Virus record (IMG/VR): IMGVR_UViG_3300045988_174698
Reading direction: 5' to 3' (one strand)
Length of the DNA stretch: 64,000 nucleotides
From: a virus
Shown: positions 1 to 64,000 of the stretch, one piece after another
How positions within the stretch are numbered: the first letter of the stretch is position 1
Layout: the number at the start of each line of letters is the position of its first letter
Notes under the pieces: model-generated
What the model saw: only the letters and a program-made list of their open reading frames with translations
Databases searched by the model: none
Told to the model about the DNA's origin: nothing
Position numbers and translations under genes: made by a program

Positions 1-66
1 CTTACTTTTACAAAAGCTGGGTCTTTCCTAGTTTCTAAAGTTCTTGATGTTAACCCAGTAAAATAA
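1..66 (+). CDS. 3' end of an upstream gene (partial; ...LTFTKAGSFLVSKVLDVNPVK, stop TAA 64-66)
   Basis: Open frame from the window edge to a TAA. No function can be inferred. Confidence 0.3.
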   Translation, partial: LTFTKAGSFLVSKVLDVNPVK

Positions 67-79
67 TATATTTTAAGGA

Positions 80-1504
80 ATGAAAAATATTAAACCAGAT
101 ATTGATCTTCAAAATTCAATCGAACGTAGTAGGATTACTGAATCTAGAGAGTATTACAAAGGCAAGTCTTTTAATTTTGCTAAAGAATGGCACCCTGGAA
201 TAAATTATTTTAATGATAATTATATTACTGACTTTGTATCTTATAAAGGAACTTTATTAGTATGCCGTAGAACACATCTTTCTAGTAATAGTAACAGACC
301 TGAGCTACTATTTGAAGATCCAAAAGATTCAAATCAGCCAACTGGAGTAAAATCTGAATATTGAGATTTTATATTGGCTGGAACTCCAGGACCTGGAGGA
401 AAAGTATATATCCCTAACTATAATACATCTACTGGAGAACTTTCTTGAGTTATATCTGATAATATAGAAAGTATTGACCCTGTAAATATAAAAGGGGAGG
501 ACGGTAAAGATGGAAGAGATGGTAAAGATGGAAAGAATGGAACAAATGGAAAAGATGGTGATACTTATGTTCCACAATCAGAGCTTGATAATAACTACAT
601 AGTATTTAAATCTTTACAAGGAAAGGAAACTATTAAAGTAGATTGTAGTAACTTAAAGGGAGAACCTGGAGAGAGAGGTGAAAAGGGTAATGATTGAGTA
701 TTTAGTAAAGTTAATACTATAACATTATCCCCAAATGATAAGGGATATGCAGATATATCTGCAGATACTCCTGGAAGTGAATCAACAACTTATACTTTAA
801 CTTTAGGAATCCCTCAAGGAAAAACAGGTCTTAAGGGGAATAAGGGAGAAAAAGGAGAGAAAGGAGATCAAGGAGAAAAAGGAGAAGCGGGTCCTACCCC
901 TCTTTTTAAACTTATAAGGAATGAGAGTACAAGATCTATAGATTTATATTGATCTATTGATGAAGATTCAGACTGAGTGAATCTAGGAAGTGTTGGGGGA
1001 AAATCTCCAAAGCTATTAAGAGTTTTTGATGTTGCAGAACATCCCAATGTTCAAAATAGTACTAGACGAGATGATCGTATAGTATGGGGGTATGATGGAA
1101 TTTCTGTTAGTGAATGGACAACTCTATGTTATTTAGATGAACTTAGAGGAGATGAGAATATATGAATAAGTACTAAAGAAATTAAGCCAGGTGAAGGCAA
1201 TCCTCCAGTGATGGAAGTTAGAGACCCTAATAATCCTGAAGAGATAATACAAGTAGAAGATAAAGACAAAATATGATATGATCCATTTGATATTAGTTTA
1301 GATGAATTTAGTTCATTTGAATTTGTATTCAATGCTTATAAGGAGGCGGGGGGTCAATTAAGTGAGGATGCTTTTAGAAATACCTTTGCTAAAGTCGATT
1401 TATCTAGTTATTATACTAAAATTGAAGTAGATAAAATTAAACAAGATTTAGAAAAGTTAATCCAAGACACATCGTCTATGGTGTGAAACGATGTTATTAA
1501 TTAA
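80..1504 (+). CDS. tail fibre protein with collagen-like G-X-Y repeats (~474 aa; 7 in-frame TGA=Trp)
   Basis: ATG at 80 with TAA just upstream in frame. Track ORFs 80-364 and 977-1165 share a frame and the gap between them has no TAA/TAG. Gly-X-Y runs are present (GEDGKDGRDGKDGKNGTNGKDGD; GEPGERGEKG; GNKGEKGEKGDQGEKGEAGP). It ends at TAA 1502-1504. Confidence 0.7.
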
Positions 1505-1514
1505 ATTTTAAACA

Positions 1515-2633
1515 ATGGCAAGTGTTATAAAATTTTATAGAGGACTTAGTTCTGATTATAATCCTGTAACCCATGCTGATGGTATTTTCTTTACAACAGA
1601 TACTCATAAAATTATGATGAACGGCTCCGAGTATGGAGGTGATTCTAGTAAGAAAGTATCTGATGTAACATTAAATGAAAATGGCAACGGTATTGTAATT
1701 ACATATACAGATTTATCCACTAAGAATTTAGACTTTGTGAAAGCAAGTTCTTTGGTCGACGGTTTAATGTCAAAAGAGGACAAAGCTAAACTTGATAGTC
1801 TAGATCCTACAGCAAGTGGTTCTTACGAATCTTCATTAGATCCTACAGTAGCAACTGTAGAGAAACTTGGAGGTATTGCGGCAGGTACAACTGTGAAACA
1901 ACTTACAGGTAAGAGTTATGATGAAATCTTTGATACTCTTATCTTCCCAACAGTTAATCCTACATTTACTGCTCCTTCTGCAAGTATCTCTTTAAAGAGT
2001 TATTCAAATATTCAAGAGATTGGAGCTGATGCTCCTACTGCAGCAAACTTTAATGTAGGATTTAATCCTGGAGCAATTACTTTGGCTGGAAAGAAACAGA
2101 ATAATAGAGCTGGCGCACAGGATGTAGAAGCTTCTAAGATTCTTTATGGCTCAACTAAAGTTGAATCTCTTCCATCAAAAGTAACAGCTGGTGCAATGGA
2201 TTATTACTATCGTGCATCTTATGCAGAGGGTCCTCAACCTAAAGATTCAAAGGGAAACAACTATCAAACTCCTCTTGCTGCTGGAAATGTAGATTCTGGA
2301 AAAGTAACTGTATCAGGATATCGTGCAGCTTACTCAGGCTTAGTTTCTACAAATGCAATTACAGAAGATGTTATTAAGGGAATGACCAAAACAGTTTCTG
2401 CAAAGAAGGCTATTAAAGTTTCTGGTCCTATTTCTGAACAATATATCTGTTTTGCAGCTCCAAAAGGGTGGGCAGTTTCAAATATTAAAGACAGTAATAA
2501 CTTTGATGTTACTAGTACATATACAACTAGTACCGTTTCAGTTACTGGTTTAGATGGTCAAGCTGTTAATTACACAGTATATTTATCTGGTAAGATGACG
2601 CAACCTGGTACTTACTATGTAAACTTTAACTAA
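1515..2633 (+). CDS. tail fibre-like structural protein (372 aa, no TGA)
   Basis: Intact ORF in the track. Its N-terminus (KFYRGLSSDYNPVTHADGIFFTTDTHKI) resembles the N-terminus of ORF 3855. Composition is Ser/Thr/Gly-rich and fibre-like. Confidence 0.7.
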   Translation: MASVIKFYRGLSSDYNPVTHADGIFFTTDTHKIMMNGSEYGGDSSKKVSDVTLNENGNGIVITYTDLSTKNLDFVKASSLVDGLMSKEDKAKLDSLDPTASGSYESSLDPTVATVEKLGGIAAGTTVKQLTGKSYDEIFDTLIFPTVNPTFTAPSASISLKSYSNIQEIGADAPTAANFNVGFNPGAITLAGKKQNNRAGAQDVEASKILYGSTKVESLPSKVTAGAMDYYYRASYAEGPQPKDSKGNNYQTPLAAGNVDSGKVTVSGYRAAYSGLVSTNAITEDVIKGMTKTVSAKKAIKVSGPISEQYICFAAPKGWAVSNIKDSNNFDVTSTYTTSTVSVTGLDGQAVNYTVYLSGKMTQPGTYYVNFN

Positions 2634-2635
2634 TC

Positions 2636-3796
2636 ATGGCAGAATATTTTGGTAAAGGTATTTCGGTAGGTTCAGGTTTTGATTTAGGTGCGAATCTACC
2701 ATTAGATAACAGAACGATTCAAGCTACGGTAGCTGATCGTGATGCAATGCCAACAATTCAGTTGGTAGAAGGTCTTTTCGTTTATGTAAAAGAAAATAAG
2801 ACCGCATATATTCTTAAAGGATTTGATCCTGACGGATCTAATCGTGTTTGGGAAACTGTTGCTACAGGAAAAGTAGTTGATATTATTAATTCACTTGAAA
2901 GTGATAGAACAGATGCTGCTCTTTCTGCAGCACAAGGTAAGGCTTTAAAAACTCTTGTAGATGAACTGAAAGCTTCAGTCGCTGCAGCTCTTGACTATAA
3001 GGGTACTAAAGATACCTATGATGCACTTCCTTCAGAAGGAAATAAGAAAGGTGATGTTTGGAATGTAGTAGCTGCTCATGAGGGCACGCCTGCAGGTACA
3101 AATTATGCCTGGGATGGAGCTAAATGGGATCCTCTGGGAGGTACAGTAGATCTTTCAGGTTATTATACAAAGTCACAAGTAGATGATGCAATTTCTGCAG
3201 CAAAAACAGAGCTTAAGGCAGCGGATACAGCTTTAGAAGGACAGATTGCTACTGTTACTAATCAACTTAATAACAAAGTTGATAAAGTTGAAGGATCAGG
3301 TTTAATCTCAGATACAGATTTAAATCAAATTAGAACTAATAAATCTAATATCGAAAGTCTACAAACATCTGTTGGAGGTAAGCAAGAAGCTCTTACTGAG
3401 GGTCAAGCTGTTTCAATTACAGAGGAAAATGTTATTGATGTTAAGTTAGATCCAGCTTCAGATGCAGCCCTATCAAAATCAGCCGAAGGTCTTAAGTTAG
3501 ATCTTAGTGGAGTAAAAGGCTCAACCGTAAAGGTTGGAGTTGCTATTACTGGCGGTGCAGAAATTGGGGCAGATCAAACAATTGCTGCTGGTATGCAAGC
3601 TCTTAGTGATAGTATTAGAACCGCTGTTGCAGGTGGTATTACATCATTAACTAGCCCTGATGAGACTGTTACTGTTACAGGTACAGGTACTTCTAGAGGT
3701 TTAGCTGTAAATATATCTAAATTAGTGTCATCAAGTTCAGCTATCCAAATTGGAGAAGATAACAAGCTTGATTTGTATTGAATGGAAATTGAGTAA
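2636..3796 (+). CDS. tail fibre protein (~386 aa; ends LDLY-W-MEIE with one TGA=Trp)
   Basis: Track ORF 2636-3781 continues through TGA to TAA at about 3794-3796. It has coiled-coil/Ala-rich fibre-like composition. Confidence 0.65.
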
Positions 3797-3854
3797 ATAA
3801 CCTTTCCCACTCCCTCATGAAAATTAGAGGGGGGGGTAAATTTAAAAAAAAAAT

Positions 3855-4061
3855 ATGCAATTAAGTTTTCAAAAAATTACAACAGTTCCAACAAGTGATC
3901 TTGTAGCAGGTAGAATATATTTTGAAACATCAACAGGTATGATTAAAGTAGCAACAAGTGCTACTGATGTTGATAAATTTGGTGATGGTGTAAAATCTGC
4001 GAGTTGAGATGAGGGAGCCAAAACCTTAAAGATTGTAAATGAGAGTGGATATGAAATCTAA
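3855..4061 (+). CDS. 68-aa ORF encoding a fibre N-terminal anchor-like domain, terminated by an in-frame TAA
   Basis: ATG 3855. MQLSFQKITTVPTSDLVAGRIYFETSTGMIKV... parallels the N-terminus of gene 1515. One TGA=Trp. TAA at 4059-4061 lies in the same frame as the downstream fibre ORF. Confidence 0.5.
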
Positions 4062-5459
4062 TTAAATCTTTCAGATGTAGCCTCTGCTTCTGCAGTTACT
4101 ACAGAATTAGCAAAGAAATTAAGTTTAGGATCATCTGGAGATGCTGCAGGTACTCAAAGCTATTATGGTTTAAAGAAAGATATTTCTGCAGCACAGACAG
4201 CTGCTACAAATGCAGCAAAAACATATACAGATGGGGAAATTGCAAAAATTCCCGCAGCTATTGTTTATAAAGCAGATGGCACAACAATTACCCAGAGTGG
4301 AGATAGTACTGTTACTTTTACAGTTGGCACGATTGCTCAGAATAAAGTCACAGGATTAGAAAGTGCACTTGCTAGTAAGGCTTCCACAACAGATCTTAAT
4401 GCAGTAAAAGCTACAGCTGAGGCTGCTGCTCCTCAAGCTACAACATATACTAAAACTGAAGTAGATAATAAGGTATCTGCTGCAGTTGGAAGTGTATATA
4501 AAATGAAGGGTTCTGTAGATGACGCCACAGCTCTTCAAGCTTTAACAGGAGTAGCTATTGGTGATACATATAATGTAATTGCTGCAGGCTCTTTAAATGG
4601 AGAACCTTTTGAAGCAGGCTCAAATTTTGTAGCTATTAAAGCTGGTGCAGGTAATCAAGAAGGAATGTGGGATAAGCTAGGAGGAACCATTGACTTATCT
4701 GCTTATGCTAGAAGCGCAGATGTGGCTAATACTTACGCTACTAAAACTGCAGTAACTTCTGAAATTGCTACTAAAATCGGAACTTTAGACAAAGCTGATA
4801 CTGCTGTCGAAGGTCAGGTTGTTTCTGCAGTTTCTGAAACTGATGGTATTATTACTGTTTCTCGTAGAGCACTTGTAGCAGGCGATATTCCTACTTTAGC
4901 TACTTCTAAAATCTCAGGACTTGATACTGCTCTTAATGGAAAGGTCCCAACTACAAGAACCGTTAATAGTAAATCACTATCAGCTGATGTAGTACTTGCT
5001 GGTACAGATATTCTAGTTGGAGGTGATGGAACATACAGCACTAATAATCTTCAGGAAGCTATTGAAGCTATTGATGGAAGAATTGTCCAGGCGGCTGCAT
5101 CTGGAGTACAGTCATTTGGTGGAAAAACTGGCGCTATTACTGTTAGAGGAGGACAAGCTGCTACTGCTCCTGCGGTTAATTTAACAATGTCAGACAATGA
5201 GCTCCAAGCTGCTGTTATTGGGGTTGCTACCGCTGCACAAGGTGCTAAAGCTGATACGGCTCTTCAGAGTTCCAGTATTACTTCTGGTTCAGTTAATGGT
5301 ACAATTGCTGTCAAAGGATCTAATGTATTTGTCAAAGGTCTAGGCTCCTCAGCATATACTGAAACCTCTGCATTTGACGCTGCTGGTTCCGCAGATTCTG
5401 CTCTTAAGTCTGCAAAAGAGTATGCTGATAATCTAATGGTATGGGCTGAATTTAATTAA
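4062..5459 (+). CDS. tail fibre distal portion; open in frame from 4062 but first ATG only at 4503 (possible readthrough or pseudogene)
   Basis: The same frame as 3855-4061 stays open from 4062 to TAA 5457-5459. It has Ala/Thr-rich fibre composition with no ATG/GTG/TTG in frame before 4503. Confidence 0.5.
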   Translation, partial: LNLSDVASASAVTTELAKKLSLGSSGDAAGTQSYYGLKKDISAAQTAATNAAKTYTDGEIAKIPAAIVYKADGTTITQSGDSTVTFTVGTIAQNKVTGLESALASKASTTDLNAVKATAEAAAPQATTYTKTEVDNKVSAAVGSVYKMKGSVDDATALQALTGVAIGDTYNVIAAGSLNGEPFEAGSNFVAIKAGAGNQEGMWDKLGGTIDLSAYARSADVANTYATKTAVTSEIATKIGTLDKADTAVEGQVVSAVSETDGIITVSRRALVAGDIPTLATSKISGLDTALNGKVPTTRTVNSKSLSADVVLAGTDILVGGDGTYSTNNLQEAIEAIDGRIVQAAASGVQSFGGKTGAITVRGGQAATAPAVNLTMSDNELQAAVIGVATAAQGAKADTALQSSSITSGSVNGTIAVKGSNVFVKGLGSSAYTETSAFDAAGSADSALKSAKEYADNLMVWAEFN

Positions 5460-5466
5460 TAATAAC

Positions 5467-5505
5467 TGGGGATAGAGACTGTATCCCTGTCCCCTTCTTT
5501 TTTTA
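5467..5505 (+). terminator. rho-independent terminator candidate
   Basis: The hairpin GGGGATAGAGACTGTATCCCTGTCCCC is followed by a T-run immediately after the fibre stop. Confidence 0.5.
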
Positions 5506-5517
5506 TACTAGTATATT

Positions 5518-8500
5518 ATGGCAATTAGAAATAAATTTATCCATTTTAAAACTAGGGCTGCATTTAATTCATATTTAGAAACACATGCGGACGATTTATA
5601 TAATTATACAACTTTTATAAAAGAAACAAAAGAAATTTATACTCATGGACAATTTTATAAGTCTAGTAATAAATGGGCTATTTCAAGCCTAACAGGCAAC
5701 TCTGACTATGCAACATTAGCTTATAATAATGGTAAGGTTGGGGATATATTTGACATGTCCTCTGGGACTACTGTTCATGGTATATTAGGTACAATTAATG
5801 ATAAGAAATGATATATATTCTATAAAGATTCTATTAGAGAATATATATATAATACAGATACAAAAAAATTTACAGCAGGAGCTACAATTAATCTTGCTAA
5901 TGACTCTGAAATTCCAGATCCTGCTACTGTGGCTCCTAAAATGGATGGTACAGCTGCTGTAGGATCATCTAATAAATATGCACGTGAAGACCATGTGCAT
6001 CCTTCAGATAATACCAAACAGGATACTCTTGTTAGTGGAGAATCAATTAGAACAATTAACAATCTTTCTTTATTAGGGGAAGGTAATATTAATGTAGGCG
6101 ATGTTCCTTCTATTACAGTAGAACATGAGCAAATACCAAATGAGACAGATTTTAATAGAGTTGCAGAAGCTGCGGCAAATAATAGAGCTGTTTTAATTAG
6201 AATTAAAACTACTGAAATGACGTTAACCTCTAATTATTGACAGTATACCTCTTCAGAATCTCAGAGAGGCTTTGTTGCTTATGCAACATATTTATCAGAA
6301 ACTAATAACATAACTCTGACGGCACATATTATAGAAAATCAACCAGTTATGGTAGAAACTTATGATAAAGAATTACAAGAAGAGTTAGTTTCTGGGACTA
6401 ATATTAAAACTATTAATGGTACTGCTATACTAGGATCAGGTAATATAGACACTCCAGATAGTAAGGTTACTAGTGCTGCTAATCACTATACTCCTGTTGG
6501 AGGAAGTGCTACATCTGGAACTATTATAAATTCTATTACTAAGGATGAGAAAGGACATATTATAGATATAGGGGTTGCTAATGGTATAGATGCTGGTAAA
6601 ATTACCTCGGGAGTTATTGATATTGAGAGATTGCCTAAGGGAGCACTGGAGCGTTTAGTAATAGTTGCAAATAAAGCAGCAAGACTAGCTTTAACCACTG
6701 AACAAGTACAAGAAGGCGATACTGTTAAAGAGAAAGATACAGGTCACATGTATTTTGTTATTGATTCTTCTAAATTAAATAGTGAAGATGGCTACTCTAT
6801 TTATACAGCAGGAGCAGCATCTAGTGTGCCGTGGTCGGGAGTGACAGGTAAACCTGATTTAGTTAACTCGGTTAAGTTAGTACTGCCAAGTTCCATATTC
6901 ATTAATTCTGAAAGTACACTTACAGGAAATGCAGAATTAGGATCATCTTTAAGTACACAAAACGCTAATACAGTATGAGCAGCTCCAAGTGGCACATCTG
7001 GGGTACCAACATTTAGGAAATTAACTTTCCTAGATATGAATACAGTAACGTCAGATGAATTTAACTATATACCACAGACATTTAAAGGAGGAAGGCTAGT
7101 AATTAATTATAAAAACTCTGCTGGGGGTCAAAATACTGACAACACTATAACAGAATACCAATTTGGAGATGGGGCCAGTAATCTTACATACATAACAGCA
7201 AAAGGTTTTAAAACTTCGGAAAATCATGGACACAGGGTACTATGTTCAAATGGGTCTTCCAAATTATTGTATGGACCATCAACTCCTGGAACAGCAGGAC
7301 AAGTATTAATTTCAAATGGGGGATCAGCTCCTGAATGGGGAAAAGTACCTATAACTAGTGTAGGAGGTCCTACTGTTGACACTGCAACTTCTAATACTGT
7401 ACCATATGGAATTACTTCATATATTGGGGAGTACCGTTCTGATAAATTAGCGTTTATAAAGAGCACTGATTTATATGGAGAAATGAGTAAAAACAACGGA
7501 GAATCATGAACTGAAGATCCTCAAGGAAGTAGTAGACTTATAAGTTTATTTACTTCACAAGATAATAAGTATGGTCTACAATTAATAGATACAGAAGATG
7601 TTAGCACAACCACTCAATATAGACTTACTATAAATAATAGTGACAGGTATTGTACTATTGATTGAATATATATATATGTGTCTACTAACGGCTCTGGTTA
7701 TAATTGCTTTATAGAAGCATATAATCCTAGTTCTGAATCTTGAGATATAATATCTCAGGATGCTGTTTTACAGGGGTGATCGGGACCTAATTTTAGAGCT
7801 TTGACATCTTCTATATATTATAACAATTCCCCAAGTACAGCTTCTCAATATTCGAAACTAAGGTTTACATTTTCAACTAAAAGTGTTAGTGAAAACCATG
7901 GCGGACAACTAACAGTCTATAGAATTTCTGGATATGGTACTTATGGCTGGAGAATGCCTAATAATACAGCTAAGGTGGGTCAAATATATTCTTGGGATAA
8001 TGCTCAAAATGTCTCTTTTCCAGGAAGTGTATCGGCTTGAAAATTTATCAGTAATGGGGGTACTAGTACTAATGTAACAATGGGAGATGGATCTCTAAAA
8101 GATCTTAAAACTAAACAACTAGTTGTAAACGGTACTATAAATAATTTTTATTCATCAGATAGTGTTGAGGTTAGACTTTACGCTCCTACTTCAGGTGGTA
8201 CTAGTGGGCAGATTCTTGTATCTAATGGTAATAATGCTCCTAACTGAGCATCCTTAGATAGTTTAGGATATCTACCATTAACAGGAGGTACAATTTCTGG
8301 AAGTTTAAGGGTTAGTGGTCACATTAATCCCGTAAACAATGGAGTTTCAAATATTGGAGAGAGTGGTAAGAAATTTAAGGACATATATGCTACTACTCTT
8401 CATGGAAATTTTAATGAATCTACAACATTTGCAGCACCCCATCCTAACCCAATATATATTGATAATACTAATAATAGTACTGATGGTGTTTATTTAGTAT

Positions 8501-10146
8501 TGAAGAATAAAGGAGTATATGTTTCTTCATTTGGAACTACTAATGAAACTACTAATTACATTGAGACCTTTATGTTACATAGAAAATCTGATCAATCTAA
8601 TAGCTATAAACTATCAATTAGAGATGACGGAAACGCTTATATACGAGGTAAAATAATAGCAACACAAGAATGGGTAACAAATAATATATCAGGATTAAGT
8701 ACTAATATTAGTAGTCAAGGTTCTGTAATTGCTTCACTTGGACAGTACTTAATTACAGGGGCAGATGCAAATGCAACTACTACTACAAGTACAGTAAAAA
8801 TTAAGTTAAAGCAAATAGGAAGATCCACAGCTACGAGTGCAAGTGCTTTTGGTTCTCCAAGTTTAGAATCATCTGGTGTAACTATTCCTGCTGCAACAAC
8901 AACTACAGCAGGAGTAATGACTGCTACTGATAAAAGTAATCTTAATACAGCTTATAGTTGAGGAAATCATGCTTCCGCAGGATATTTAAAGGGTATTCCA
9001 GAAGCAACCTCAGGCTCTTATGGAGGAATAAAAATAGGGTATCAAGCAGCTGATAAAAGTTATGCAGTACAATTAGATAGTAATGGTAAAGCTTATGTAA
9101 ATGTGCCTTGAGAAAAGGGAACTGGCACTATAACACAGATTAATGCAGGTCTTGGTATGAAACCAAAGCTAATAACTGGGAGGGGCACGTTAGATTTAAG
9201 TTTGAGATCTAGTACACAGATGTCACTAAGTTCTCAAAATGCTTCTACTGTATCTGGAAAAGTATATGCAGTTCAACTAGATAAAGATGGATATTTAGGT
9301 GTAAGTGTACCTTGAACAGATACAAATACAAACTATTATCCAACAACATTTACATGAACAAATGGAACCAGTAAAGGTCCAACAGGTTCACTAACTGGTA
9401 CTGGAATGAGTGCTGTTTCGTTTGGCTCTATACCTATAGCTAGTCTAAGTAATTCTGGTGTTATAACTACTGAAGCACAAGAAATAAGCGGCGAGAAATA
9501 CTTTAATAATGGAGTATTTGTTGGATTAAGCGGGAGTGTTAGTAGAGGTATTATAGACGGGAAGGCCTTTGGGTATGATGGACTAGCTATTGTTTCAGAT
9601 AGCAATGTGTATATAGCTCCAGATAACAATATTGTATATTTTGGATACGATGGGGATACATATATACAAGATGGAGTATTTAGTGGAACCGCTAGTAAGG
9701 CAAATATGGTTACAGGAGCATTAACTATACATAGTGGATCTACGAATATAACATATAATGGATCAAAGACAGAAGAGATTACAATTCCTAGAAATCGACA
9801 AACTAACCTAACTAGACAAGCATATGGGAGTGATTCGTCAATTTCTGTTAAAAAAGGTATATGTTATTATCATAACACAGGTTCACTATGGGCGACAAGT
9901 ATTAATCTATCTTTAAATACAGCTGACTGAAGTAGTATAGAAAGCACTAATGATACAGAGATAATTGAAACGTCTATGGTAGTAGTTGAAAGCGCATATC
10001 CTGTTACTTTTAGTTCAAACTCAATGTTAAAAGTGCAAAAAGATATTCCGTTAACTGGAGATGCAGGAACATATAGAGTTTATGTTTTTTCAAGAATAAC
10101 ACCAACTCTAGTTGCTGTAAACTGTGCTGTATATAAAGCTTCTTAA
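5518..10146 (+). CDS. giant tail fibre / receptor-binding protein (~1542 aa; ~16 in-frame TGA=Trp)
   Basis: Track ORFs 5518, 5929, 6349, 7036, 7801, 8500 and 9406 are all in frame 1. I read the gaps codon by codon (6241-6348, 7510-7800 and 9931-10146 with position checks) and found no TAA/TAG. It ends at TAA 10144-10146. Composition is fibre-like (S/T/G/N-rich) with repeated YxSTNGxT-type segments. Confidence 0.7.
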
Positions 10147-10157
10147 TATAATTAGTT

Positions 10158-12389
10158 ATGAGTGTAAAATATTTTGATAAAAATAAAAATAAATGAGTTA
10201 TTTTCCCTGGAACAGTTGGGGCTCCTGGAAAAAATGGAAAAGACGCATATGATATTGCAGTAGAGCATGGATATGAAGGATCAGAAGAAGAGTATAACAA
10301 TACTCTTCTTCAAATTCCTGAAGTTGTTAATAAATTAGAAACTATAGACAACACTCCTACTAAAGGAAGTAATAACTTAGTAACTTCTGGAGGAGTAAAA
10401 GATGCTATTGATAGTTTAGATGCTAGTTTATCAGGATCTATTGAAAATATTATCGATGTTGAAATAAGTAATCAGATCAAGAGCTCTATAGTTGATAATT
10501 TATTAACAGATGATGTTAATAAATCACTATCTGCGAAACAAGGTAAAATTTTAAAAGGTATAATTGATAATTTAGCTAATATACAATTCTTAGTAGTTGA
10601 TGTATTACCATCTAGTGATATTAAGAGTAATATCATATACTTAGTCAAAAAGAAAGGATCAGGGACAGATGTTCATGATGAATATATTTATATTGAAAAC
10701 AACTGAGAAAAAATTGGGGATACCTCTATTGATTTGACTAACTATTATACAAAGGATCAAGTTGATTCTCAGATTCAAAATGTTAGGGAAGATATTCCTA
10801 GTATTCCTGATGTTAATATAGTATTAAGTGGTAGTGGTAATGTAATTACAGAATTAGCAGTTGATTCTGTTAATAAGCATAAATTAGTAGCTTCTAAAAG
10901 TATTTCAGTATATACAAAAGAAGAAGTAGACGAGAGACTTAGTGAAAGTGGTTATGGAGATGTAACGGCAGCTGCTGAATTTTCGACAGCAGATAGAGTA
11001 ATTACTTCTAATGGTCAAGGTAAAGTCATTAAAGATTCTGGAGTATTAATTGGAAATTTAGCAAAGTTATCAGATGTTCCTAAGACACTAACTGATTTAA
11101 ATGTAACCTCAACAGATATTACAGATATTTTAGGATATATTCCTGCTGATTCTGCACAGGCTGGTATGGGGGATGTTACAGGTCCTACTTCGGCTATTAA
11201 TAATAATTTTGCTTCTTTTAATAATAACAGTGGAAAAGTTATTAAAGACTCTGGATATAATCCTGACTCATTCGCCAGATTAAATCATACTCATACAGTA
11301 TCTCAAATTACTGATATGCCAACTCCAATAACAGTAGATTCAGAATTAAACAGTACTTCTGAGAACCCTGTTCAGAATAAGGTTATTAACAACGCACTGT
11401 CTTCTAAAGTAGATACTTCTACATTAAGCAACTATGTTACAAAAGATGAGATAGCAGAACTTGGAGGAGGGGATGTAGTTGCAGTTGGAGATTTAGCAAA
11501 TAATATGTTAGTAATAGGTGCAGGTACAAAATCTGTTTCAGCTTCTAATATTCCAATATCTGATATATCAACTCTTAAGACTAATGTTACACAACTATCT
11601 GATAGTATAGATGAACTAACCCAACAAGTATTAGAACTTGATTATGTTAATTCTATAGATATTAGGGGAGATTCAGGGAATCCTATTTCTATTAATTCTC
11701 AAAATCATACAATTTCTGTTAGTGGAGCTGATAATTACTTAGCTACTACGGTTGAAAATAATACTGGTGATTTGAAATTATTAATTGGTCATAAATCAAA
11801 TTATGATCACGTGCCAACAGTAAATCAAGTAGCTAGTGAGGATCGAATTGCATTTGTACCCTCAGAAATGACTTCCTATCGATTAGGAGTTATTGGTAAG
11901 GATATTAGAATACCTGCTACAGGAATAGATGGACTAGCAGATGTAGCTAAAAGTGGATCTTATAACGACCTTACTGCAACTCCTGTATTTAAGTCTTTAC
12001 ATATTTCTGCTGGAGAACTTACTAAAGTTTATGACCCAACTGTTGCAAAAGTGGATATTGATTTAAATCCTCCCCTAGATAATAGATATGAAAAATTATT
12101 AGGTATTAGTTTGTCTGCAGGTGATCCTGGAACATTTATTGAGGTTACAGAAACAGCCCACACAATCAATGTTTCTAATCTAACAGCCTCTAGATCTGAG
12201 GCCATAGTAGTTGTTAGAGGAGATTGTACAGTTAATTTTTCAGGAACTAATATATATATTATAAACAATGCTAGTGATTTAGCAGGGACATCTACTCAAA
12301 GAAAAGTTTATACTGTAAAAAGGATTGAAGATGATTCAAACAATCCAATGGTATTAATTACATGTGCCCTATATAACCCTAATAATTAA
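10158..12389 (+). CDS. tail fibre protein (~743 aa; 2 TGA=Trp)
   Basis: ATG 10158 (MSVKYFDKNKNK-W-VIFPGTVGAPGKNGKDAYD...). I verified codon by codon that it is in frame with track ORF 10734-12389 with no stop. Ends at TAA. Confidence 0.7.
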
Positions 12390-12390
12390 T

Positions 12391-12681
12391 ATGTTATCTA
12401 TTATTAAAGAATTATTGTTGAAAATTATTAATGATATTGACACAGGCAATTTAAATTTAAGTGCAAAGGAGTGTGAAGAAGTTATTGACTATTTGTCTTT
12501 CATAAGTAATAAGAATGAAAAGCTTAGTAAATATCAAGCTTGTAAATATTTAAACATCAGCAGAGCTACTTTTGATAATTATGTTCGTGCAGGCAAAATT
12601 CCAAAAGGAAGAAAACAACAAGGATTTAAAGAGTTATTCTTTTATAAGAAAGATTTAGATAAATTTAAAGAAAATAATTAG
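12391..12681 (+). CDS. small helix-turn-helix DNA-binding protein (AlpA/excisionase-like, ~96 aa)
   Basis: Contains ...KYQACKYLNISRATFDNYVRAGKIPKGRK..., a typical HTH. The ATG overlaps the fibre stop and it ends at TAG 12679-12681. Confidence 0.55.
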   Translation: MLSIIKELLLKIINDIDTGNLNLSAKECEEVIDYLSFISNKNEKLSKYQACKYLNISRATFDNYVRAGKIPKGRKQQGFKELFFYKKDLDKFKENN

Positions 12682-12707
12682 TAACATGACGCTAACTATT
12701 CTTTGGT

Positions 12708-12745
12708 TGTAATCCTCTTAAGTTGAGAAACTTAAGAGGATTTTT
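12708..12745 (+). terminator. rho-independent terminator
   Basis: The hairpin AATCCTCTTAAGTT-GAGAAA-CTTAAGAGGATT is followed by TTTTTATTTT. Confidence 0.6.
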
Positions 12746-12765
12746 TATTTTGTATAGTAACGTTA

Positions 12766-12794
12766 TGTTTTACGTTATTGTGATTATATCTTTG
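12766..12794 (+). promoter_or_regulatory. Bacteroidota-type promoter candidate (-7 TAtcTTTG at ~12787-12794)
   Basis: A TAnnTTTG motif lies 58 nt upstream of ATG 12852, with a TTT-containing -33 region. Confidence 0.4.
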
Positions 12795-12851
12795 TATTGT
12801 TGATCAACGAAACAAAAAATTAAATGTTTAACAATTTAAGTATTTTTTAAT

Positions 12852-13766
12852 ATGGCAGAGGAAAAAACTTATGTGTTTGGTGAAGGTGCAGGTAATGGTA
12901 TTTTAGGCCTTTTAGGTCCTATGCTTTCACAAAGAGGAGTAGATCCAAACGTTCTATTAGCAATGCAAGGCCGTAATAATGATGGATTTGGCGAGGGAGG
13001 CTGATTCATTTGGGTAATTTTCCTATTCTTCCTTATGGGTTGAGGAGGTAATGGGTGAGGTAATAATGGTGCTGGTGGCTTAGGAAATCAGCTTAATAAT
13101 GATTATGGTAGAGAGATGTTGTTACAAGCTATTAATGGAAATGGAAATGCAATTAGTCAGCTAGCTAGCACACTTAATTGCGATATTAACGCAGTACAGA
13201 CTGCAATTAATTCTGTTCAGAGTCAGATTCAGTCTGTAGGTAATCAAGTTGGGATGAGTGGCCAACAGATTATTAATGCTATACAGGCAGGTAATTGTCA
13301 GATTGCTTCCCAGTTAGCTTCATGCTGCTGCGATGTACGTGAGACAATAACAAAACAGGGCTATGATAACCAATTAGCTACTTTGAACCAAACAAATATT
13401 CTTGGCAGTAAAATAGATCAGCAGACAACATTAATTAATGATAAGTTCTGCCAGCTGGAAATGCGCGAGATGCAGAACAAAATTGATGCTCTTCGTGAGG
13501 ACAAATCTGCTTTGATTAATCAGCTAAGTCAAGAACATCAAACAAGTGCTATTCAAGCCTACCAAACTCAGACTATTGCTCCTGTGAATGCAGCTCTAGT
13601 AGCACTTCAAAGAGAAGTAGATAGTATTAAGTGTAAATTGCCCGAATCAGTATCTGTTCCGTACTCTCCAGTAGTTGGTGTACCAACTTGTGTTGCAGCT
13701 CAATTTGGTTTAAATGCACTTGGTTATAGCAGTGGATTGTGGAATAATGGTAGTATTTGGGCCTAA
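12852..13766 (+). CDS. membrane-anchored Gly/Trp-rich protein with Gln-rich coiled coil and Cys cluster (~304 aa)
   Basis: ATG 12852. I checked position by position that it is in frame with track ORF 13116-13766 across three TGAs. The hydrophobic segment GGWFIWVIFLFFLMGWGGNGWG has three of its Trp codons as TGA. A Q/N-rich region follows, then a CCCD motif. Confidence 0.6.
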
Positions 13767-13779
13767 AAATTAAAATAAT

Positions 13780-14130
13780 ATGGCTAATACAATATTACGA
13801 TTTATAAATCAGGGAGGTATTCCTTGTATTGAAGATACAGGAGTTACTCTTACAACTACTGCAGCGACTTTTTCATTTAATAGACATCCGTTTGTACGAG
13901 GGAATTTTTCTGGACTCATACTTGTTAAAATAACAAGTACATTTACAGCACCAACAACAGCGGTAGATATTCAGTTTGTAACAACTGGGGTAGCTAATTC
14001 AACTCAAACTGTATATGAGTCAAATACAACGACTGCAGTTACTACTGCTACTTGGCCTGGGCCAGGTATTTATTTAGCAATGTACGATCGTGAGTCAGAT
14101 AAATTAGTTTTATTAACAGGAATTGCTTAA
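13780..14130 (+). CDS. hypothetical protein (116 aa, Thr-rich)
   Basis: Intact ORF in the track, tightly packed with its neighbours. Confidence 0.55.
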   Translation: MANTILRFINQGGIPCIEDTGVTLTTTAATFSFNRHPFVRGNFSGLILVKITSTFTAPTTAVDIQFVTTGVANSTQTVYESNTTTAVTTATWPGPGIYLAMYDRESDKLVLLTGIA

Positions 14131-14132
14131 TT

Positions 14133-14642
14133 ATGTTTCAATCACTTAGACCAAATAACCAGGTATTTATATTACATAAAGACAGAGCTATATTAGAAAC
14201 AGGTTCTGTTGTTAGTGTATCGACACCAATGCCAAAGTATCCTGTACAACCAATGTTTGGACAACCTCAGGAAATGGTAGTAGATATTGTAGTTAAAGTT
14301 AATAATCAAGATATTACATATCAAAAGATTCCAGCAAATTTAGATATTGCAGATTTTAATAATAGTAATATTGTTCTGTCAGATAATAGAGAAGCTATGA
14401 ATTCGGAAATTGCTTCTTTGAAGCAGAAAAGTATTGCTATTATTAATAGTATAGATTTTCATAAGGAAATGATCTCAAACTGTGATAAAATTTTGTCAGA
14501 ATTAAATCCTGAATTTGCAGAGAAGCAACAACAACAATTGGAAATTAATTCTCTTAAAACGCAGATGGGTGAAATGGCAAAAAGTATTACTGAGTTAATG
14601 TCTATGAACAAGAAACTAATATCACAACTAAATAAGGAATAA
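14133..14642 (+). CDS. hypothetical protein with C-terminal coiled coil (169 aa)
   Basis: Intact ORF in the track. Confidence 0.55.
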   Translation: MFQSLRPNNQVFILHKDRAILETGSVVSVSTPMPKYPVQPMFGQPQEMVVDIVVKVNNQDITYQKIPANLDIADFNNSNIVLSDNREAMNSEIASLKQKSIAIINSIDFHKEMISNCDKILSELNPEFAEKQQQQLEINSLKTQMGEMAKSITELMSMNKKLISQLNKE

Positions 14643-14645
14643 CGT

Positions 14646-14855
14646 ATGAGAGTTTGAGAAATTAGAGAAGGCCGCGATAGAGAAATGGATTATCGAATGG
14701 GTATGCGTGATAGATCAGAGAAGATCGAGAAGATTGAAAAAGAGGCATACGAATGTGGCTACGAGGACGGATATGACAAAGCTATGGAAGAAATGATGGG
14801 AGAACGATCAGGTTATAGATCTTCGTATCGTTCTAGTTATCGTGGAGGTCGGTAG
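14646..14855 (+). CDS. small Arg/Glu/Tyr-rich protein (~69 aa; MRV-W-EIREGRDRE...SYRSSYRGGR)
   Basis: ATG 14646 with one TGA=Trp, ending at TAG 14853-14855. It is absent from the track only because of the TGA. Confidence 0.4.
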
Positions 14856-14857
14856 TT

Positions 14858-15277
14858 ATGAATAGAAATAGACTAGATATAAGAGACAAAATGCCATCAG
14901 GTATGGAAGAGTATTTATCACAAAATGGATGACATTTTAATAAGAAACTTTGTGAGTGAGCTATATCTAACATGTGAAAACTTAATTCTGATGGAAAGAA
15001 AGAACATATTTCAATTACTCCAAAAGAAGAAATTAAACAACAGTTTAAAAACTATGGAATAACAGTTGATAACTGTGTTGGATATGATGTAATGTTTGTA
15101 TATCACATGGGTAAATCTGACTATTTAGGATCATCAATTATAGACGAACGTTGTTTATTACTTTATGTAAAAGATTATATTGATGATCCTGATGGATATG
15201 ATGGATTACCAATGACTCGATTTTACGCAGATTGCATTGGTAAAGGCACTCCAATAATGTGAGAAGATATGATTTAG
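14858..15277 (+). CDS. hypothetical protein (~139 aa; 4 TGA=Trp)
   Basis: ATG 14858 and TAG 15275-15277. The open frame spans four TGAs. Confidence 0.5.
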
Positions 15278-15278
15278 T

Positions 15279-15725
15279 ATGATAGTACAGAATATTTATT
15301 TAGAAGATTGAGACTGGCATGTGACTGTATATTATGCAGTAGATACTTATTATGCAGATGAAATTTTAGAAGAGTTAGAATCAATCGGGTGTAGTTGATC
15401 AGAGCTTGTAAAAGCAGAAGATTTGTTAAGAAGTGGGCAATATAATACAGGAATTACTTACTCAAATTTTAAACATAGGTGTTCTGTGGTTGTTATCGGA
15501 TTAACAACATCTGCTGAAGAATTTCAAAATACTTTTGATCATGAAAAAGGACATTTAGCTATGCACATATGTTCTGCTCTAAGAATACACCCACAAGGAG
15601 AAGAATTTCAATATTTAACTGGCGAGATAGGGCAAGCTATGTTTAAAGTAGCTAAACGATTCTTATGTGATAACTGTCGAAAAAAGCTAGTCATAGAATT
15701 TAGAGAGATAGATAATAAAAAATAA
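15279..15725 (+). CDS. ImmA/IrrE (DUF955)-like HExxH zinc metallopeptidase-like protein (~148 aa)
   Basis: ATG 15279, in frame with track ORF 15423-15725. The motif TSAEEFQNTFDHEKGHLAMH has HExxH in the context typical of DUF955, with a Glu downstream. Confidence 0.5.
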
Positions 15726-15734
15726 AAAGTTAGA

Positions 15735-15765
15735 TAATGCCACAGAAATGTGGCATTTTTTTATT
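15735..15765 (+). terminator. rho-independent terminator
   Basis: The hairpin GCCACAGAAATGTGGC is followed by TTTTTTTATTT. Confidence 0.55.
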
Positions 15766-15788
15766 TATACGTAATATTTATATAAAAA

Positions 15789-15820
15789 TTTGGTTATTTA
15801 TTAAATATTATATAATTTTG
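15789..15820 (+). promoter_or_regulatory. Bacteroidota-type promoter candidate (TTTG ~15789-15792; TAatTTTG 15813-15820)
   Basis: TTTG, a 21-nt spacer, then TAnnTTTG, 31 nt upstream of ATG 15851. Confidence 0.45.
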
Positions 15821-15850
15821 TATCATTATCTAACTTAAATAAGAATTAAT

Positions 15851-16177
15851 ATGAGTAAAGACACATGTAAATTTAATTTAAATGTAGCAACTAGATTAAT
15901 GCTACTTATGAATCTACCAGAACAAGGTTCTGTAATTGAGATGATTTCAAAAAGAAATATTCGTAAAAAAATTGACTTTTCTAGTGAAGAACTTGAAGAT
16001 CTTAATATCAAAAATGAAGATGGTAGGATTACATGATCTTCGGAAGCTCCTTCAATTGAAGTAGAATTTACAGACAGTGAGATTAACTTGTTAAAGTCAC
16101 TTATTGATAAACTAGATAAGTCTGGGTTAATTACAGATAATATCCTAGATTTTATTGAGAAAATATTAAAAGACTAA
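15851..16177 (+). CDS. hypothetical protein (~108 aa; 1 TGA=Trp)
   Basis: Track ORF 15851-16036 continues through TGA to TAA 16175-16177. Confidence 0.5.
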
Positions 16178-17364
16178 TGGGAACATTATCTAATAATTCT
16201 AAAGTTGGAGATAAAGGTAAAGACTTGATTCTACAGACATCTGGTAGAGTTTATGTTCAAGTAAAAGATAGATTTTATCCGATAAACTTTAGAGATACAG
16301 ACAATCCTAATTCTTCAGAAAATTCTAACACCTCTAATAATTCCAATATAAAGGGAGTATTAATAGTTGATAATCTTGAAACGTATAGTGGAGAATATCC
16401 TGGTGATGGAACTCTTGTTATAGACAGCTCTTCTGGTAGTTTTTATCAAGCTTCTAATAATTCTTATACTAAACTTCCATCTTCAGCTGTTAGTGATTTT
16501 AAATCTCCTATTAATATACAATTAGAAGATGCTTCTCAATCTCCCTTAGTTATTAACTCTAATGCTTTAGTAGAAAATCTAAATGCAGAATATTTATCTG
16601 GATATTCATCACGTGATTATACTAAAAAGGCTTCTAATGAGAGGATTGAAGGTAATTGGTCTTTTCCAACATTAGTTGTAGATAAAATAGTAAACAAATC
16701 TGGAACGACGTATTTTGATTTATCAAGAGGAGAGTTGATGACAAGTTCTTTAGTTACTAATACATTTAGTAGTAATAGTACTAGAACTTCTATTGTTAAA
16801 AAAACATCTAACGGAGATATTTACATTCAATTATCCAGTGAAATGTTTACTCCGTCAATATTAGGACTTTCAGGAGAGACGGTAACTACTACTGAAGAAG
16901 ATGGATCAGAAAAAGAGCAAGTTAATTACTCTCCATGGATATATATTACTGTTGGTAATGAGCATGATAAATATTCTACCAATGGAGTATTATCAAGTTC
17001 TACATATAAATTTACCACAGATGGTGAGGCTGCTATTGGAAAGGTTAAAAAAGAAGATGTGGACGGTAAGATAAGTTACTCTCCGTGGATAAATATTAAT
17101 TCCAATGAAGCTATTTTAAGTGCTGAAACTTATCAATTTAAATCAGATAAAACTGCTACTATCGGCCCAATTGTTTTAAATAATGATGGTACTATATCTA
17201 TAGGAAACTATACAATAGATACTAAGGGTAATCTAAACATTGGGCATATCAAAATTCATGCAGATGGAACAGCTACTATAGGAAGCGGAGAATATCAAGC
17301 TACAATTGATGCTGAAGGTAAATTTCAAATACCAGAAAAATGTATTATAAAAGAAAATATTTAA
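16177..17364 (+). CDS. tail fibre / tail spike-like protein with C-terminal repeats (395 aa)
   Basis: Intact ORF. It carries repeated SPWIxI...TYxF(K/T)...ATIG segments. Confidence 0.6.
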   Translation: MGTLSNNSKVGDKGKDLILQTSGRVYVQVKDRFYPINFRDTDNPNSSENSNTSNNSNIKGVLIVDNLETYSGEYPGDGTLVIDSSSGSFYQASNNSYTKLPSSAVSDFKSPINIQLEDASQSPLVINSNALVENLNAEYLSGYSSRDYTKKASNERIEGNWSFPTLVVDKIVNKSGTTYFDLSRGELMTSSLVTNTFSSNSTRTSIVKKTSNGDIYIQLSSEMFTPSILGLSGETVTTTEEDGSEKEQVNYSPWIYITVGNEHDKYSTNGVLSSSTYKFTTDGEAAIGKVKKEDVDGKISYSPWININSNEAILSAETYQFKSDKTATIGPIVLNNDGTISIGNYTIDTKGNLNIGHIKIHADGTATIGSGEYQATIDAEGKFQIPEKCIIKENI

Positions 17365-17371
17365 TAAAGTG

Positions 17372-17403
17372 TTTGGAAATTAAGAATTAATATATTATAT
17401 TTG
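17372..17403 (+). promoter_or_regulatory. Bacteroidota-type promoter candidate (TTTG 17372-17375; TAtaTTTG 17396-17403)
   Basis: Consensus spacing of 21 nt, 54 nt upstream of ATG 17457. Confidence 0.45.
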
Positions 17404-17456
17404 CCACAAATATCAAAACAGATTAATAATCAATTAATAAGAAAAAATAAGAAAAT

Positions 17457-18563
17457 ATGCCAAATCATTTTGAATTTAATGCGGATAGCTTTGACGAGCT
17501 ATTAACAGGAGAGGATAATTCAGTTTCAAGTCCTGAAAATGATAGTCCAGTTACCGCAGATACTATCGGAGGAGAAAATCTTCTTAGTCACTCAAGTAAT
17601 GATTCAGATCCAGTAGAGCCTAAAGAATCGGATCAAGATAAAAATATAGAAACTAGTAACAATAGCGACTTTTTGACATCCTTTTTAAGTGAGTATGGTC
17701 TTAAAGATGGTAAAGTAACTTATGAGAATGATGACGGTACTACGGAAGAAGTAGATTTTGATAGTTTAGACTCAGAGGAAAAAATAAATATTCTTAAAGA
17801 ACTTACTTCTCCAAATCTTAGCAAAGATGAAATAGAGGTAATTAATTATTTGCGTTCAAATAATGCAACAATACAGGATGTAATTACTTATTATTCTCAA
17901 AAAGCAGTAGAAGATTATATTAAAGAAAATGGTCCAATTGAAAAACAATACAGTGTAGATGAATATTCAGATGATGAACTATATATTGCTGATTTAAAAT
18001 CAAAATTCAGCGATATGAGTGAAGATGACATCAAAACTGATTTGGAGATTGCTAAAGAGAATGAGGAACTATTTAAGAAAAAGGTTGATATAATTCGTAA
18101 ACAATATAAAGCACAAGAAGAAGAAACAGCTAAAGAAAGAATAAAAGAACAAGAGGAACAATTTAATAATTTTAAAACTTCTCTTGAAAGTCAACTAAAT
18201 GACTTTAATTCTATTCCTATGGATTATAAAGATAACAAGTCAGATAGTCTGCAAATAGAAGAGTCTGAGAAGGAAGAGATTTATAAGTATATTTTAAATC
18301 AAGACGAGAACGGTGCAACACAATTCTTTAAAGATTTAAATGACCCAAAGACATTAGTAGAACTTGCATGGTTTGCACTTTATGGAAAGGAAGCTATTTC
18401 AGATATTACTAATTATTGGAAATCTCAGCTTAAAAATACAAGAAAATCTGTAGATAATAAGCCGCAGACTACTGTTGTCTCTTTAGATAAAAATAAGTCA
18501 AAAGATAATTTTACTAATCACCATAAATCTGCGGAGACAGAATATGGTGAAAATTTATTATAA
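17457..18563 (+). CDS. acidic coiled-coil protein, scaffold-like (368 aa)
   Basis: Intact ORF, very Asp/Glu/Lys-rich, immediately upstream of the capsid-candidate gene. Confidence 0.5.
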   Translation: MPNHFEFNADSFDELLTGEDNSVSSPENDSPVTADTIGGENLLSHSSNDSDPVEPKESDQDKNIETSNNSDFLTSFLSEYGLKDGKVTYENDDGTTEEVDFDSLDSEEKINILKELTSPNLSKDEIEVINYLRSNNATIQDVITYYSQKAVEDYIKENGPIEKQYSVDEYSDDELYIADLKSKFSDMSEDDIKTDLEIAKENEELFKKKVDIIRKQYKAQEEETAKERIKEQEEQFNNFKTSLESQLNDFNSIPMDYKDNKSDSLQIEESEKEEIYKYILNQDENGATQFFKDLNDPKTLVELAWFALYGKEAISDITNYWKSQLKNTRKSVDNKPQTTVVSLDKNKSKDNFTNHHKSAETEYGENLL

Positions 18564-18582
18564 ACTTAAAAATTAAATAAAT

Positions 18583-21500
18583 ATGAGAATTACAAGTTTT
18601 AGTTCTTCCCATGCTCAGATGGGTTCAACCAGAACTTATGAAGACTTTCATAAGTGGCTAGGTGATAAACCTGAGCGTTTAGGTATTGTATCTAATTTGT
18701 ATAAACAGTATACTGCAACAAGTCTTACTGAAGCACTGATGAATGTTTATACAATGGAAAAGGGCAAGCCTAGTAAATTTCAGTCTCTTAATTCATTCTT
18801 ACTTGAGTGGGAAATTGATGTTAATTTTGTTAAAAGAATTCCTATCCTTGCAGTTGAAGGAGATGGTTCGAATGGTTCTGAGGTTATTTTCCATTTCCCA
18901 GAGCGTTACTACGAGATGTATGACGTGTTTGTAATTGAAGAGACCCGCCAGCAATGTATGGTTATGCTGTCTCCAGTACGTCGTTCTGACGCGGTTGTAG
19001 AATATGTATGCCGTGTTATTGATAATGACTATAAGGAAGTACTTGATGTAGATAGTATTGTAGGTACTGACACTCGTTTTATTACGAATCATATGCCTGA
19101 ATTGCATGAAACAGGGTCGATATTAGTGGGCCCCACTATAATGCGAGTTATAGTTGAAAATTCTTTTAATTGCTGGAAACTCCTATAAAGTTGATACGTT
19201 TATAGGACAATCAGCAGCCAAGACTTAGATAAAGCAATCGCATAGCGAAGCTCTAAGTAAGGTTCAACGACTATCCCGAAAGGGAGTAGGGCAGAGATGT
19301 TCGAAATGGAGAAAATCTTATCAAAAAATGAAATATTTAGTATATTTAACTTACTGTATAACCAGTAAAAAATATTATATAGGTGTTCATATGACTAAAA
19401 ATCCAGAAGTTTGGGATTTTTATATTGGAAATGGAATATACACTAATAGGCCAGCTAGTTACAAAAAAGCTACAACTCCTCTAAAACGGGCTGTGTGTAA
19501 ATATGGAATAAATGCCTTTAGGAGAATAACATTAGCAGTTTTTGACACAAAAGAGGAAGCTTATAAATTAGAAGCGACTATTGTAAATGAATCTTTTGTA
19601 AGAGACCAAAACACCTATAATATAAAATTAGGAGGATCTGGTGGATGTCCAGAAATTCTAAAGAAGAAAGTGTATATGTACAATTCAAACGGAGATTTTG
19701 TTAAAGAGTTTAATACATTAAAAGAATGTATAGATGAAATAGCTCCGAATGCTCGTAATCAAAGTCATATATCTAGAGCAATTAAAAATGGATCTAGAGT
19801 TTATAATTATCAATTTTCTTATGAAAAAGTACCATTTATGAAGAAGTGAAAAACTGAAGTAAATAGTGCTAATTATTCAAATGCTCAGAGAAATAGAGAC
19901 ATGAGGAAAGTAGGAAAATATGATGATGACTGGAATTTAATAGAAGTATTTGAAAATACTGCAGAATTGCGGAAAGCTGGATATAGAAATGCTTATGCTG
20001 TATTAAAAGGAGTACGTGAACACTGTAATGGTTATAGATTTAAGTATATAGAATAAGATTAAGATATAGTCTACTCTTTATAGTAATATAAAGTATATAA
20101 GTCACTAAGTATCAATCAAACATCGAGAAGCATAGAACGATGATTGGGACAACTCGTTGTGATATTGATTATTCAGCTAAATATATGGCTTTGGAAGATC
20201 AGTTTATCAATATTGCAACAAAGGACAAAGATTTTACTTACAAGCTTTCTGGTGCAGAAAAAGTTTGTCTTGATAGCTATATGGCTGCTCGTAATAACAA
20301 GCTTTTATTCTCCAAAGGTAACTTTGATGTAAATGGTAAGACTACTATTTCTGATGAAATTGGTCGTCCTATTGTCACTACTGAGGGTAAGAGAATTTGC
20401 CCCTATGCTTAGTAATGAGCATGGAAATAAGCTCTTTAATTCAGGGAAAGCTGAGATGCCAATCCTGAGCGAAGCTAAATAGTAATATTTAGAACGTGCA
20501 ACGACTAGTTAAAGTAGTCCTATAAAGGATAAAATAACCACGAAAGGGAGCCATCCAGAAATGGATGAAGATATAGTCTGATCATATACGAAATCAAGTA
20601 TATGAAGTAGATGGTAAACTCATCTACGATAACAAAAATGATAATTCCTCAAATTGAACGCTTTGCAACGAAGTATGTATTTAATAAATTAACTACACGT
20701 ATCTTTGAAGGTGCTATGAATGAAATGGCTACTAAGTCAGATGAGCCCACAGGCAATTCTTGGGTATTTATTTGTAACACTAAAATGTGGCAATCTGTCC
20801 AGAGAACAATGGCTACATGGATTCGTGACTGGAAAACTACTGGTTGTTTCGTATGGTCACAAGGTGCTAAGGATTATGTTGACCTTGGTGCAACTTATCA
20901 GTCATATGAATTTGCGGGTAAATCTATCTTATTGCCCGCTGCAGCTTAGAGGCTGTATAAATAAAATTATTTAATTGCTGGAAACTCCTTATAGTTCTAT
21001 AAACTACAAAGTAATATGGAAATATAAACTTGAAAGTTTAAAAATTATAGAAATTGGACAATCAGCAGCGAAGCTCCTTAGTAAATATAATACATGGAGA
21101 ACGTTCAACGACTAGTAAGTCCTATTTAATAGGCATAGGTTAATATTAACCGAAATAATAATTATCTTATGGAATTAAAATATATTGTATATGTTACTGT
21201 TAACCTTTGTAATGGAAAATTATACTTTGGTGTACACAGAACAAATCCTGATATTTTTGATGGGTATATTGGTTGCGGTATTTATAGGCAGTCAAATGCT
21301 ATAAAAAAATATCCATTACACACAGCTGTTAAAAAATATGGGTATGATAACTTTAGAAGAACTATTATACAGATATTTCCAGACACAGATGAGGGTAAAA
21401 AACAAGCGTATGATTTAGAAGCTCAGCTTGTAAATACTACATTATTACGAAGTAAGAATGTATATAATTCAAAAGTTGGGGGAGAAGGTGGTTGTAATAT

Positions 21501-23720
21501 TGAACAAAAAAGAGTATATAAATATTCTTTAGATGGGGAGTTTTTACAATCGTATAAAAGTATAAATGAAGCGGCTTTAAGTTTAGTAACTAATTCTGAT
21601 CTTTATACTATTATAAAGAGTATTAGAAATAATTGTTTGGGATACTCATCTTCAGCATACAACTTCTTTTGAAGCTATAAAAAAGAATTTACTTATCATA
21701 GCAATAAAGTTCAAGTAGCTCAATACACTATTAGTGGTAAATTTATAAGACACTATAATAATATTACAGAAGCTGAACAAGAACTACAAATTAATACGAT
21801 CAAGCAGGCTATTAGTAAAAAGTGTTTAGCTGGTGGGTTTCAATGAAGAGTTTATAACAAAGATGATTCTGATATAAATAGCTATTATACAAATAGTATT
21901 AAAAACAATAGTACCCCAATAGTAATGATAAGTCTTGATGGTAAAATTACTAAGAATTATTCTTCAATAAATGAGTGCGCTATGGAAAATAATTTAAGTA
22001 GTTCTCAGATTAACAGAGTGTTAAAAAATATAATACGCAGTCATAAAGGATTTAAATTTAAATATATTTAACAAAGATAATGATATAGTCTGGTTTAATT
22101 AGAAATAATTAAAGTTAAGAATAAGATGATTTTCCGTCTTGATCGGTCATTAGACCTAGAGTTCCCTAAGAAGGCTTATGGTATATTCCTTGACCTGACT
22201 ACAGATTCAAATGGTACTCCTGGTATTATGATGTTTACTTTCCGTGGCGGAGATATTATCCACAATGTTATTAGAGGCGTAAAAAGAAATTATTCTGCCT
22301 GCGCCGCATAATAGTGATATTATGAAAAATAAAATTTCCTTAATTGCTGGAAACCTGTTAAATGGCAATCAGCAGCTAAGCGTTAGAATATGCAAGCGTA
22401 ATTACGAAGCTCTAACGAAAGTTCAACGACTAGTCTGGAAGACTTAGATTAAAAAATTAATCGAAATGGGAAATAACTTAAAAACAATAGTATATTTAAC
22501 AACTAATATAATTAATAAAAAGATATATGTTGGAGTTCATGATACTGAAACTCCAGAGATCTTTGATGGATACATTGGTAATGGAATTAATATTAATTAT
22601 CCATCTTCTAATAGACATCCCTCATGTCCGTTTCACTATGCTGTGAAAAAATATGGATTTGATAATTTTATAAGATCTACTATAAAGGTATTTGATAATA
22701 GAGAGGATGCTCTCAAATTAGAGAAATTAATAGTAGATGATAAATTTATAGCGAGAAAAGATACTTATAATATAGTAATTGGTGGGGGAGATCCTCCAAA
22801 AAATGCAATACCTGTATATCAATATGATTTAAATGGCACTTTTATAAGAAAATATAATTCTATTTTTGAGGCGAGCAAATTGGTTAATGGTGCTGCAGGT
22901 ATAAGATCTGCCATAAATTATAAAACTACTAGTGGAGGGTATTTATGGAGTGATATATATATAGAATCTTTAGATCCAAATATGTATTACATAGTAGATC
23001 AAAAAAAGGAAATATATTTATATCACACAAATGGAATTTTGTACAAGAAATTTAATTCAATATCTGAGACTTTAAAGGAATTAAAAGTTAGTCTCGGTCC
23101 AGTACAAAGAGCCATTATAACGAAAACAAAGATCAAAGGATATTATATTAGTGATACATTATTAGAAAAATTTATACCAATCAGATACAAAAAACATAAT
23201 ACTGGTGTATATCAGTATAGTTTGGATGGAGAGTATTTAAATTACTATAAGAGCTGTTTAGAAGTAGCAAGATTACTTGGAAAACAGTATAATAGTATAT
23301 CTCATTGTATACGACTTGGTAAACCGTGTGGTGGTTACCAGTGGTCTTGAGAAAAAGTAGAAAAAATGGCTCCTTACAAAGTTACAATAAAAACTAGAAA
23401 AGTTGGTCAGTTTACTTTAGATGGTAAATTGGTAAAAACATATAATACTGTTAGAGAGTGTAGAAAGGAATTTGGAAATGTAAGTAGAGTTTTAAAAGGA
23501 TTGGTTAATAAATGTAAAGGATATACTTTTAAATATATAGATTAAGTTAGTGATATAGTCTAATCTTATACGAAAGTGTAAGTCCACATGGGGTGGAAAA
23601 AGCGGACTTGAGTCTGGTGAAGTTTCGAGTCCAGTTGCTGGAGCCAAGATTGTTAACTGGGGCTATCATGGAGTAGGTGTGATGAATCCCTATCGTTCTG
23701 CAATCCTTGAAGAAGTTTAA
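18583..23720 (+). CDS. conserved virion gene (candidate major capsid protein, ~493 aa mature) interrupted by four group I introns
   Basis: Proposed exons are 18583-19142, 20136-20410, 20615-20946, ~22120-22309 and ~23593-23720. They sum to 1482 nt (494 codons). I chose the junctions from P1 U-G pairing, codon phase and a terminal G. Exon 5 reads ...GKSGLESGEVSSPVAGAKIVNWGYHGVGVMNPYRSAILEEV and ends at TAA 23718-23720. The capsid identity rests on position and size only. Confidence 0.5.
19143..20135 (+). mobile_element. group I self-splicing intron 1 with GIY-YIG homing endonuclease gene
   Basis: Core elements are P (TTAATTGCTGGAAAC, 19166), Q (CAATCAGCAGCC), R (GTTCAACGACTAT), and S (AAGATATAGTCT) near 20065. 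The P1 hairpin ACTATAAT-GCGA-GTTATAGT puts a U-G pair at the 5' splice site. The 3' end is set by phase and a terminal G (...GCATAG). Confidence 0.65.
19328..20056 (+). CDS. GIY-YIG homing endonuclease (intron-encoded, ~242 aa; 1 TGA=Trp)
   Basis: KYLVYLTYCITSKKYYIGVH...YIGNG...NIKLGG are GIY-YIG motifs. The C-terminal NUMOD-like modules end ...NGYRFKYIE. The track ORF 19328-19849 continues 69 codons through TGA. Confidence 0.8.
20411..20614 (+). mobile_element. ORF-less minimal group I intron 2 (~204 nt)
   Basis: Core elements are P-like AATTCAGGGAAAGC, Q-like CAATCCTGAGCG, R GTGCAACGACTAG and S GAAGATATAGTCTGA. P1 pairs exon ATGCTT with GAGCAT, giving a U-G pair at 20410. In-frame TAG/TAA/TGA sit at the intron start and an in-frame TAG at 20608-20610. 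Confidence 0.55.
20947..22119 (+). mobile_element. group I intron 3 with GIY-YIG homing endonuclease gene
   Basis: P1 is CAGCT-TAGA-GGCTG with a U-G pair at 20946. P is at 20975 (TTAATTGCTGGAAACTCC), followed by Q CAATCAGCAGCG, R GTTCAACGACTAG and S TGATATAGTCTGG near 22080. An in-frame TAA lies at 22096-22098. The 3' end is approximate (22119 or 22125). Confidence 0.65.
21169..22071 (+). CDS. GIY-YIG homing endonuclease (intron-encoded, ~300 aa; 2 TGA=Trp)
   Basis: KYIVYVTVNLCNGKLYFGVH...YIGCG carries the GIY-YIG motifs. Repeated NUMOD-like modules include AGGFQ-W-RVY with TGA at the Trp position. It ends ...KGFKFKYI at TAA 22069-22071. Confidence 0.8.
22310..23592 (+). mobile_element. group I intron 4 with GIY-YIG homing endonuclease gene
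   Basis: In-frame TAA-TAG-TGA lie at the 5' end. P is at 22340 (TTAATTGCTGGAAACC), followed by Q CAATCAGCAGCT, R GTTCAACGACTAG and S GTGATATAGTCTAATC near 23549. The 3' end is placed by phase and a terminal G (23592 or 23595). Boundaries are +/-10 nt. Confidence 0.55.
22466..23545 (+). CDS. GIY-YIG homing endonuclease (intron-encoded, ~359 aa; 1 TGA=Trp)
   Basis: TIVYLTTNIINKKIYVGVH...YIGNG carries the GIY-YIG motifs. Four tandem NUMOD-like modules include GGYLWSD (TGG) and GGYQWS-W-EK (TGA). It ends ...KGYTFKYID at TAA 23543-23545. Confidence 0.8.
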
Positions 23721-23762
23721 TATTTGATATTACAAGTAATATAAAAGATATATTAATTTTAG

Positions 23763-23800
23763 AGTACTCCCTAATTTAGGGAGTACTTCTAAAACTTTTT
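23763..23800 (+). terminator. rho-independent terminator after the spliced gene
   Basis: The hairpin GAGTACTCCCTAATTTAGGGAGTACT is followed by TCTAAAACTTTTT. Confidence 0.5.
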
Positions 23801-23835
23801 AGATAAAAAATTTATTTCAAAGACAAAAAAAAATA

Positions 23836-24648
23836 ATGAATAAAATAACTCTTAAGAATGTATATGGGAGGGAGAAGAAGTATTATCTTCAACCTATGAA
23901 ACAAAAGAACGGAACGAACTTTCCTTTTGTAAAGAAAGTTAGATATAATGAACATGGAGATAGCGAAATGATTTTAAGTCCTGATGAACTTAATGATCCT
24001 GAAAGAGATTATTTCATTCCAGAGGATGAACTTATTGAGATATATAGTGGGCGTACTTTTAACCTAGATGACCCATATGAACGTAACCTTTGGAAATGTA
24101 TTGAAACAAATCCTGTAATTGCACCAGAAAGAACAGCTAAAGATAAGTATGGCAATTATCTTATTGATGGTACACAGGAAAGATACGGTCGAGCAGATTT
24201 TTATGTTGAACGAGAGGGAGAAGTTTCAAAGAGAAGAGTCTCACGTATTCAGCTTGTTACAAAAGCATTTGTATTCATTGAGAATGATTCTCCTGCGGGG
24301 CGCATTACTAAGTGTAAACTTTTAGGTAAAGCTATGAGAAATGCACCTGATACTGATGTACAAGATTATTTATATAGCCGTGCACAAAAGAATCCTCAAG
24401 AAATCATTGACCTATATACTGGGTCGGATCAAGCACTGAAACTTCTAATCATTGATGCAAAAGATAAAAATATTATTACCAATCAGAGTGGAATTTGGAT
24501 GTTTAGTGAAACTATGTTAGGAGCAACAGATGAAGCTATTATCATGTACTTAAAAAATCCAGAGAATCAGAATATTTATGATTCAATTAAGAATCTTACT
24601 TTCCCTGATATGGTAGTAAAAAGGACCGCAAAAGAAAAAACAAAATAG
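23836..24648 (+). CDS. hypothetical virion-module protein (270 aa)
   Basis: Intact ORF in the track. Confidence 0.55.
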   Translation: MNKITLKNVYGREKKYYLQPMKQKNGTNFPFVKKVRYNEHGDSEMILSPDELNDPERDYFIPEDELIEIYSGRTFNLDDPYERNLWKCIETNPVIAPERTAKDKYGNYLIDGTQERYGRADFYVEREGEVSKRRVSRIQLVTKAFVFIENDSPAGRITKCKLLGKAMRNAPDTDVQDYLYSRAQKNPQEIIDLYTGSDQALKLLIIDAKDKNIITNQSGIWMFSETMLGATDEAIIMYLKNPENQNIYDSIKNLTFPDMVVKRTAKEKTK

Positions 24649-24678
24649 AATATTATATAATTTTATTAAACAAGTAGA

Positions 24679-25533
24679 ATGACACTTAGGAACGTTTACG
24701 AATTCGCTTTAGTAGAATGCAACAAGTTAAAAGCTCCTTCTATTTTATTAGAAGATTTTATATACTTGTTTAATAAAGCTATTCAACAATATGTAAATAG
24801 TGTATACAATAGAGCTGAATATAATCAACAAAGTTCAGATGATATTGGGTTTTTACAAACTACTGCTACTATAACAGTTGGAGAAGTTACTCCAAAGCAA
24901 GAATTTAATGATACAATTTGAGAGTTAGAATTACCAAAAGATTACGTACACTTACTTAATTGTATGGCAGAGTTTGTTGGTAGTGATTCAAAATCTAGAT
25001 GTGGGAATGGTATTTTAAAAACTATTACCTCCCCATGTCAAAGATTAACAGCAGATATGTACCCTGGTATTATTAATAATTATTATATGAGACCTTCTCA
25101 TAAAAAACCTTATTATTATATTATTAATCATAATACTGAGAGTCAAACTCCAACAAATCCAAACATGGATGCAGAATTTGGATACAATCCAGAATTTATT
25201 GGAGAAAATGAATATCGTTTCTATGCATTAAAGCCTAATGAAAGTAGAGTTGTAAACCAGTCTATTGTAAAAATTGAGATACATAGTGGAGATTCTCAAT
25301 GAACATTAAATAAGTTATATGTTACTTATTTAAAATCTCCAAAGTATTACTCAATGACACAAGACCAGATATTAGCTATAATCGATGATACACCAATTTT
25401 GGAATTTCCTGATTATGTGTGTTACGAAATAATCAACATTTATGTTAGGTTATTTTTAGAAAATGCAAGTGATCCAAGATTACAAACAAATATTCCTATT
25501 AATCAGACTATAGCTGTACCTGGAAGTAAATAA
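24679..25533 (+). CDS. hypothetical virion-module protein (~284 aa; 2 TGA=Trp)
   Basis: Track ORFs 24679 and 24964 share a frame. I counted codons through the two TGAs to TAA at about 25531-25533. Confidence 0.55.
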
Positions 25534-25558
25534 TTATTAATTTAAAATTTAGAAAAAT

Positions 25559-26674
25559 ATGTGGAATTTTCAAAAAGAAGTAGTACTTAACAGTCTTGAT
25601 AATGTTGAGGTTGTAGAAGGTACAGATAAAGGTCTTGGTAAACCTGCAATTGATAAAAAAGTACGCTTCCATGATGGAGGTGAGTATTTTGCTAAGTATA
25701 TTGTAGATCACAAGATTTATGAAACTGATCCTATTACAGGAACTAACTTTAAGTTAGTTTTACATGCTCCCTCTGCTATTCTAGGACAACATGTACAGAT
25801 TTTAATTGAGCTTGGGCTTGATAATGACTACCGTGGAGATTATGGCTCAGCTCTTTGGTATTTTCGTAAGCCGATTTTAGTAGATGTTGTTCTTCCAGAA
25901 CATAATGAAGCAGCTGCTAAAGTTATTTACGATGCTATTACAGCTGCTATTCCTGAAGAATATAAATTTGTTAATACATCTTATTCAGGTGGTAATGTAA
26001 CTATTGATGGATCTGATTCTTATCAAAAAGTACGGAAGGTTGTTATTAGTCGTTATGATTGTGATGAACGTTGTGCTGGAAGTTCAGAAGAGCCTGTAGA
26101 AATTGTTAATGTGTCCGCAGGTGCTCTTAAGAAAGGTAATGATTATGTTACATATACTCCAAACAATGTTGAATTTGGTACCTATGAATACCTTCTTCAT
26201 AATCTACGCCTTCCAACTTATGCAAATCTTCGTTTTACTTCACCTTCTGCTCCAGAAATGCCTGTTCCAGGTGTTAAGTATACTCAGTTTAGCTTTGCCT
26301 ATTGTGTTCCTCGTGGAATTCATTTTGGAGGTTTATCAGTTGCTGGTCAGACAAATCATTCGACAACATTACATACTTTCTTTGTAGCTTCTTCCTTAGT
26401 AACAGAATTTAAGAAAAAGTTCAAAGAGATTGGTTTTGTAGATGATGACTTTGAAACTATTGGTAGAAATGACGGTCAGCACGAAATTACTATTCTTCCT
26501 GATGCTTATGCTTCATCACAAGATTTAGCAAATGCAGCTGCAATTAAGGCAAATAGTGATGCTGATGCAGATCTCAAATCTAAGGTTAAGGAAAACCGAT
26601 CTGCAATTAAGAAAGCCCACGCCGCCGAAGGAGCTGATCCAAGTGAGGCTCAAGGACTTGAAGATATAGAATAA
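25559..26674 (+). CDS. hypothetical structural protein (371 aa; alternative capsid/head-decoration candidate)
   Basis: Intact ORF with no TGA, of a size compatible with a capsid-associated protein. Confidence 0.55.
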   Translation: MWNFQKEVVLNSLDNVEVVEGTDKGLGKPAIDKKVRFHDGGEYFAKYIVDHKIYETDPITGTNFKLVLHAPSAILGQHVQILIELGLDNDYRGDYGSALWYFRKPILVDVVLPEHNEAAAKVIYDAITAAIPEEYKFVNTSYSGGNVTIDGSDSYQKVRKVVISRYDCDERCAGSSEEPVEIVNVSAGALKKGNDYVTYTPNNVEFGTYEYLLHNLRLPTYANLRFTSPSAPEMPVPGVKYTQFSFAYCVPRGIHFGGLSVAGQTNHSTTLHTFFVASSLVTEFKKKFKEIGFVDDDFETIGRNDGQHEITILPDAYASSQDLANAAAIKANSDADADLKSKVKENRSAIKKAHAAEGADPSEAQGLEDIE

Positions 26675-26675
26675 T

Positions 26676-26909
26676 ATGTCTAAGTTCGTTGTTTCAGCTA
26701 CTATAGATGATCCTAGCCTTAAAGCAGATGCTACTTTTGAGTATAGGGTTACAGATAATAGAAACTATATTATTGATAAATATGGAGGAGTTGAAGCAAA
26801 ACCTGGTTATACACCTCAAATAGGAGATAAGTATACAGTAGAAACTTTATATAGATCTAATGAAGGATATATATATAAGTCATATAAAACTTTTACTGTA
26901 AAAATATAA
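26676..26909 (+). CDS. small hypothetical protein (77 aa)
   Basis: Intact ORF, followed by a terminator. Confidence 0.5.
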   Translation: MSKFVVSATIDDPSLKADATFEYRVTDNRNYIIDKYGGVEAKPGYTPQIGDKYTVETLYRSNEGYIYKSYKTFTVKI

Positions 26910-26922
26910 TATCAATACAGAT

Positions 26923-26955
26923 AGCGGGGTGGGAGTTAATCCCGTCCCGCTTAAT
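26923..26955 (+). terminator. rho-independent terminator candidate
   Basis: The hairpin GCGGGGTGGGAGTTAATCCCGTCCCGC (with G-U pairs) is followed by TTAATTTTAT. Confidence 0.45.
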
Positions 26956-26962
26956 TTTATAT

Positions 26963-27643
26963 ATGTATATTATGACACTACAACAAATATCTAGTGCAGT
27001 TTATAACTCTGTTGTTGGAGGATTAACAGGCATAACTTCAAATCCTAAGATTTCTATAGAACAATTAGAAGATGAAGTTGTTGCAGAGCGCAATCAAGTT
27101 ATGAGAGAGTATTTATTAAAAGGAGTTTTAACATTAGATGAATTATTTCTTGCAATTAATTGTGTAGAAGTTAATTGTGATTATATGTCTAAGTGCTGTG
27201 AGCTTCAAATTGGAGAAAAAGCTTTACATTTTGAAATACCACCTATTATCTATATTAAAGGAGTTGATACAATTAGGTTTATAGGTAGTATTGATAGAAA
27301 TATAAAGTATAATGTTTATACAGATGAGTCTTATAGATTTCATAAGCATCGTAGGAGAGGAGCTCAAAGTCCCTATGTGTATGTAGACACTGCAATTAAT
27401 TCCAATGGTAATATGGATGGATATATATTTAATGTTCCTTTTGTTAAATATATTTCTATTATAGCTTTATTTCAAGATCCTAGAAAGTTATTAGAGTGAG
27501 ATTGCTGCTCTGAAGATCCTAATACGTACCTAGATTGTGGAATCTTAAGTAATGAAATTATACGTAGAATGACTGAGAAATATGTAAGATGGTTCCGTCA
27601 ACTTGCAAGTCCCGTTACACCTAATGATCAACAACCTCGATAA
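26963..27643 (+). CDS. hypothetical protein (~226 aa; 1 TGA=Trp)
   Basis: Track ORF 26963-27499 continues 48 codons to TAA. Confidence 0.5.
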
Positions 27644-27645
27644 CT

Positions 27646-28335
27646 ATGAACAGAAATAATTTTAAATCAGTATATTCTCAAGCATATATTTTATATGGCA
27701 CATCAATAGATACTACAAATTTTGAGGATATTTGCTTAAATGGATGAGAATTAATTGGAAATAGGCAAACTAGTTTATATAAATATACTACTCATACACA
27801 AGATAGAAAAATTAAGTTACCATGTAATGTAGAATTTATTGAAGCTGTATTTGGAAGACGTATGGATGCTCAAACTACTAACGATTACAGTGTATACCCT
27901 AATGTTTACAATCAATGGGTTGAGGAGTATATTGAATCTTGAAAACGAGATAAAAGTGTTTTTTATAATAGTGGAGTATTACTTAAGTATCGACAAGAAG
28001 GGGATTATTTAGTATTTGATCAAGACTATGCAAATGTTACAATCCTCTACCATGGTATTATTGTTGATAAGGATGGACTACCGTATCTTACAGACAAAGA
28101 AGTACAAGCATTAGCTGCGTATTGTGCTTATATAGATATATATAAGAAAAGTTTAATTCAGAAGGATGGAAATTTATTTCAATTAGCAGCGGCTGTTAAG
28201 AATGATTGGTTACGTTTATGTAATTCTGCAAGAATTCCTGCACATTTATCTCAAAATGATATAAATAATGTATTAGATGTAAAAACTAGATGAGATCGTA
28301 AAATGTATGGGAAAAAATTCTCTCCTATATTATAA
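27646..28335 (+). CDS. hypothetical protein (~229 aa; 3 TGA=Trp)
   Basis: ATG 27646 opens a frame of 230 codons (counted) to TAA. It is absent from the track because of the TGAs. Confidence 0.45.
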
Positions 28336-28348
28336 AGCAAACAAAAGT

Positions 28349-28786
28349 ATGAATTATGGAATGTTTAAGCATGCATTTTCTGTAGAAGAAATTTATACAG
28401 GATTAAATAAAAAATTATTAAAGGGCAGATGAGTAAAAAATAGATATAAAAATCCAAAGCAACTTGCTGCAAAGATTTTTAAAGATTGTTTTTATGAGAT
28501 ATTATTGGATATTATTGAGAATAATGTTACCTTTGTATTGCCTCTTAAGTATGGTAATTATGCTGAAATTTATATGAAGCAATTTTCTGATGAAGAGTTT
28601 AAGAAACTCTATAAATATGGAAAGTTTAAAAATATAGACTATGTACTTTCTCAGTTTACAGGTAATGAATTAGTGTATAAGTATAGTACTAGAACAGTTG
28701 ATACTAAAGAAAAACCTATATATGTAAACAAGGAACTCAAAAAACTAATTGAGAAACACACAAACGAGGCTAAACAATATTATTAG
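28349..28786 (+). CDS. hypothetical protein (~146 aa; 1 TGA=Trp)
   Basis: ATG at about 28349, in frame with track ORF 28505-28786. Confidence 0.45.
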
Positions 28787-28787
28787 T

Positions 28788-29324
28788 ATGATTAAAGAAC
28801 TTGATGATTACTTAGATATATTAGAAAATAAATATCCACATATTTCTAGATATGAGCTTAAAAGAGTTTTAGAACATGGATTTCATACTTTTTACACATT
28901 AAATAAAAAAGGAGCTGACCTTCAAATACATAATAAAGATTACACTGCTTATTGTGGTAAGATGTTTATAGATAATCATAAACGAGCACTATATAATAAT
29001 ATTAAAACTAGAATAAAACTACGATTAAAGTATAAGTATATTCAGGAAGAATATAATGGTATATACTATTTTGGTCTTAGTGAAGCAGAATGGGAGTTTT
29101 ATCAATCTCAGATAACCTCAAAAAGGCGTAATAAAATCAAATTTACTAATCTGAAATTGTATAAAATAAAAGAAGAATGTTTCCTAGATAAATCAAAGAA
29201 ACACTTTTTTATACTATATTATCCTATTGATGTAGGATGGTTATTTACAGAAGAAACAATAACAACAAGAAACTTTAAACATTTTGCAGATAGAGATGTT
29301 AAAGGTAAGATTGTTACAATATAA
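28788..29324 (+). CDS. hypothetical basic protein (~178 aa; alternative start 28749)
   Basis: Track ORF 28749-29324. ATG 28788 avoids overlap with the upstream gene. Confidence 0.45.
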   Translation: MIKELDDYLDILENKYPHISRYELKRVLEHGFHTFYTLNKKGADLQIHNKDYTAYCGKMFIDNHKRALYNNIKTRIKLRLKYKYIQEEYNGIYYFGLSEAEWEFYQSQITSKRRNKIKFTNLKLYKIKEECFLDKSKKHFFILYYPIDVGWLFTEETITTRNFKHFADRDVKGKIVTI

Positions 29325-29330
29325 ACAATT

Positions 29331-32300
29331 ATGGATACAAAACAAGCACAAATTAATGTTTTCACAGAAGGACTTAATACAGATTTACATCCATTAACTA
29401 CCCCCAATAATATTTTGACTGACTGTATCAATGGCACAGTTATTACTTATAATGGAAATGAATTTATATTACAAAACGATATGGGTAATTATAAGCTTGA
29501 AAAAGCTAAATTACCTTCAGATTATATACCAGTAGGGGTTAAGGAATATGGGGGGATTATTTATATTGTTTCCTATAATCCTATTGATAAATTATGTCAG
29601 ATTGGTTCATATCCTTCCCCTCAAACATTGTTTGATAATAGTGATGACAAAAAAAACGAGCAAGATTACTTAGGGATTGAAATGAAACCTTTAGATGTTA
29701 GTGATCTTAATGCCCTATTTAATGATGAAATACCAGATAGTATACCAAAATATACAAAGTTATCGGAGTTACAAACTCTTGTTATATTAATGAATCCCGA
29801 AAAGATGCAAGATTTGTATCTTAATCCTGGAGATAAATACTGATTAGAAAAAAATGGAGACGAGAGTAGTACTTGAAAATTTCAATTTAGAAAGTACTAT
29901 TCGTTAAATGAGGATAAAAAACTATATGATATAACTAATAGTGTTGAAGAAAAGAATATTCCTTATACAGATTCTTCAAGTATGTCAAATGTAACATGGT
30001 CTTGTCCAGGATGAATATGTGCAAAACCTGAGTTATATAACATAGACTATTTTAATTTATATATAACAGATCTAGACTATCCTCGTTTAATCATAAATGA
30101 TCAAAAGAAGAAAAAATCTAGTGGTTGTGTATCTTTCTCTATTCAAACACAGACTCAAATATATAATAAAGATGTAGCAGATAGAATTAGTACTGTTTAT
30201 AGTAATATAGTTGGATATAAGCTTATATATGAAGACTCAACTATTAATGATAATTATTGAAACCTTATAGATGTTCATAATCTAAAAAAAACTGAGTATG
30301 ATAATTTAACTATTATAGGGTTAGATGGAAAATCTGGGGAGTGTATTCCATTATTAGAAGAATGTAATGAGAATTATCAAGAAGTAAATTCATCTAATAA
30401 AGAAGTTGAATATTCTAAATTAAAACAAATTGTAATCAAAGCTATTCCATATATACAAGATACAAAAAATAGTGAAAATCTTGGTTATATTTTTGACCAG
30501 TATACAGTTGAGTATGTTATTGATATTGATGATCTGCTAGAATCAACTGATATACAAATATTTGATACTTATAAGTATTTAATTAATGATTCTCAAGTAA
30601 ATATTAATATGAGTATTTTTACTCCTGTTAATAATTTATCTTCACTTGATAGTATTAAATTAAAAATATACTCAGTAGAGGCAAATGATACTAAGAACGG
30701 ATTCAAAAAAGGAACTTGTGTATTAGATTACAATAAAGATTTAAATTTATGAGGACAAAATCTTATATCTCTGGAATTTGATGATAACTTTAAAAAGGAA
30801 AATATTTATATATTATCAATAGAATCCTCAGATATACTTATAAGAGAACAGATTCTCATTACTTCTGAATTAATGAATAGTTTTTATAATAGGTATAATC
30901 AATACCAACTTATTTCAGGAGATGAGTGAATTGAAGGATTAATAGAGCATTTACAAGTTAGAAGTTCAACATTCTCCTCCACTACGGAAGAGTATGAAGA
31001 AGACAACGGATATTTCTTTGAAAATTCAATAAAAAGTATATTTGATGATTTTTGTTTACAGCTTGATGAAGATACATTATTTAAAAATAAAAATATTAAT
31101 GATATACAAACAACGGAAAATAATCCAGCTAAAAAATATAGTGGTTATTTAAAAAGAAAAACAATTAAAGGTAAACTAAATAAAGGAACTATAGAATGTG
31201 ATCTAGATACTGGAGATAGTATATGGTCTGATATATCTTATAATACTAAGATAACAAATAATAAACTTGTATACAATACTACCCAAGGAGATAATAACTC
31301 AGAGCTAATAGTTTTTGATAATTCATGATCTGAAGACAATATTAGTATAAAGAATTTAGTAGCTGATGGAGTTCTAATAGACTGAGAAGGTAAAATTCCT
31401 GTCGTAACTGCTAATCGTCAGTATTTACTTGAAAGTATACCCTGATATTTCTATTCTTTTAATAACATAGGTAATGAAGACAATGCCGTAAGGTGGATAC
31501 CCAAAGAACCTACAAATAAAGAAAGTAATTTAGATGGGTGAAAAAAGCTTAAAGAATATTCTACTATTGGGAAATATAGTGAAAATACAGCAAAGTTAGG
31601 TATAGCTTTTTCTAAGTATAATGAGACTCTTAGATGCTCCTTGGCCATTATTAACTTTTCAACTAAAGGTGGTTTATATGATGGAGCATGATCTGAAGGA
31701 TCAGCATCATTATTTGAATATGATGCCAACAAAGAAAATAAAGTAACTCCAACTTTTAGATTTACAAAAAATGATGCAACTAGTAACAGTGTGGAATGGG
31801 TATGAGAGTCAAGTAGTAGTGGACCAGGAAAAGAAGATTGGCGTACATTACTTCCTATTATGACTAAAAAACTTCAAGGAGCACATTTACCTTTATTTGT
31901 TCCTATACTATTTAGGCTTCATGGAAATTATGATGGTCCTGCTCCTGCTGGTGTGGGTTTTGGCTGAAGATTTCCAGATTGTACTGTAGTAGAAGATACA
32001 AATTGAATCAGCTGTGGAATAGGAGTTCTCTATTACTCAGAGAATATAAAAAGTTTTGGAGTAGCTTTATTACAGCTAGTAACTCCAGATAGTGGTAGTG
32101 TCGGAAAGGGGAAGTATATAAACGGCGGAGACGTAGATAACTCCAGTTCAACATATACTACTTTAAACACCATTGGAAAAACATGATTTAATAATAATTA
32201 TATTGCATCAATATTATTAGCAGTTAGTCTACATATATATTCTCTAAAGAATCTAAAGACTAAAAATGTATATTTGTTAACAGAATCTATATCTAATTTA

Positions 32301-32975
32301 TCTACTTCTATAAATGATGTTTTTCTAGAATTTAATAGAGAAGATAGAGTTGTTGATATTCAATATAATAGAGTCTCTTTATTAGATGCTAAAATTGATA
32401 TTGATTTTGAAGAATCAGGAAAGTACTCTAATGTAAACTTAAAAAATTTAGGAAGAATAACAGACCAAAAAATTGTTAAATCTAATAGTGTAAAAGTTGA
32501 AAATATAGAATGATATACTTTAGATAGTATAAACAATATAAACTTTAATTATCAAAGTTTATTTAATTTTATTGACGAGTCAAGAAATAAAATATTAGAA
32601 TATAGTAATGTCGACCCAAGTTCATTATTATGTGATTTACCAACCACACGAGATAATCCATTGTATAATTTTGCTCACGCATTAACTGCAATGTTAAAAG
32701 TACATAATGCGTCTAGTAACAATAATAATATTTATAATGATATAATTTGCAATAAAGATTTTACTACAGATGATATAGGTGGTGATGTTGCTCCTGCAAT
32801 GAGAGATGGAACTATTGGTAACTCTATACTTCCAACTATATCTATAATAAATGAATCGGATAGAATAACTATTTTAGAACCGCCTGAAACAATGGGCAGT
32901 AATATTGATTCTTTAATGCAAGTTACTCAGGAATTTAAAGAGACTTACAAGAGTATAACAACAGACATAACATAA
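29331..32975 (+). CDS. giant virion-associated protein (~1214 aa; ~15 TGA=Trp), function unknown
   Basis: Track ORFs 29331, 32274 and 32661 are all in frame 0. My read-through shows regular TGAs (checked at 30012, 30258, 30750, 30927, 31326, 31383, 31443, 31539 and 31689) and no TAA/TAG. I could not verify frame continuity unambiguously around a GGGG run near 31797-31817. Confidence 0.5.
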
Positions 32976-35900
32976 TGAAATTAAATCTTACGGCAAAAAA
33001 ATTTTATAGTGAGGGAGATATTACTCATGAATATAACCCACTTCATAACAAACTAACAGAAGATGGTAGTCTTCAAGATTTTGTTACTGATGAAATTTCA
33101 TTAGATCTAAATAATCCAGTAAGTATTGAATGCCAACCATCATATGATGGAACTGTTAATCTAATAATTAATGATGATAAAAACCCTCCTAGAATAGTAA
33201 ATACTACTTATACAACAATAGAGGATAATCGCTATAGGAGAATAGTTAGAAATCAAACAGAGCAGACAAATATCTATAGAGAAGGTAAGATAGACACTCA
33301 AACTAGATTATTTAGAAATATAAATAAGATTCCAAAAATAGATCTTGTAAATGTATCTTATTCTGGACAATTAAAAGGAGGTAATTATACTTTTTATATT
33401 AAATTAGCAGATAATGATTACAATAAGACAGATATTGTAGCTGAATCTGGTATGATTTCAATATTTAAAGGATCATTACATGAAATTAACACTATATCAG
33501 GAACATTAGAGGATGAGAGAACAGATAAGTCTATAACTTTGATGTTAACTAACATTGATGTTTCTTTTAATAAGATATTCATTTACTGCAAAAGAGAATA
33601 TTCTGATTTAAATGGAGTAATTAAAGATGAGACATACTTTATTACTAAGCCATGTGAAATTAAAGGCACAAGTCAGACTATAACTATTAATGGGTTCGAG
33701 GAGATTACATCTATAAATGAAGAAGAATTAAACATTAAATATAACATATGTACTGGGGTTAAAACACAAGCTCAGGTTCAAAACATGTTATTTCTAGGAA
33801 ATATACAGCAAACTATATTGGATAATGCAACTCTTCAGAATTTATCATATTATATAAGAGTAAAATTAGTTCAAAGAGAAGATAGTATAGGTTATATTAA
33901 TCCTGGGTCTTATACTAAGATTTCTGAAGATGAAATTACAAAAACAGAGTATTATCATCCTTTAAATATATATTATTATTTAGGATATTGACCATCGGAA
34001 TTATATAGACTTGGAATAGTGTATATTTTTAATGATGACTCATTAAGTCCAGTTTATAACTTGAGAGGATGTGAATTTAGTGATTTGGACACAGTAAATT
34101 ATATAGGTGTATATAATAAGGATGAACATATTTCACAAGATGAATTTTTTATTCCTAATACGGATGGTACAAACTTATCTAATACTAAAGGAGTATTTAA
34201 ACTCCCAGATAAGAGTATCTATAGTAAAGACGGAACAAAAGGAGTACATCCTTTAGGATTTGAATTTACATTCGATTCAGGATTAATTAATGAATTAAGG
34301 AACAATAAAAAACTTAATATAAAAGGATTCTTCTTTGTACGTCAGAAAAGAATTCCAAACATTTTATGTCAAGGATTCTCAATAGGAGTAGACAGAACAT
34401 CTTATATACCATTAATATACGGAGTACAGGATGAAGAGGGGTATACTACAGAATCCTTTATAGATTCTAGCTTAGGTTTAAGTACTGATTATAGTAGTAG
34501 ATTAATTAGTACAGCTAATATACAAAGTAGTGGATTATTAAGTGTTGACACTATAGTAAACTATCAATTACAATCTATGTTTGATAATTCTGAGTTTATT
34601 GTAGAAAAAGCATATGAAACCATGAATAGTGAAGATAAGTTATCAACGTCATTATCTAATAAACGTCATTACTATATAAATACTATTAAAGAATCCGCAG
34701 ATAAAAAGTATGCAACTAAGGCCAAATGTGTATATATAGATACTGATATACCATTAAAATATTATGATAGCTATGGATTTTCAACCAGAGTAGGATCATC
34801 AGAGGACTGTAAAGATGTTAGGTTTTTAGGTTCAAAAAATTATGAACAAAATAATAATAAAATAGTAAGAGGAATCTATTGTCCTTTTATTGGAACTAAT
34901 AAAGTTTTAGATCCAAGTTGTATCTATAATATAAAATCTGGAAATTATTCTTCTACATTTATGAGTGAGTATTTTAAGATCAGAGGTAATGATCTCTCTC
35001 CATTTATGGCAATTAGTCCCAGATACGAATTGAATGATAGTAAGTTACAGTCTCGTTACGATTTATATAAGAGGACACAAGATAAAGTTGAGTTGATTGA
35101 AGAGAATGTACTAACTATTGATAAAAATAAATATGTTAATACATCTACGGAGGAATACTATTTAGAAGAAGTAAAATTCACTCCAACTGTATTTAGAGGG
35201 GATTGTTTTACAAATACAGTAACAGTTAGAATTATAAGGAATTTTATAGATTCTGAAACTCCAACTAATGATATAATAGTTGATCCAGAAACTTGGAAAA
35301 ATGGGTATAAAGGATATAATCAAACTACTACCTCTGATTGAAAAGAGATTAACAGAGCAGATGTGAATACTGTACCTCTTGGAATGTGAGTTACTTATAA
35401 ATGTCTTTCAAATTATAATTTAGGGCTACGATCTGAGGATACATCTTATGTTGATGAAATGGCATTAATGGGAAATCCAAGAGGCTTCTATCCTTTACAT
35501 GGTATAAATACAGCTCCGTCAAGTAAAATACCCGAAAGTACTCTATTAAACGCAGGATATTCTACAACAGTACCTTCTAAAAAATACTTTACATCCCCTG
35601 ATGTACCTTATGTAAAGGATGTATTTGATACTAGAATTATGTTTAGTAATGTACAAGTAGAGGATGACTTTAGAAATGCATATAGAATATTTCAAGGGTT
35701 AGATTATAAAGATATAGAAAGACAATATGGGGCTATTGTAAAACTAATATCTTATGGAACTAACTTATTCTGTGTCTTTGAACATGGATGCGCCTTAATT
35801 CCTATTAATGAAAAAGCACTTATAGCTACTACTACAGGTCAATCTATACACATGTATGGTGCAGGAGTTTTACAAAATCAAGTTACTCCTATTTCTCAAG

Positions 35901-37723
35901 ATTATGGAAGTATTTGACAAGAATCAATTATTAGAACACCAAATGCAATTTATGGGGTTGATACTTACGCTAAAAAAATCTGGAAATACAATGCAGAAGG
36001 ATTTAGGCTAATATCTGATATGGTAGTTCAGAGATTCTTGAATGATAATATAATATTAAATGAAGAGGATAAGTATCCTATAGTAGCATTAAAGAATGTA
36101 AAGACTCACTACAATAACTATAAAGGTGATGTAATGTTTACATTCTATAATGGAAATAAGGTATGAGATTTATGCTATAACGAACGTCTAGAGAAGTGAA
36201 TCACTAAATATAGTTGAACTCCTTTATCTTCAGCCAATGTTAATAACATTTTCTTAACTTTGGATCGTCAGAGAGCTTCATTATATGGAATTATATATGA
36301 TAATATTAACACAAATTCAGGAGCTCATATTGAGGAAAGATTCGAAGAAAACGAGGTTGATAAATTAAATAATGAAAAAGAGAGTTTAGAGAAGGGAAAT
36401 TTACCAGAGAATTCTACTAGAATAGAAGAAATTGATAGAAGGATTGAATATATTGATAAAAACTTTATTTCTGGAAGAACCTGTGGTAATCTATGAGAAT
36501 ATGATAATATCAAGAGAACTATAGTTATTAAAGGCTATGATTTCTTTGAGAAATTTGGAATAAGAATAACATCTATTACATCATCTATTTTAGATACAAA
36601 TGGAGTTGAGCATATAGTTGAGTTCACAGATTCTCCAAAAACAGAATATGATATTAAATGTAAAATTATTAATGGATCTTACAAACCAGATGGTTCAGAA
36701 TCTGAAATAGAATATTCTCAATACTTAGTTGGAGATATAGATCCAGAAAGACTTCAGAAAAAAATTGGTATAATCCAAAATGGAAGGAACTTGGAATTAA
36801 CTATAAATGATTTTGAAGAAGTTTCAAAATTATTATATTTAAAAATTGATTTTGAAGTAACTCCAAAAATAGTTTCTACATATATAGATAATTCTGAGAA
36901 TATTTCAAGTCAAACTAATGAAAATAAAGTATCATCTTCTAGTAATTCATTTAAGGAATCTATAGTATTAATTAGAGACTATAACTATTTAGTTCAGTCT
37001 AAGATGGAGGATAAAGTTAAAGAATATGATCTACTACTTAAGAATGGATTCTATATGCATGGTAGAGCGGGTGTATTTGATGAAATAAATTATTTCGATC
37101 AAAATCCAAATAATGAGATACATCCAACTAAATGATATGACAAACAAGAACCATTTGAGTTTGAGTTTGTAGTAAATAATCCAGCAGGAATTCATAAGGT
37201 ATTTGATAATTTAGTCTTAATATCTAATAATGTAGAGCCAAATAGTTTAGAATTTGAATTAGTTGGTGATGTTTATGATTTTAATAAAGCTGGGATTTAT
37301 CAATCAGAACATGTAGATAAGGAATCTTATTGAAATCCTGATGGATCTTTTGATGAAGATAAATATAACAATGATAAACATTCTAAAGAATTTAGTGGGA
37401 CTGAATATAGCCAAGAATTTAGTGATAATATATCTATTGATAGAGATCCTGTGTTAAATCAATATTTTATCAAGGTAGATCAACCTGTTCTTAATATTAA
37501 GAGAGTAGGAAGGCGTTTAGGAAATATTGAATATAAGGAAGATAGGTGATATAATACTATTACTCCAATTCACTATAAAATTAAACGTAAAGACGGAGTA
37601 AAATCTGACTTAAAGTCTACTAGAATTAGAGACAAGTGATTAAAAATTAGAATTAAGTATACTGGCGATAAACTAGTAGTTATAAATGCAATCCAAACAT
37701 TATTAAGATTAAGTTATGCTTAA
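32975..37723 (+). CDS. giant virion-associated protein (~1582 aa; ~13 TGA=Trp), function unknown
   Basis: Track ORFs 32975, 34019, 35459, 36260 and 36791 are all in frame 2. My read-through of the gaps shows only TGAs. It ends at TAA at about 37721-37723, overlapping ATG 37716. Confidence 0.6.
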
Positions 37724-39068
37724 ATATAATTTGAATAACTGGGTTTCCCTTTCTAATGCTGCTTTTGGTGGCAACGGAAAGGGAACTGGTAAAATAACTA
37801 TACCAAATGCTATAGGGACTCAAAGTATAGTTAAAAAATCAGATTTAGGTCCTGTTATCAGTGAATCTAAATTAATATCTGCAACTAAATCTCTAAATAA
37901 AGTTGCACCAGTAAAAGAGGATAAAGCTTTAAATAAAAAGATACAAACAGAAGTTAATAATAAACTCTCAAAATCAGCTAACAAACCGTCTTTTGGGCAG
38001 AAATTATCTATGCTTGATGCAGAACATGGAGAAACATTTAATGCAATAGGATCTGCAATTAGTGGGATTAATGCATCATTAATAGGAGATGAAAAAACTG
38101 GTAAGGGGGCTGAGACAGCTCATAGTATAACTAACACCGTTAATTCATTAATTCCTAGTAGTGGTATAGGAAGTATGGCAAATGCTGCTGGAGGAATGAT
38201 TGGAAACCTAATAGGAGGCACTAAAGATAGAGTTCATGGTACTGGATCTGCAGTTGTTGGCACAGTTTCTAAAGTGGCAAGTAATTTTGGTCCAGTTGGT
38301 ATGGCTGTTGGCGCCGCTTTAAATTTATTAAATGGCATTGGAGGTAAGAGAGTAGATTCATTAGCTGACATGACTGACCAATTTGGGTCAGGTTATGGAG
38401 GTTCACAATCAGATGTTTCGGAATCTATTAGTAAGTACTCAGGGAAAAAGGCTGGATTGTTTGATTTTGGATTTGCCAAAAAAGGAAATAAAGCAATACA
38501 AGAAGCTAGAAAAACTCAAAATACAATATTGGGTATTATGGATGAGGCTAAACTAAGAAAATCAAACTCTGCAGCGGATACTTATTTATCTCAAAATCAA
38601 AATAGATATGCAGGATATGAGCCTAAACTATTATTGTCTAAGAGAGGTATGAAATTTCCTGAATTAGATCGTGCTAGAGAAATCATTAGTTCCTGATCAA
38701 CCAAATCTACAGAAAATCAAGATACTCAGAAATTTCAACTTGGAGGTAAAATGAACCTAATTCCAGAGGGAGCTTTACATGCTAGAAAACACAATTTAGA
38801 GGAAGTAAATCCAGAATTAGAAGGGCAAATTACAAAAAAAGGTATTCCAGTAATAACTCATTCAGAAGGAGGAGTTACTCAAACTGCGGAGATTGAAAAG
38901 AATGAATGAACTCTTAGAAAAGAATTTACCGATCAACTAGAATCTTTGTATAGTCAATATCAGGAGGATCCTTCAGATGATATAGTTATAGAAGCAGGTA
39001 AACTAGTTTGTTTTGAGTTGTTAAAGAATACAGATGATAGGAGTGGTTTAATTAAAAGTATAAAGTAA
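37716..39068 (+). CDS. Gly-rich internal virion / ejection-like protein (~450 aa; 2 TGA=Trp)
   Basis: Track ORF 37716-38696 continues 124 codons (counted) to TAA 39066-39068. It has Gly/Ala/Ser-rich low-complexity segments (GIGSMANAAGGMIGNLIGG..., GMAVGAALNLLNGIGG). Confidence 0.55.
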
Positions 39069-39069
39069 T

Positions 39070-39963
39070 ATGCCATTGGATATAAGATCACAAGTTGTTA
39101 CAGCTCTGGATAATATTAATAGAAATCCAGAGCTGTATACTCCTACAAAACCAACTATACCTTTAGAAGCAAGAATTAATGATCTAAAAGAAACTAATCC
39201 TAACAAATATAGAGAATATATTTCTACATTAACATCTTCTGCAAATAGTGGAAATGAAGAAGCCAGAGAGTTGTTAGGAAAGATAGGAGAGGATGCTGCT
39301 AGGCAGAGAAGAGGGTATGAAGGATTAAACGAATTTATGGCAGCTTCAACTGGAGGATTACCTGGAATAATTGCAAATTACTTACCTAAAATAATAGGAA
39401 GTGCTTGAAATGGATATAGTATGTTTGATCCAGATAGTCCTGGCCTATTTACTAAAAATTACCAAGAAACACACCCTAAAACTACACTTGGCCTAAATAT
39501 AGCATTAGGGGCCATAGCTGGATATCCATTTATAGTTAAACAAAAGCCTTTAAAAAGTGATATTCCAATCAATGCTACTATAAATACTAATAAGCCAATA
39601 TTTTATCCAAAACTTCATTTTGTAAAAAATAGTCAACATAATAATATCACTTATTTTGATATATTTGCTGGGAAAAATAATAATATTGGTAAAGTTGCTT
39701 TAGAAACTATAGGAAATAATCAGGCACATATTCATCCTGAGTTGAGTCGTAATTTGAGAGGAAAAGGATTTGGAAAAGCTACATATTTAAATATGCAACA
39801 AAAGTATCCAAATTTACAAATTCGCTCATATTTACAGAATGCTGGAGAACAAGGAATCAGTGAAGCTGCTAAACGTGTTTGAAAATCCTTAGTTCAAGAT
39901 GGAGCAGCCTATTCTATTGGGGATAATTATTTATTTAAACCTAATTTATGAAAGAAACAATAA
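39070..39963 (+). CDS. protein with C-terminal GNAT-family N-acetyltransferase-like domain (~297 aa; 2 TGA=Trp)
   Basis: Track ORFs 39070 and 39421 share a frame (…IIGSA-W-NGYSMF…). The segment ...IGKVALETIGNNQAHIHPELSRNLRGKGFGKATYLNMQQ... is a classic GNAT motif A (R-x-x-G-x-G/A after a beta strand). Confidence 0.5.
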
Positions 39964-40565
39964 TTGAAATAGCAGATAAGAAATATAAGGTCTTAGTTGC
40001 AGAAACTGAAGAAGAAAAAACCCAAGGACTTTCTAATGTAGAGTCTATGGAGGATTCAGAGGGTATGTTGTTTAATTACTCTAGTAATCCACAAGGTTCT
40101 CTAGTATTTAATACTAAAGATATGGATTTTCCTATTGATATTATCTTTATAAATGATGATGATGAAGTAGTTGCAGTAGAATATGGGGAACCTAAATCAG
40201 ATGAAGTTATAGAGTGTATTACAGATCCTGATGAAAAATTAGTATATGTTCTTGAAGTTAATGCTAATTCTGGAATTCAAATAGGAGATGAATTAGACTT
40301 TGAGGATGATGATATTTCTGATGAAGAGGTAGAAAAGATGTATATATTAGGATCAGATGGCAAGCCTCAAATGGATCTAGTTGGTGGTGAGCGGATTATA
40401 TCAATTAAAGAAACTAAATCATTAATTAGTAAAGCGAAACGTGCCAATAAATCTAAGAAGGATTCTGACTACAAGAAATTAGGAAAATATATATTCAAAA
40501 TATTAAAAAAACAAGATGAAAGAAAACCAGAATATGTTTTGGGTCCTAATAAAAAAGGAGAGTAG
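39948..40565 (+). CDS. DUF192-domain protein with acidic C-terminal extension (205 aa)
   Basis: The conserved DUF192 pattern (…QGLS…GMLF…F.TKDMDFPIDIIFINDDDEVV…) is present. Intact ORF ending at TAG. Confidence 0.55.
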   Translation: MKETIIEIADKKYKVLVAETEEEKTQGLSNVESMEDSEGMLFNYSSNPQGSLVFNTKDMDFPIDIIFINDDDEVVAVEYGEPKSDEVIECITDPDEKLVYVLEVNANSGIQIGDELDFEDDDISDEEVEKMYILGSDGKPQMDLVGGERIISIKETKSLISKAKRANKSKKDSDYKKLGKYIFKILKKQDERKPEYVLGPNKKGE

Positions 40566-40765
40566 AATAATTCTACTCTCCATAAGAAGATACTAACTAT
40601 CCTCTTTAACCCTATATTATCTAATGTTTAATCTAGCATCTCCTTAGAGAATGAAATAGACTCTATTTTATATTCTTGGGTTGTGTTACAAAGATAATAA
40701 TATATATTTAATATGTCAAACAATTTATACAAAATTTATCACAGAAGTAATTTTTATAGAATTTA

Positions 40766-40797
40766 TTTGGATATTAAAAACTAAAGTATTATCTTTG
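40766..40797 (+). promoter_or_regulatory. Bacteroidota-type promoter (TTTG 40766-40769; TAtcTTTG 40790-40797) in a 313-nt AT-rich intergenic region
   Basis: Both elements match the consensus with 21-nt spacing, 82 nt upstream of ATG 40879. This is the largest non-coding gap in the window. Confidence 0.5.
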
Positions 40798-40878
40798 AGC
40801 ATTAAATGAATATATGATAATGAAAGAGTTAACTAGAAGAATTTATAAAATTATTAATTAAATAAAGTAAATATTTAT

Positions 40879-41163
40879 ATGAAGGTAATTAAATTTATGC
40901 AGGAAGGTGGTAGTGCTCCTGCACCTGCTGCACAACAGCCAGCAGCAGCACAGCAAGATCCACTTGTAGAAATTGCTAATATGATGGCTCAAGGATTACA
41001 GTCAGGTGACTGTAATATGCTAGCACAGGCTTGTGAGGCATTCCTTTCGTTACTTTCACAGGCACAAGCTCCTGCACAAGAACCAATAGGAGCTCCTGTT
41101 GATTCGGAGCCTGTTTTCAAGAAGGGTGGTAAGCTTGTAAAACGCAAGAAATGTCGTAAGTAG
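40879..41163 (+). CDS. small Ala/Gln-rich protein with basic C-terminus (94 aa); N-terminal VIKFMQEGG motif
   Basis: Intact ORF ending at TAG, followed by a terminator. Confidence 0.5.
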   Translation: MKVIKFMQEGGSAPAPAAQQPAAAQQDPLVEIANMMAQGLQSGDCNMLAQACEAFLSLLSQAQAPAQEPIGAPVDSEPVFKKGGKLVKRKKCRK

Positions 41164-41179
41164 ATCATTGAAAGATAAA

Positions 41180-41215
41180 AGGGGGATTGTAGATGATCAA
41201 TTCCCCTTTTTAAGT
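41180..41215 (+). terminator. rho-independent terminator candidate
   Basis: The hairpin AAGGGGGATTG...CAATTCCCCTT is followed by a T-run. Confidence 0.45.
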
Positions 41216-41234
41216 ATAATATAAGTGTGATAGA

Positions 41235-44200
41235 ATGGCACAGATAATTAAATATCAAAAAGGTGGTTCTACTTCTAATAAAAGATATGGTACTTTTACT
41301 ATTGATGGAAATAAGTTTGAAGTTGATGATAATTTTTTAAATCAATTGACAAACTATGGTAAATCATTAGACGACGAAACAGCCTATCAATTTAGTAAAA
41401 TTACAGATGCTCTAAGGAATGGAGAAAATTTATCCTATGATTCTAATGCTGATAGATTAGATGGAAATGTACAATTTGATGTTACAAATAGTCAAAATAA
41501 TCGATTGGGGAATCGTCGAAGTAGAATAGGAAGGTTTTTTGGTAATTCGTGAAGAGGTAAGGAAAATGCATCTAGAAATGCAATTAATGCTTTAAAGGGA
41601 TTTACTTATACTACTCCTACTCCTGGTAATTCGATATATGATTGATCTAATACTATAAATGTCGAGTATAAAAGAGACAAGGACGGGAACTATGAATTAG
41701 TTAATGGAAATAAAGTTTTTATACAAGGAGCTAATAATTTACAAGTTATAAGAAGACTTCAGGCCCTAAAAGATATTGCTAGTTATACTGATAAAGATAC
41801 ATTTAAGGGTTATGGTAATCTTGATAAACAAGCTTATATAGATCTTTACAATCGTTTAGGGGATGAAGGTATTAAGAGTTTAATAGAACGTGTGGAAAAT
41901 GGGACATGAACCGAAGAGGATAAGCTAGCTCTAGATGATATTGGTATATTTTTAGATAGTAATTCTACTAATAAAAATTCTTCAACTAACCAATCAACTT
42001 CTAGACTTACTGAAAAAGAAGTCAGAGATAACATTGATCCTAATACTCACTCCATTGCTGGTTTAAAAGTTACTACAAATCCAGATGAGTCATATAATTT
42101 AGTAGATGTAGATGGAGATCAAGTTTTTGGTGGTAGTCGAGTATACATAAATGACGAAGTTCTAAGAGATAAGCATCAATTTGATCCCTTAAAAGGATGA
42201 TTTTGGTTTGATGGTAAATTAATCCCAAAGAGTGTTGCAGAAGATGATAACTCAGTATTTTATAGAAACCTAGATCAGTGGATAAATAGCAATAAGAATA
42301 ATATATATGGTACTAATGGAATAGATGTTTGGGGAAATAGTTCTAATCCTTTTACAAGTTATAATGATTCTTTCTTTCTTCCTGGATTAAGAAATAATAA
42401 TAGAGGAATGATGTTTAGAACATTAAAAGATCCCAATGATCCAAATTCAGTAGTATATGAATATTATGATAAAGATTCTGCTAGAGATAGATATGGATTT
42501 GTAACTCCTGAAGCAGTTAAAAGATTAAAGTACAATATTAACACTGGAGAATCTGAGGAGTTAGATCCATTATCAGGAGTTTCTATAAATTACGAGGATA
42601 TTACTAATCCAGTTACTAAATGGTCAGAAAGAGCAAAAGGATACTATGAAATTAATATTCCAGGTTCTAATGGCACCACAGCTGCAACAATCTTTCGAAA
42701 TCCATATGATGTAAATGATGTATGATTTTATAGAGATGGAATGGAACAACCTTATCAAATGACACCAGAAGAAGTTCAATCTTTAATAAACTCAGGAGCT
42801 CTTTCTGCTAATCCTGAAAATCATACATTTACTGGTGCATTATCTCGTAAATGACAGGAAATTCTTTCTCAAAATACTCAGAATTTTAGAGGCAATACAT
42901 TAGGAGGTGTAATTATAGATTCTTCGTTACTTCCAATTTCTACTTTAATTAGAAGTTTATATACTACTAGAACTCCTATGGTTAATGGAGAAAGATGAGA
43001 TAGAGCATCTAGAAACATATTTGATAATAAACCTAAGTTTCAATCAGGAGGTAGAATCAATGCAGCAAAAGTTTCTAATATTGAAAATGATACCACAGCT
43101 AAGACAATAACTGAAAGAACTGACAAAGATGTTGCTAAAACCTCTTTAAAAAATGGAGATTGAAAAGATTTAACTAAAGCGGATAAGATGCAAATAGCTA
43201 GCATTGCTGGCGATTTAGCATCATTAATTGCAGCTATCCCTACTGGTGGTAATCCAGTAGCTGGTGCTTTAGGGTATGGATCAACTCTTGCTCAGTTTGG
43301 AGCTGATGTCAGCCGTGATGGTTTTGATTTAGGAGACCTTGGTAACTTAGCTCTAGGACTGGGATTAGATACAATAAGCTTACTCCCTGGTGTTGGAATT
43401 GGTGGTAAAATGGCTAAAATGAGTAAAACAGTTAAAAAATCTGCTTCATTATTAAAGAATATACTATTAGCCTCAGGAGCTACTAGTGCAGTATCAGCGG
43501 TTAACAATATAGTATCTGGTAAAGGAACTTTAGATGATTGAAAAAGTTTATCTACTGGTCTTTTTGCTGTTAAAGGAATAAAGAATGAAGTCCAAAATAT
43601 AAGATCTACTCAATATAAAGGAAAATCACCTAAATTAGAAGCTAAGACAAAAGAAAGCTTAAAAAGAGAATATATTGATAAAGTAGTTGCTGATAAGGAA
43701 TTAGGATTTGTTGATGGCCAGCCAGCTCGATGGGCTAACTCTGATGGTACTGTTAAGAACTATAAGCAAGCAATTGAAGATTTAACTAAATCAGGCCATC
43801 TAAAAATATCTAAAGCACAAGAGGCTAAATGAACAGCAGAGGCTGCCAAATCTAAAACAAATTCTACTATATCAAATATATTTTCGGGAAGTTGAAATCC
43901 TATGAGTAGAAATTATAGATTTAGAATGTCTAATAGACAACTTCCAGATGATTTTGATATAAGATCTTTAGCAGGCCACACTTCTAAATTAAGAACTTTA
44001 GGAAGAGTTATTAGAAGAAATCCTGAAATTGCTTCTCAATTACAGTCTAATGGATGACTACTTCCATCAACTTTACAGTTTAATTCTAGATATGGAGGAG
44101 ACTGGTTTTATAGAAATCCTGTATTTAAAAGATTTATTAAATTTAAAGCTCCTTCTACGTTAATGTTATCCGAAAGTACTGGAGTACGAGATATACCTGT

Positions 44201-45572
44201 GACTTTAAGTGGCATAAAAAATCCTACTGAGATTCGTAATATTGATCCTTATTTACAACAAGTTGATGACTATATTGGGTTAAGATTTCACAAAAAGGGT
44301 GGTAAGATTATTAAAGCACAAGGAGGTTCTAATAGTAATTGATTTCTTGATAAAAATGGGAAACCAGTAAATGAGCACAGTGAATCAGTTATTGTTACTG
44401 CAAAACCAATAGATGTTTTTTCAAACCCTAGGCTTCCCTCAGATTTCTTAGGAGTTAAGCCTTTAAATGACATTGATCCTAAATTAAGAGAGTCATTAAC
44501 TAAACAGTCTAAAGGAATTAATACAAATAATATTGAGAAGCCATCTTCAAGTATGTTTGGTTCTAGTAGAGATTTAAAATGATCTGGTATTAATCCTGAT
44601 ATGTTACTTGGTATTGGTGATTTTATAGCATCTACAAGAGGTATTAATCGTACTGCTCAAAAGATGAAAGACGCTATTCGTAAGGGAATGATAGGTTCTC
44701 AACAGCAAATGCCAACTGAATTCTACTCTAGATTTAGTGATAATGGTTTGAATAGAATGTATGATGATCGAATCAAGGAAATGCGAAAATATAAAACAGT
44801 CACTAGTGATCCAAATCAAGTAATGGCTGAGAGGTTGATGAGAGATGCAGGAATTGATCAAATAAAGGGAGAAAGAGATACTAAATTTTCACAAATGATA
44901 GATCAGTATAACGATAAACTACTTGCTCAAAAGCAACAGTATGCAAATATAAGAAATCAAATTAGTAATGAAAATAGGAATCGTTGGTATCAAGGATTAG
45001 CACAACTTGATATGGCAGATGCTAATAAGATAGGACAACAAACACAAAATGTTAAAAATCTTATTTATCAATTTAGGCAGGATTATGCTAAAGATTTACA
45101 GAATAGAACTGCTATTGAAGATAAGTTGGATTCTATTAATGCTGAAACTAAATATCAGAATGATTTAAAACAACTTTTTGAAAGCTTTGGTGGTTTTAAC
45201 AGTATGTCTGCAAGTGAAAAAGAGCAATGAGGAAATAATTGGTTAGGATATATAAGTTATAAATATCCTGATCAAGTGTCTAATATACGTAGTAAAGCAT
45301 TTTTTGATATTTATCAAGATCAAGCTAATGATCCTAAGAGAAGACATTCTTGGATTAGATGATTTGATGATTTAAATGTCCCTAGGTATGTTAGTCAAGT
45401 ATCTCCAAAACTATCTGATTCTAAATATTTTAGGTATAAAAGAGGAGGTACAATTCAAAGGTTTAGAGAAACAAATGAACAAGCATTTTTAGATCAGCAA
45501 AAAGCTATTAATAAAGCTGTGAATGACTTAAATAATAATATCATAAGGCTTTTTATAAAAATGATGTCATAA
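41235..45572 (+). CDS. giant cargo/ejection-like protein (~1445 aa; ~13 TGA=Trp) with Gly-rich hydrophobic segments and a DVDGD motif
   Basis: Track ORFs 41235, 42408, 43188 and 44601 are all in frame 0. My read-through shows TGAs only, and I counted the tail to TAA 45570-45572. The N-terminus reads MAQIIKYQKGGS. GGNPVAGALGYGSTLAQFGADV...GLGLDTISLLPGVGIGG resembles a tape-measure/ejection protein. It also carries NLVDVDGDQVFGG. Confidence 0.6.
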
Positions 45573-45573
45573 T

Positions 45574-47451
45574 ATGAAGATAAAAAGATATCAAACAGGG
45601 GGTATATACTATACCCCCTTTTCTAGAGATTCAATAGCTCAGCAAGAATCTCAAAACACACCAAGTACAACAACAGATAATAAAAAAGAAGAACTTATAC
45701 AGAAGGAAATTATTAATGTACTGAAGGAAAATGGGCTTCCTAATGATGTTGATTATTTTCTGTCTAGAGCTAACACATTTCTAAGAAAGTCTCAAAATTT
45801 AGGATCGCTGTTTGAAGGAAACCAGGAAACATCTTACGATATGTCAGATTTAATTAGAATACAATCTTTGGCTAATAGAATTAAACATAATAACAGTTTA
45901 TATCAACAGGCTAGCAAACAAATTAATGATGAAGGAGCTGGATCAGAAGTAGCTATTACTAATACTGGTGGCATGTATGTTTTTGATAATGATAATGGCG
46001 TTAAAATAGTATCTTTAGATACATATTATGAAAATCCAGATAAATATAGGATATTAACAAACTCGGAGTTAATCCGACTTAGAGAAGAACAACCAGAGTT
46101 AGCTTACAATAGTGATATTCTAACTGACTTATCAAATACTGTTGGCATGGAGTCAATAGTAGATTATGTGAAATCAACTATTGGTGCTTTTGGTACTAAT
46201 AAATCTTCAAATCAATTTGATAGATATACTTCGAAGCAAAAAGATCAAATTGAAAAAGGATTTGAACAGTTGTTGGGTTTTGATTCTCCTGATGGCATAT
46301 ATAAAGTTACAGAATCTACTAATACTTCTGATCAAGGATATAGTGACGATAAAAGCTTAGAAGCTGCTGTTAATTATCTTTATAGAACATTACCTAGAAA
46401 TATGAAAAATGTCTTAAGAGCCAATGCAACAGCTGAAGGTTTAAATCCAAATGACCCCAAAGATGTTCAAAATTTATTAAAAATAGCAGTTATTGAACAT
46501 ACTGATCATACTAGGGAAATTAAACAACAATTAGATTATGATTCTACAGCTAGTAGTGCTAGTGGAAAAGGGTCATCAAGTAAACAGGTTGAAATGACTC
46601 GTGAGGAAATGATTACTACTGGAAACGGAGGCGTTCAATATACTCCTATAACTATTGCACATTCTAAGTCTAAAGGAGGTATAAAAGCTTTAGCACAGCC
46701 TTATGGCAAACCAATAGATACCACTGGTAAGCAAATTGGTATGGGTACACTTAGAGATGTGTTTGCTAAAGAAGATAGACTGGGATCAAGTTTAGCTTTA
46801 AACTCAATAACATTTGGAAATAGATTACTTACAGAAAGTGAATTAGATAAAGTAGTTTATGATGGAGTAAGTAATATTGAAAGAACATACTTACCGATTG
46901 ATCAAAACATATATGTGACAACAGGTAAGAAAACTCCTGATCTAGATGCACAAAATAGGTTTGAAAAATTCCAAGAATGACTTAATGCTGGATATGGAGT
47001 CACTCCAAATAGTATAACTATGAAGTTGAACGAACTAAATCTTGATATTTATAGAGAACCAGAAACAGGAGAATGAGCATTTAGAGAAGCCCATCCTTTT
47101 ATTATTGTCAATGGGTATGTTAGTGATAAAGCTGTTGACATTGATGACTCTGAATGAGTTGATCATGTAAATAGGGACGAGGGGTCTTATATATTTGATT
47201 TATACTCTAAATATATTAATTATGGGTCAGATACTCCTTCGAAAAGTAAACATAGAAATAACTTTGATGGAGGATTATTTGGTATAGGAGACGCATCCTC
47301 AATGTATAAAAGTGCTATATTTATTCCAATAACAGATAGTGCTATTGCAACAGTAGTATCTAATCATCAATTAACAAGTGCTAGTAATTATACAGATATG
47401 TTAAATCGCAGGAGACTACTACAGGAGTCTCAAATACAGACAAATTTCTAA
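45574..47451 (+). CDS. cargo-like protein (~625 aa; 3 TGA=Trp); N-terminus MKIKRYQTGGI
   Basis: Track ORF 45574-46980 continues 157 codons (counted) to TAA 47449-47451. Confidence 0.55.
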
Positions 47452-47453
47452 TT

Positions 47454-50400
47454 ATGATTGAGCAGAAGAAAAATGATTGGTTGGCGACCTTATTCTTTTC
47501 GCCTAATAAAACTCCACAAGACTTAGCTAATTTAGGTATAACAACTGATAATTCCAGCTTATTAGACAAGGAGTATTACAAAAAAGTTCCTCAAATACAA
47601 GAAGCTTTTAAAGACAAGTCTGGTAATTTTGACGATAATAAATTTGATCAGTACTATCAAACAGCTTTAAAGTTATATAATGATGCTGATAATAGTAAAT
47701 TAGTTCAGGATTTACAGGATTTCTATGAATATGATCCTAATGATTACTTTGCTCCTATAGGGGGGAAAGTAACGAATATGAGACCAAAATTAGTTCAATT
47801 TTCTAATCCTGAGAGAAGAAGTAGGGGACTAAGTAATCTTAGAGAATCTTCTGCTCCAACAATGTCTATTAGAGAAGTTGCTCAAACTAATAAGGTATTT
47901 AACTTTGATACCCAGCAATTTGAAGATTGGACTCCTAATGATTGAGGAGGATTATCAGCAGTGACAAGACCTACATTAGTATTAGCTCAATGAGATGAAG
48001 ATGGGGAACATGAGATTAATGGTAGGATTGTTAAGCACAATAAAGGAGACCTAAAATTCAATGAAAGTGGAGATCCTTTTTATGAGACTCTGGGAAATAG
48101 AGATATTGCAAATAAAGATATATTGCATATATCTGACACTTTAACTATCGATGGTAGCAAGTGAGATAAATATAATTTCTTTGATTCAGACGATCTGGAT
48201 AAAAGTGTCGTTGGCACAATGGCTAAAACAGCTTTTAAGGTTGGTATGATGTTTATTCCAGGTGTTGGAAAATATTATGGAGCGATGACTGCTGCTAAGG
48301 AATTAGGAAAATTATTTCCTGTACTTTTTAAAAGTATTGAAGGCATCGCAACTGGAGATATATCAACATCAAGATCAGCTCAGATGGCAACTGATATACA
48401 AGCATGATTTTCTCGGTTCGATAGTAGCGTCTCTGACTATGGAAGACAGAGTTTTTGGAATGTAGAAAATTTAGGTAAATTAATTGAAGATAGCTCTATG
48501 CAATTATTCCAACAAAGAGTTATTGGAAATATTCCAAAGATGTTTATTCCAAAAAATTCTATTCCTAGTGAAAATGCCATTAAATGAGGTAGAGGATTAG
48601 CTTTAGCTTATATGGCTGGAACTTCTTCCACTGAAGCGTATAATGCGTTTAAGGAAGCAGGTGCTTCAGACAGAGTAGCGGGTTTAGGTATGTTATCTAC
48701 TATGGGAGCTATGTATGGTTTGATGAATAATGACTATTTCAAAGACTTTTGGTTTAGAGATACATATTTAGATAAGGCGAAAGTCCGCTCTGTTGTTAAG
48801 GAAGCTGCTGAACAATTATCATCTAAAGAATTTGCATTAGAGACCGCTAAGAAAACATCTACTTCTAAAGGAGCAGCTAAATGGCTTCTAGATATGCAGA
48901 AGAACATAGTAAACCGCATATCTAAGATGAAACCTGGAAATCTAATTCATGATTCTCTAAATGAAGGTGTTGAGGAAACTGTAGAAGAAATAACATCTGA
49001 TGCAATAAAAGCATTATATTCAGGTTTAAATGCACTAGGTATTGCTGATAAAGAAAGGAATTACAACTTTGGAATTACTCCAGAGGATATGATATCTAGA
49101 TATTTTACTTCATTTGTAGGAGGTGGTATTGGTGGCGCTGTATTTAGTTTACATAATAGATTTGATAGGAAAAATAACCCCATACTTAATAGTACACTAA
49201 CTCAAAATGATGATTCTCTAAAAGAGATAATTTATCTTTTAAGAGATGGTAAGGAGAACCAATTAAGAATGGAGTTAGATAGATTACATAAAGCTGGTAA
49301 GTTAGGTAGTACAAATCTTTCAGGCACTGAGTTAGAGTTTGTCAAAGATGGTAATATTACAAAAGCTCAGTATAAAAGTACCAGTTCTGGTGATTCACAA
49401 AATGATCTTTTATATCAACAAATAGGATTTTATATTGATAGAATTAATGAAGTTCTTAAAGAGGAAGGGTTAGATTTAAGTGATGCTGAGTTACAATATA
49501 TTACCCAACAAGCTGATATAGCAGGCAAGTCTATTGAAGAGACTAGGCAAGGGTATCTAAATCTTAAGAAGTTAAGCAAACAACAAACAATAGAGGATAA
49601 GATTATCTCATCTGGTTTGTATAGTCAAATTTTTGAAGATTGGAATAATTTAACTTCTGAAATAATCAAAACCAAAGTAGAACTAGAAAACTTGTTGACT
49701 CCAGCAGATAATGAACCAAAAACTCCAAAAGATATTGAAGCTCGTATTGAGGCTATGAGAAATAATAGTGAATATCAACGTCTTAGACTTAAGATAGACA
49801 CTCTTAGAGCTCAACGAGATGAAATACTTACTGGAAAGAAAAATGATTTCTATACAGGGCAGTTATTATTTGCTGCAAGTCCTCAATTAGTAGACAATTT
49901 TGTATCAGGATTTGGTATACATAATTATACTCGTTGGAAGTATAAGAAAGAATATGATAGTCTTCAGCAAGATGAAAAAGATAAAATTGATGCTGAATAT
50001 CAAGCATATAGTTCTTTAGAAGAAAAACAAAAAGTACTAACTGCTTATAATATTTTCTCTGAGATGCAGGAAAGTATGATTAATACTATGAAATCAGTAG
50101 GAGAAAAGATTAAAGATAGTAGTAAAATATACCTACCAGGAGCTACAGACTACAATGTTATATATGATCAAATTTCTAATAGACTAAAAGAGAGTAGAAC
50201 TGCTCTAGATAAGGCTATTGAAAATCTTCCAGAAGGAATATCATCTAATGAGGAAATAGATAATTTAAAATTAGATATTTCTAGGTTAGAGAACCACTTA
50301 AATCAAATTAAAAGCCTTAAATTTGAAGTCTTAAATCCAGCATTAAGCGAAGAAGGACGTAATATTCTTTATAGACCTGTAAGAATAGCAGATACAAGCT

Positions 50401-53400
50401 TAGCGTTTGATAACTACACTGATTCATATCTTGGCTATTTAGAATATATTAAGAATAATAATCTATATCTTGACTTAGTTGACTCAGATTTATCTAGTAT
50501 ATTATATAATTGAATTCAAATTAATAATTTAGAGAGTAATAATCAAGCTAATTGAATTAATAGAATTCAGTCTATTCTTGACAGTCAAGGAATTGACTTA
50601 GAAGGAATGGATGATGATATAGCAAACTTATCTAGTGAGTTGATTAAGATAGTTGATTATATTAAAAAGAATAATATTTCAGGAGCATTAGATCACTACA
50701 ATTATATTCTTAGAAGCGATCTGTCTGATACATTTAGTAATATATATCAGCTTGATTTAAAGAGTATACTACCAATTTTATTACCTTCTTTTGGAAGTAG
50801 ATCGTTCTATGATTATTTAGGAGAGGTACTAAATATCAAATCACAAATTGATACTAATCCTATATATGAATTAATTGAAGCGGCTTCAAATGTCGCTGGG
50901 TTAGATAATCAAGAGGTAACTAAATTAATTAGAGAGGAACAATTTAACTTTATTAACTCCAAGAAAGTAGAAGACTTTATTATCAGAGATAGACATTCTC
51001 TTGATAAATTAAAAGAAACAGTTAAATTAATTGATGCTATCTCAGCAATACTTGATGCTTCAGTAGATGGGGGCTTTAATAGCAAAATTAATGAATTTAG
51101 AGAATCATTAGAAAAAGAACTGTTACCTATAATAAGTGTTCAAGGGCAAATTAATATTATTTCTGATCTAGCACGAGTTAAGAATCAGTTAATAACCTTA
51201 ATAGATATTTCTGAAAGAAATCAATCTCAGAAACTTAGAGAGCAGAGAGATATAGCTATAAATATGAAGTCTAAATTTATTAGCTTGCTAACTGATGATA
51301 CTTCTATTCTTAAGGATAGGTTTATTAAGATATTCGGTATTGATTTAAAACAATTATCCTCAGATATTGAAATACCTTCTAGTGGAGAAGATATAGACTT
51401 TCCTCAATTAGAGCAAGCTTCTATAGCATTAGAAACTCGTATTTTTGAAGCAGTTAAAGATCTAAATCTTTCTGCTGATGAAGTAGCCGACAAAATAGTT
51501 TCGTTATTTGATAGTAATGAACTAGTAAAGTCAGCTCCAACTACTCTTAGTAAAAATCCTAGCACTGAGATTACTGTATATGATCAAATGGTTTATATTT
51601 CCACAATACTATCAACTCCTTCTCAAAATTTTTATAAAAAATTAAAAGAAGTAATTAGTAGCGAGGAATTTAGAAACGCTCCAATATTTTCTCAAGAATA
51701 CGCAGTAAGAGTAGCTTATTCTCAAATACTAAATAAGGATTTATTTAATAGTATTATAATTAAATTAAAAGATATTTTCCAGGATAATCCTGATACATAT
51801 ATTAAAACTAAAAGTCCTTTATTTAATTTTACAGTAGTATTTGGAGGAGCTGGAGTTGGTAAGACTAAAGGTGTTGCATTCTTATTAAAGAAGATGTTTG
51901 AAGATGCAAATTATATAACCTCAGCTCCAACGAGAAAGCAAACGGATAGACTTACAGATAGTGTTGAAAGTGATGGAAATTCATTTACTAAGAATGAACT
52001 TATAGAAAAAATACTGGGACGACAAATAAAGGATTCTGATATTTCATACATTAAGGATGGTGATAATAATATTAGTATTACTAGTAATGTTAATATAGAA
52101 GTTCTTAAAACTAATCTATTTGGTGATTCTAAGAATAAGATCTTATTTATAGATGAGATTAGTTGATATGATAGAATAGAGCTAGAGTTGATTAGTAAAT
52201 GAGCTAATACTAATAATGTATCAGTAATAGCATTTGGAGATTATAAACAGAATGCAGTTCAAACAGTATTTGGAAAGGAAGTTATTGATAGTGGAATTGA
52301 GGATACTATTAATATTAAAACTCCTGATCTTATTGCTCCACTACGACCTGATAATATAGCTAAATATGATAATTATATATCCTTGTCTCAGAGATTAGAC
52401 GAGATATATAAGCAATATTATAATAACCCTGCTATAGAGCCAAAATATCTTAGTGAATTTGCTGAAAAGTATTTACAATCTAATCCTATTGAGTTTAAAT
52501 ATTTTGAAGATAGTTTTATATTTGGAGGAGAAAAAATTATTAAAGAAGATGAAGTATTTTCACATATAGAAAAGTTAAAACAGTATTCTTCAGATATTGC
52601 AATAATTACGGACAATCCTAAGAAATATAACACTACCAAAGGAGTTAAAATTGTTCCTTTAAATAGTGTCCAGGGTGATGAATTTGATTATATTATTATT
52701 GATAAAAACTTTGGATTAACAAATGAAGGTAAAAGTCGAGGAGAATTCTATAAATTAAAAGATTTATATACTCTAACTCAACGATCAAGAAAAGGATCAA
52801 TTATTGTATCTAGAGGACTAGGAAATACAATATCTTCTAAACAAGATTCGACATCATCTGGAAACATTGAAATGCCAGAATCTCAAATTCAAGATTTTAA
52901 AGAATGAAGAATAAATGCTATTCCAGATATTACTGAATCAATAGAGTTTGAAGAATATCAATCTCAACAGCCTAATAATGAACAAGCTAACGCTCCTGTA
53001 GAGCCTGCTAATAATTCAGTAGCTACAGAAAATAGCACTCCTACTACAAGCCCAATAGAAAGAGATACTGAAGTTGAGTTTACCAATCCTATAAAGCCAG
53101 AGGTACACCAAGTATCTATGGCTCCTGAGCATACAGAACCTGTAAATAACTTACAAAATACTGTTACTTCAGATATCGAGACTAGTAAACCTATAACTAG
53201 ACCAGCTAAACCAGTAGTAGGAGCTAATGAATATGTAAGTACAGCGGAGAGTTGGATTGATTTTATTAATAATGATCTAATTAAATTTTATCAAACTACT
53301 GATAATAATTTGAAGAATATTATTAATACTACTCCTGAAATTACAGTACAAATTTCAAATTTAGTAAGAGCTTTCTTTGTTAATAATAGACATAAAGATA

Positions 53401-55142
53401 ATAAAGAAATATTTGAAGCATCTCTTAAAATATTGTCTAGAGAAATTCAATCGTTTATTCCTGGATCATTAGGTCGTAAGTATTCTAATGAGATTCTAAA
53501 TCTATTAAAAACTACTCCTAAATTTTATATTATACCATATAATAATAGGGGACTATTAGTAGTAAGATTAACATTAGATTCTAAAACTGTTGATTTCCCA
53601 TTGTTAGTTACAGATCCAGTTATTGGAGAGTACTTTGGGGATATTTTAGCAGTATCGCCTCTTCGTAAGGAAAGTGCTATAGATTCAAATACTTCAGTTA
53701 ATTTATCAAATTTTAGACAATCAGCTATTAATCCAAAAGGATACTTTAGAGCATTTAATAAACCTGTTGTATTATCAGTAAATTCTGCGGAGAGAACTAA
53801 ATATAGTGGCGATCAACAAGAATGATTAAATCAAAGAAATAATGGTAATACATTTATGGTTGTGTCAAGTGACCCTTATGTAACTGATGATGATTTTAAA
53901 GAATTCTTAGCAGCCACTACTAATGGTTCTATTAAAACATATAGTACTCAACATGATTACAGATTTGCTCTAATTGGGATGAACTGATTAGTGTCTATAG
54001 ATGATATCATCAAGCAGTCTAATAATAGGAAAAATTATGATATTATTCCAGGATATAGAAGCTCAGTGATTGCTAAGTATGTATATAAAGTAGCTCCAGA
54101 TAGAGTTAGAGAGGCTATTAGAATACATTTAAATACCTCTAAATATCCTAACCAGCGTATTAGAATAAATGGTATAGTGTATAAAGATGCAGAATTAGCT
54201 ATCCAAAATATATCTAATGATTCTAATATAGAGTTTGGTTATGAAATTAATGGAGACTTTAAATATCAGTCTGGAGTAGCTACTATGAATACTATTTTGT
54301 ATAAGATAGTAAATAGAGAATCAGTAATTTCAATTAATGATGGTCAAATTGAACAATTAAAACAGTTATGTTTAGAGGCTCCTGAATTTAAAATGGGTAT
54401 TTATGGAAGAGATGTTATTGATACTCAAGTTAATCCTGCTGGAGATTATTGGTATGCTATTCAAGGTCATGATTATAATACTAATATACCCATGATTATT
54501 GGTAATGACTATAGTATTGATTTGTCAGCAGTTAATAACGAACAAGCAGCAGAAGATAAAAAAGTAGTAGAATCTGTTAACGAACAATTACAAGAGTTAA
54601 AACTTAATGAAGTTATTGTCACTAAAGATAACATAGATACAGCTATTGAATCTATTAATTCTGAAATAGCTTCTAAAGTTCAATCTACAGAATTTGATGT
54701 AGTTAAAGTTGAAGGAAAAGCAATTACAACAGAATCAGTATTTGATCCTAAAGTAATGATATCTAATCAACTAAATACTCCAAAAGAAACTATTCATTTT
54801 TATAGAGATAAGATTTCTGACTTTGAACCATTTTTTGTATCTTTGCAAGACAAGAATTATACATACGTTCTTGAAAAGAAAAATAATGTGTGAAATATTA
54901 GAACATTTAATATAGCAGATGCGTATATTAAATTTAGAGATGCTATGAATAGTATGAGTGATATTATTGTAGCTAATCCTAATTTAAGTAAGTATATAAC
55001 TGCTTTAATATTAAATCAGGAAGTAGATAAATTAACTGCAGAATCTTATTGAAATGAAATTAATAGTAACACTGCATTAATAGGGCTGCAGCAAGAAGTT
55101 GAAGAATATTTAATTAATAAATTAAAGAACAATGAGTGTTAA
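47454..55142 (+). CDS. colossal protein (~2562 aa; ~9 TGA=Trp) containing a RecD/Pif1-like SF1 helicase core
   Basis: Track ORFs 47454, 48219, 48612, 50607, 52383, 53118 and 53991 are all in frame 0. I read every gap and found it in frame with no TAA/TAG, ending at TAA 55140-55142 (counted). The helicase motifs are Walker A VVFGGAGVGKTKG (~51840), Walker B ILFIDEIS, motif III VIAFGDYKQN, and motif V/VI NSVQGDEFDYIIIDKN. Confidence 0.6.
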
Positions 55143-58100
55143 GTGTGGATACACAATTAAGTATTATCCTCTATTAAGCAGAGTCTTTAATACAAGTACA
55201 GATGAAGAATTTAAATCGTTTTTAGAGGAATATTTTATAGATCCAGATAGTGTATATAGAATGTTCTTGGGTGGGATTTCAACAAATCCTACCCAGACAT
55301 CTATATTTGAACCTAAGAAAATTAGTAGTAGAACTGGATGAGAAGTAAAAACTGATAGTAAATCAGCACAACAGTTTTATATTGGACAGTCTGTTCAATA
55401 TAATAAGATGACAAGTGACTTTGTTAAGAGAATTATATCTTTATCAGTATTTGATCTAGCAAGTGAGCAGTTTATAGATGCTAATAGAAAAGTTGGAGAT
55501 CTAACAGTATTAAATAGAGGTATTTTTGAATACAAAAAGGAGTTGCTATGATATGTATTATCATATTTAGGAAAACCTTCTCCTAATTTGGATAGTATGA
55601 CTGACGTAGATATTGAATCTACTATAGAAAGTACACTATCTGAATTTAGTAGTTATATAAATAATTCTCCTAATCTTGATAATAAATATTATCAAGCTTA
55701 TAATTCATATGTAACTCTTAGAACATTTGACGATCTATTAAAGCAATTAACACCATTTGTCTCTATTAATCCAGAATATAGTAAGTCTTCAATATATTCT
55801 AGAAATAGATATATTTATAATGGTCCTAATGTTACTCACTATACAGGATTTAGTACTAATGAATTTATGTCTCAAGAAGAAAGTGTTAGTGACCTTGCTA
55901 AGATACTCTTAAATTATCTTCCAGAAGTTAATATAAATGGAGATATTATTGATGGGACCTCTATTTCGTTATCTGGGTTTAATTCTGTAATGGGGAAGAT
56001 GAAATTATGAGCTGAAGAAAGTTCTAATCCAGAAGTAAAAGAAGAGCTTAAGAAAGGAACTAAAATGGATGTTAGTAAGCTCATATCTTTATATGAACAA
56101 GAACTATCTAACAGAAAAGTTTCTAATCCTGAGCATATAACTTATTTAAGATCAAAGTTATCAGCTATAAAAAGATTTATATATGACTCTAAAATGCATG
56201 AGGATATTAAAGACATGTTTACACATCTAATGGAAAAAACTGTTCTCTCAAGTTATGTTAGTTATGAGCAGAAAGATGGTAAAAGCATGGAAGTTAGAAA
56301 TCTAACACAACGTCCTATTAAAATGCAAAGAGAAGCAATAGTAGAAACAGTAAAGGCTATTACTCAATATTGAAAGCAAAATAGATCTAGATTTAATGAG
56401 TTACTTAGGAAGTATAATGTTAGAGGTATAGGTTCTGTTATATCTATTGGAGATAGTAGAATTACATTAGAGGGAAATGGAAAAATATCTATTACTGGTC
56501 CTATAAGTAATTTTAATGAAATAGTTGGGGACTTTGTTAATTTATTAATATCAGATGATTTTGATCAGGTAGCTAGTCAAGTATTTCCAAATAGTAACTA
56601 TACTAAGTATGAGTTATATGCTCCTGTATTAGGAACTGTAATTTTTGATGTTATCAACAACAGTAATACTAATCTCAATTTTGGACAGAGTAATGATTTA
56701 GGTAGAGTACTCAGTGTTATTAATGGATCAGATACAGTTAATGTCATTAAAAATGCAGAAGGTAATAACTTACCATTATATCAGATGATTTGTTTAAGTT
56801 ATCAACATAATGGTGTTTTTAATGAAATTAGTAAACAGATTGATGATAAAGATCTATATATGTCACAGTATCATGACAATGCTGTATATAAAAATATACA
56901 ACATGTCAAAAGTCCTAAAATTCGATCAGAAGTAACTATTAATGGAGTTACAAAGCAATCTTCTGCTCTTACAGCAAATGACGTTATGCACTTATCTATT
57001 GTATATGACTTTTATCAAGGCCTAACTATGGATCAATCTCATACTGAAGGATCTAGGTCTAAATCAGGAATTGTTGGTATTCAAAGTCATGTATATTCTG
57101 ATAAGAATAAACACTTTGTAATGCAGTTTGATTTAAATCAAACATGAGATTTTGGCAACGGTAATTCATTTAATATCAAATCTGTCCTAGATCAGTACTT
57201 TAAATCTGGAAATGAAATTGATTTAGAACCTATAAAGAAAGCTTGGTTTGAAAGTAATAAATCTCAGATAGAGAGTGTGATAGAAACTATTCTATCAGAT
57301 TATAGACAAGTATATCCAAATAAAGAATTTAATTCTATACATGATATTAAGGTATTCTTAGCTAAGAATAAAATAAATAAGGTTAGGGAAGATTTTGCTA
57401 GAGCTAATGTTGAATTTATTGATGAAATACATGCATCTAAAACTAAAGCAGGATGAGTGTTTAATGAAACTTTAGAAAATTTTGCTAATATATTTAGTAA
57501 TAGAGATAAGTTTAATGAGTTTTACAAAAGTCAGTTTACTAAATTTTTAGAGGATAGTTCTGGAGCTTGGTCCACTATTTCAGTAGATCAAAATATTGTT
57601 AACTCTTTTAAACAGAATAATCCTAAATTTGTAAAGGATGGTAAACTTCTCAAAGAAGTTAATGGGGTTATTAATCCTTTATTAGGTGCTTATTTTATTA
57701 CCGATTCATTTCTATCAAATGAATATAATAAAATGATGGTCGGAGATGTCTATGCTCACCCTAATAAAGAAAAAGAAAGTCCTACCACAAATGGATATCT
57801 AGATCATAGTCTAGCTTCTAGATGAATATCTCAGGTAAAACGTATGGTTATTTATGGAGCTACATATCATTCTCTCGCACAAGGTTTAAAAAATGGAGTG
57901 CCAGAAAGAGTTAAAATGGCTGTTATGTCTGATATGGGATCAAATGTAAGTAACATATCTGGAATGTCTAGTACTGTAGATTCTATGGATGGTTCAGGTT
58001 ATACTAGTCCATTTATGTCTAGATGAGAGAATGTATCTCTTATAGACGCTGCAGTAGGAGCTAACAAGAAAACTATCTTTCATGATGTTGATGCTAAACA

Positions 58101-61100
58101 CGGACTACCGAAATTACTTAAATGGGCTGAATATGAGATAACTAATGCTATCAGAAGAAATAGTTCTGATACTAGTATGGAAAACATCTTCAAGAAAATG
58201 CACAGTTTGGAATTGCCTTTAGATGTTACCATAGATTATGACAAGCAATTTGATGATCTATTCTTTAGGGATAATGTCAGTGGAAAATATTATAAAATAT
58301 TACATATTAATATCTCAAATAATGTAGCTCATAGAGAATTAGTTGAAGTTACTAAAGAAGGTGTTCCTATTAATCCTGATAATATTATTACTAATGATAA
58401 GCTAATTAAAAGTATATATGATATAGATCAAACATTTGGTGGTGCATGAGCTATGAAAATAGATAATCGTACCAATAATCTTCAGTATTCAGAACATAAT
58501 CTAGATTATACTAATCAAATTATTTGTGATTATGATCTTAAAGATTCTATGATTAGTTGGTTGGTAAATAAGTCAGCTATTAAAGTTGGAGCTTCAAATA
58601 TTAATGATGTAACTTCTTGAAATGATGGTACTCCATTATTATTTACTACAATGTCTACTAAGTTTGGAGGTGTTCAAATGAATGCTGATCATGAACTTGA
58701 TGAAGCAGAGGTAACTGAAATGACTCAAATGATTAGTGGTCTTGAACAAAACGGATATACTCATCATTTAGCAACACGAGTTTATGAAGAAATTGGTAAA
58801 TTCTGTTATGATGCTATTAGTAAAATTCAGGATATTATTTATAATGGAAATAAGGATGATCTTTACAAAATATTTGGAAAAGCTGTTATTAACGCATTTG
58901 CTGGCGGTAGTAAGGATACTCTAGGTTTAGCTCAGTCCTTTGTAAAACTTGCTCAGGAAGGACTAGAAAATAATAATTTAGAATATAGAATACCTTTTAG
59001 TTCTTCATCTATCAATGGCATTTTTAACTCTACAGTCACATCCTCTCTAGTAAGAGATGCGATTAGGCGTCACTACAATGGTGTTGCGGCAGTATTAAAT
59101 CCCTCATATAATGTAGTTCAATATCATACAATTAATGGTAACAATTATCGATATGAAGAATTAATAGATTTAATTGCAGAAGCTACAAGAGGTACAACTT
59201 ATGAGGGAATGACCGTAGATGATGCTGTAAATAAAGTTTTTGTTGTTGATACAAATGGAAATGTGGTTGTAAATCCATTTATTGATGATATTACTCCAGA
59301 TAACCCAGTAGATTTTGAGGATACTATTATCGTATGAGGAGAAAATAATCAAGTAGTAAAAATAGATAAAATAGATAGTTACAATAAATATATATACTAT
59401 CGATTATATGAGCCTGGGCGTATTAGTAGGTGGACAACTAAAGCTAAAAATCTTAAAGGATCAGATACTACTTTTGTAGCTAATGGACGTAAATATAGTA
59501 TGTTTGAAAGTCCTTATACTCAGGTGCTTCATTATTTTATTGAAAGTGATAGTAGTGCTACTAATATAGAGACCCTTAGAGATGAGCTACGTAGTGAAGT
59601 AATAAAATCAATACCTAATGAAAGAGCTGATGAAAATGTTATAGAGAATATAGTAAATAGCAGATTACAACTTATAGTAAATGAAATTACTCCATTTATG
59701 CCAAAAGGATTTACAGAAAAAACTTCATTTACAAAATATATTCCTAATATTAAAAAAGCTTTAATCAAAAAGCAGCAATCTGTTCTTAATAATTTAGCTG
59801 ATGGTAAGCCTATTGATTGAGGAGGATTAATGTTAAATGCTACAGAGTATAAAGTTATCCCAGCACAGATTATTATGGGTAAGCTTTATGCTAAAGAGTT
59901 AGGATTGCTTCCTGGTGATTCTATTGCTAAAATTAAGGAACAAGGTCCAGAGTTCTTTATAAATAGAATTGATGGCTACTACAATTTCTATGATAATGCA
60001 GATGAGTTAACTTATGACTGAACTTTATTTGATGGTGCAGGAAATAAGTTATATGTTAAACTTAGAAATCCTAAGATTAATGAACTGTTTACTAATTCAT
60101 CTTTAGATTCTGATTATAAGATTATTGATGGTTCAGTATACTTTAATGGTAATGAAATCTGCTCTTCTGAAGGAAAACAATTCTTAAAATATACTGATTC
60201 TGATAATGTTCAACATAATGTAGTTATTATTGATTCAATAGATAGACTCAAAGAGTTAGAAAATTCTAAGATGTTTACCTATACTCATAGAAATTATAGA
60301 ATTGATAACTATGTTGACTTAGTAAAAGAAGAGTTTGGAGAAGGAACATCTATTCAATTAACTTACCGACCAACTGGAAGTAGAAAATATACTACTAGTA
60401 ATATTGCTGAATTTAATGATAAACTTGAAATAATTCGAGCATTAGCTGAAAATCAAGATTATAATTGAACTAAACAAATTAGAAAATTAGCAGAAAATAA
60501 GTATAAATCTTTTGAAAAGAGTTTATATTTTGTTGGTACACGTATTCCTTGTCAGTCTATGCAATCGTTTGCTCCTATGGAAATTATTACATTTACTGAT
60601 AGTGAAGTAAATGAGGTATACGTTCCGACACAAATTTTCTACTTGGAAGGATCTGACTTGGATAAACTTTCTATGTTCAAGTAAAACTCTTTTAATTGCT
60701 GGAAACCCCTAACGTAAAGACGAGGGCAATCAGCAGCCAAGCCGTAACAAAACGGAAGGTTCAACGACTAATATTAATAACTTAATAATTCGACTTTAAT
60801 AGTATGAAACAGTTAAAAACACATTTAAATAAAATAGGAAGAAATTTAATAATTGCTATGTCTATAGGGGATGGGCATATAGCTAAAAAAGGATATTTAG
60901 ATATAAATCATTGTGAAGCTCAGAAAGAGTATTGTTTATGAAAATGGCAACTTTTAAAAGATAATGGAGTTAAAGTTGGCACGTTTAGAGAATGAAAACA
61001 AATAAATGGATATTCTAAAGGTAAAGAAGTAACTAAATATGGATTTCAAACAACAGTACTTGATTTTTGTAAAGTACTTAGACGAGTTGAATATGAGTAC

Positions 61101-64000
61101 GGAAAAACTAAATATAATAAAAAGTTACTTAAGCGACTTGGAGCTCAAGGGTTAGCAATATGAATAATGGATGATGGAGCATTACTTCGTAGATCTAAAA
61201 CAAATAAAGATGGAATACGAACATATTCAGGATTTTATATTACAATATCTACGTATTGTCCATTAGAGCAAGCTAATGATATTATAGAATATTTTAATGA
61301 AGAATGAGATATTTATCCGACTAAGGTTTTTGATAAAAGGCAGCAATCCTATATAATTAATTTTTGTGCCAGAGAAGGTAGAAAATTAATAGAAATTATA
61401 AAACCTTATATGTGTCCCCACATGATGTATAAGGTTCTTCCTGATAAAATAGAATGTGAAAACTACATGAAGTTATTAAAAGAAACAGCTGAAACTGCTG
61501 TTGAAGGTACACTAGAAATAGTGGAAATGGAGAGCGCGAAAGCGAAGATATAGTCTGATCTATATAGAAATATATAGTTAACACAATTGATAGATAAACA
61601 ATATATCCTTGGCTATTCATTATCATCTAATGGTCGTATTAATACTGATGAAAACTCAGCACCTTATTTACGAGCTGATGCATTAAGAAATAGAGTTGTA
61701 GATGGTGTATTTAGTATTATTCTTAATCCTAGAAACCAAATTAACTTAACAATGCCAGTAACTACTGATCGAATGCAAAGTCTTGCTAAAAGATCTAAAA
61801 TGGGTGAAGCTGCTAAATATATGAGTCCTTACAATCCAGCAAGTAAGTACTTAATGCAGATTCAAAATATGGTTGGTAAAGCAGTTATTGGTAATGTTGC
61901 TACGGCATTAAAAAGTTTCTTTGCCTTAAGCAACGTATATAATACCAAGTTTAGAGAGATTAATGAAGCAATTCAAACTGGTAATTTTGATATAGCTAGA
62001 ACGATGTTAAAAAGATATACATTTATCCATAATGATAGACTAATAACATTAGCTAATGTTAATATGGAAGTATTTGAGAGTCTACCTGAAAATACTCCTG
62101 AAGATATTAGACAAACTCTAGCTCAAGTAATTAGTTATGAGGATGCCTTAGATGATCAATCTATGGTACTTGGAGAACTTTTAAATAGTGCTACTGATTT
62201 TTTCATCAGAAAATTATTGAATAACTTGCCTATATTAATTTTTATTATTATCTTTGCACTATAGATAAAAATAATTTAAAACAAATTAATATGGCAAAGA
62301 AATTAACAAATGAAGAAGTTGAAAAACTTCATAAAATGTATTTAGAAGGAATGACTTGTGAAGAAATTGGAAAACTTACAGGTCATAAAACAGAAACAGT
62401 ATCTAAATATCTAAAAGAGAATTATGATATAAAGCCTCAAAGAAAAATTGATTTAGTAATTTTATCAAAACTAGCAAAAGAGGGAAAAACAACTAAAGAA
62501 ATGGCAGAATATTTTAATGTACATCCTTCTGCTATATGCTATTGAAAAAAGTATTTTAATGAAGGAGATCTAAAGATTTCGCACCCTTTTTTGCAAGAAG
62601 ATCATCAATTATCTCATCTACAAGAACAAATGATTCTTGGCAGTTTATTAGGAGATATGAACATAGGAAAACCTAGAAAACATCATCCTACTTGTAGATT
62701 ATCCTTAGTACACTCAATTAAACAAAAAGAATTATTTATGAAGAAAGTAGAAATTCTTGGAGAATTTATGAGTAATTATAGAGAATATAGTTATTTAGAT
62801 AATAGAACAAATAAAATATATTCTACTATAAGAGGAAATAGTAAATCTCATAAAGTATTTAATGATATGTATAATAAACTATATATTAATGATATTAAAA
62901 CAATTACTAAAGAATATTTAGATATGATTAATCATCCAATAGCATTAGCTTACTGATTTATGGATGATGGAACGAATTCTGGACAAATAGCTACAAATTG
63001 TTTTTCTTTTGAAGAGGTTAAATTACTATCGAATTGACTAGAAAACAAATTTGGTATTATTACAACAATGCACAAAAATTTAAGAAATTATACTTTATAT
63101 ATAGTTGCTAGCTCTAGATTTGAATTTGATAATTTAATTTCTCCTTATATTATTCCTTCTATGAAATACAAATTAAAATTTTCTGAAATAGCAGAGTCAG
63201 TTAACTCCGTGAAAACGGGAAAGCCCTTAGAGATTTAAATACTAAACTATTATAGTAATATGATAGTGGCTAAGCTAATCACTTAGATATAGTAATAAGT
63301 TTAAATATTGGGTAATCCGTTACTAAGCTTCCTAATAGGAAGAAAGTTCAACGACTATCGAAATGCAGAAATGACAGAGTAGAGTAGAACTTAAGTAAGT
63401 TCGAAGTGCGGAGATCCTGTATAGGATAAGATATAGTCTGAACTCATAGGAAACTATGAGAGAACTTATGGAAACGATAAGTTCGTAACAAAATTGAATG
63501 CAAAGGAATTAATCCTTAAAAAAATTAATGCAGATACAAACTGGGTAGATATTTATACTATTTCTCTTATGTTAGGTGAATCACTAGATGAAATTGGTAA
63601 TTTAATGATTGATGATGATATAACAGAACTAGTAAATGATTTTACTACTAGTATGTTTAGTGATGAACAGAACTATGATAAAGTTCGTTATGTTGCTGAT
63701 AAAGCATATACCTCTGAAGGAGAGAAAAAAGAGAAATATCTACAATTGCTGGATAAAGTTATATCTGCGGATGAAGTACGTATCTTAGGAAAGATACTTA
63801 AAATTAATCAAGGTCTTCCTACAAACACTTCTGATTTATATAGTTATATTAAATCTATTGAAAAATATATAGAAAGTAGGTTTAATAGACAAATACTAGA
63901 AAAACAAGAAGAATATTTAAGAATTGAAAAGGAGTTAGAAAAAACTTGATTAACTCCTGAAAAGAAGGAAATATTAAAAGAGGAACGAAGATTACAAAAA
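55132..64000 (+). CDS. giant gene (exon 1 ~1850 aa with ~11 TGA=Trp) interrupted by two group I introns; continues beyond the window
   Basis: Eleven track ORFs from 55132 to 60468 are all in frame 1, with TGA-only junctions. Exon 1 is in frame to AAG 60679-60681, then a TAA. Exon 2 is at about 61575-62262 (LTQLIDKQYILGY...FIIIFAL). Exon 3 starts at about 63450-63477 and is open to the window end. Splice sites are approximate. Confidence 0.5.
60682..61574 (+). mobile_element. group I intron 5 with double-motif LAGLIDADG homing endonuclease gene
   Basis: Core elements are P TTAATTGCTGGAAACCCC (60692), Q CAATCAGCAGCC, R GTTCAACGACTAAT and S AAGATATAGTCTGA (~61543). An in-frame TAA lies at the 5' end and a TAG at about 61572-61574 before exon 2. 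The 5' splice site may lie about 15 nt upstream. Confidence 0.6.
60804..61553 (+). CDS. LAGLIDADG homing endonuclease (double motif, ~249 aa; 4 TGA=Trp)
   Basis: Motif 1 is LIIAMSIGDGHI and motif 2 is LAI-W-IMDDGAL, where the Trp is a TGA. The ORF ends at the TAG inside the S element. Confidence 0.75.
62263..63470 (+). mobile_element. group I intron 6 with LAGLIDADG homing endonuclease gene located upstream of the ribozyme core
   Basis: There is no P/Q at the 5' end. The core lies downstream of the ORF, with a P6-like hairpin CTTCC-TAAT-AGGAAG, R AAGTTCAACGACTATCG (~63340) and S AAGATATAGTCTGA (~63430). Boundaries are approximate. Confidence 0.5.
62291..63238 (+). CDS. LAGLIDADG homing endonuclease with N-terminal HTH extension (~315 aa; 3 TGA=Trp)
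   Basis: The N-terminal HTH is MAKKLTNEEVEKLHKMYLEGMTCEEIGKLTGHKTETVSKYL. Motif 1 is ILGSLLGDMNIG and motif 2 is LAY-W-FMDDGTN. I counted the codons through to TAA 63236-63238. Confidence 0.75.

What the first reader, a model, noticed from the sequence alone, without database searches (positions are those of the whole stretch)
55132..64000. Over 2250-aa gene interrupted by two group I introns carrying LAGLIDADG endonucleases; one ORF sits 5' of its ribozyme core
Exon 1 is open in one frame for about 5.5 kb. The first intron has the same core consensus as the capsid-gene introns but carries a double-motif LAGLIDADG enzyme instead of GIY-YIG. The second intron has no P/Q at its 5' end. Its LAGLIDADG ORF carries an N-terminal HTH and precedes a compact core with R and S elements near 63340-63440. 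The host gene's function is unknown, with no polymerase or terminase motifs recognised. LAGLIDADG introns target highly conserved catalytic sites, so the insertion points mark functionally critical residues. Each intron end carries in-frame stops (TAA at 60682, TAG near 61572, TAG at 62262 and 63434).
Basis: partly seen in the sequence, partly recalled or inferred. Interest (0 to 1): 0.7.

Follow-up and report, generated by a model that had tools for sequence, protein, structure and literature searches.

The report
Two introns split crAss-phage RNA polymerase
The gene is the virion RNA polymerase of a gut crAss-like phage that reads TGA as tryptophan, and it is interrupted by two mobile self-splicing group I introns, one of them inside the codons for the enzyme's catalytic Asp-x-Asp-x-Asp site. 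This is an ordinary mechanism that probably explains polymerase gene "frameshifts" previously called unexplained.

Summary
With TGA read as Trp (14 in-frame TGAs, no other stop), 55132-60663 is one 1844-codon exon. Intron 1 is 60664-61589 (926 nt), exon 2 is 61590-62198, intron 2 is 62199-63496 (1298 nt), and exon 3 starts at 63497 and runs off the window.

Uninterrupted homologues read exactly ...GSDLD|IDKQY... and ...SATD|NAKELIL... across the predicted junctions. Both inserts are group I introns. Each has a P1 helix with a G.U pair at the 5' splice site, a terminal G, matches to Rfam RF00028, and strong compensatory covariation across relatives. Both encode double-motif LAGLIDADG endonucleases. 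The second also carries two N-terminal HTH modules and sits inside the P1 loop, upstream of the whole core.

The host is the crAss-like virion RNA polymerase, a homologue of phi14:2 gp66. Intron 1 lies between the second and third catalytic Asp.

Relatives have empty sites, ORF-less introns of 184-337 nt, and four different insertion points within the Asp-motif codons. A co-conversion tract flanks intron 1. Intron-rich Zeta-group crAss-like phages are already published, so this is a new member of a known kind. It does give a conventional explanation for the "frameshifts within DxDxD" reported for these phages.

The parts
55132..60663 (+). Exon 1 of the virion RNA polymerase gene. It has 1844 codons and 14 in-frame TGA=Trp codons, and ends ...EGSDLD (first two Asp of DxDxD).
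   Evidence: The junction is fixed by uninterrupted homologues. The catalytic region aligns with phi14:2 gp66 and crAss001 gp50.
60664..61589 (+). Intron 1, a 926-nt group I intron ending in G61589.
   Evidence: The same 926-nt insert is found in L014 and L029, and the site is empty in about 20 related loci. RF00028 gives 44.8 bits for the 5' half. The ORF-less orthologue in L045 gives 68 bits. Covariation is shown.
60656..60682 (+). Intron 1 P1 and P10. Exon ACUUGGAU (60656-63) pairs with the IGS GUUCAAGU (60675-82), with G.U at the splice site. UCUAU (60670-74) pairs with AUAGA at the start of exon 2 (P10).
   Evidence: Sequence. Compensatory variants are ACTACGAT/GTTGTAGT (L038), ATTATGAT/GTCATAAT (L031) and ATTACGAT/GTCGTAGT (L045).
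60687..60770 (+). Intron 1 core, 5' half: P3 5' strand (60687-92), P4, P5, P6, and P7 5' strand GACUA (60766-70).
60804..61553 (+). HE1, a 249-aa double-motif LAGLIDADG endonuclease ORF with 4 TGA=Trp codons. It lies between P7 and P3'. Its 3' end overlaps P3', P8 and P7', and the stop TAG 61551-53 is inside P7'.
   Evidence: Pfam PF03161, E=8.7e-19. TGA positions, including the conserved ...AIWIMDDG, are.
61529..61589 (+). Intron 1 core, 3' half: P3' GGAGAG (61529-34), P8 CGC-GAAA-GCG (61535-44), P7' UAGUC (61551-55), P9 (61560-77), and the terminal ...AAUUG.
   Evidence: The P7 covariant GATTA/TAATC occurs in L045.
61590..62198 (+). Exon 2, 203 codons, running from IDKQYILGYS... to ...LLNSATD.
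62199..63496 (+). Intron 2, a 1298-nt group I intron ending in G63496.
   Evidence: The site is empty in many loci. ORF-containing versions are 1296-1305 nt and ORF-less versions are 337 nt. The fold is supported.
62291..63238 (+). HE2, a 315-aa endonuclease ORF with HTH_38, HTH_23 and LAGLIDADG_2 domains and 3 TGA=Trp codons. It lies inside the P1 loop. Its 3' end overlaps the IGS, P3, P4 and P5.
   Evidence: Pfam. TGA at the conserved ...AYWFMDDG. L1 is 997 nt here and 35-36 nt in ORF-less relatives.
63196..63201 (+). Intron 2 internal guide sequence GUCAGU. It pairs with exon ACUGAU (62193-98), with G.U at the splice site.
   Evidence: Compensatory variants are ACAGAT/GTCTGT, ACCGAC/GTCGGT and ACAGAC/GTCTGT in relatives. 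RNAalifold finds P1 on its own.
63205..63496 (+). Intron 2 ribozyme core: P3, P4, P5 with a P5a-c extension, P6/P6a, P7 (63353-58 with 63433-38), P7.2 (63387-402), P8 (63414-27), P9 (63443-60), P9.1 (63462-84).
   Evidence: RF00028 at 50.1 bits, E=4.6e-12. 96.7% of cells are paired, and 34 of 92 pairs have double changes, against 13.7+-2.6 in shuffles.
63497..64000 (+). Exon 3, starting NAKELILKKINAD... It runs off the window.

Best explanation
**What the window is.** The window comes from a crAss-like (Crassvirales) gut phage whose late genes read TGA as tryptophan. Its features fit the published 'Zeta' group.

**The gene.** The gene starting at 55132 encodes the giant single-chain virion RNA polymerase (vRNAP), the enzyme that is packaged in the virion and transcribes early genes after injection. 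Its pre-mRNA carries two group I introns.

**Splicing (inferred from structure, not assayed).** In each intron the IGS pairs with the last 6-8 exon bases to form P1, with a G.U wobble at the cleavage site. An exogenous guanosine bound in P7 attacks the 5' splice site. The freed exon then attacks after the terminal G. The result is ...GSDLD-IDKQY... and ...SATD-NAKELIL..., which restores the catalytic DxDxD motif and a second invariant motif.

**Mobility.** Each intron encodes a double-motif LAGLIDADG homing endonuclease. It presumably cuts intron-less alleles in co-infecting relatives so that the intron and some flanking exon are copied in. The endonuclease ORFs themselves need TGA read-through. 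Their 3' ends overlap essential ribozyme helices, so on any one transcript translation of the endonuclease and splicing should exclude each other (inference).

**Architecture.** In intron 1 the ORF lies between P7 and P3'. In intron 2 it fills the P1 loop, so the 5' splice site and its guide sequence are about 1 kb apart and there is no P2.
For: **Recoding.** All 14 in-frame stops in exon 1 are TGA. TGA falls at the conserved Trp of the YWFMDDG and AIWIMDDG endonuclease motifs.

**Junctions.** Uninterrupted homologous proteins and loci read GSDLDIDKQYILGYS and L(N/S)AATDNAKELILKKINAD with no gap at the predicted joins.

**Group I fold.**
- RF00028 hits: intron 2 core 50.1 bits; intron 1 5' half 44.8 bits; the 184-nt ORF-less orthologue at the same site 68 bits over the full model.
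- Intron 2 family: RNAalifold recovers P1, P3-P6, P8, P9 and P9.1. With P7 added, 96.7% of cells pair. 34 of 92 pairs carry double changes, against 13.7+-2.6 in shuffles (0 of 500 reach this) and 2-6 in slid controls.
- Intron 1 family: 13 of 36 predicted pairs are compensatory, and P1, P3, P7, P8 and P9 covary.

**Endonucleases.** Pfam matches.

**Host identity.**
- The segment upstream of the join hits about 98 Crassvirales records, most of the listed ones under genes annotated as RNA polymerase. These include crAss001 gp50 and phi14:2 g066.
- G-R-P...GSDxDxDKxY is invariant in the alignment.
- Pairwise BLASTP gives E=5.6e-6 to gp66 and 1.4e-6 to gp50.

**Mobility.**
- The introns are present or absent among relatives with 92-97% nucleotide identity in most exon segments.
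- About 95 nt upstream and 30 nt downstream of intron 1 are heavily diverged from the otherwise near-identical intron-less relatives. In that tract the sequence resembles another lineage. This is a co-conversion signature.
Against: - No RNA or protein data exist; splicing, cleavage and mobility are inferred.
- Rfam with default filters on the whole window, or on 100 kb of related loci, reports neither intron. Matches appear only in narrow scans.
- Intron 1 in the window never reaches the gathering score, because the ORF splits its core.
- P10 of intron 2 is weak: 3 bp, offset by 2 nt.
- Sequence similarity of the host to solved vRNAP is confined to about 55 residues. Pfam, PHROGs and PDB sequence or profile searches found nothing.
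- The AF2 model has low confidence (pLDDT about 30-45) around the DxDxD loop itself.
- The role of the ATDNAKE motif is unknown, and no counterpart was seen in gp66 or gp50.
Confidence: 0.9

Rival explanations
1. Split gene. The three 'exons' are separate genes translated on their own, giving a multi-subunit polymerase. The two LAGLIDADG genes are free-standing endonucleases sitting between them, and there is no RNA splicing.
For: A TTG codon lies immediately before exon 2 (ORF 61587-62264). Published work notes that RNAP protein boundaries vary among Zeta-group phages (PMC7886860).
Against: - The break would cut the catalytic Asp triad between its second and third Asp.
- The flanks form canonical P1 and P10 helices with compensatory changes that track exon wobble positions.
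- Complete group I cores are present.
- Many relatives carry the same codons uninterrupted.
- Exon 3 has no start codon at the junction.
Confidence: 0.03
2. Decayed introns. The inserts derive from group I introns but no longer splice, so this copy of the polymerase gene is dead (a defective phage or an assembly of one).
For: There is no expression data. Intron 2 has a weak P10 and an unusual 1-kb P1 loop. Two relatives even have C-G instead of U.G at the splice site.
Against: - Identical or near-identical arrangements occur in independent metagenome contigs up to about 100 kb (L029, L014).
- All core helices are intact, and paired positions change by compensation rather than decay.
- Both endonuclease ORFs are full length.
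- The vRNAP is essential in this phage order (established knowledge; phi14:2 work cited in PMC7886860).
Confidence: 0.05
3. Inteins. The inserts are removed at the protein level.
For: LAGLIDADG domains also occur in inteins, and inteins are reported in these phages (PMC7886860).
Against: - Both inserts shift the frame (926 and 1298 nt are each 2 mod 3) and carry TAA/TAG stops in the exon frame.
- Pfam matches are to LAGLIDADG_2 and HTH domains only, with no Hint domain.
- The endonuclease ORFs have their own ATG in another frame.
- RNA structure explains the boundaries.
Confidence: 0.01

Closest known systems
Group I introns of Zeta/Delta-group crAss-like phages (Yutin et al. 2021, Nat Commun, PMC7886860)
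   Same: Same phage assemblage and same phenomena. That paper reports TGA/TAG recoding of late genes and up to 14 group I introns per genome, with intron ORFs that themselves contain TGA. Its Fig. 3 of the transcription block marks a LAGLIDADG, and RNAP ORFs are described as disrupted inside DxDxD.
   Different: That work found introns through endonuclease domains and gave MCP and PolB as worked examples. It left the RNAP disruptions unexplained ('additional, yet unknown expression mechanisms'), and a 2023 review repeats this (PMC10136315). Here the RNAP interruptions are resolved to the nucleotide as group I introns. ORF-less versions, which a protein-domain search cannot see, are also shown at the same sites.
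PhiPA3 vRNAP intron encoding the HNH endonuclease gp210 (Birkholz et al. 2024, Science, PMC11620839)
   Same: A group I intron with a homing endonuclease interrupts a phage virion RNA polymerase gene. The insertion site borders the second of the conserved Asp residues. The endonuclease cuts the intron-less allele of a co-infecting relative.
   Different: The phage lineage is unrelated (a nucleus-forming jumbo phage with a multi-subunit vRNAP). The endonuclease is an HNH nickase rather than a LAGLIDADG enzyme. That case has experimental proof of cleavage and competitive benefit; none exists here.
Phage IA2-type group I introns (T4 td/nrdB, Twort orf142) - from my own knowledge, not tested here
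   Same: A compact core with extra helices between P7 and P3' (P7.1/P7.2). They are inserted in conserved enzyme genes, and the ORF is looped out of the core.
   Different: Those ORFs are GIY-YIG or HNH and sit in P6a or P8 (T4, SPO1), or are absent (Twort). Here the ORFs are LAGLIDADG enzymes placed between P7 and P3' (intron 1) and in the P1 loop with no P2 (intron 2). Subgroup assignment was not formally tested.
Nuclear rDNA intron PpLSU3 with I-PpoI in the P1 loop - recalled, not checked
   Same: The endonuclease ORF lies between the 5' splice site and the internal guide sequence.
   Different: It is a eukaryotic rDNA intron with a His-Cys box enzyme. I did not look for another phage example of an ORF in the P1 loop.
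phi14:2 gp66 virion RNA polymerase (PDB 6VR4)
   Same: The GxRxP...GSDxDxDKxY catalytic block aligns, and 6VR4 is the top structural match for a homologue's model. The position in the late/virion gene block next to another giant gene is also shared.
   Different: Identity is about 37% over only about 57 residues. The protein is longer than 2214 aa, against 2180 aa for gp66. The gp66 gene has no introns.

Membership tests
Group I intron (Rfam RF00028) | P1 helix between the 5' exon end and an internal guide sequence, with U.G at the cleavage site | tested here: met
   Intron 1: ACUUGGAU with GUUCAAGU. Intron 2: ACUGAU with GUCAGU. Both have G.U at -1, and both covary with exon wobble positions in relatives.
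Group I intron (Rfam RF00028) | Terminal guanosine (omega-G) at the 3' splice site | tested here: met
   G61589 and G63496 (both introns end ...AAUUG). The positions are forced by uninterrupted homologues.
Group I intron (Rfam RF00028) | Conserved core P3-P9, scored by the covariance model at or above the gathering score (50 bits) | tested here: met
   Intron 2 core scores 50.1 bits, just at threshold and only when scanned alone. The intron 1 5' half scores 44.8 bits, below threshold because the ORF splits the core. Its ORF-less orthologue in L045 scores 68 bits over the full model. Whole-window default scans miss both.
Group I intron (Rfam RF00028) | Helices supported by compensatory substitutions | tested here: met
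   Intron 2 family: 34 of 92 pairs have double changes, 0 of 500 shuffles reach this, and slid controls give 2-6. Intron 1 family: 13 of 36. Only 5-6 distinct sequences were available for each.
Group I intron (Rfam RF00028) | Guanosine-dependent self-splicing | not testable with these tools
   Needs an in vitro splicing assay or RNA-seq.
Subgroup IA2 | Extra helices P7.1/P7.2 between P7 and P3' | tested here: inconclusive
   Intron 2 has a covarying hairpin at 63387-63402 in that position. L045 has a hairpin there, and intron 1 carries its ORF there. No subgroup-specific model was run.
LAGLIDADG homing endonuclease (Pfam PF03161) | Profile match above the gathering score, and two LAGLIDADG motifs for a monomeric enzyme | tested here: met
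   68.5 and 120.9 bits against a cut-off of 25. The motifs are ...AMSIGDG... and ...AIWIMDDG... in HE1, and ...GSLLGDM... and ...AYWFMDDG... in HE2.
LAGLIDADG homing endonuclease (Pfam PF03161) | Site-specific cleavage of the intron-less allele (homing) | not testable with these tools
   Indirect support only: presence/absence polymorphism and a co-conversion tract.
crAss-like virion RNA polymerase (phi14:2 gp66 type) | DxDxD metal-binding motif in the catalytic double-psi beta-barrel (DPBB) domain, alignable with gp66 D1361/1363/1365 | tested here: met
   GSDLD|IDK aligns with GSDFDIDK (gp66) and GSDFDVDK (crAss001 gp50), together with upstream G-R-P.
crAss-like virion RNA polymerase (phi14:2 gp66 type) | Overall fold with two DPBB domains in one chain | tested here: inconclusive
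crAss-like virion RNA polymerase (phi14:2 gp66 type) | Packaged in virions and transcribes early genes | not testable with these tools
   Needs virion proteomics or transcription assays.
Intein | In-frame insertion with Hint splicing domain | tested here: not met
   Both inserts shift the frame and contain exon-frame stops. No Hint match was found.

The most novel reading that the evidence does not exclude
The published puzzle says that Zeta-group crAss-like RNA polymerase genes carry 'frameshifts and stop codons within the DxDxD motif' and so need 'yet unknown expression mechanisms'. Two ordinary things may account for all of it: TGA recoding, and group I introns, many without an endonuclease ORF and therefore invisible to protein-domain searches. 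At least four adjacent insertion points lie within the 15 nt that encode the catalytic Asp triad. That stretch would then be a homing hot spot, hit independently in crAss-like phages and in jumbo phages (PhiPA3). The endonucleases may act as weapons between co-infecting gut phages.
Probability: 0.55. Interest if true: 0.55.

Novelty: new member of a known kind. Interest (0 to 1): 0.45.

Why it matters
- **Annotation.** Exact splice junctions and the genetic code allow correct annotation of the largest and most divergent essential enzyme of a very abundant group of human gut phages.
- **An open puzzle.** The work replaces a postulated 'unknown expression mechanism' for fragmented polymerase genes with a testable, conventional one.
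- **Method.** Standard Rfam scans and endonuclease-domain searches both miss these introns. One reason is ORFs of about 750-950 nt that split the core or P1 loop. The other is ORF-less copies.
- **Biology.** Independent invasion of the same catalytic-motif codons in two unrelated kinds of virion RNA polymerase suggests these codons are a preferred target. It also raises the question of whether intron endonucleases mediate competition among gut phages, as shown for PhiPA3/PhiKZ.

Tried and rejected
- **Host protein family searches.** Pfam, PHROGs, PDB sequence and PDB profile searches with the host protein gave no meaningful hit.
- **Neighbourhood of the closest homologue.** The look-up of encoding contigs for P0001 had nothing on record.
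- **First locus search.** The trimmed alignment A3 worked.
- **Broad Rfam scans.** Rfam found no intron in the whole window, in 60300-64000 at E<=10, or in 100 kb of related loci at gathering threshold. Narrow scans were needed.
- **Alternative P1 for intron 2.** I first considered the nearby AUCAG (62205-09) pairing with CUGAU. This was rejected because it gives U-A at the splice site and is broken in L020/L021, where the exon reads ACAGAT, while the distal IGS compensates.
- **Another guide candidate.** GAUAGUGGC (63262-70) lies inside the covarying P5 extension, so it was rejected.
- **Recombination breakpoint at intron 1.** 500-nt identity windows show no change of nearest relative across the site. 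What exists is a short local tract.
- **Counterpart of ATDNAKE.** None was found in phi14:2 gp66 or crAss001 gp50.
- **Suppressor tRNA.** None is present in the window.

Full report
**1. What is in the sequence**

Under the standard bacterial code the region 55132-64000 looks like a string of about 20 short same-strand ORFs. The frame that starts at ATG 55132 is interrupted only by TGA. There are fourteen in-frame TGAs, and the first TAA is at 60682. Reading TGA as a sense codon raises the coding content of the + strand across the whole window. It yields giant ORFs of 1544, 1216, 1594, 1450, 2584 and 1852 codons. The phage therefore reads TGA as an amino acid. Trp is indicated because TGA falls at the conserved Trp of the LAGLIDADG motif block...AYWFMDDG in HE2 and ...AIWIMDDG in HE1.

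**2. Where the exons end**

tblastn and protein searches found relatives that are uninterrupted at one or both positions.
- MT835492 reads ...GADYDIDKAYVMGF... and ...LLNSATDNAKELILNKINAG... continuously.
- Database proteins P0003-P0008, P0012-P0014 and P0017 read ...WLEGSDLDIDKQYILGYS... and ...LLNAATDNAKELILKKINAD....
- Other relatives stop at GSDYD, or start at (L)DIDK or MIDK, or stop at ...SATD. These carry inserts at the same places.

Mapping four flanking peptides onto 42 IMG/VR loci fixes the window's boundaries:

| Feature | Coordinates | Size |
|---|---|---|
| Exon 1 | 55132-60663 | 1844 codons |
| Intron 1 | 60664-61589 | 926 nt |
| Exon 2 | 61590-62198 | 203 codons |
| Intron 2 | 62199-63496 | 1298 nt |
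| Exon 3 | 63497 onward | runs off the window |

No other register reproduces the conserved residues, because the bases flanking each junction differ. The exons in the window sum to 2214 codons.

**3. Intron 1 is a group I intron**

- **P1.** The last eight exon bases ACUUGGAU pair with GUUCAAGU (60675-82), with G.U at the cleavage site.
- **P10.** The adjacent UCUAU pairs with AUAGA at the start of exon 2.
- **3' end.** The intron ends in G.
- **Rfam.** RF00028 matches the 5' part at 44.8 bits (E=9.7e-11, model positions 1-190).
- **ORF position.** The ORF sits after P7 (GACUA, 60766-70). After it come P3' (GGAGAG), P8, P7' (UAGUC) and P9.
- **Relatives at the same site.** They carry a 930-nt version (L038), a 309-nt ORF-less version (L031-37, L043) and a 184-nt ORF-less version (L045). 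The L045 version matches RF00028 over the full model at 68 bits, E=1.4e-17.
- **Covariation.** P1 covaries with the exon: ACTACGAT/GTTGTAGT, ATTATGAT/GTCATAAT and ATTACGAT/GTCGTAGT. P7 changes GACTA/TAGTC to GATTA/TAATC. P3, P8 and P9 also change by compensation. RNAalifold finds 13 compensatory pairs among 36.

**4. Intron 2 is a group I intron with its ORF in the P1 loop**

Scanned alone, 63200-63460 matches RF00028 at 50.1 bits (E=4.6e-12) from model position 41 to the end. This covers P3 through P9.

The guide sequence took some finding. A nearby AUCAG would give a U-A pair and is broken in L020/L021. The real guide is GUCAGU at 63196-63201, three bases before P3. It pairs with exon ACUGAU, with G.U at -1.

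It tracks the exon in relatives:

| Exon | Guide | Loci |
|---|---|---|
| ACAGAT | GTCTGT | L020, L006 |
| ACTGAT | GTCAGT | L022 |
| ACCGAC | GTCGGT | L005, L014 |
| ACAGAC | GTCTGT | L015 |

The distance from the splice site to the guide is 997-1003 nt in ORF-containing introns and 35-36 nt in the 337-nt ORF-less ones. In the ORF-less introns that stretch is a small hairpin. So the ORF occupies the P1 loop and there is no P2.

On six distinct family members, RNAalifold independently predicts P1, P3, P4, P5 with a three-helix extension, P6/P6a, P7.2, P8, P9 and P9.1. With P7 added as a pseudoknot, 96.7% of cells pair. 34 of 92 pairs show changes on both sides, against 13.7+-2.6 in shuffles (0 of 500) and 2-6 when partners are slid. 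P10 is weak.

**5. The intron proteins**

Both match LAGLIDADG_2 well above threshold and have two motifs. HE2 also has HTH_38 and HTH_23 modules at its N-terminus. They contain 4 and 3 TGA codons respectively.

HE1's last codons overlap P3', P8 and P7'. HE2's overlap the guide sequence, P3, P4 and P5. I infer that a ribosome finishing either ORF would unfold the ribozyme, so one transcript cannot do both jobs at once. This kind of conflict is known from T4 I-TevI (my own knowledge, not tested here).

**6. What the host gene is**

Family libraries and PDB sequence searches are silent. Other evidence identifies the gene.
- The 50-70 residues before the first junction hit about 98 Crassvirales records. 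Many of the listed hits lie under genes annotated as RNA polymerase, including crAss001 gp50, crAss002 and phi14:2 g066.
- In the alignment, G-x-R-x-P and GSD-x-D-x-DK-x-Y are invariant. The window has GSDLD|IDKQY, phi14:2 has GSDFDIDKMY (Asp 1361/1363/1365 by my count from the record) and crAss001 has GSDFDVDKLY.
- Pairwise BLASTP gives E=5.6e-6 and 1.4e-6.
- In Suoliviridae relatives the match lies in a protein of about 4300 aa. This corresponds to the window's two adjacent giants (2584 aa plus this gene).

Intron 1 therefore splits the catalytic triad after its second Asp. Site 2 lies 204 residues downstream in ATD|NAKE. This motif is invariant even in the most distant relatives found, but its role is unknown.

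**7. Evidence of mobility**

Both sites are empty in many relatives and occupied in others, including genomes 92-97% identical in most neighbouring exon segments.

Compared with those close, intron-less relatives, the window is almost identical except for about 95 nt upstream and about 30 nt downstream of intron 1. In that tract it is heavily substituted and resembles a different lineage (L012/L041) at the protein level. This is what co-conversion during endonuclease-initiated homing produces.

The Asp-motif codons carry four different insertion points among relatives:
- GA|DYDIDK (L044; ORF in the P1 loop, guide GGCACC)
- GSD|YDIDK (L030, L039, L040)
- GSDY|DIDK (MT835470)
- GSDxD|IDK (this window and others)

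**8. Comparison with what is known**

Yutin et al. 2021 described Zeta-group crAss-like phages of 145-192 kb with TGA or TAG recoding and up to 14 group I introns. The intron ORFs themselves need suppression, and a LAGLIDADG is drawn in the transcription block. They also reported that Zeta RNAP ORFs are disrupted by stops and frameshifts 'within ... the DxDxD motif', and they proposed unknown expression mechanisms. A 2023 review repeats this.

Three features of the window fit that group: TGA recoding, intron density (four more Rfam intron matches at 19112-22568) and relatives on contigs of 160-177 kb. The kind of element is therefore known.

What is added here:
- nucleotide-exact junctions;
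- proof by covariation;
- the ORF-in-P1-loop architecture;
- ORF-less introns at the same sites;
- the multi-site hot spot.

Together these give a conventional explanation for at least part of the reported puzzle.

A striking parallel is PhiPA3. There a group I intron with an HNH endonuclease interrupts the virion RNAP gene next to the second conserved Asp, and it harms co-infecting PhiKZ.

**9. Verdict**

The finding is a new member of a known kind, of moderate interest. No wet-lab evidence exists, so splicing and homing remain inferences.

Noticed in passing
window 19112-23545: The capsid-gene region holds four more RF00028 matches: 20378-20598 at 73.4 bits, and 19112-19406, 20910-21154 and 22295-22568 at 39-45 bits. 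ORFs at about 21169-22071 and 22466-23545 match NUMOD1 and I-HmuI-NUMOD domains, and one matches GIY-YIG only weakly (E=6e-4). A third similar ORF at 19229-20056 has no Pfam hit.
   Followed up: partly
window 60568-60663 and 61590-61620, compared with L005/L007/L009/L011: About 95 nt upstream and 30 nt downstream of intron 1 are heavily substituted relative to otherwise near-identical intron-less relatives. In that tract the sequence resembles another lineage (L012/L041). This looks like a co-conversion tract left by homing.
   Followed up: yes
L044 ~3480-4622; L030/L039/L040; L003 (MT835470) 12153-13225; window 60663|60664: Relatives show four different intron insertion points within the five codons of the catalytic motif: GA|DYDIDK, GSD|YDIDK, GSDY|DIDK and GSDxD|IDK. 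All have U at -1. The L044 intron also has its ORF in the P1 loop, with guide GGCACC.
   Followed up: partly
L005/L014 and L015, site-2 introns: In these relatives the Asp codon is GAC, so the base at the 5' splice site is C and pairs with the guide G as a Watson-Crick C-G pair. The near-universal pairing there is a U.G wobble (2 of 6 distinct sequences). Whether these copies splice efficiently is unknown.
   Followed up: no
L009/L010 ~5740-6053: A different ORF-less intron of about 310-330 nt lies about 18 nt upstream of site 2 (LGEL|LNSATD). I could not fix its junction and P1 to the nucleotide.
   Followed up: partly
window 47388-55142: The upstream neighbour is a 2584-codon ORF with 14 TGA codons and a P-loop-like GGAGVGKT. 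Its stop overlaps the polymerase start. In Suoliviridae phages cr109_1 and cr114_1 the polymerase-like segment lies inside a single CDS of about 4300 aa, annotated 'DprA-like' or hypothetical.
   Followed up: no
whole window: There is no tRNA gene in 64 kb, so no TGA suppressor is encoded here. The suppressor presumably lies elsewhere in the genome.
   Followed up: no
window 60300-64000; loci L005-L045: A methodological point. Rfam cmscan with default or broad-range filters misses all of these introns, including compact ORF-less ones that score 68 bits when scanned in a 221-nt window (against 36, 82, 83). Genome-scale Rfam annotation of such AT-rich phages will under-count group I introns.
   Followed up: yes
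L014 versus window/L029: L014 has the identical intron 1 and 98-100% identical exon 2, but a clearly different intron 2. It is 1296 nt, has a different guide, P4, P5, P6 and P8 sequences, and lacks a 14-nt stretch after P7. This shows that introns at the two sites are exchanged independently.
   Followed up: partly
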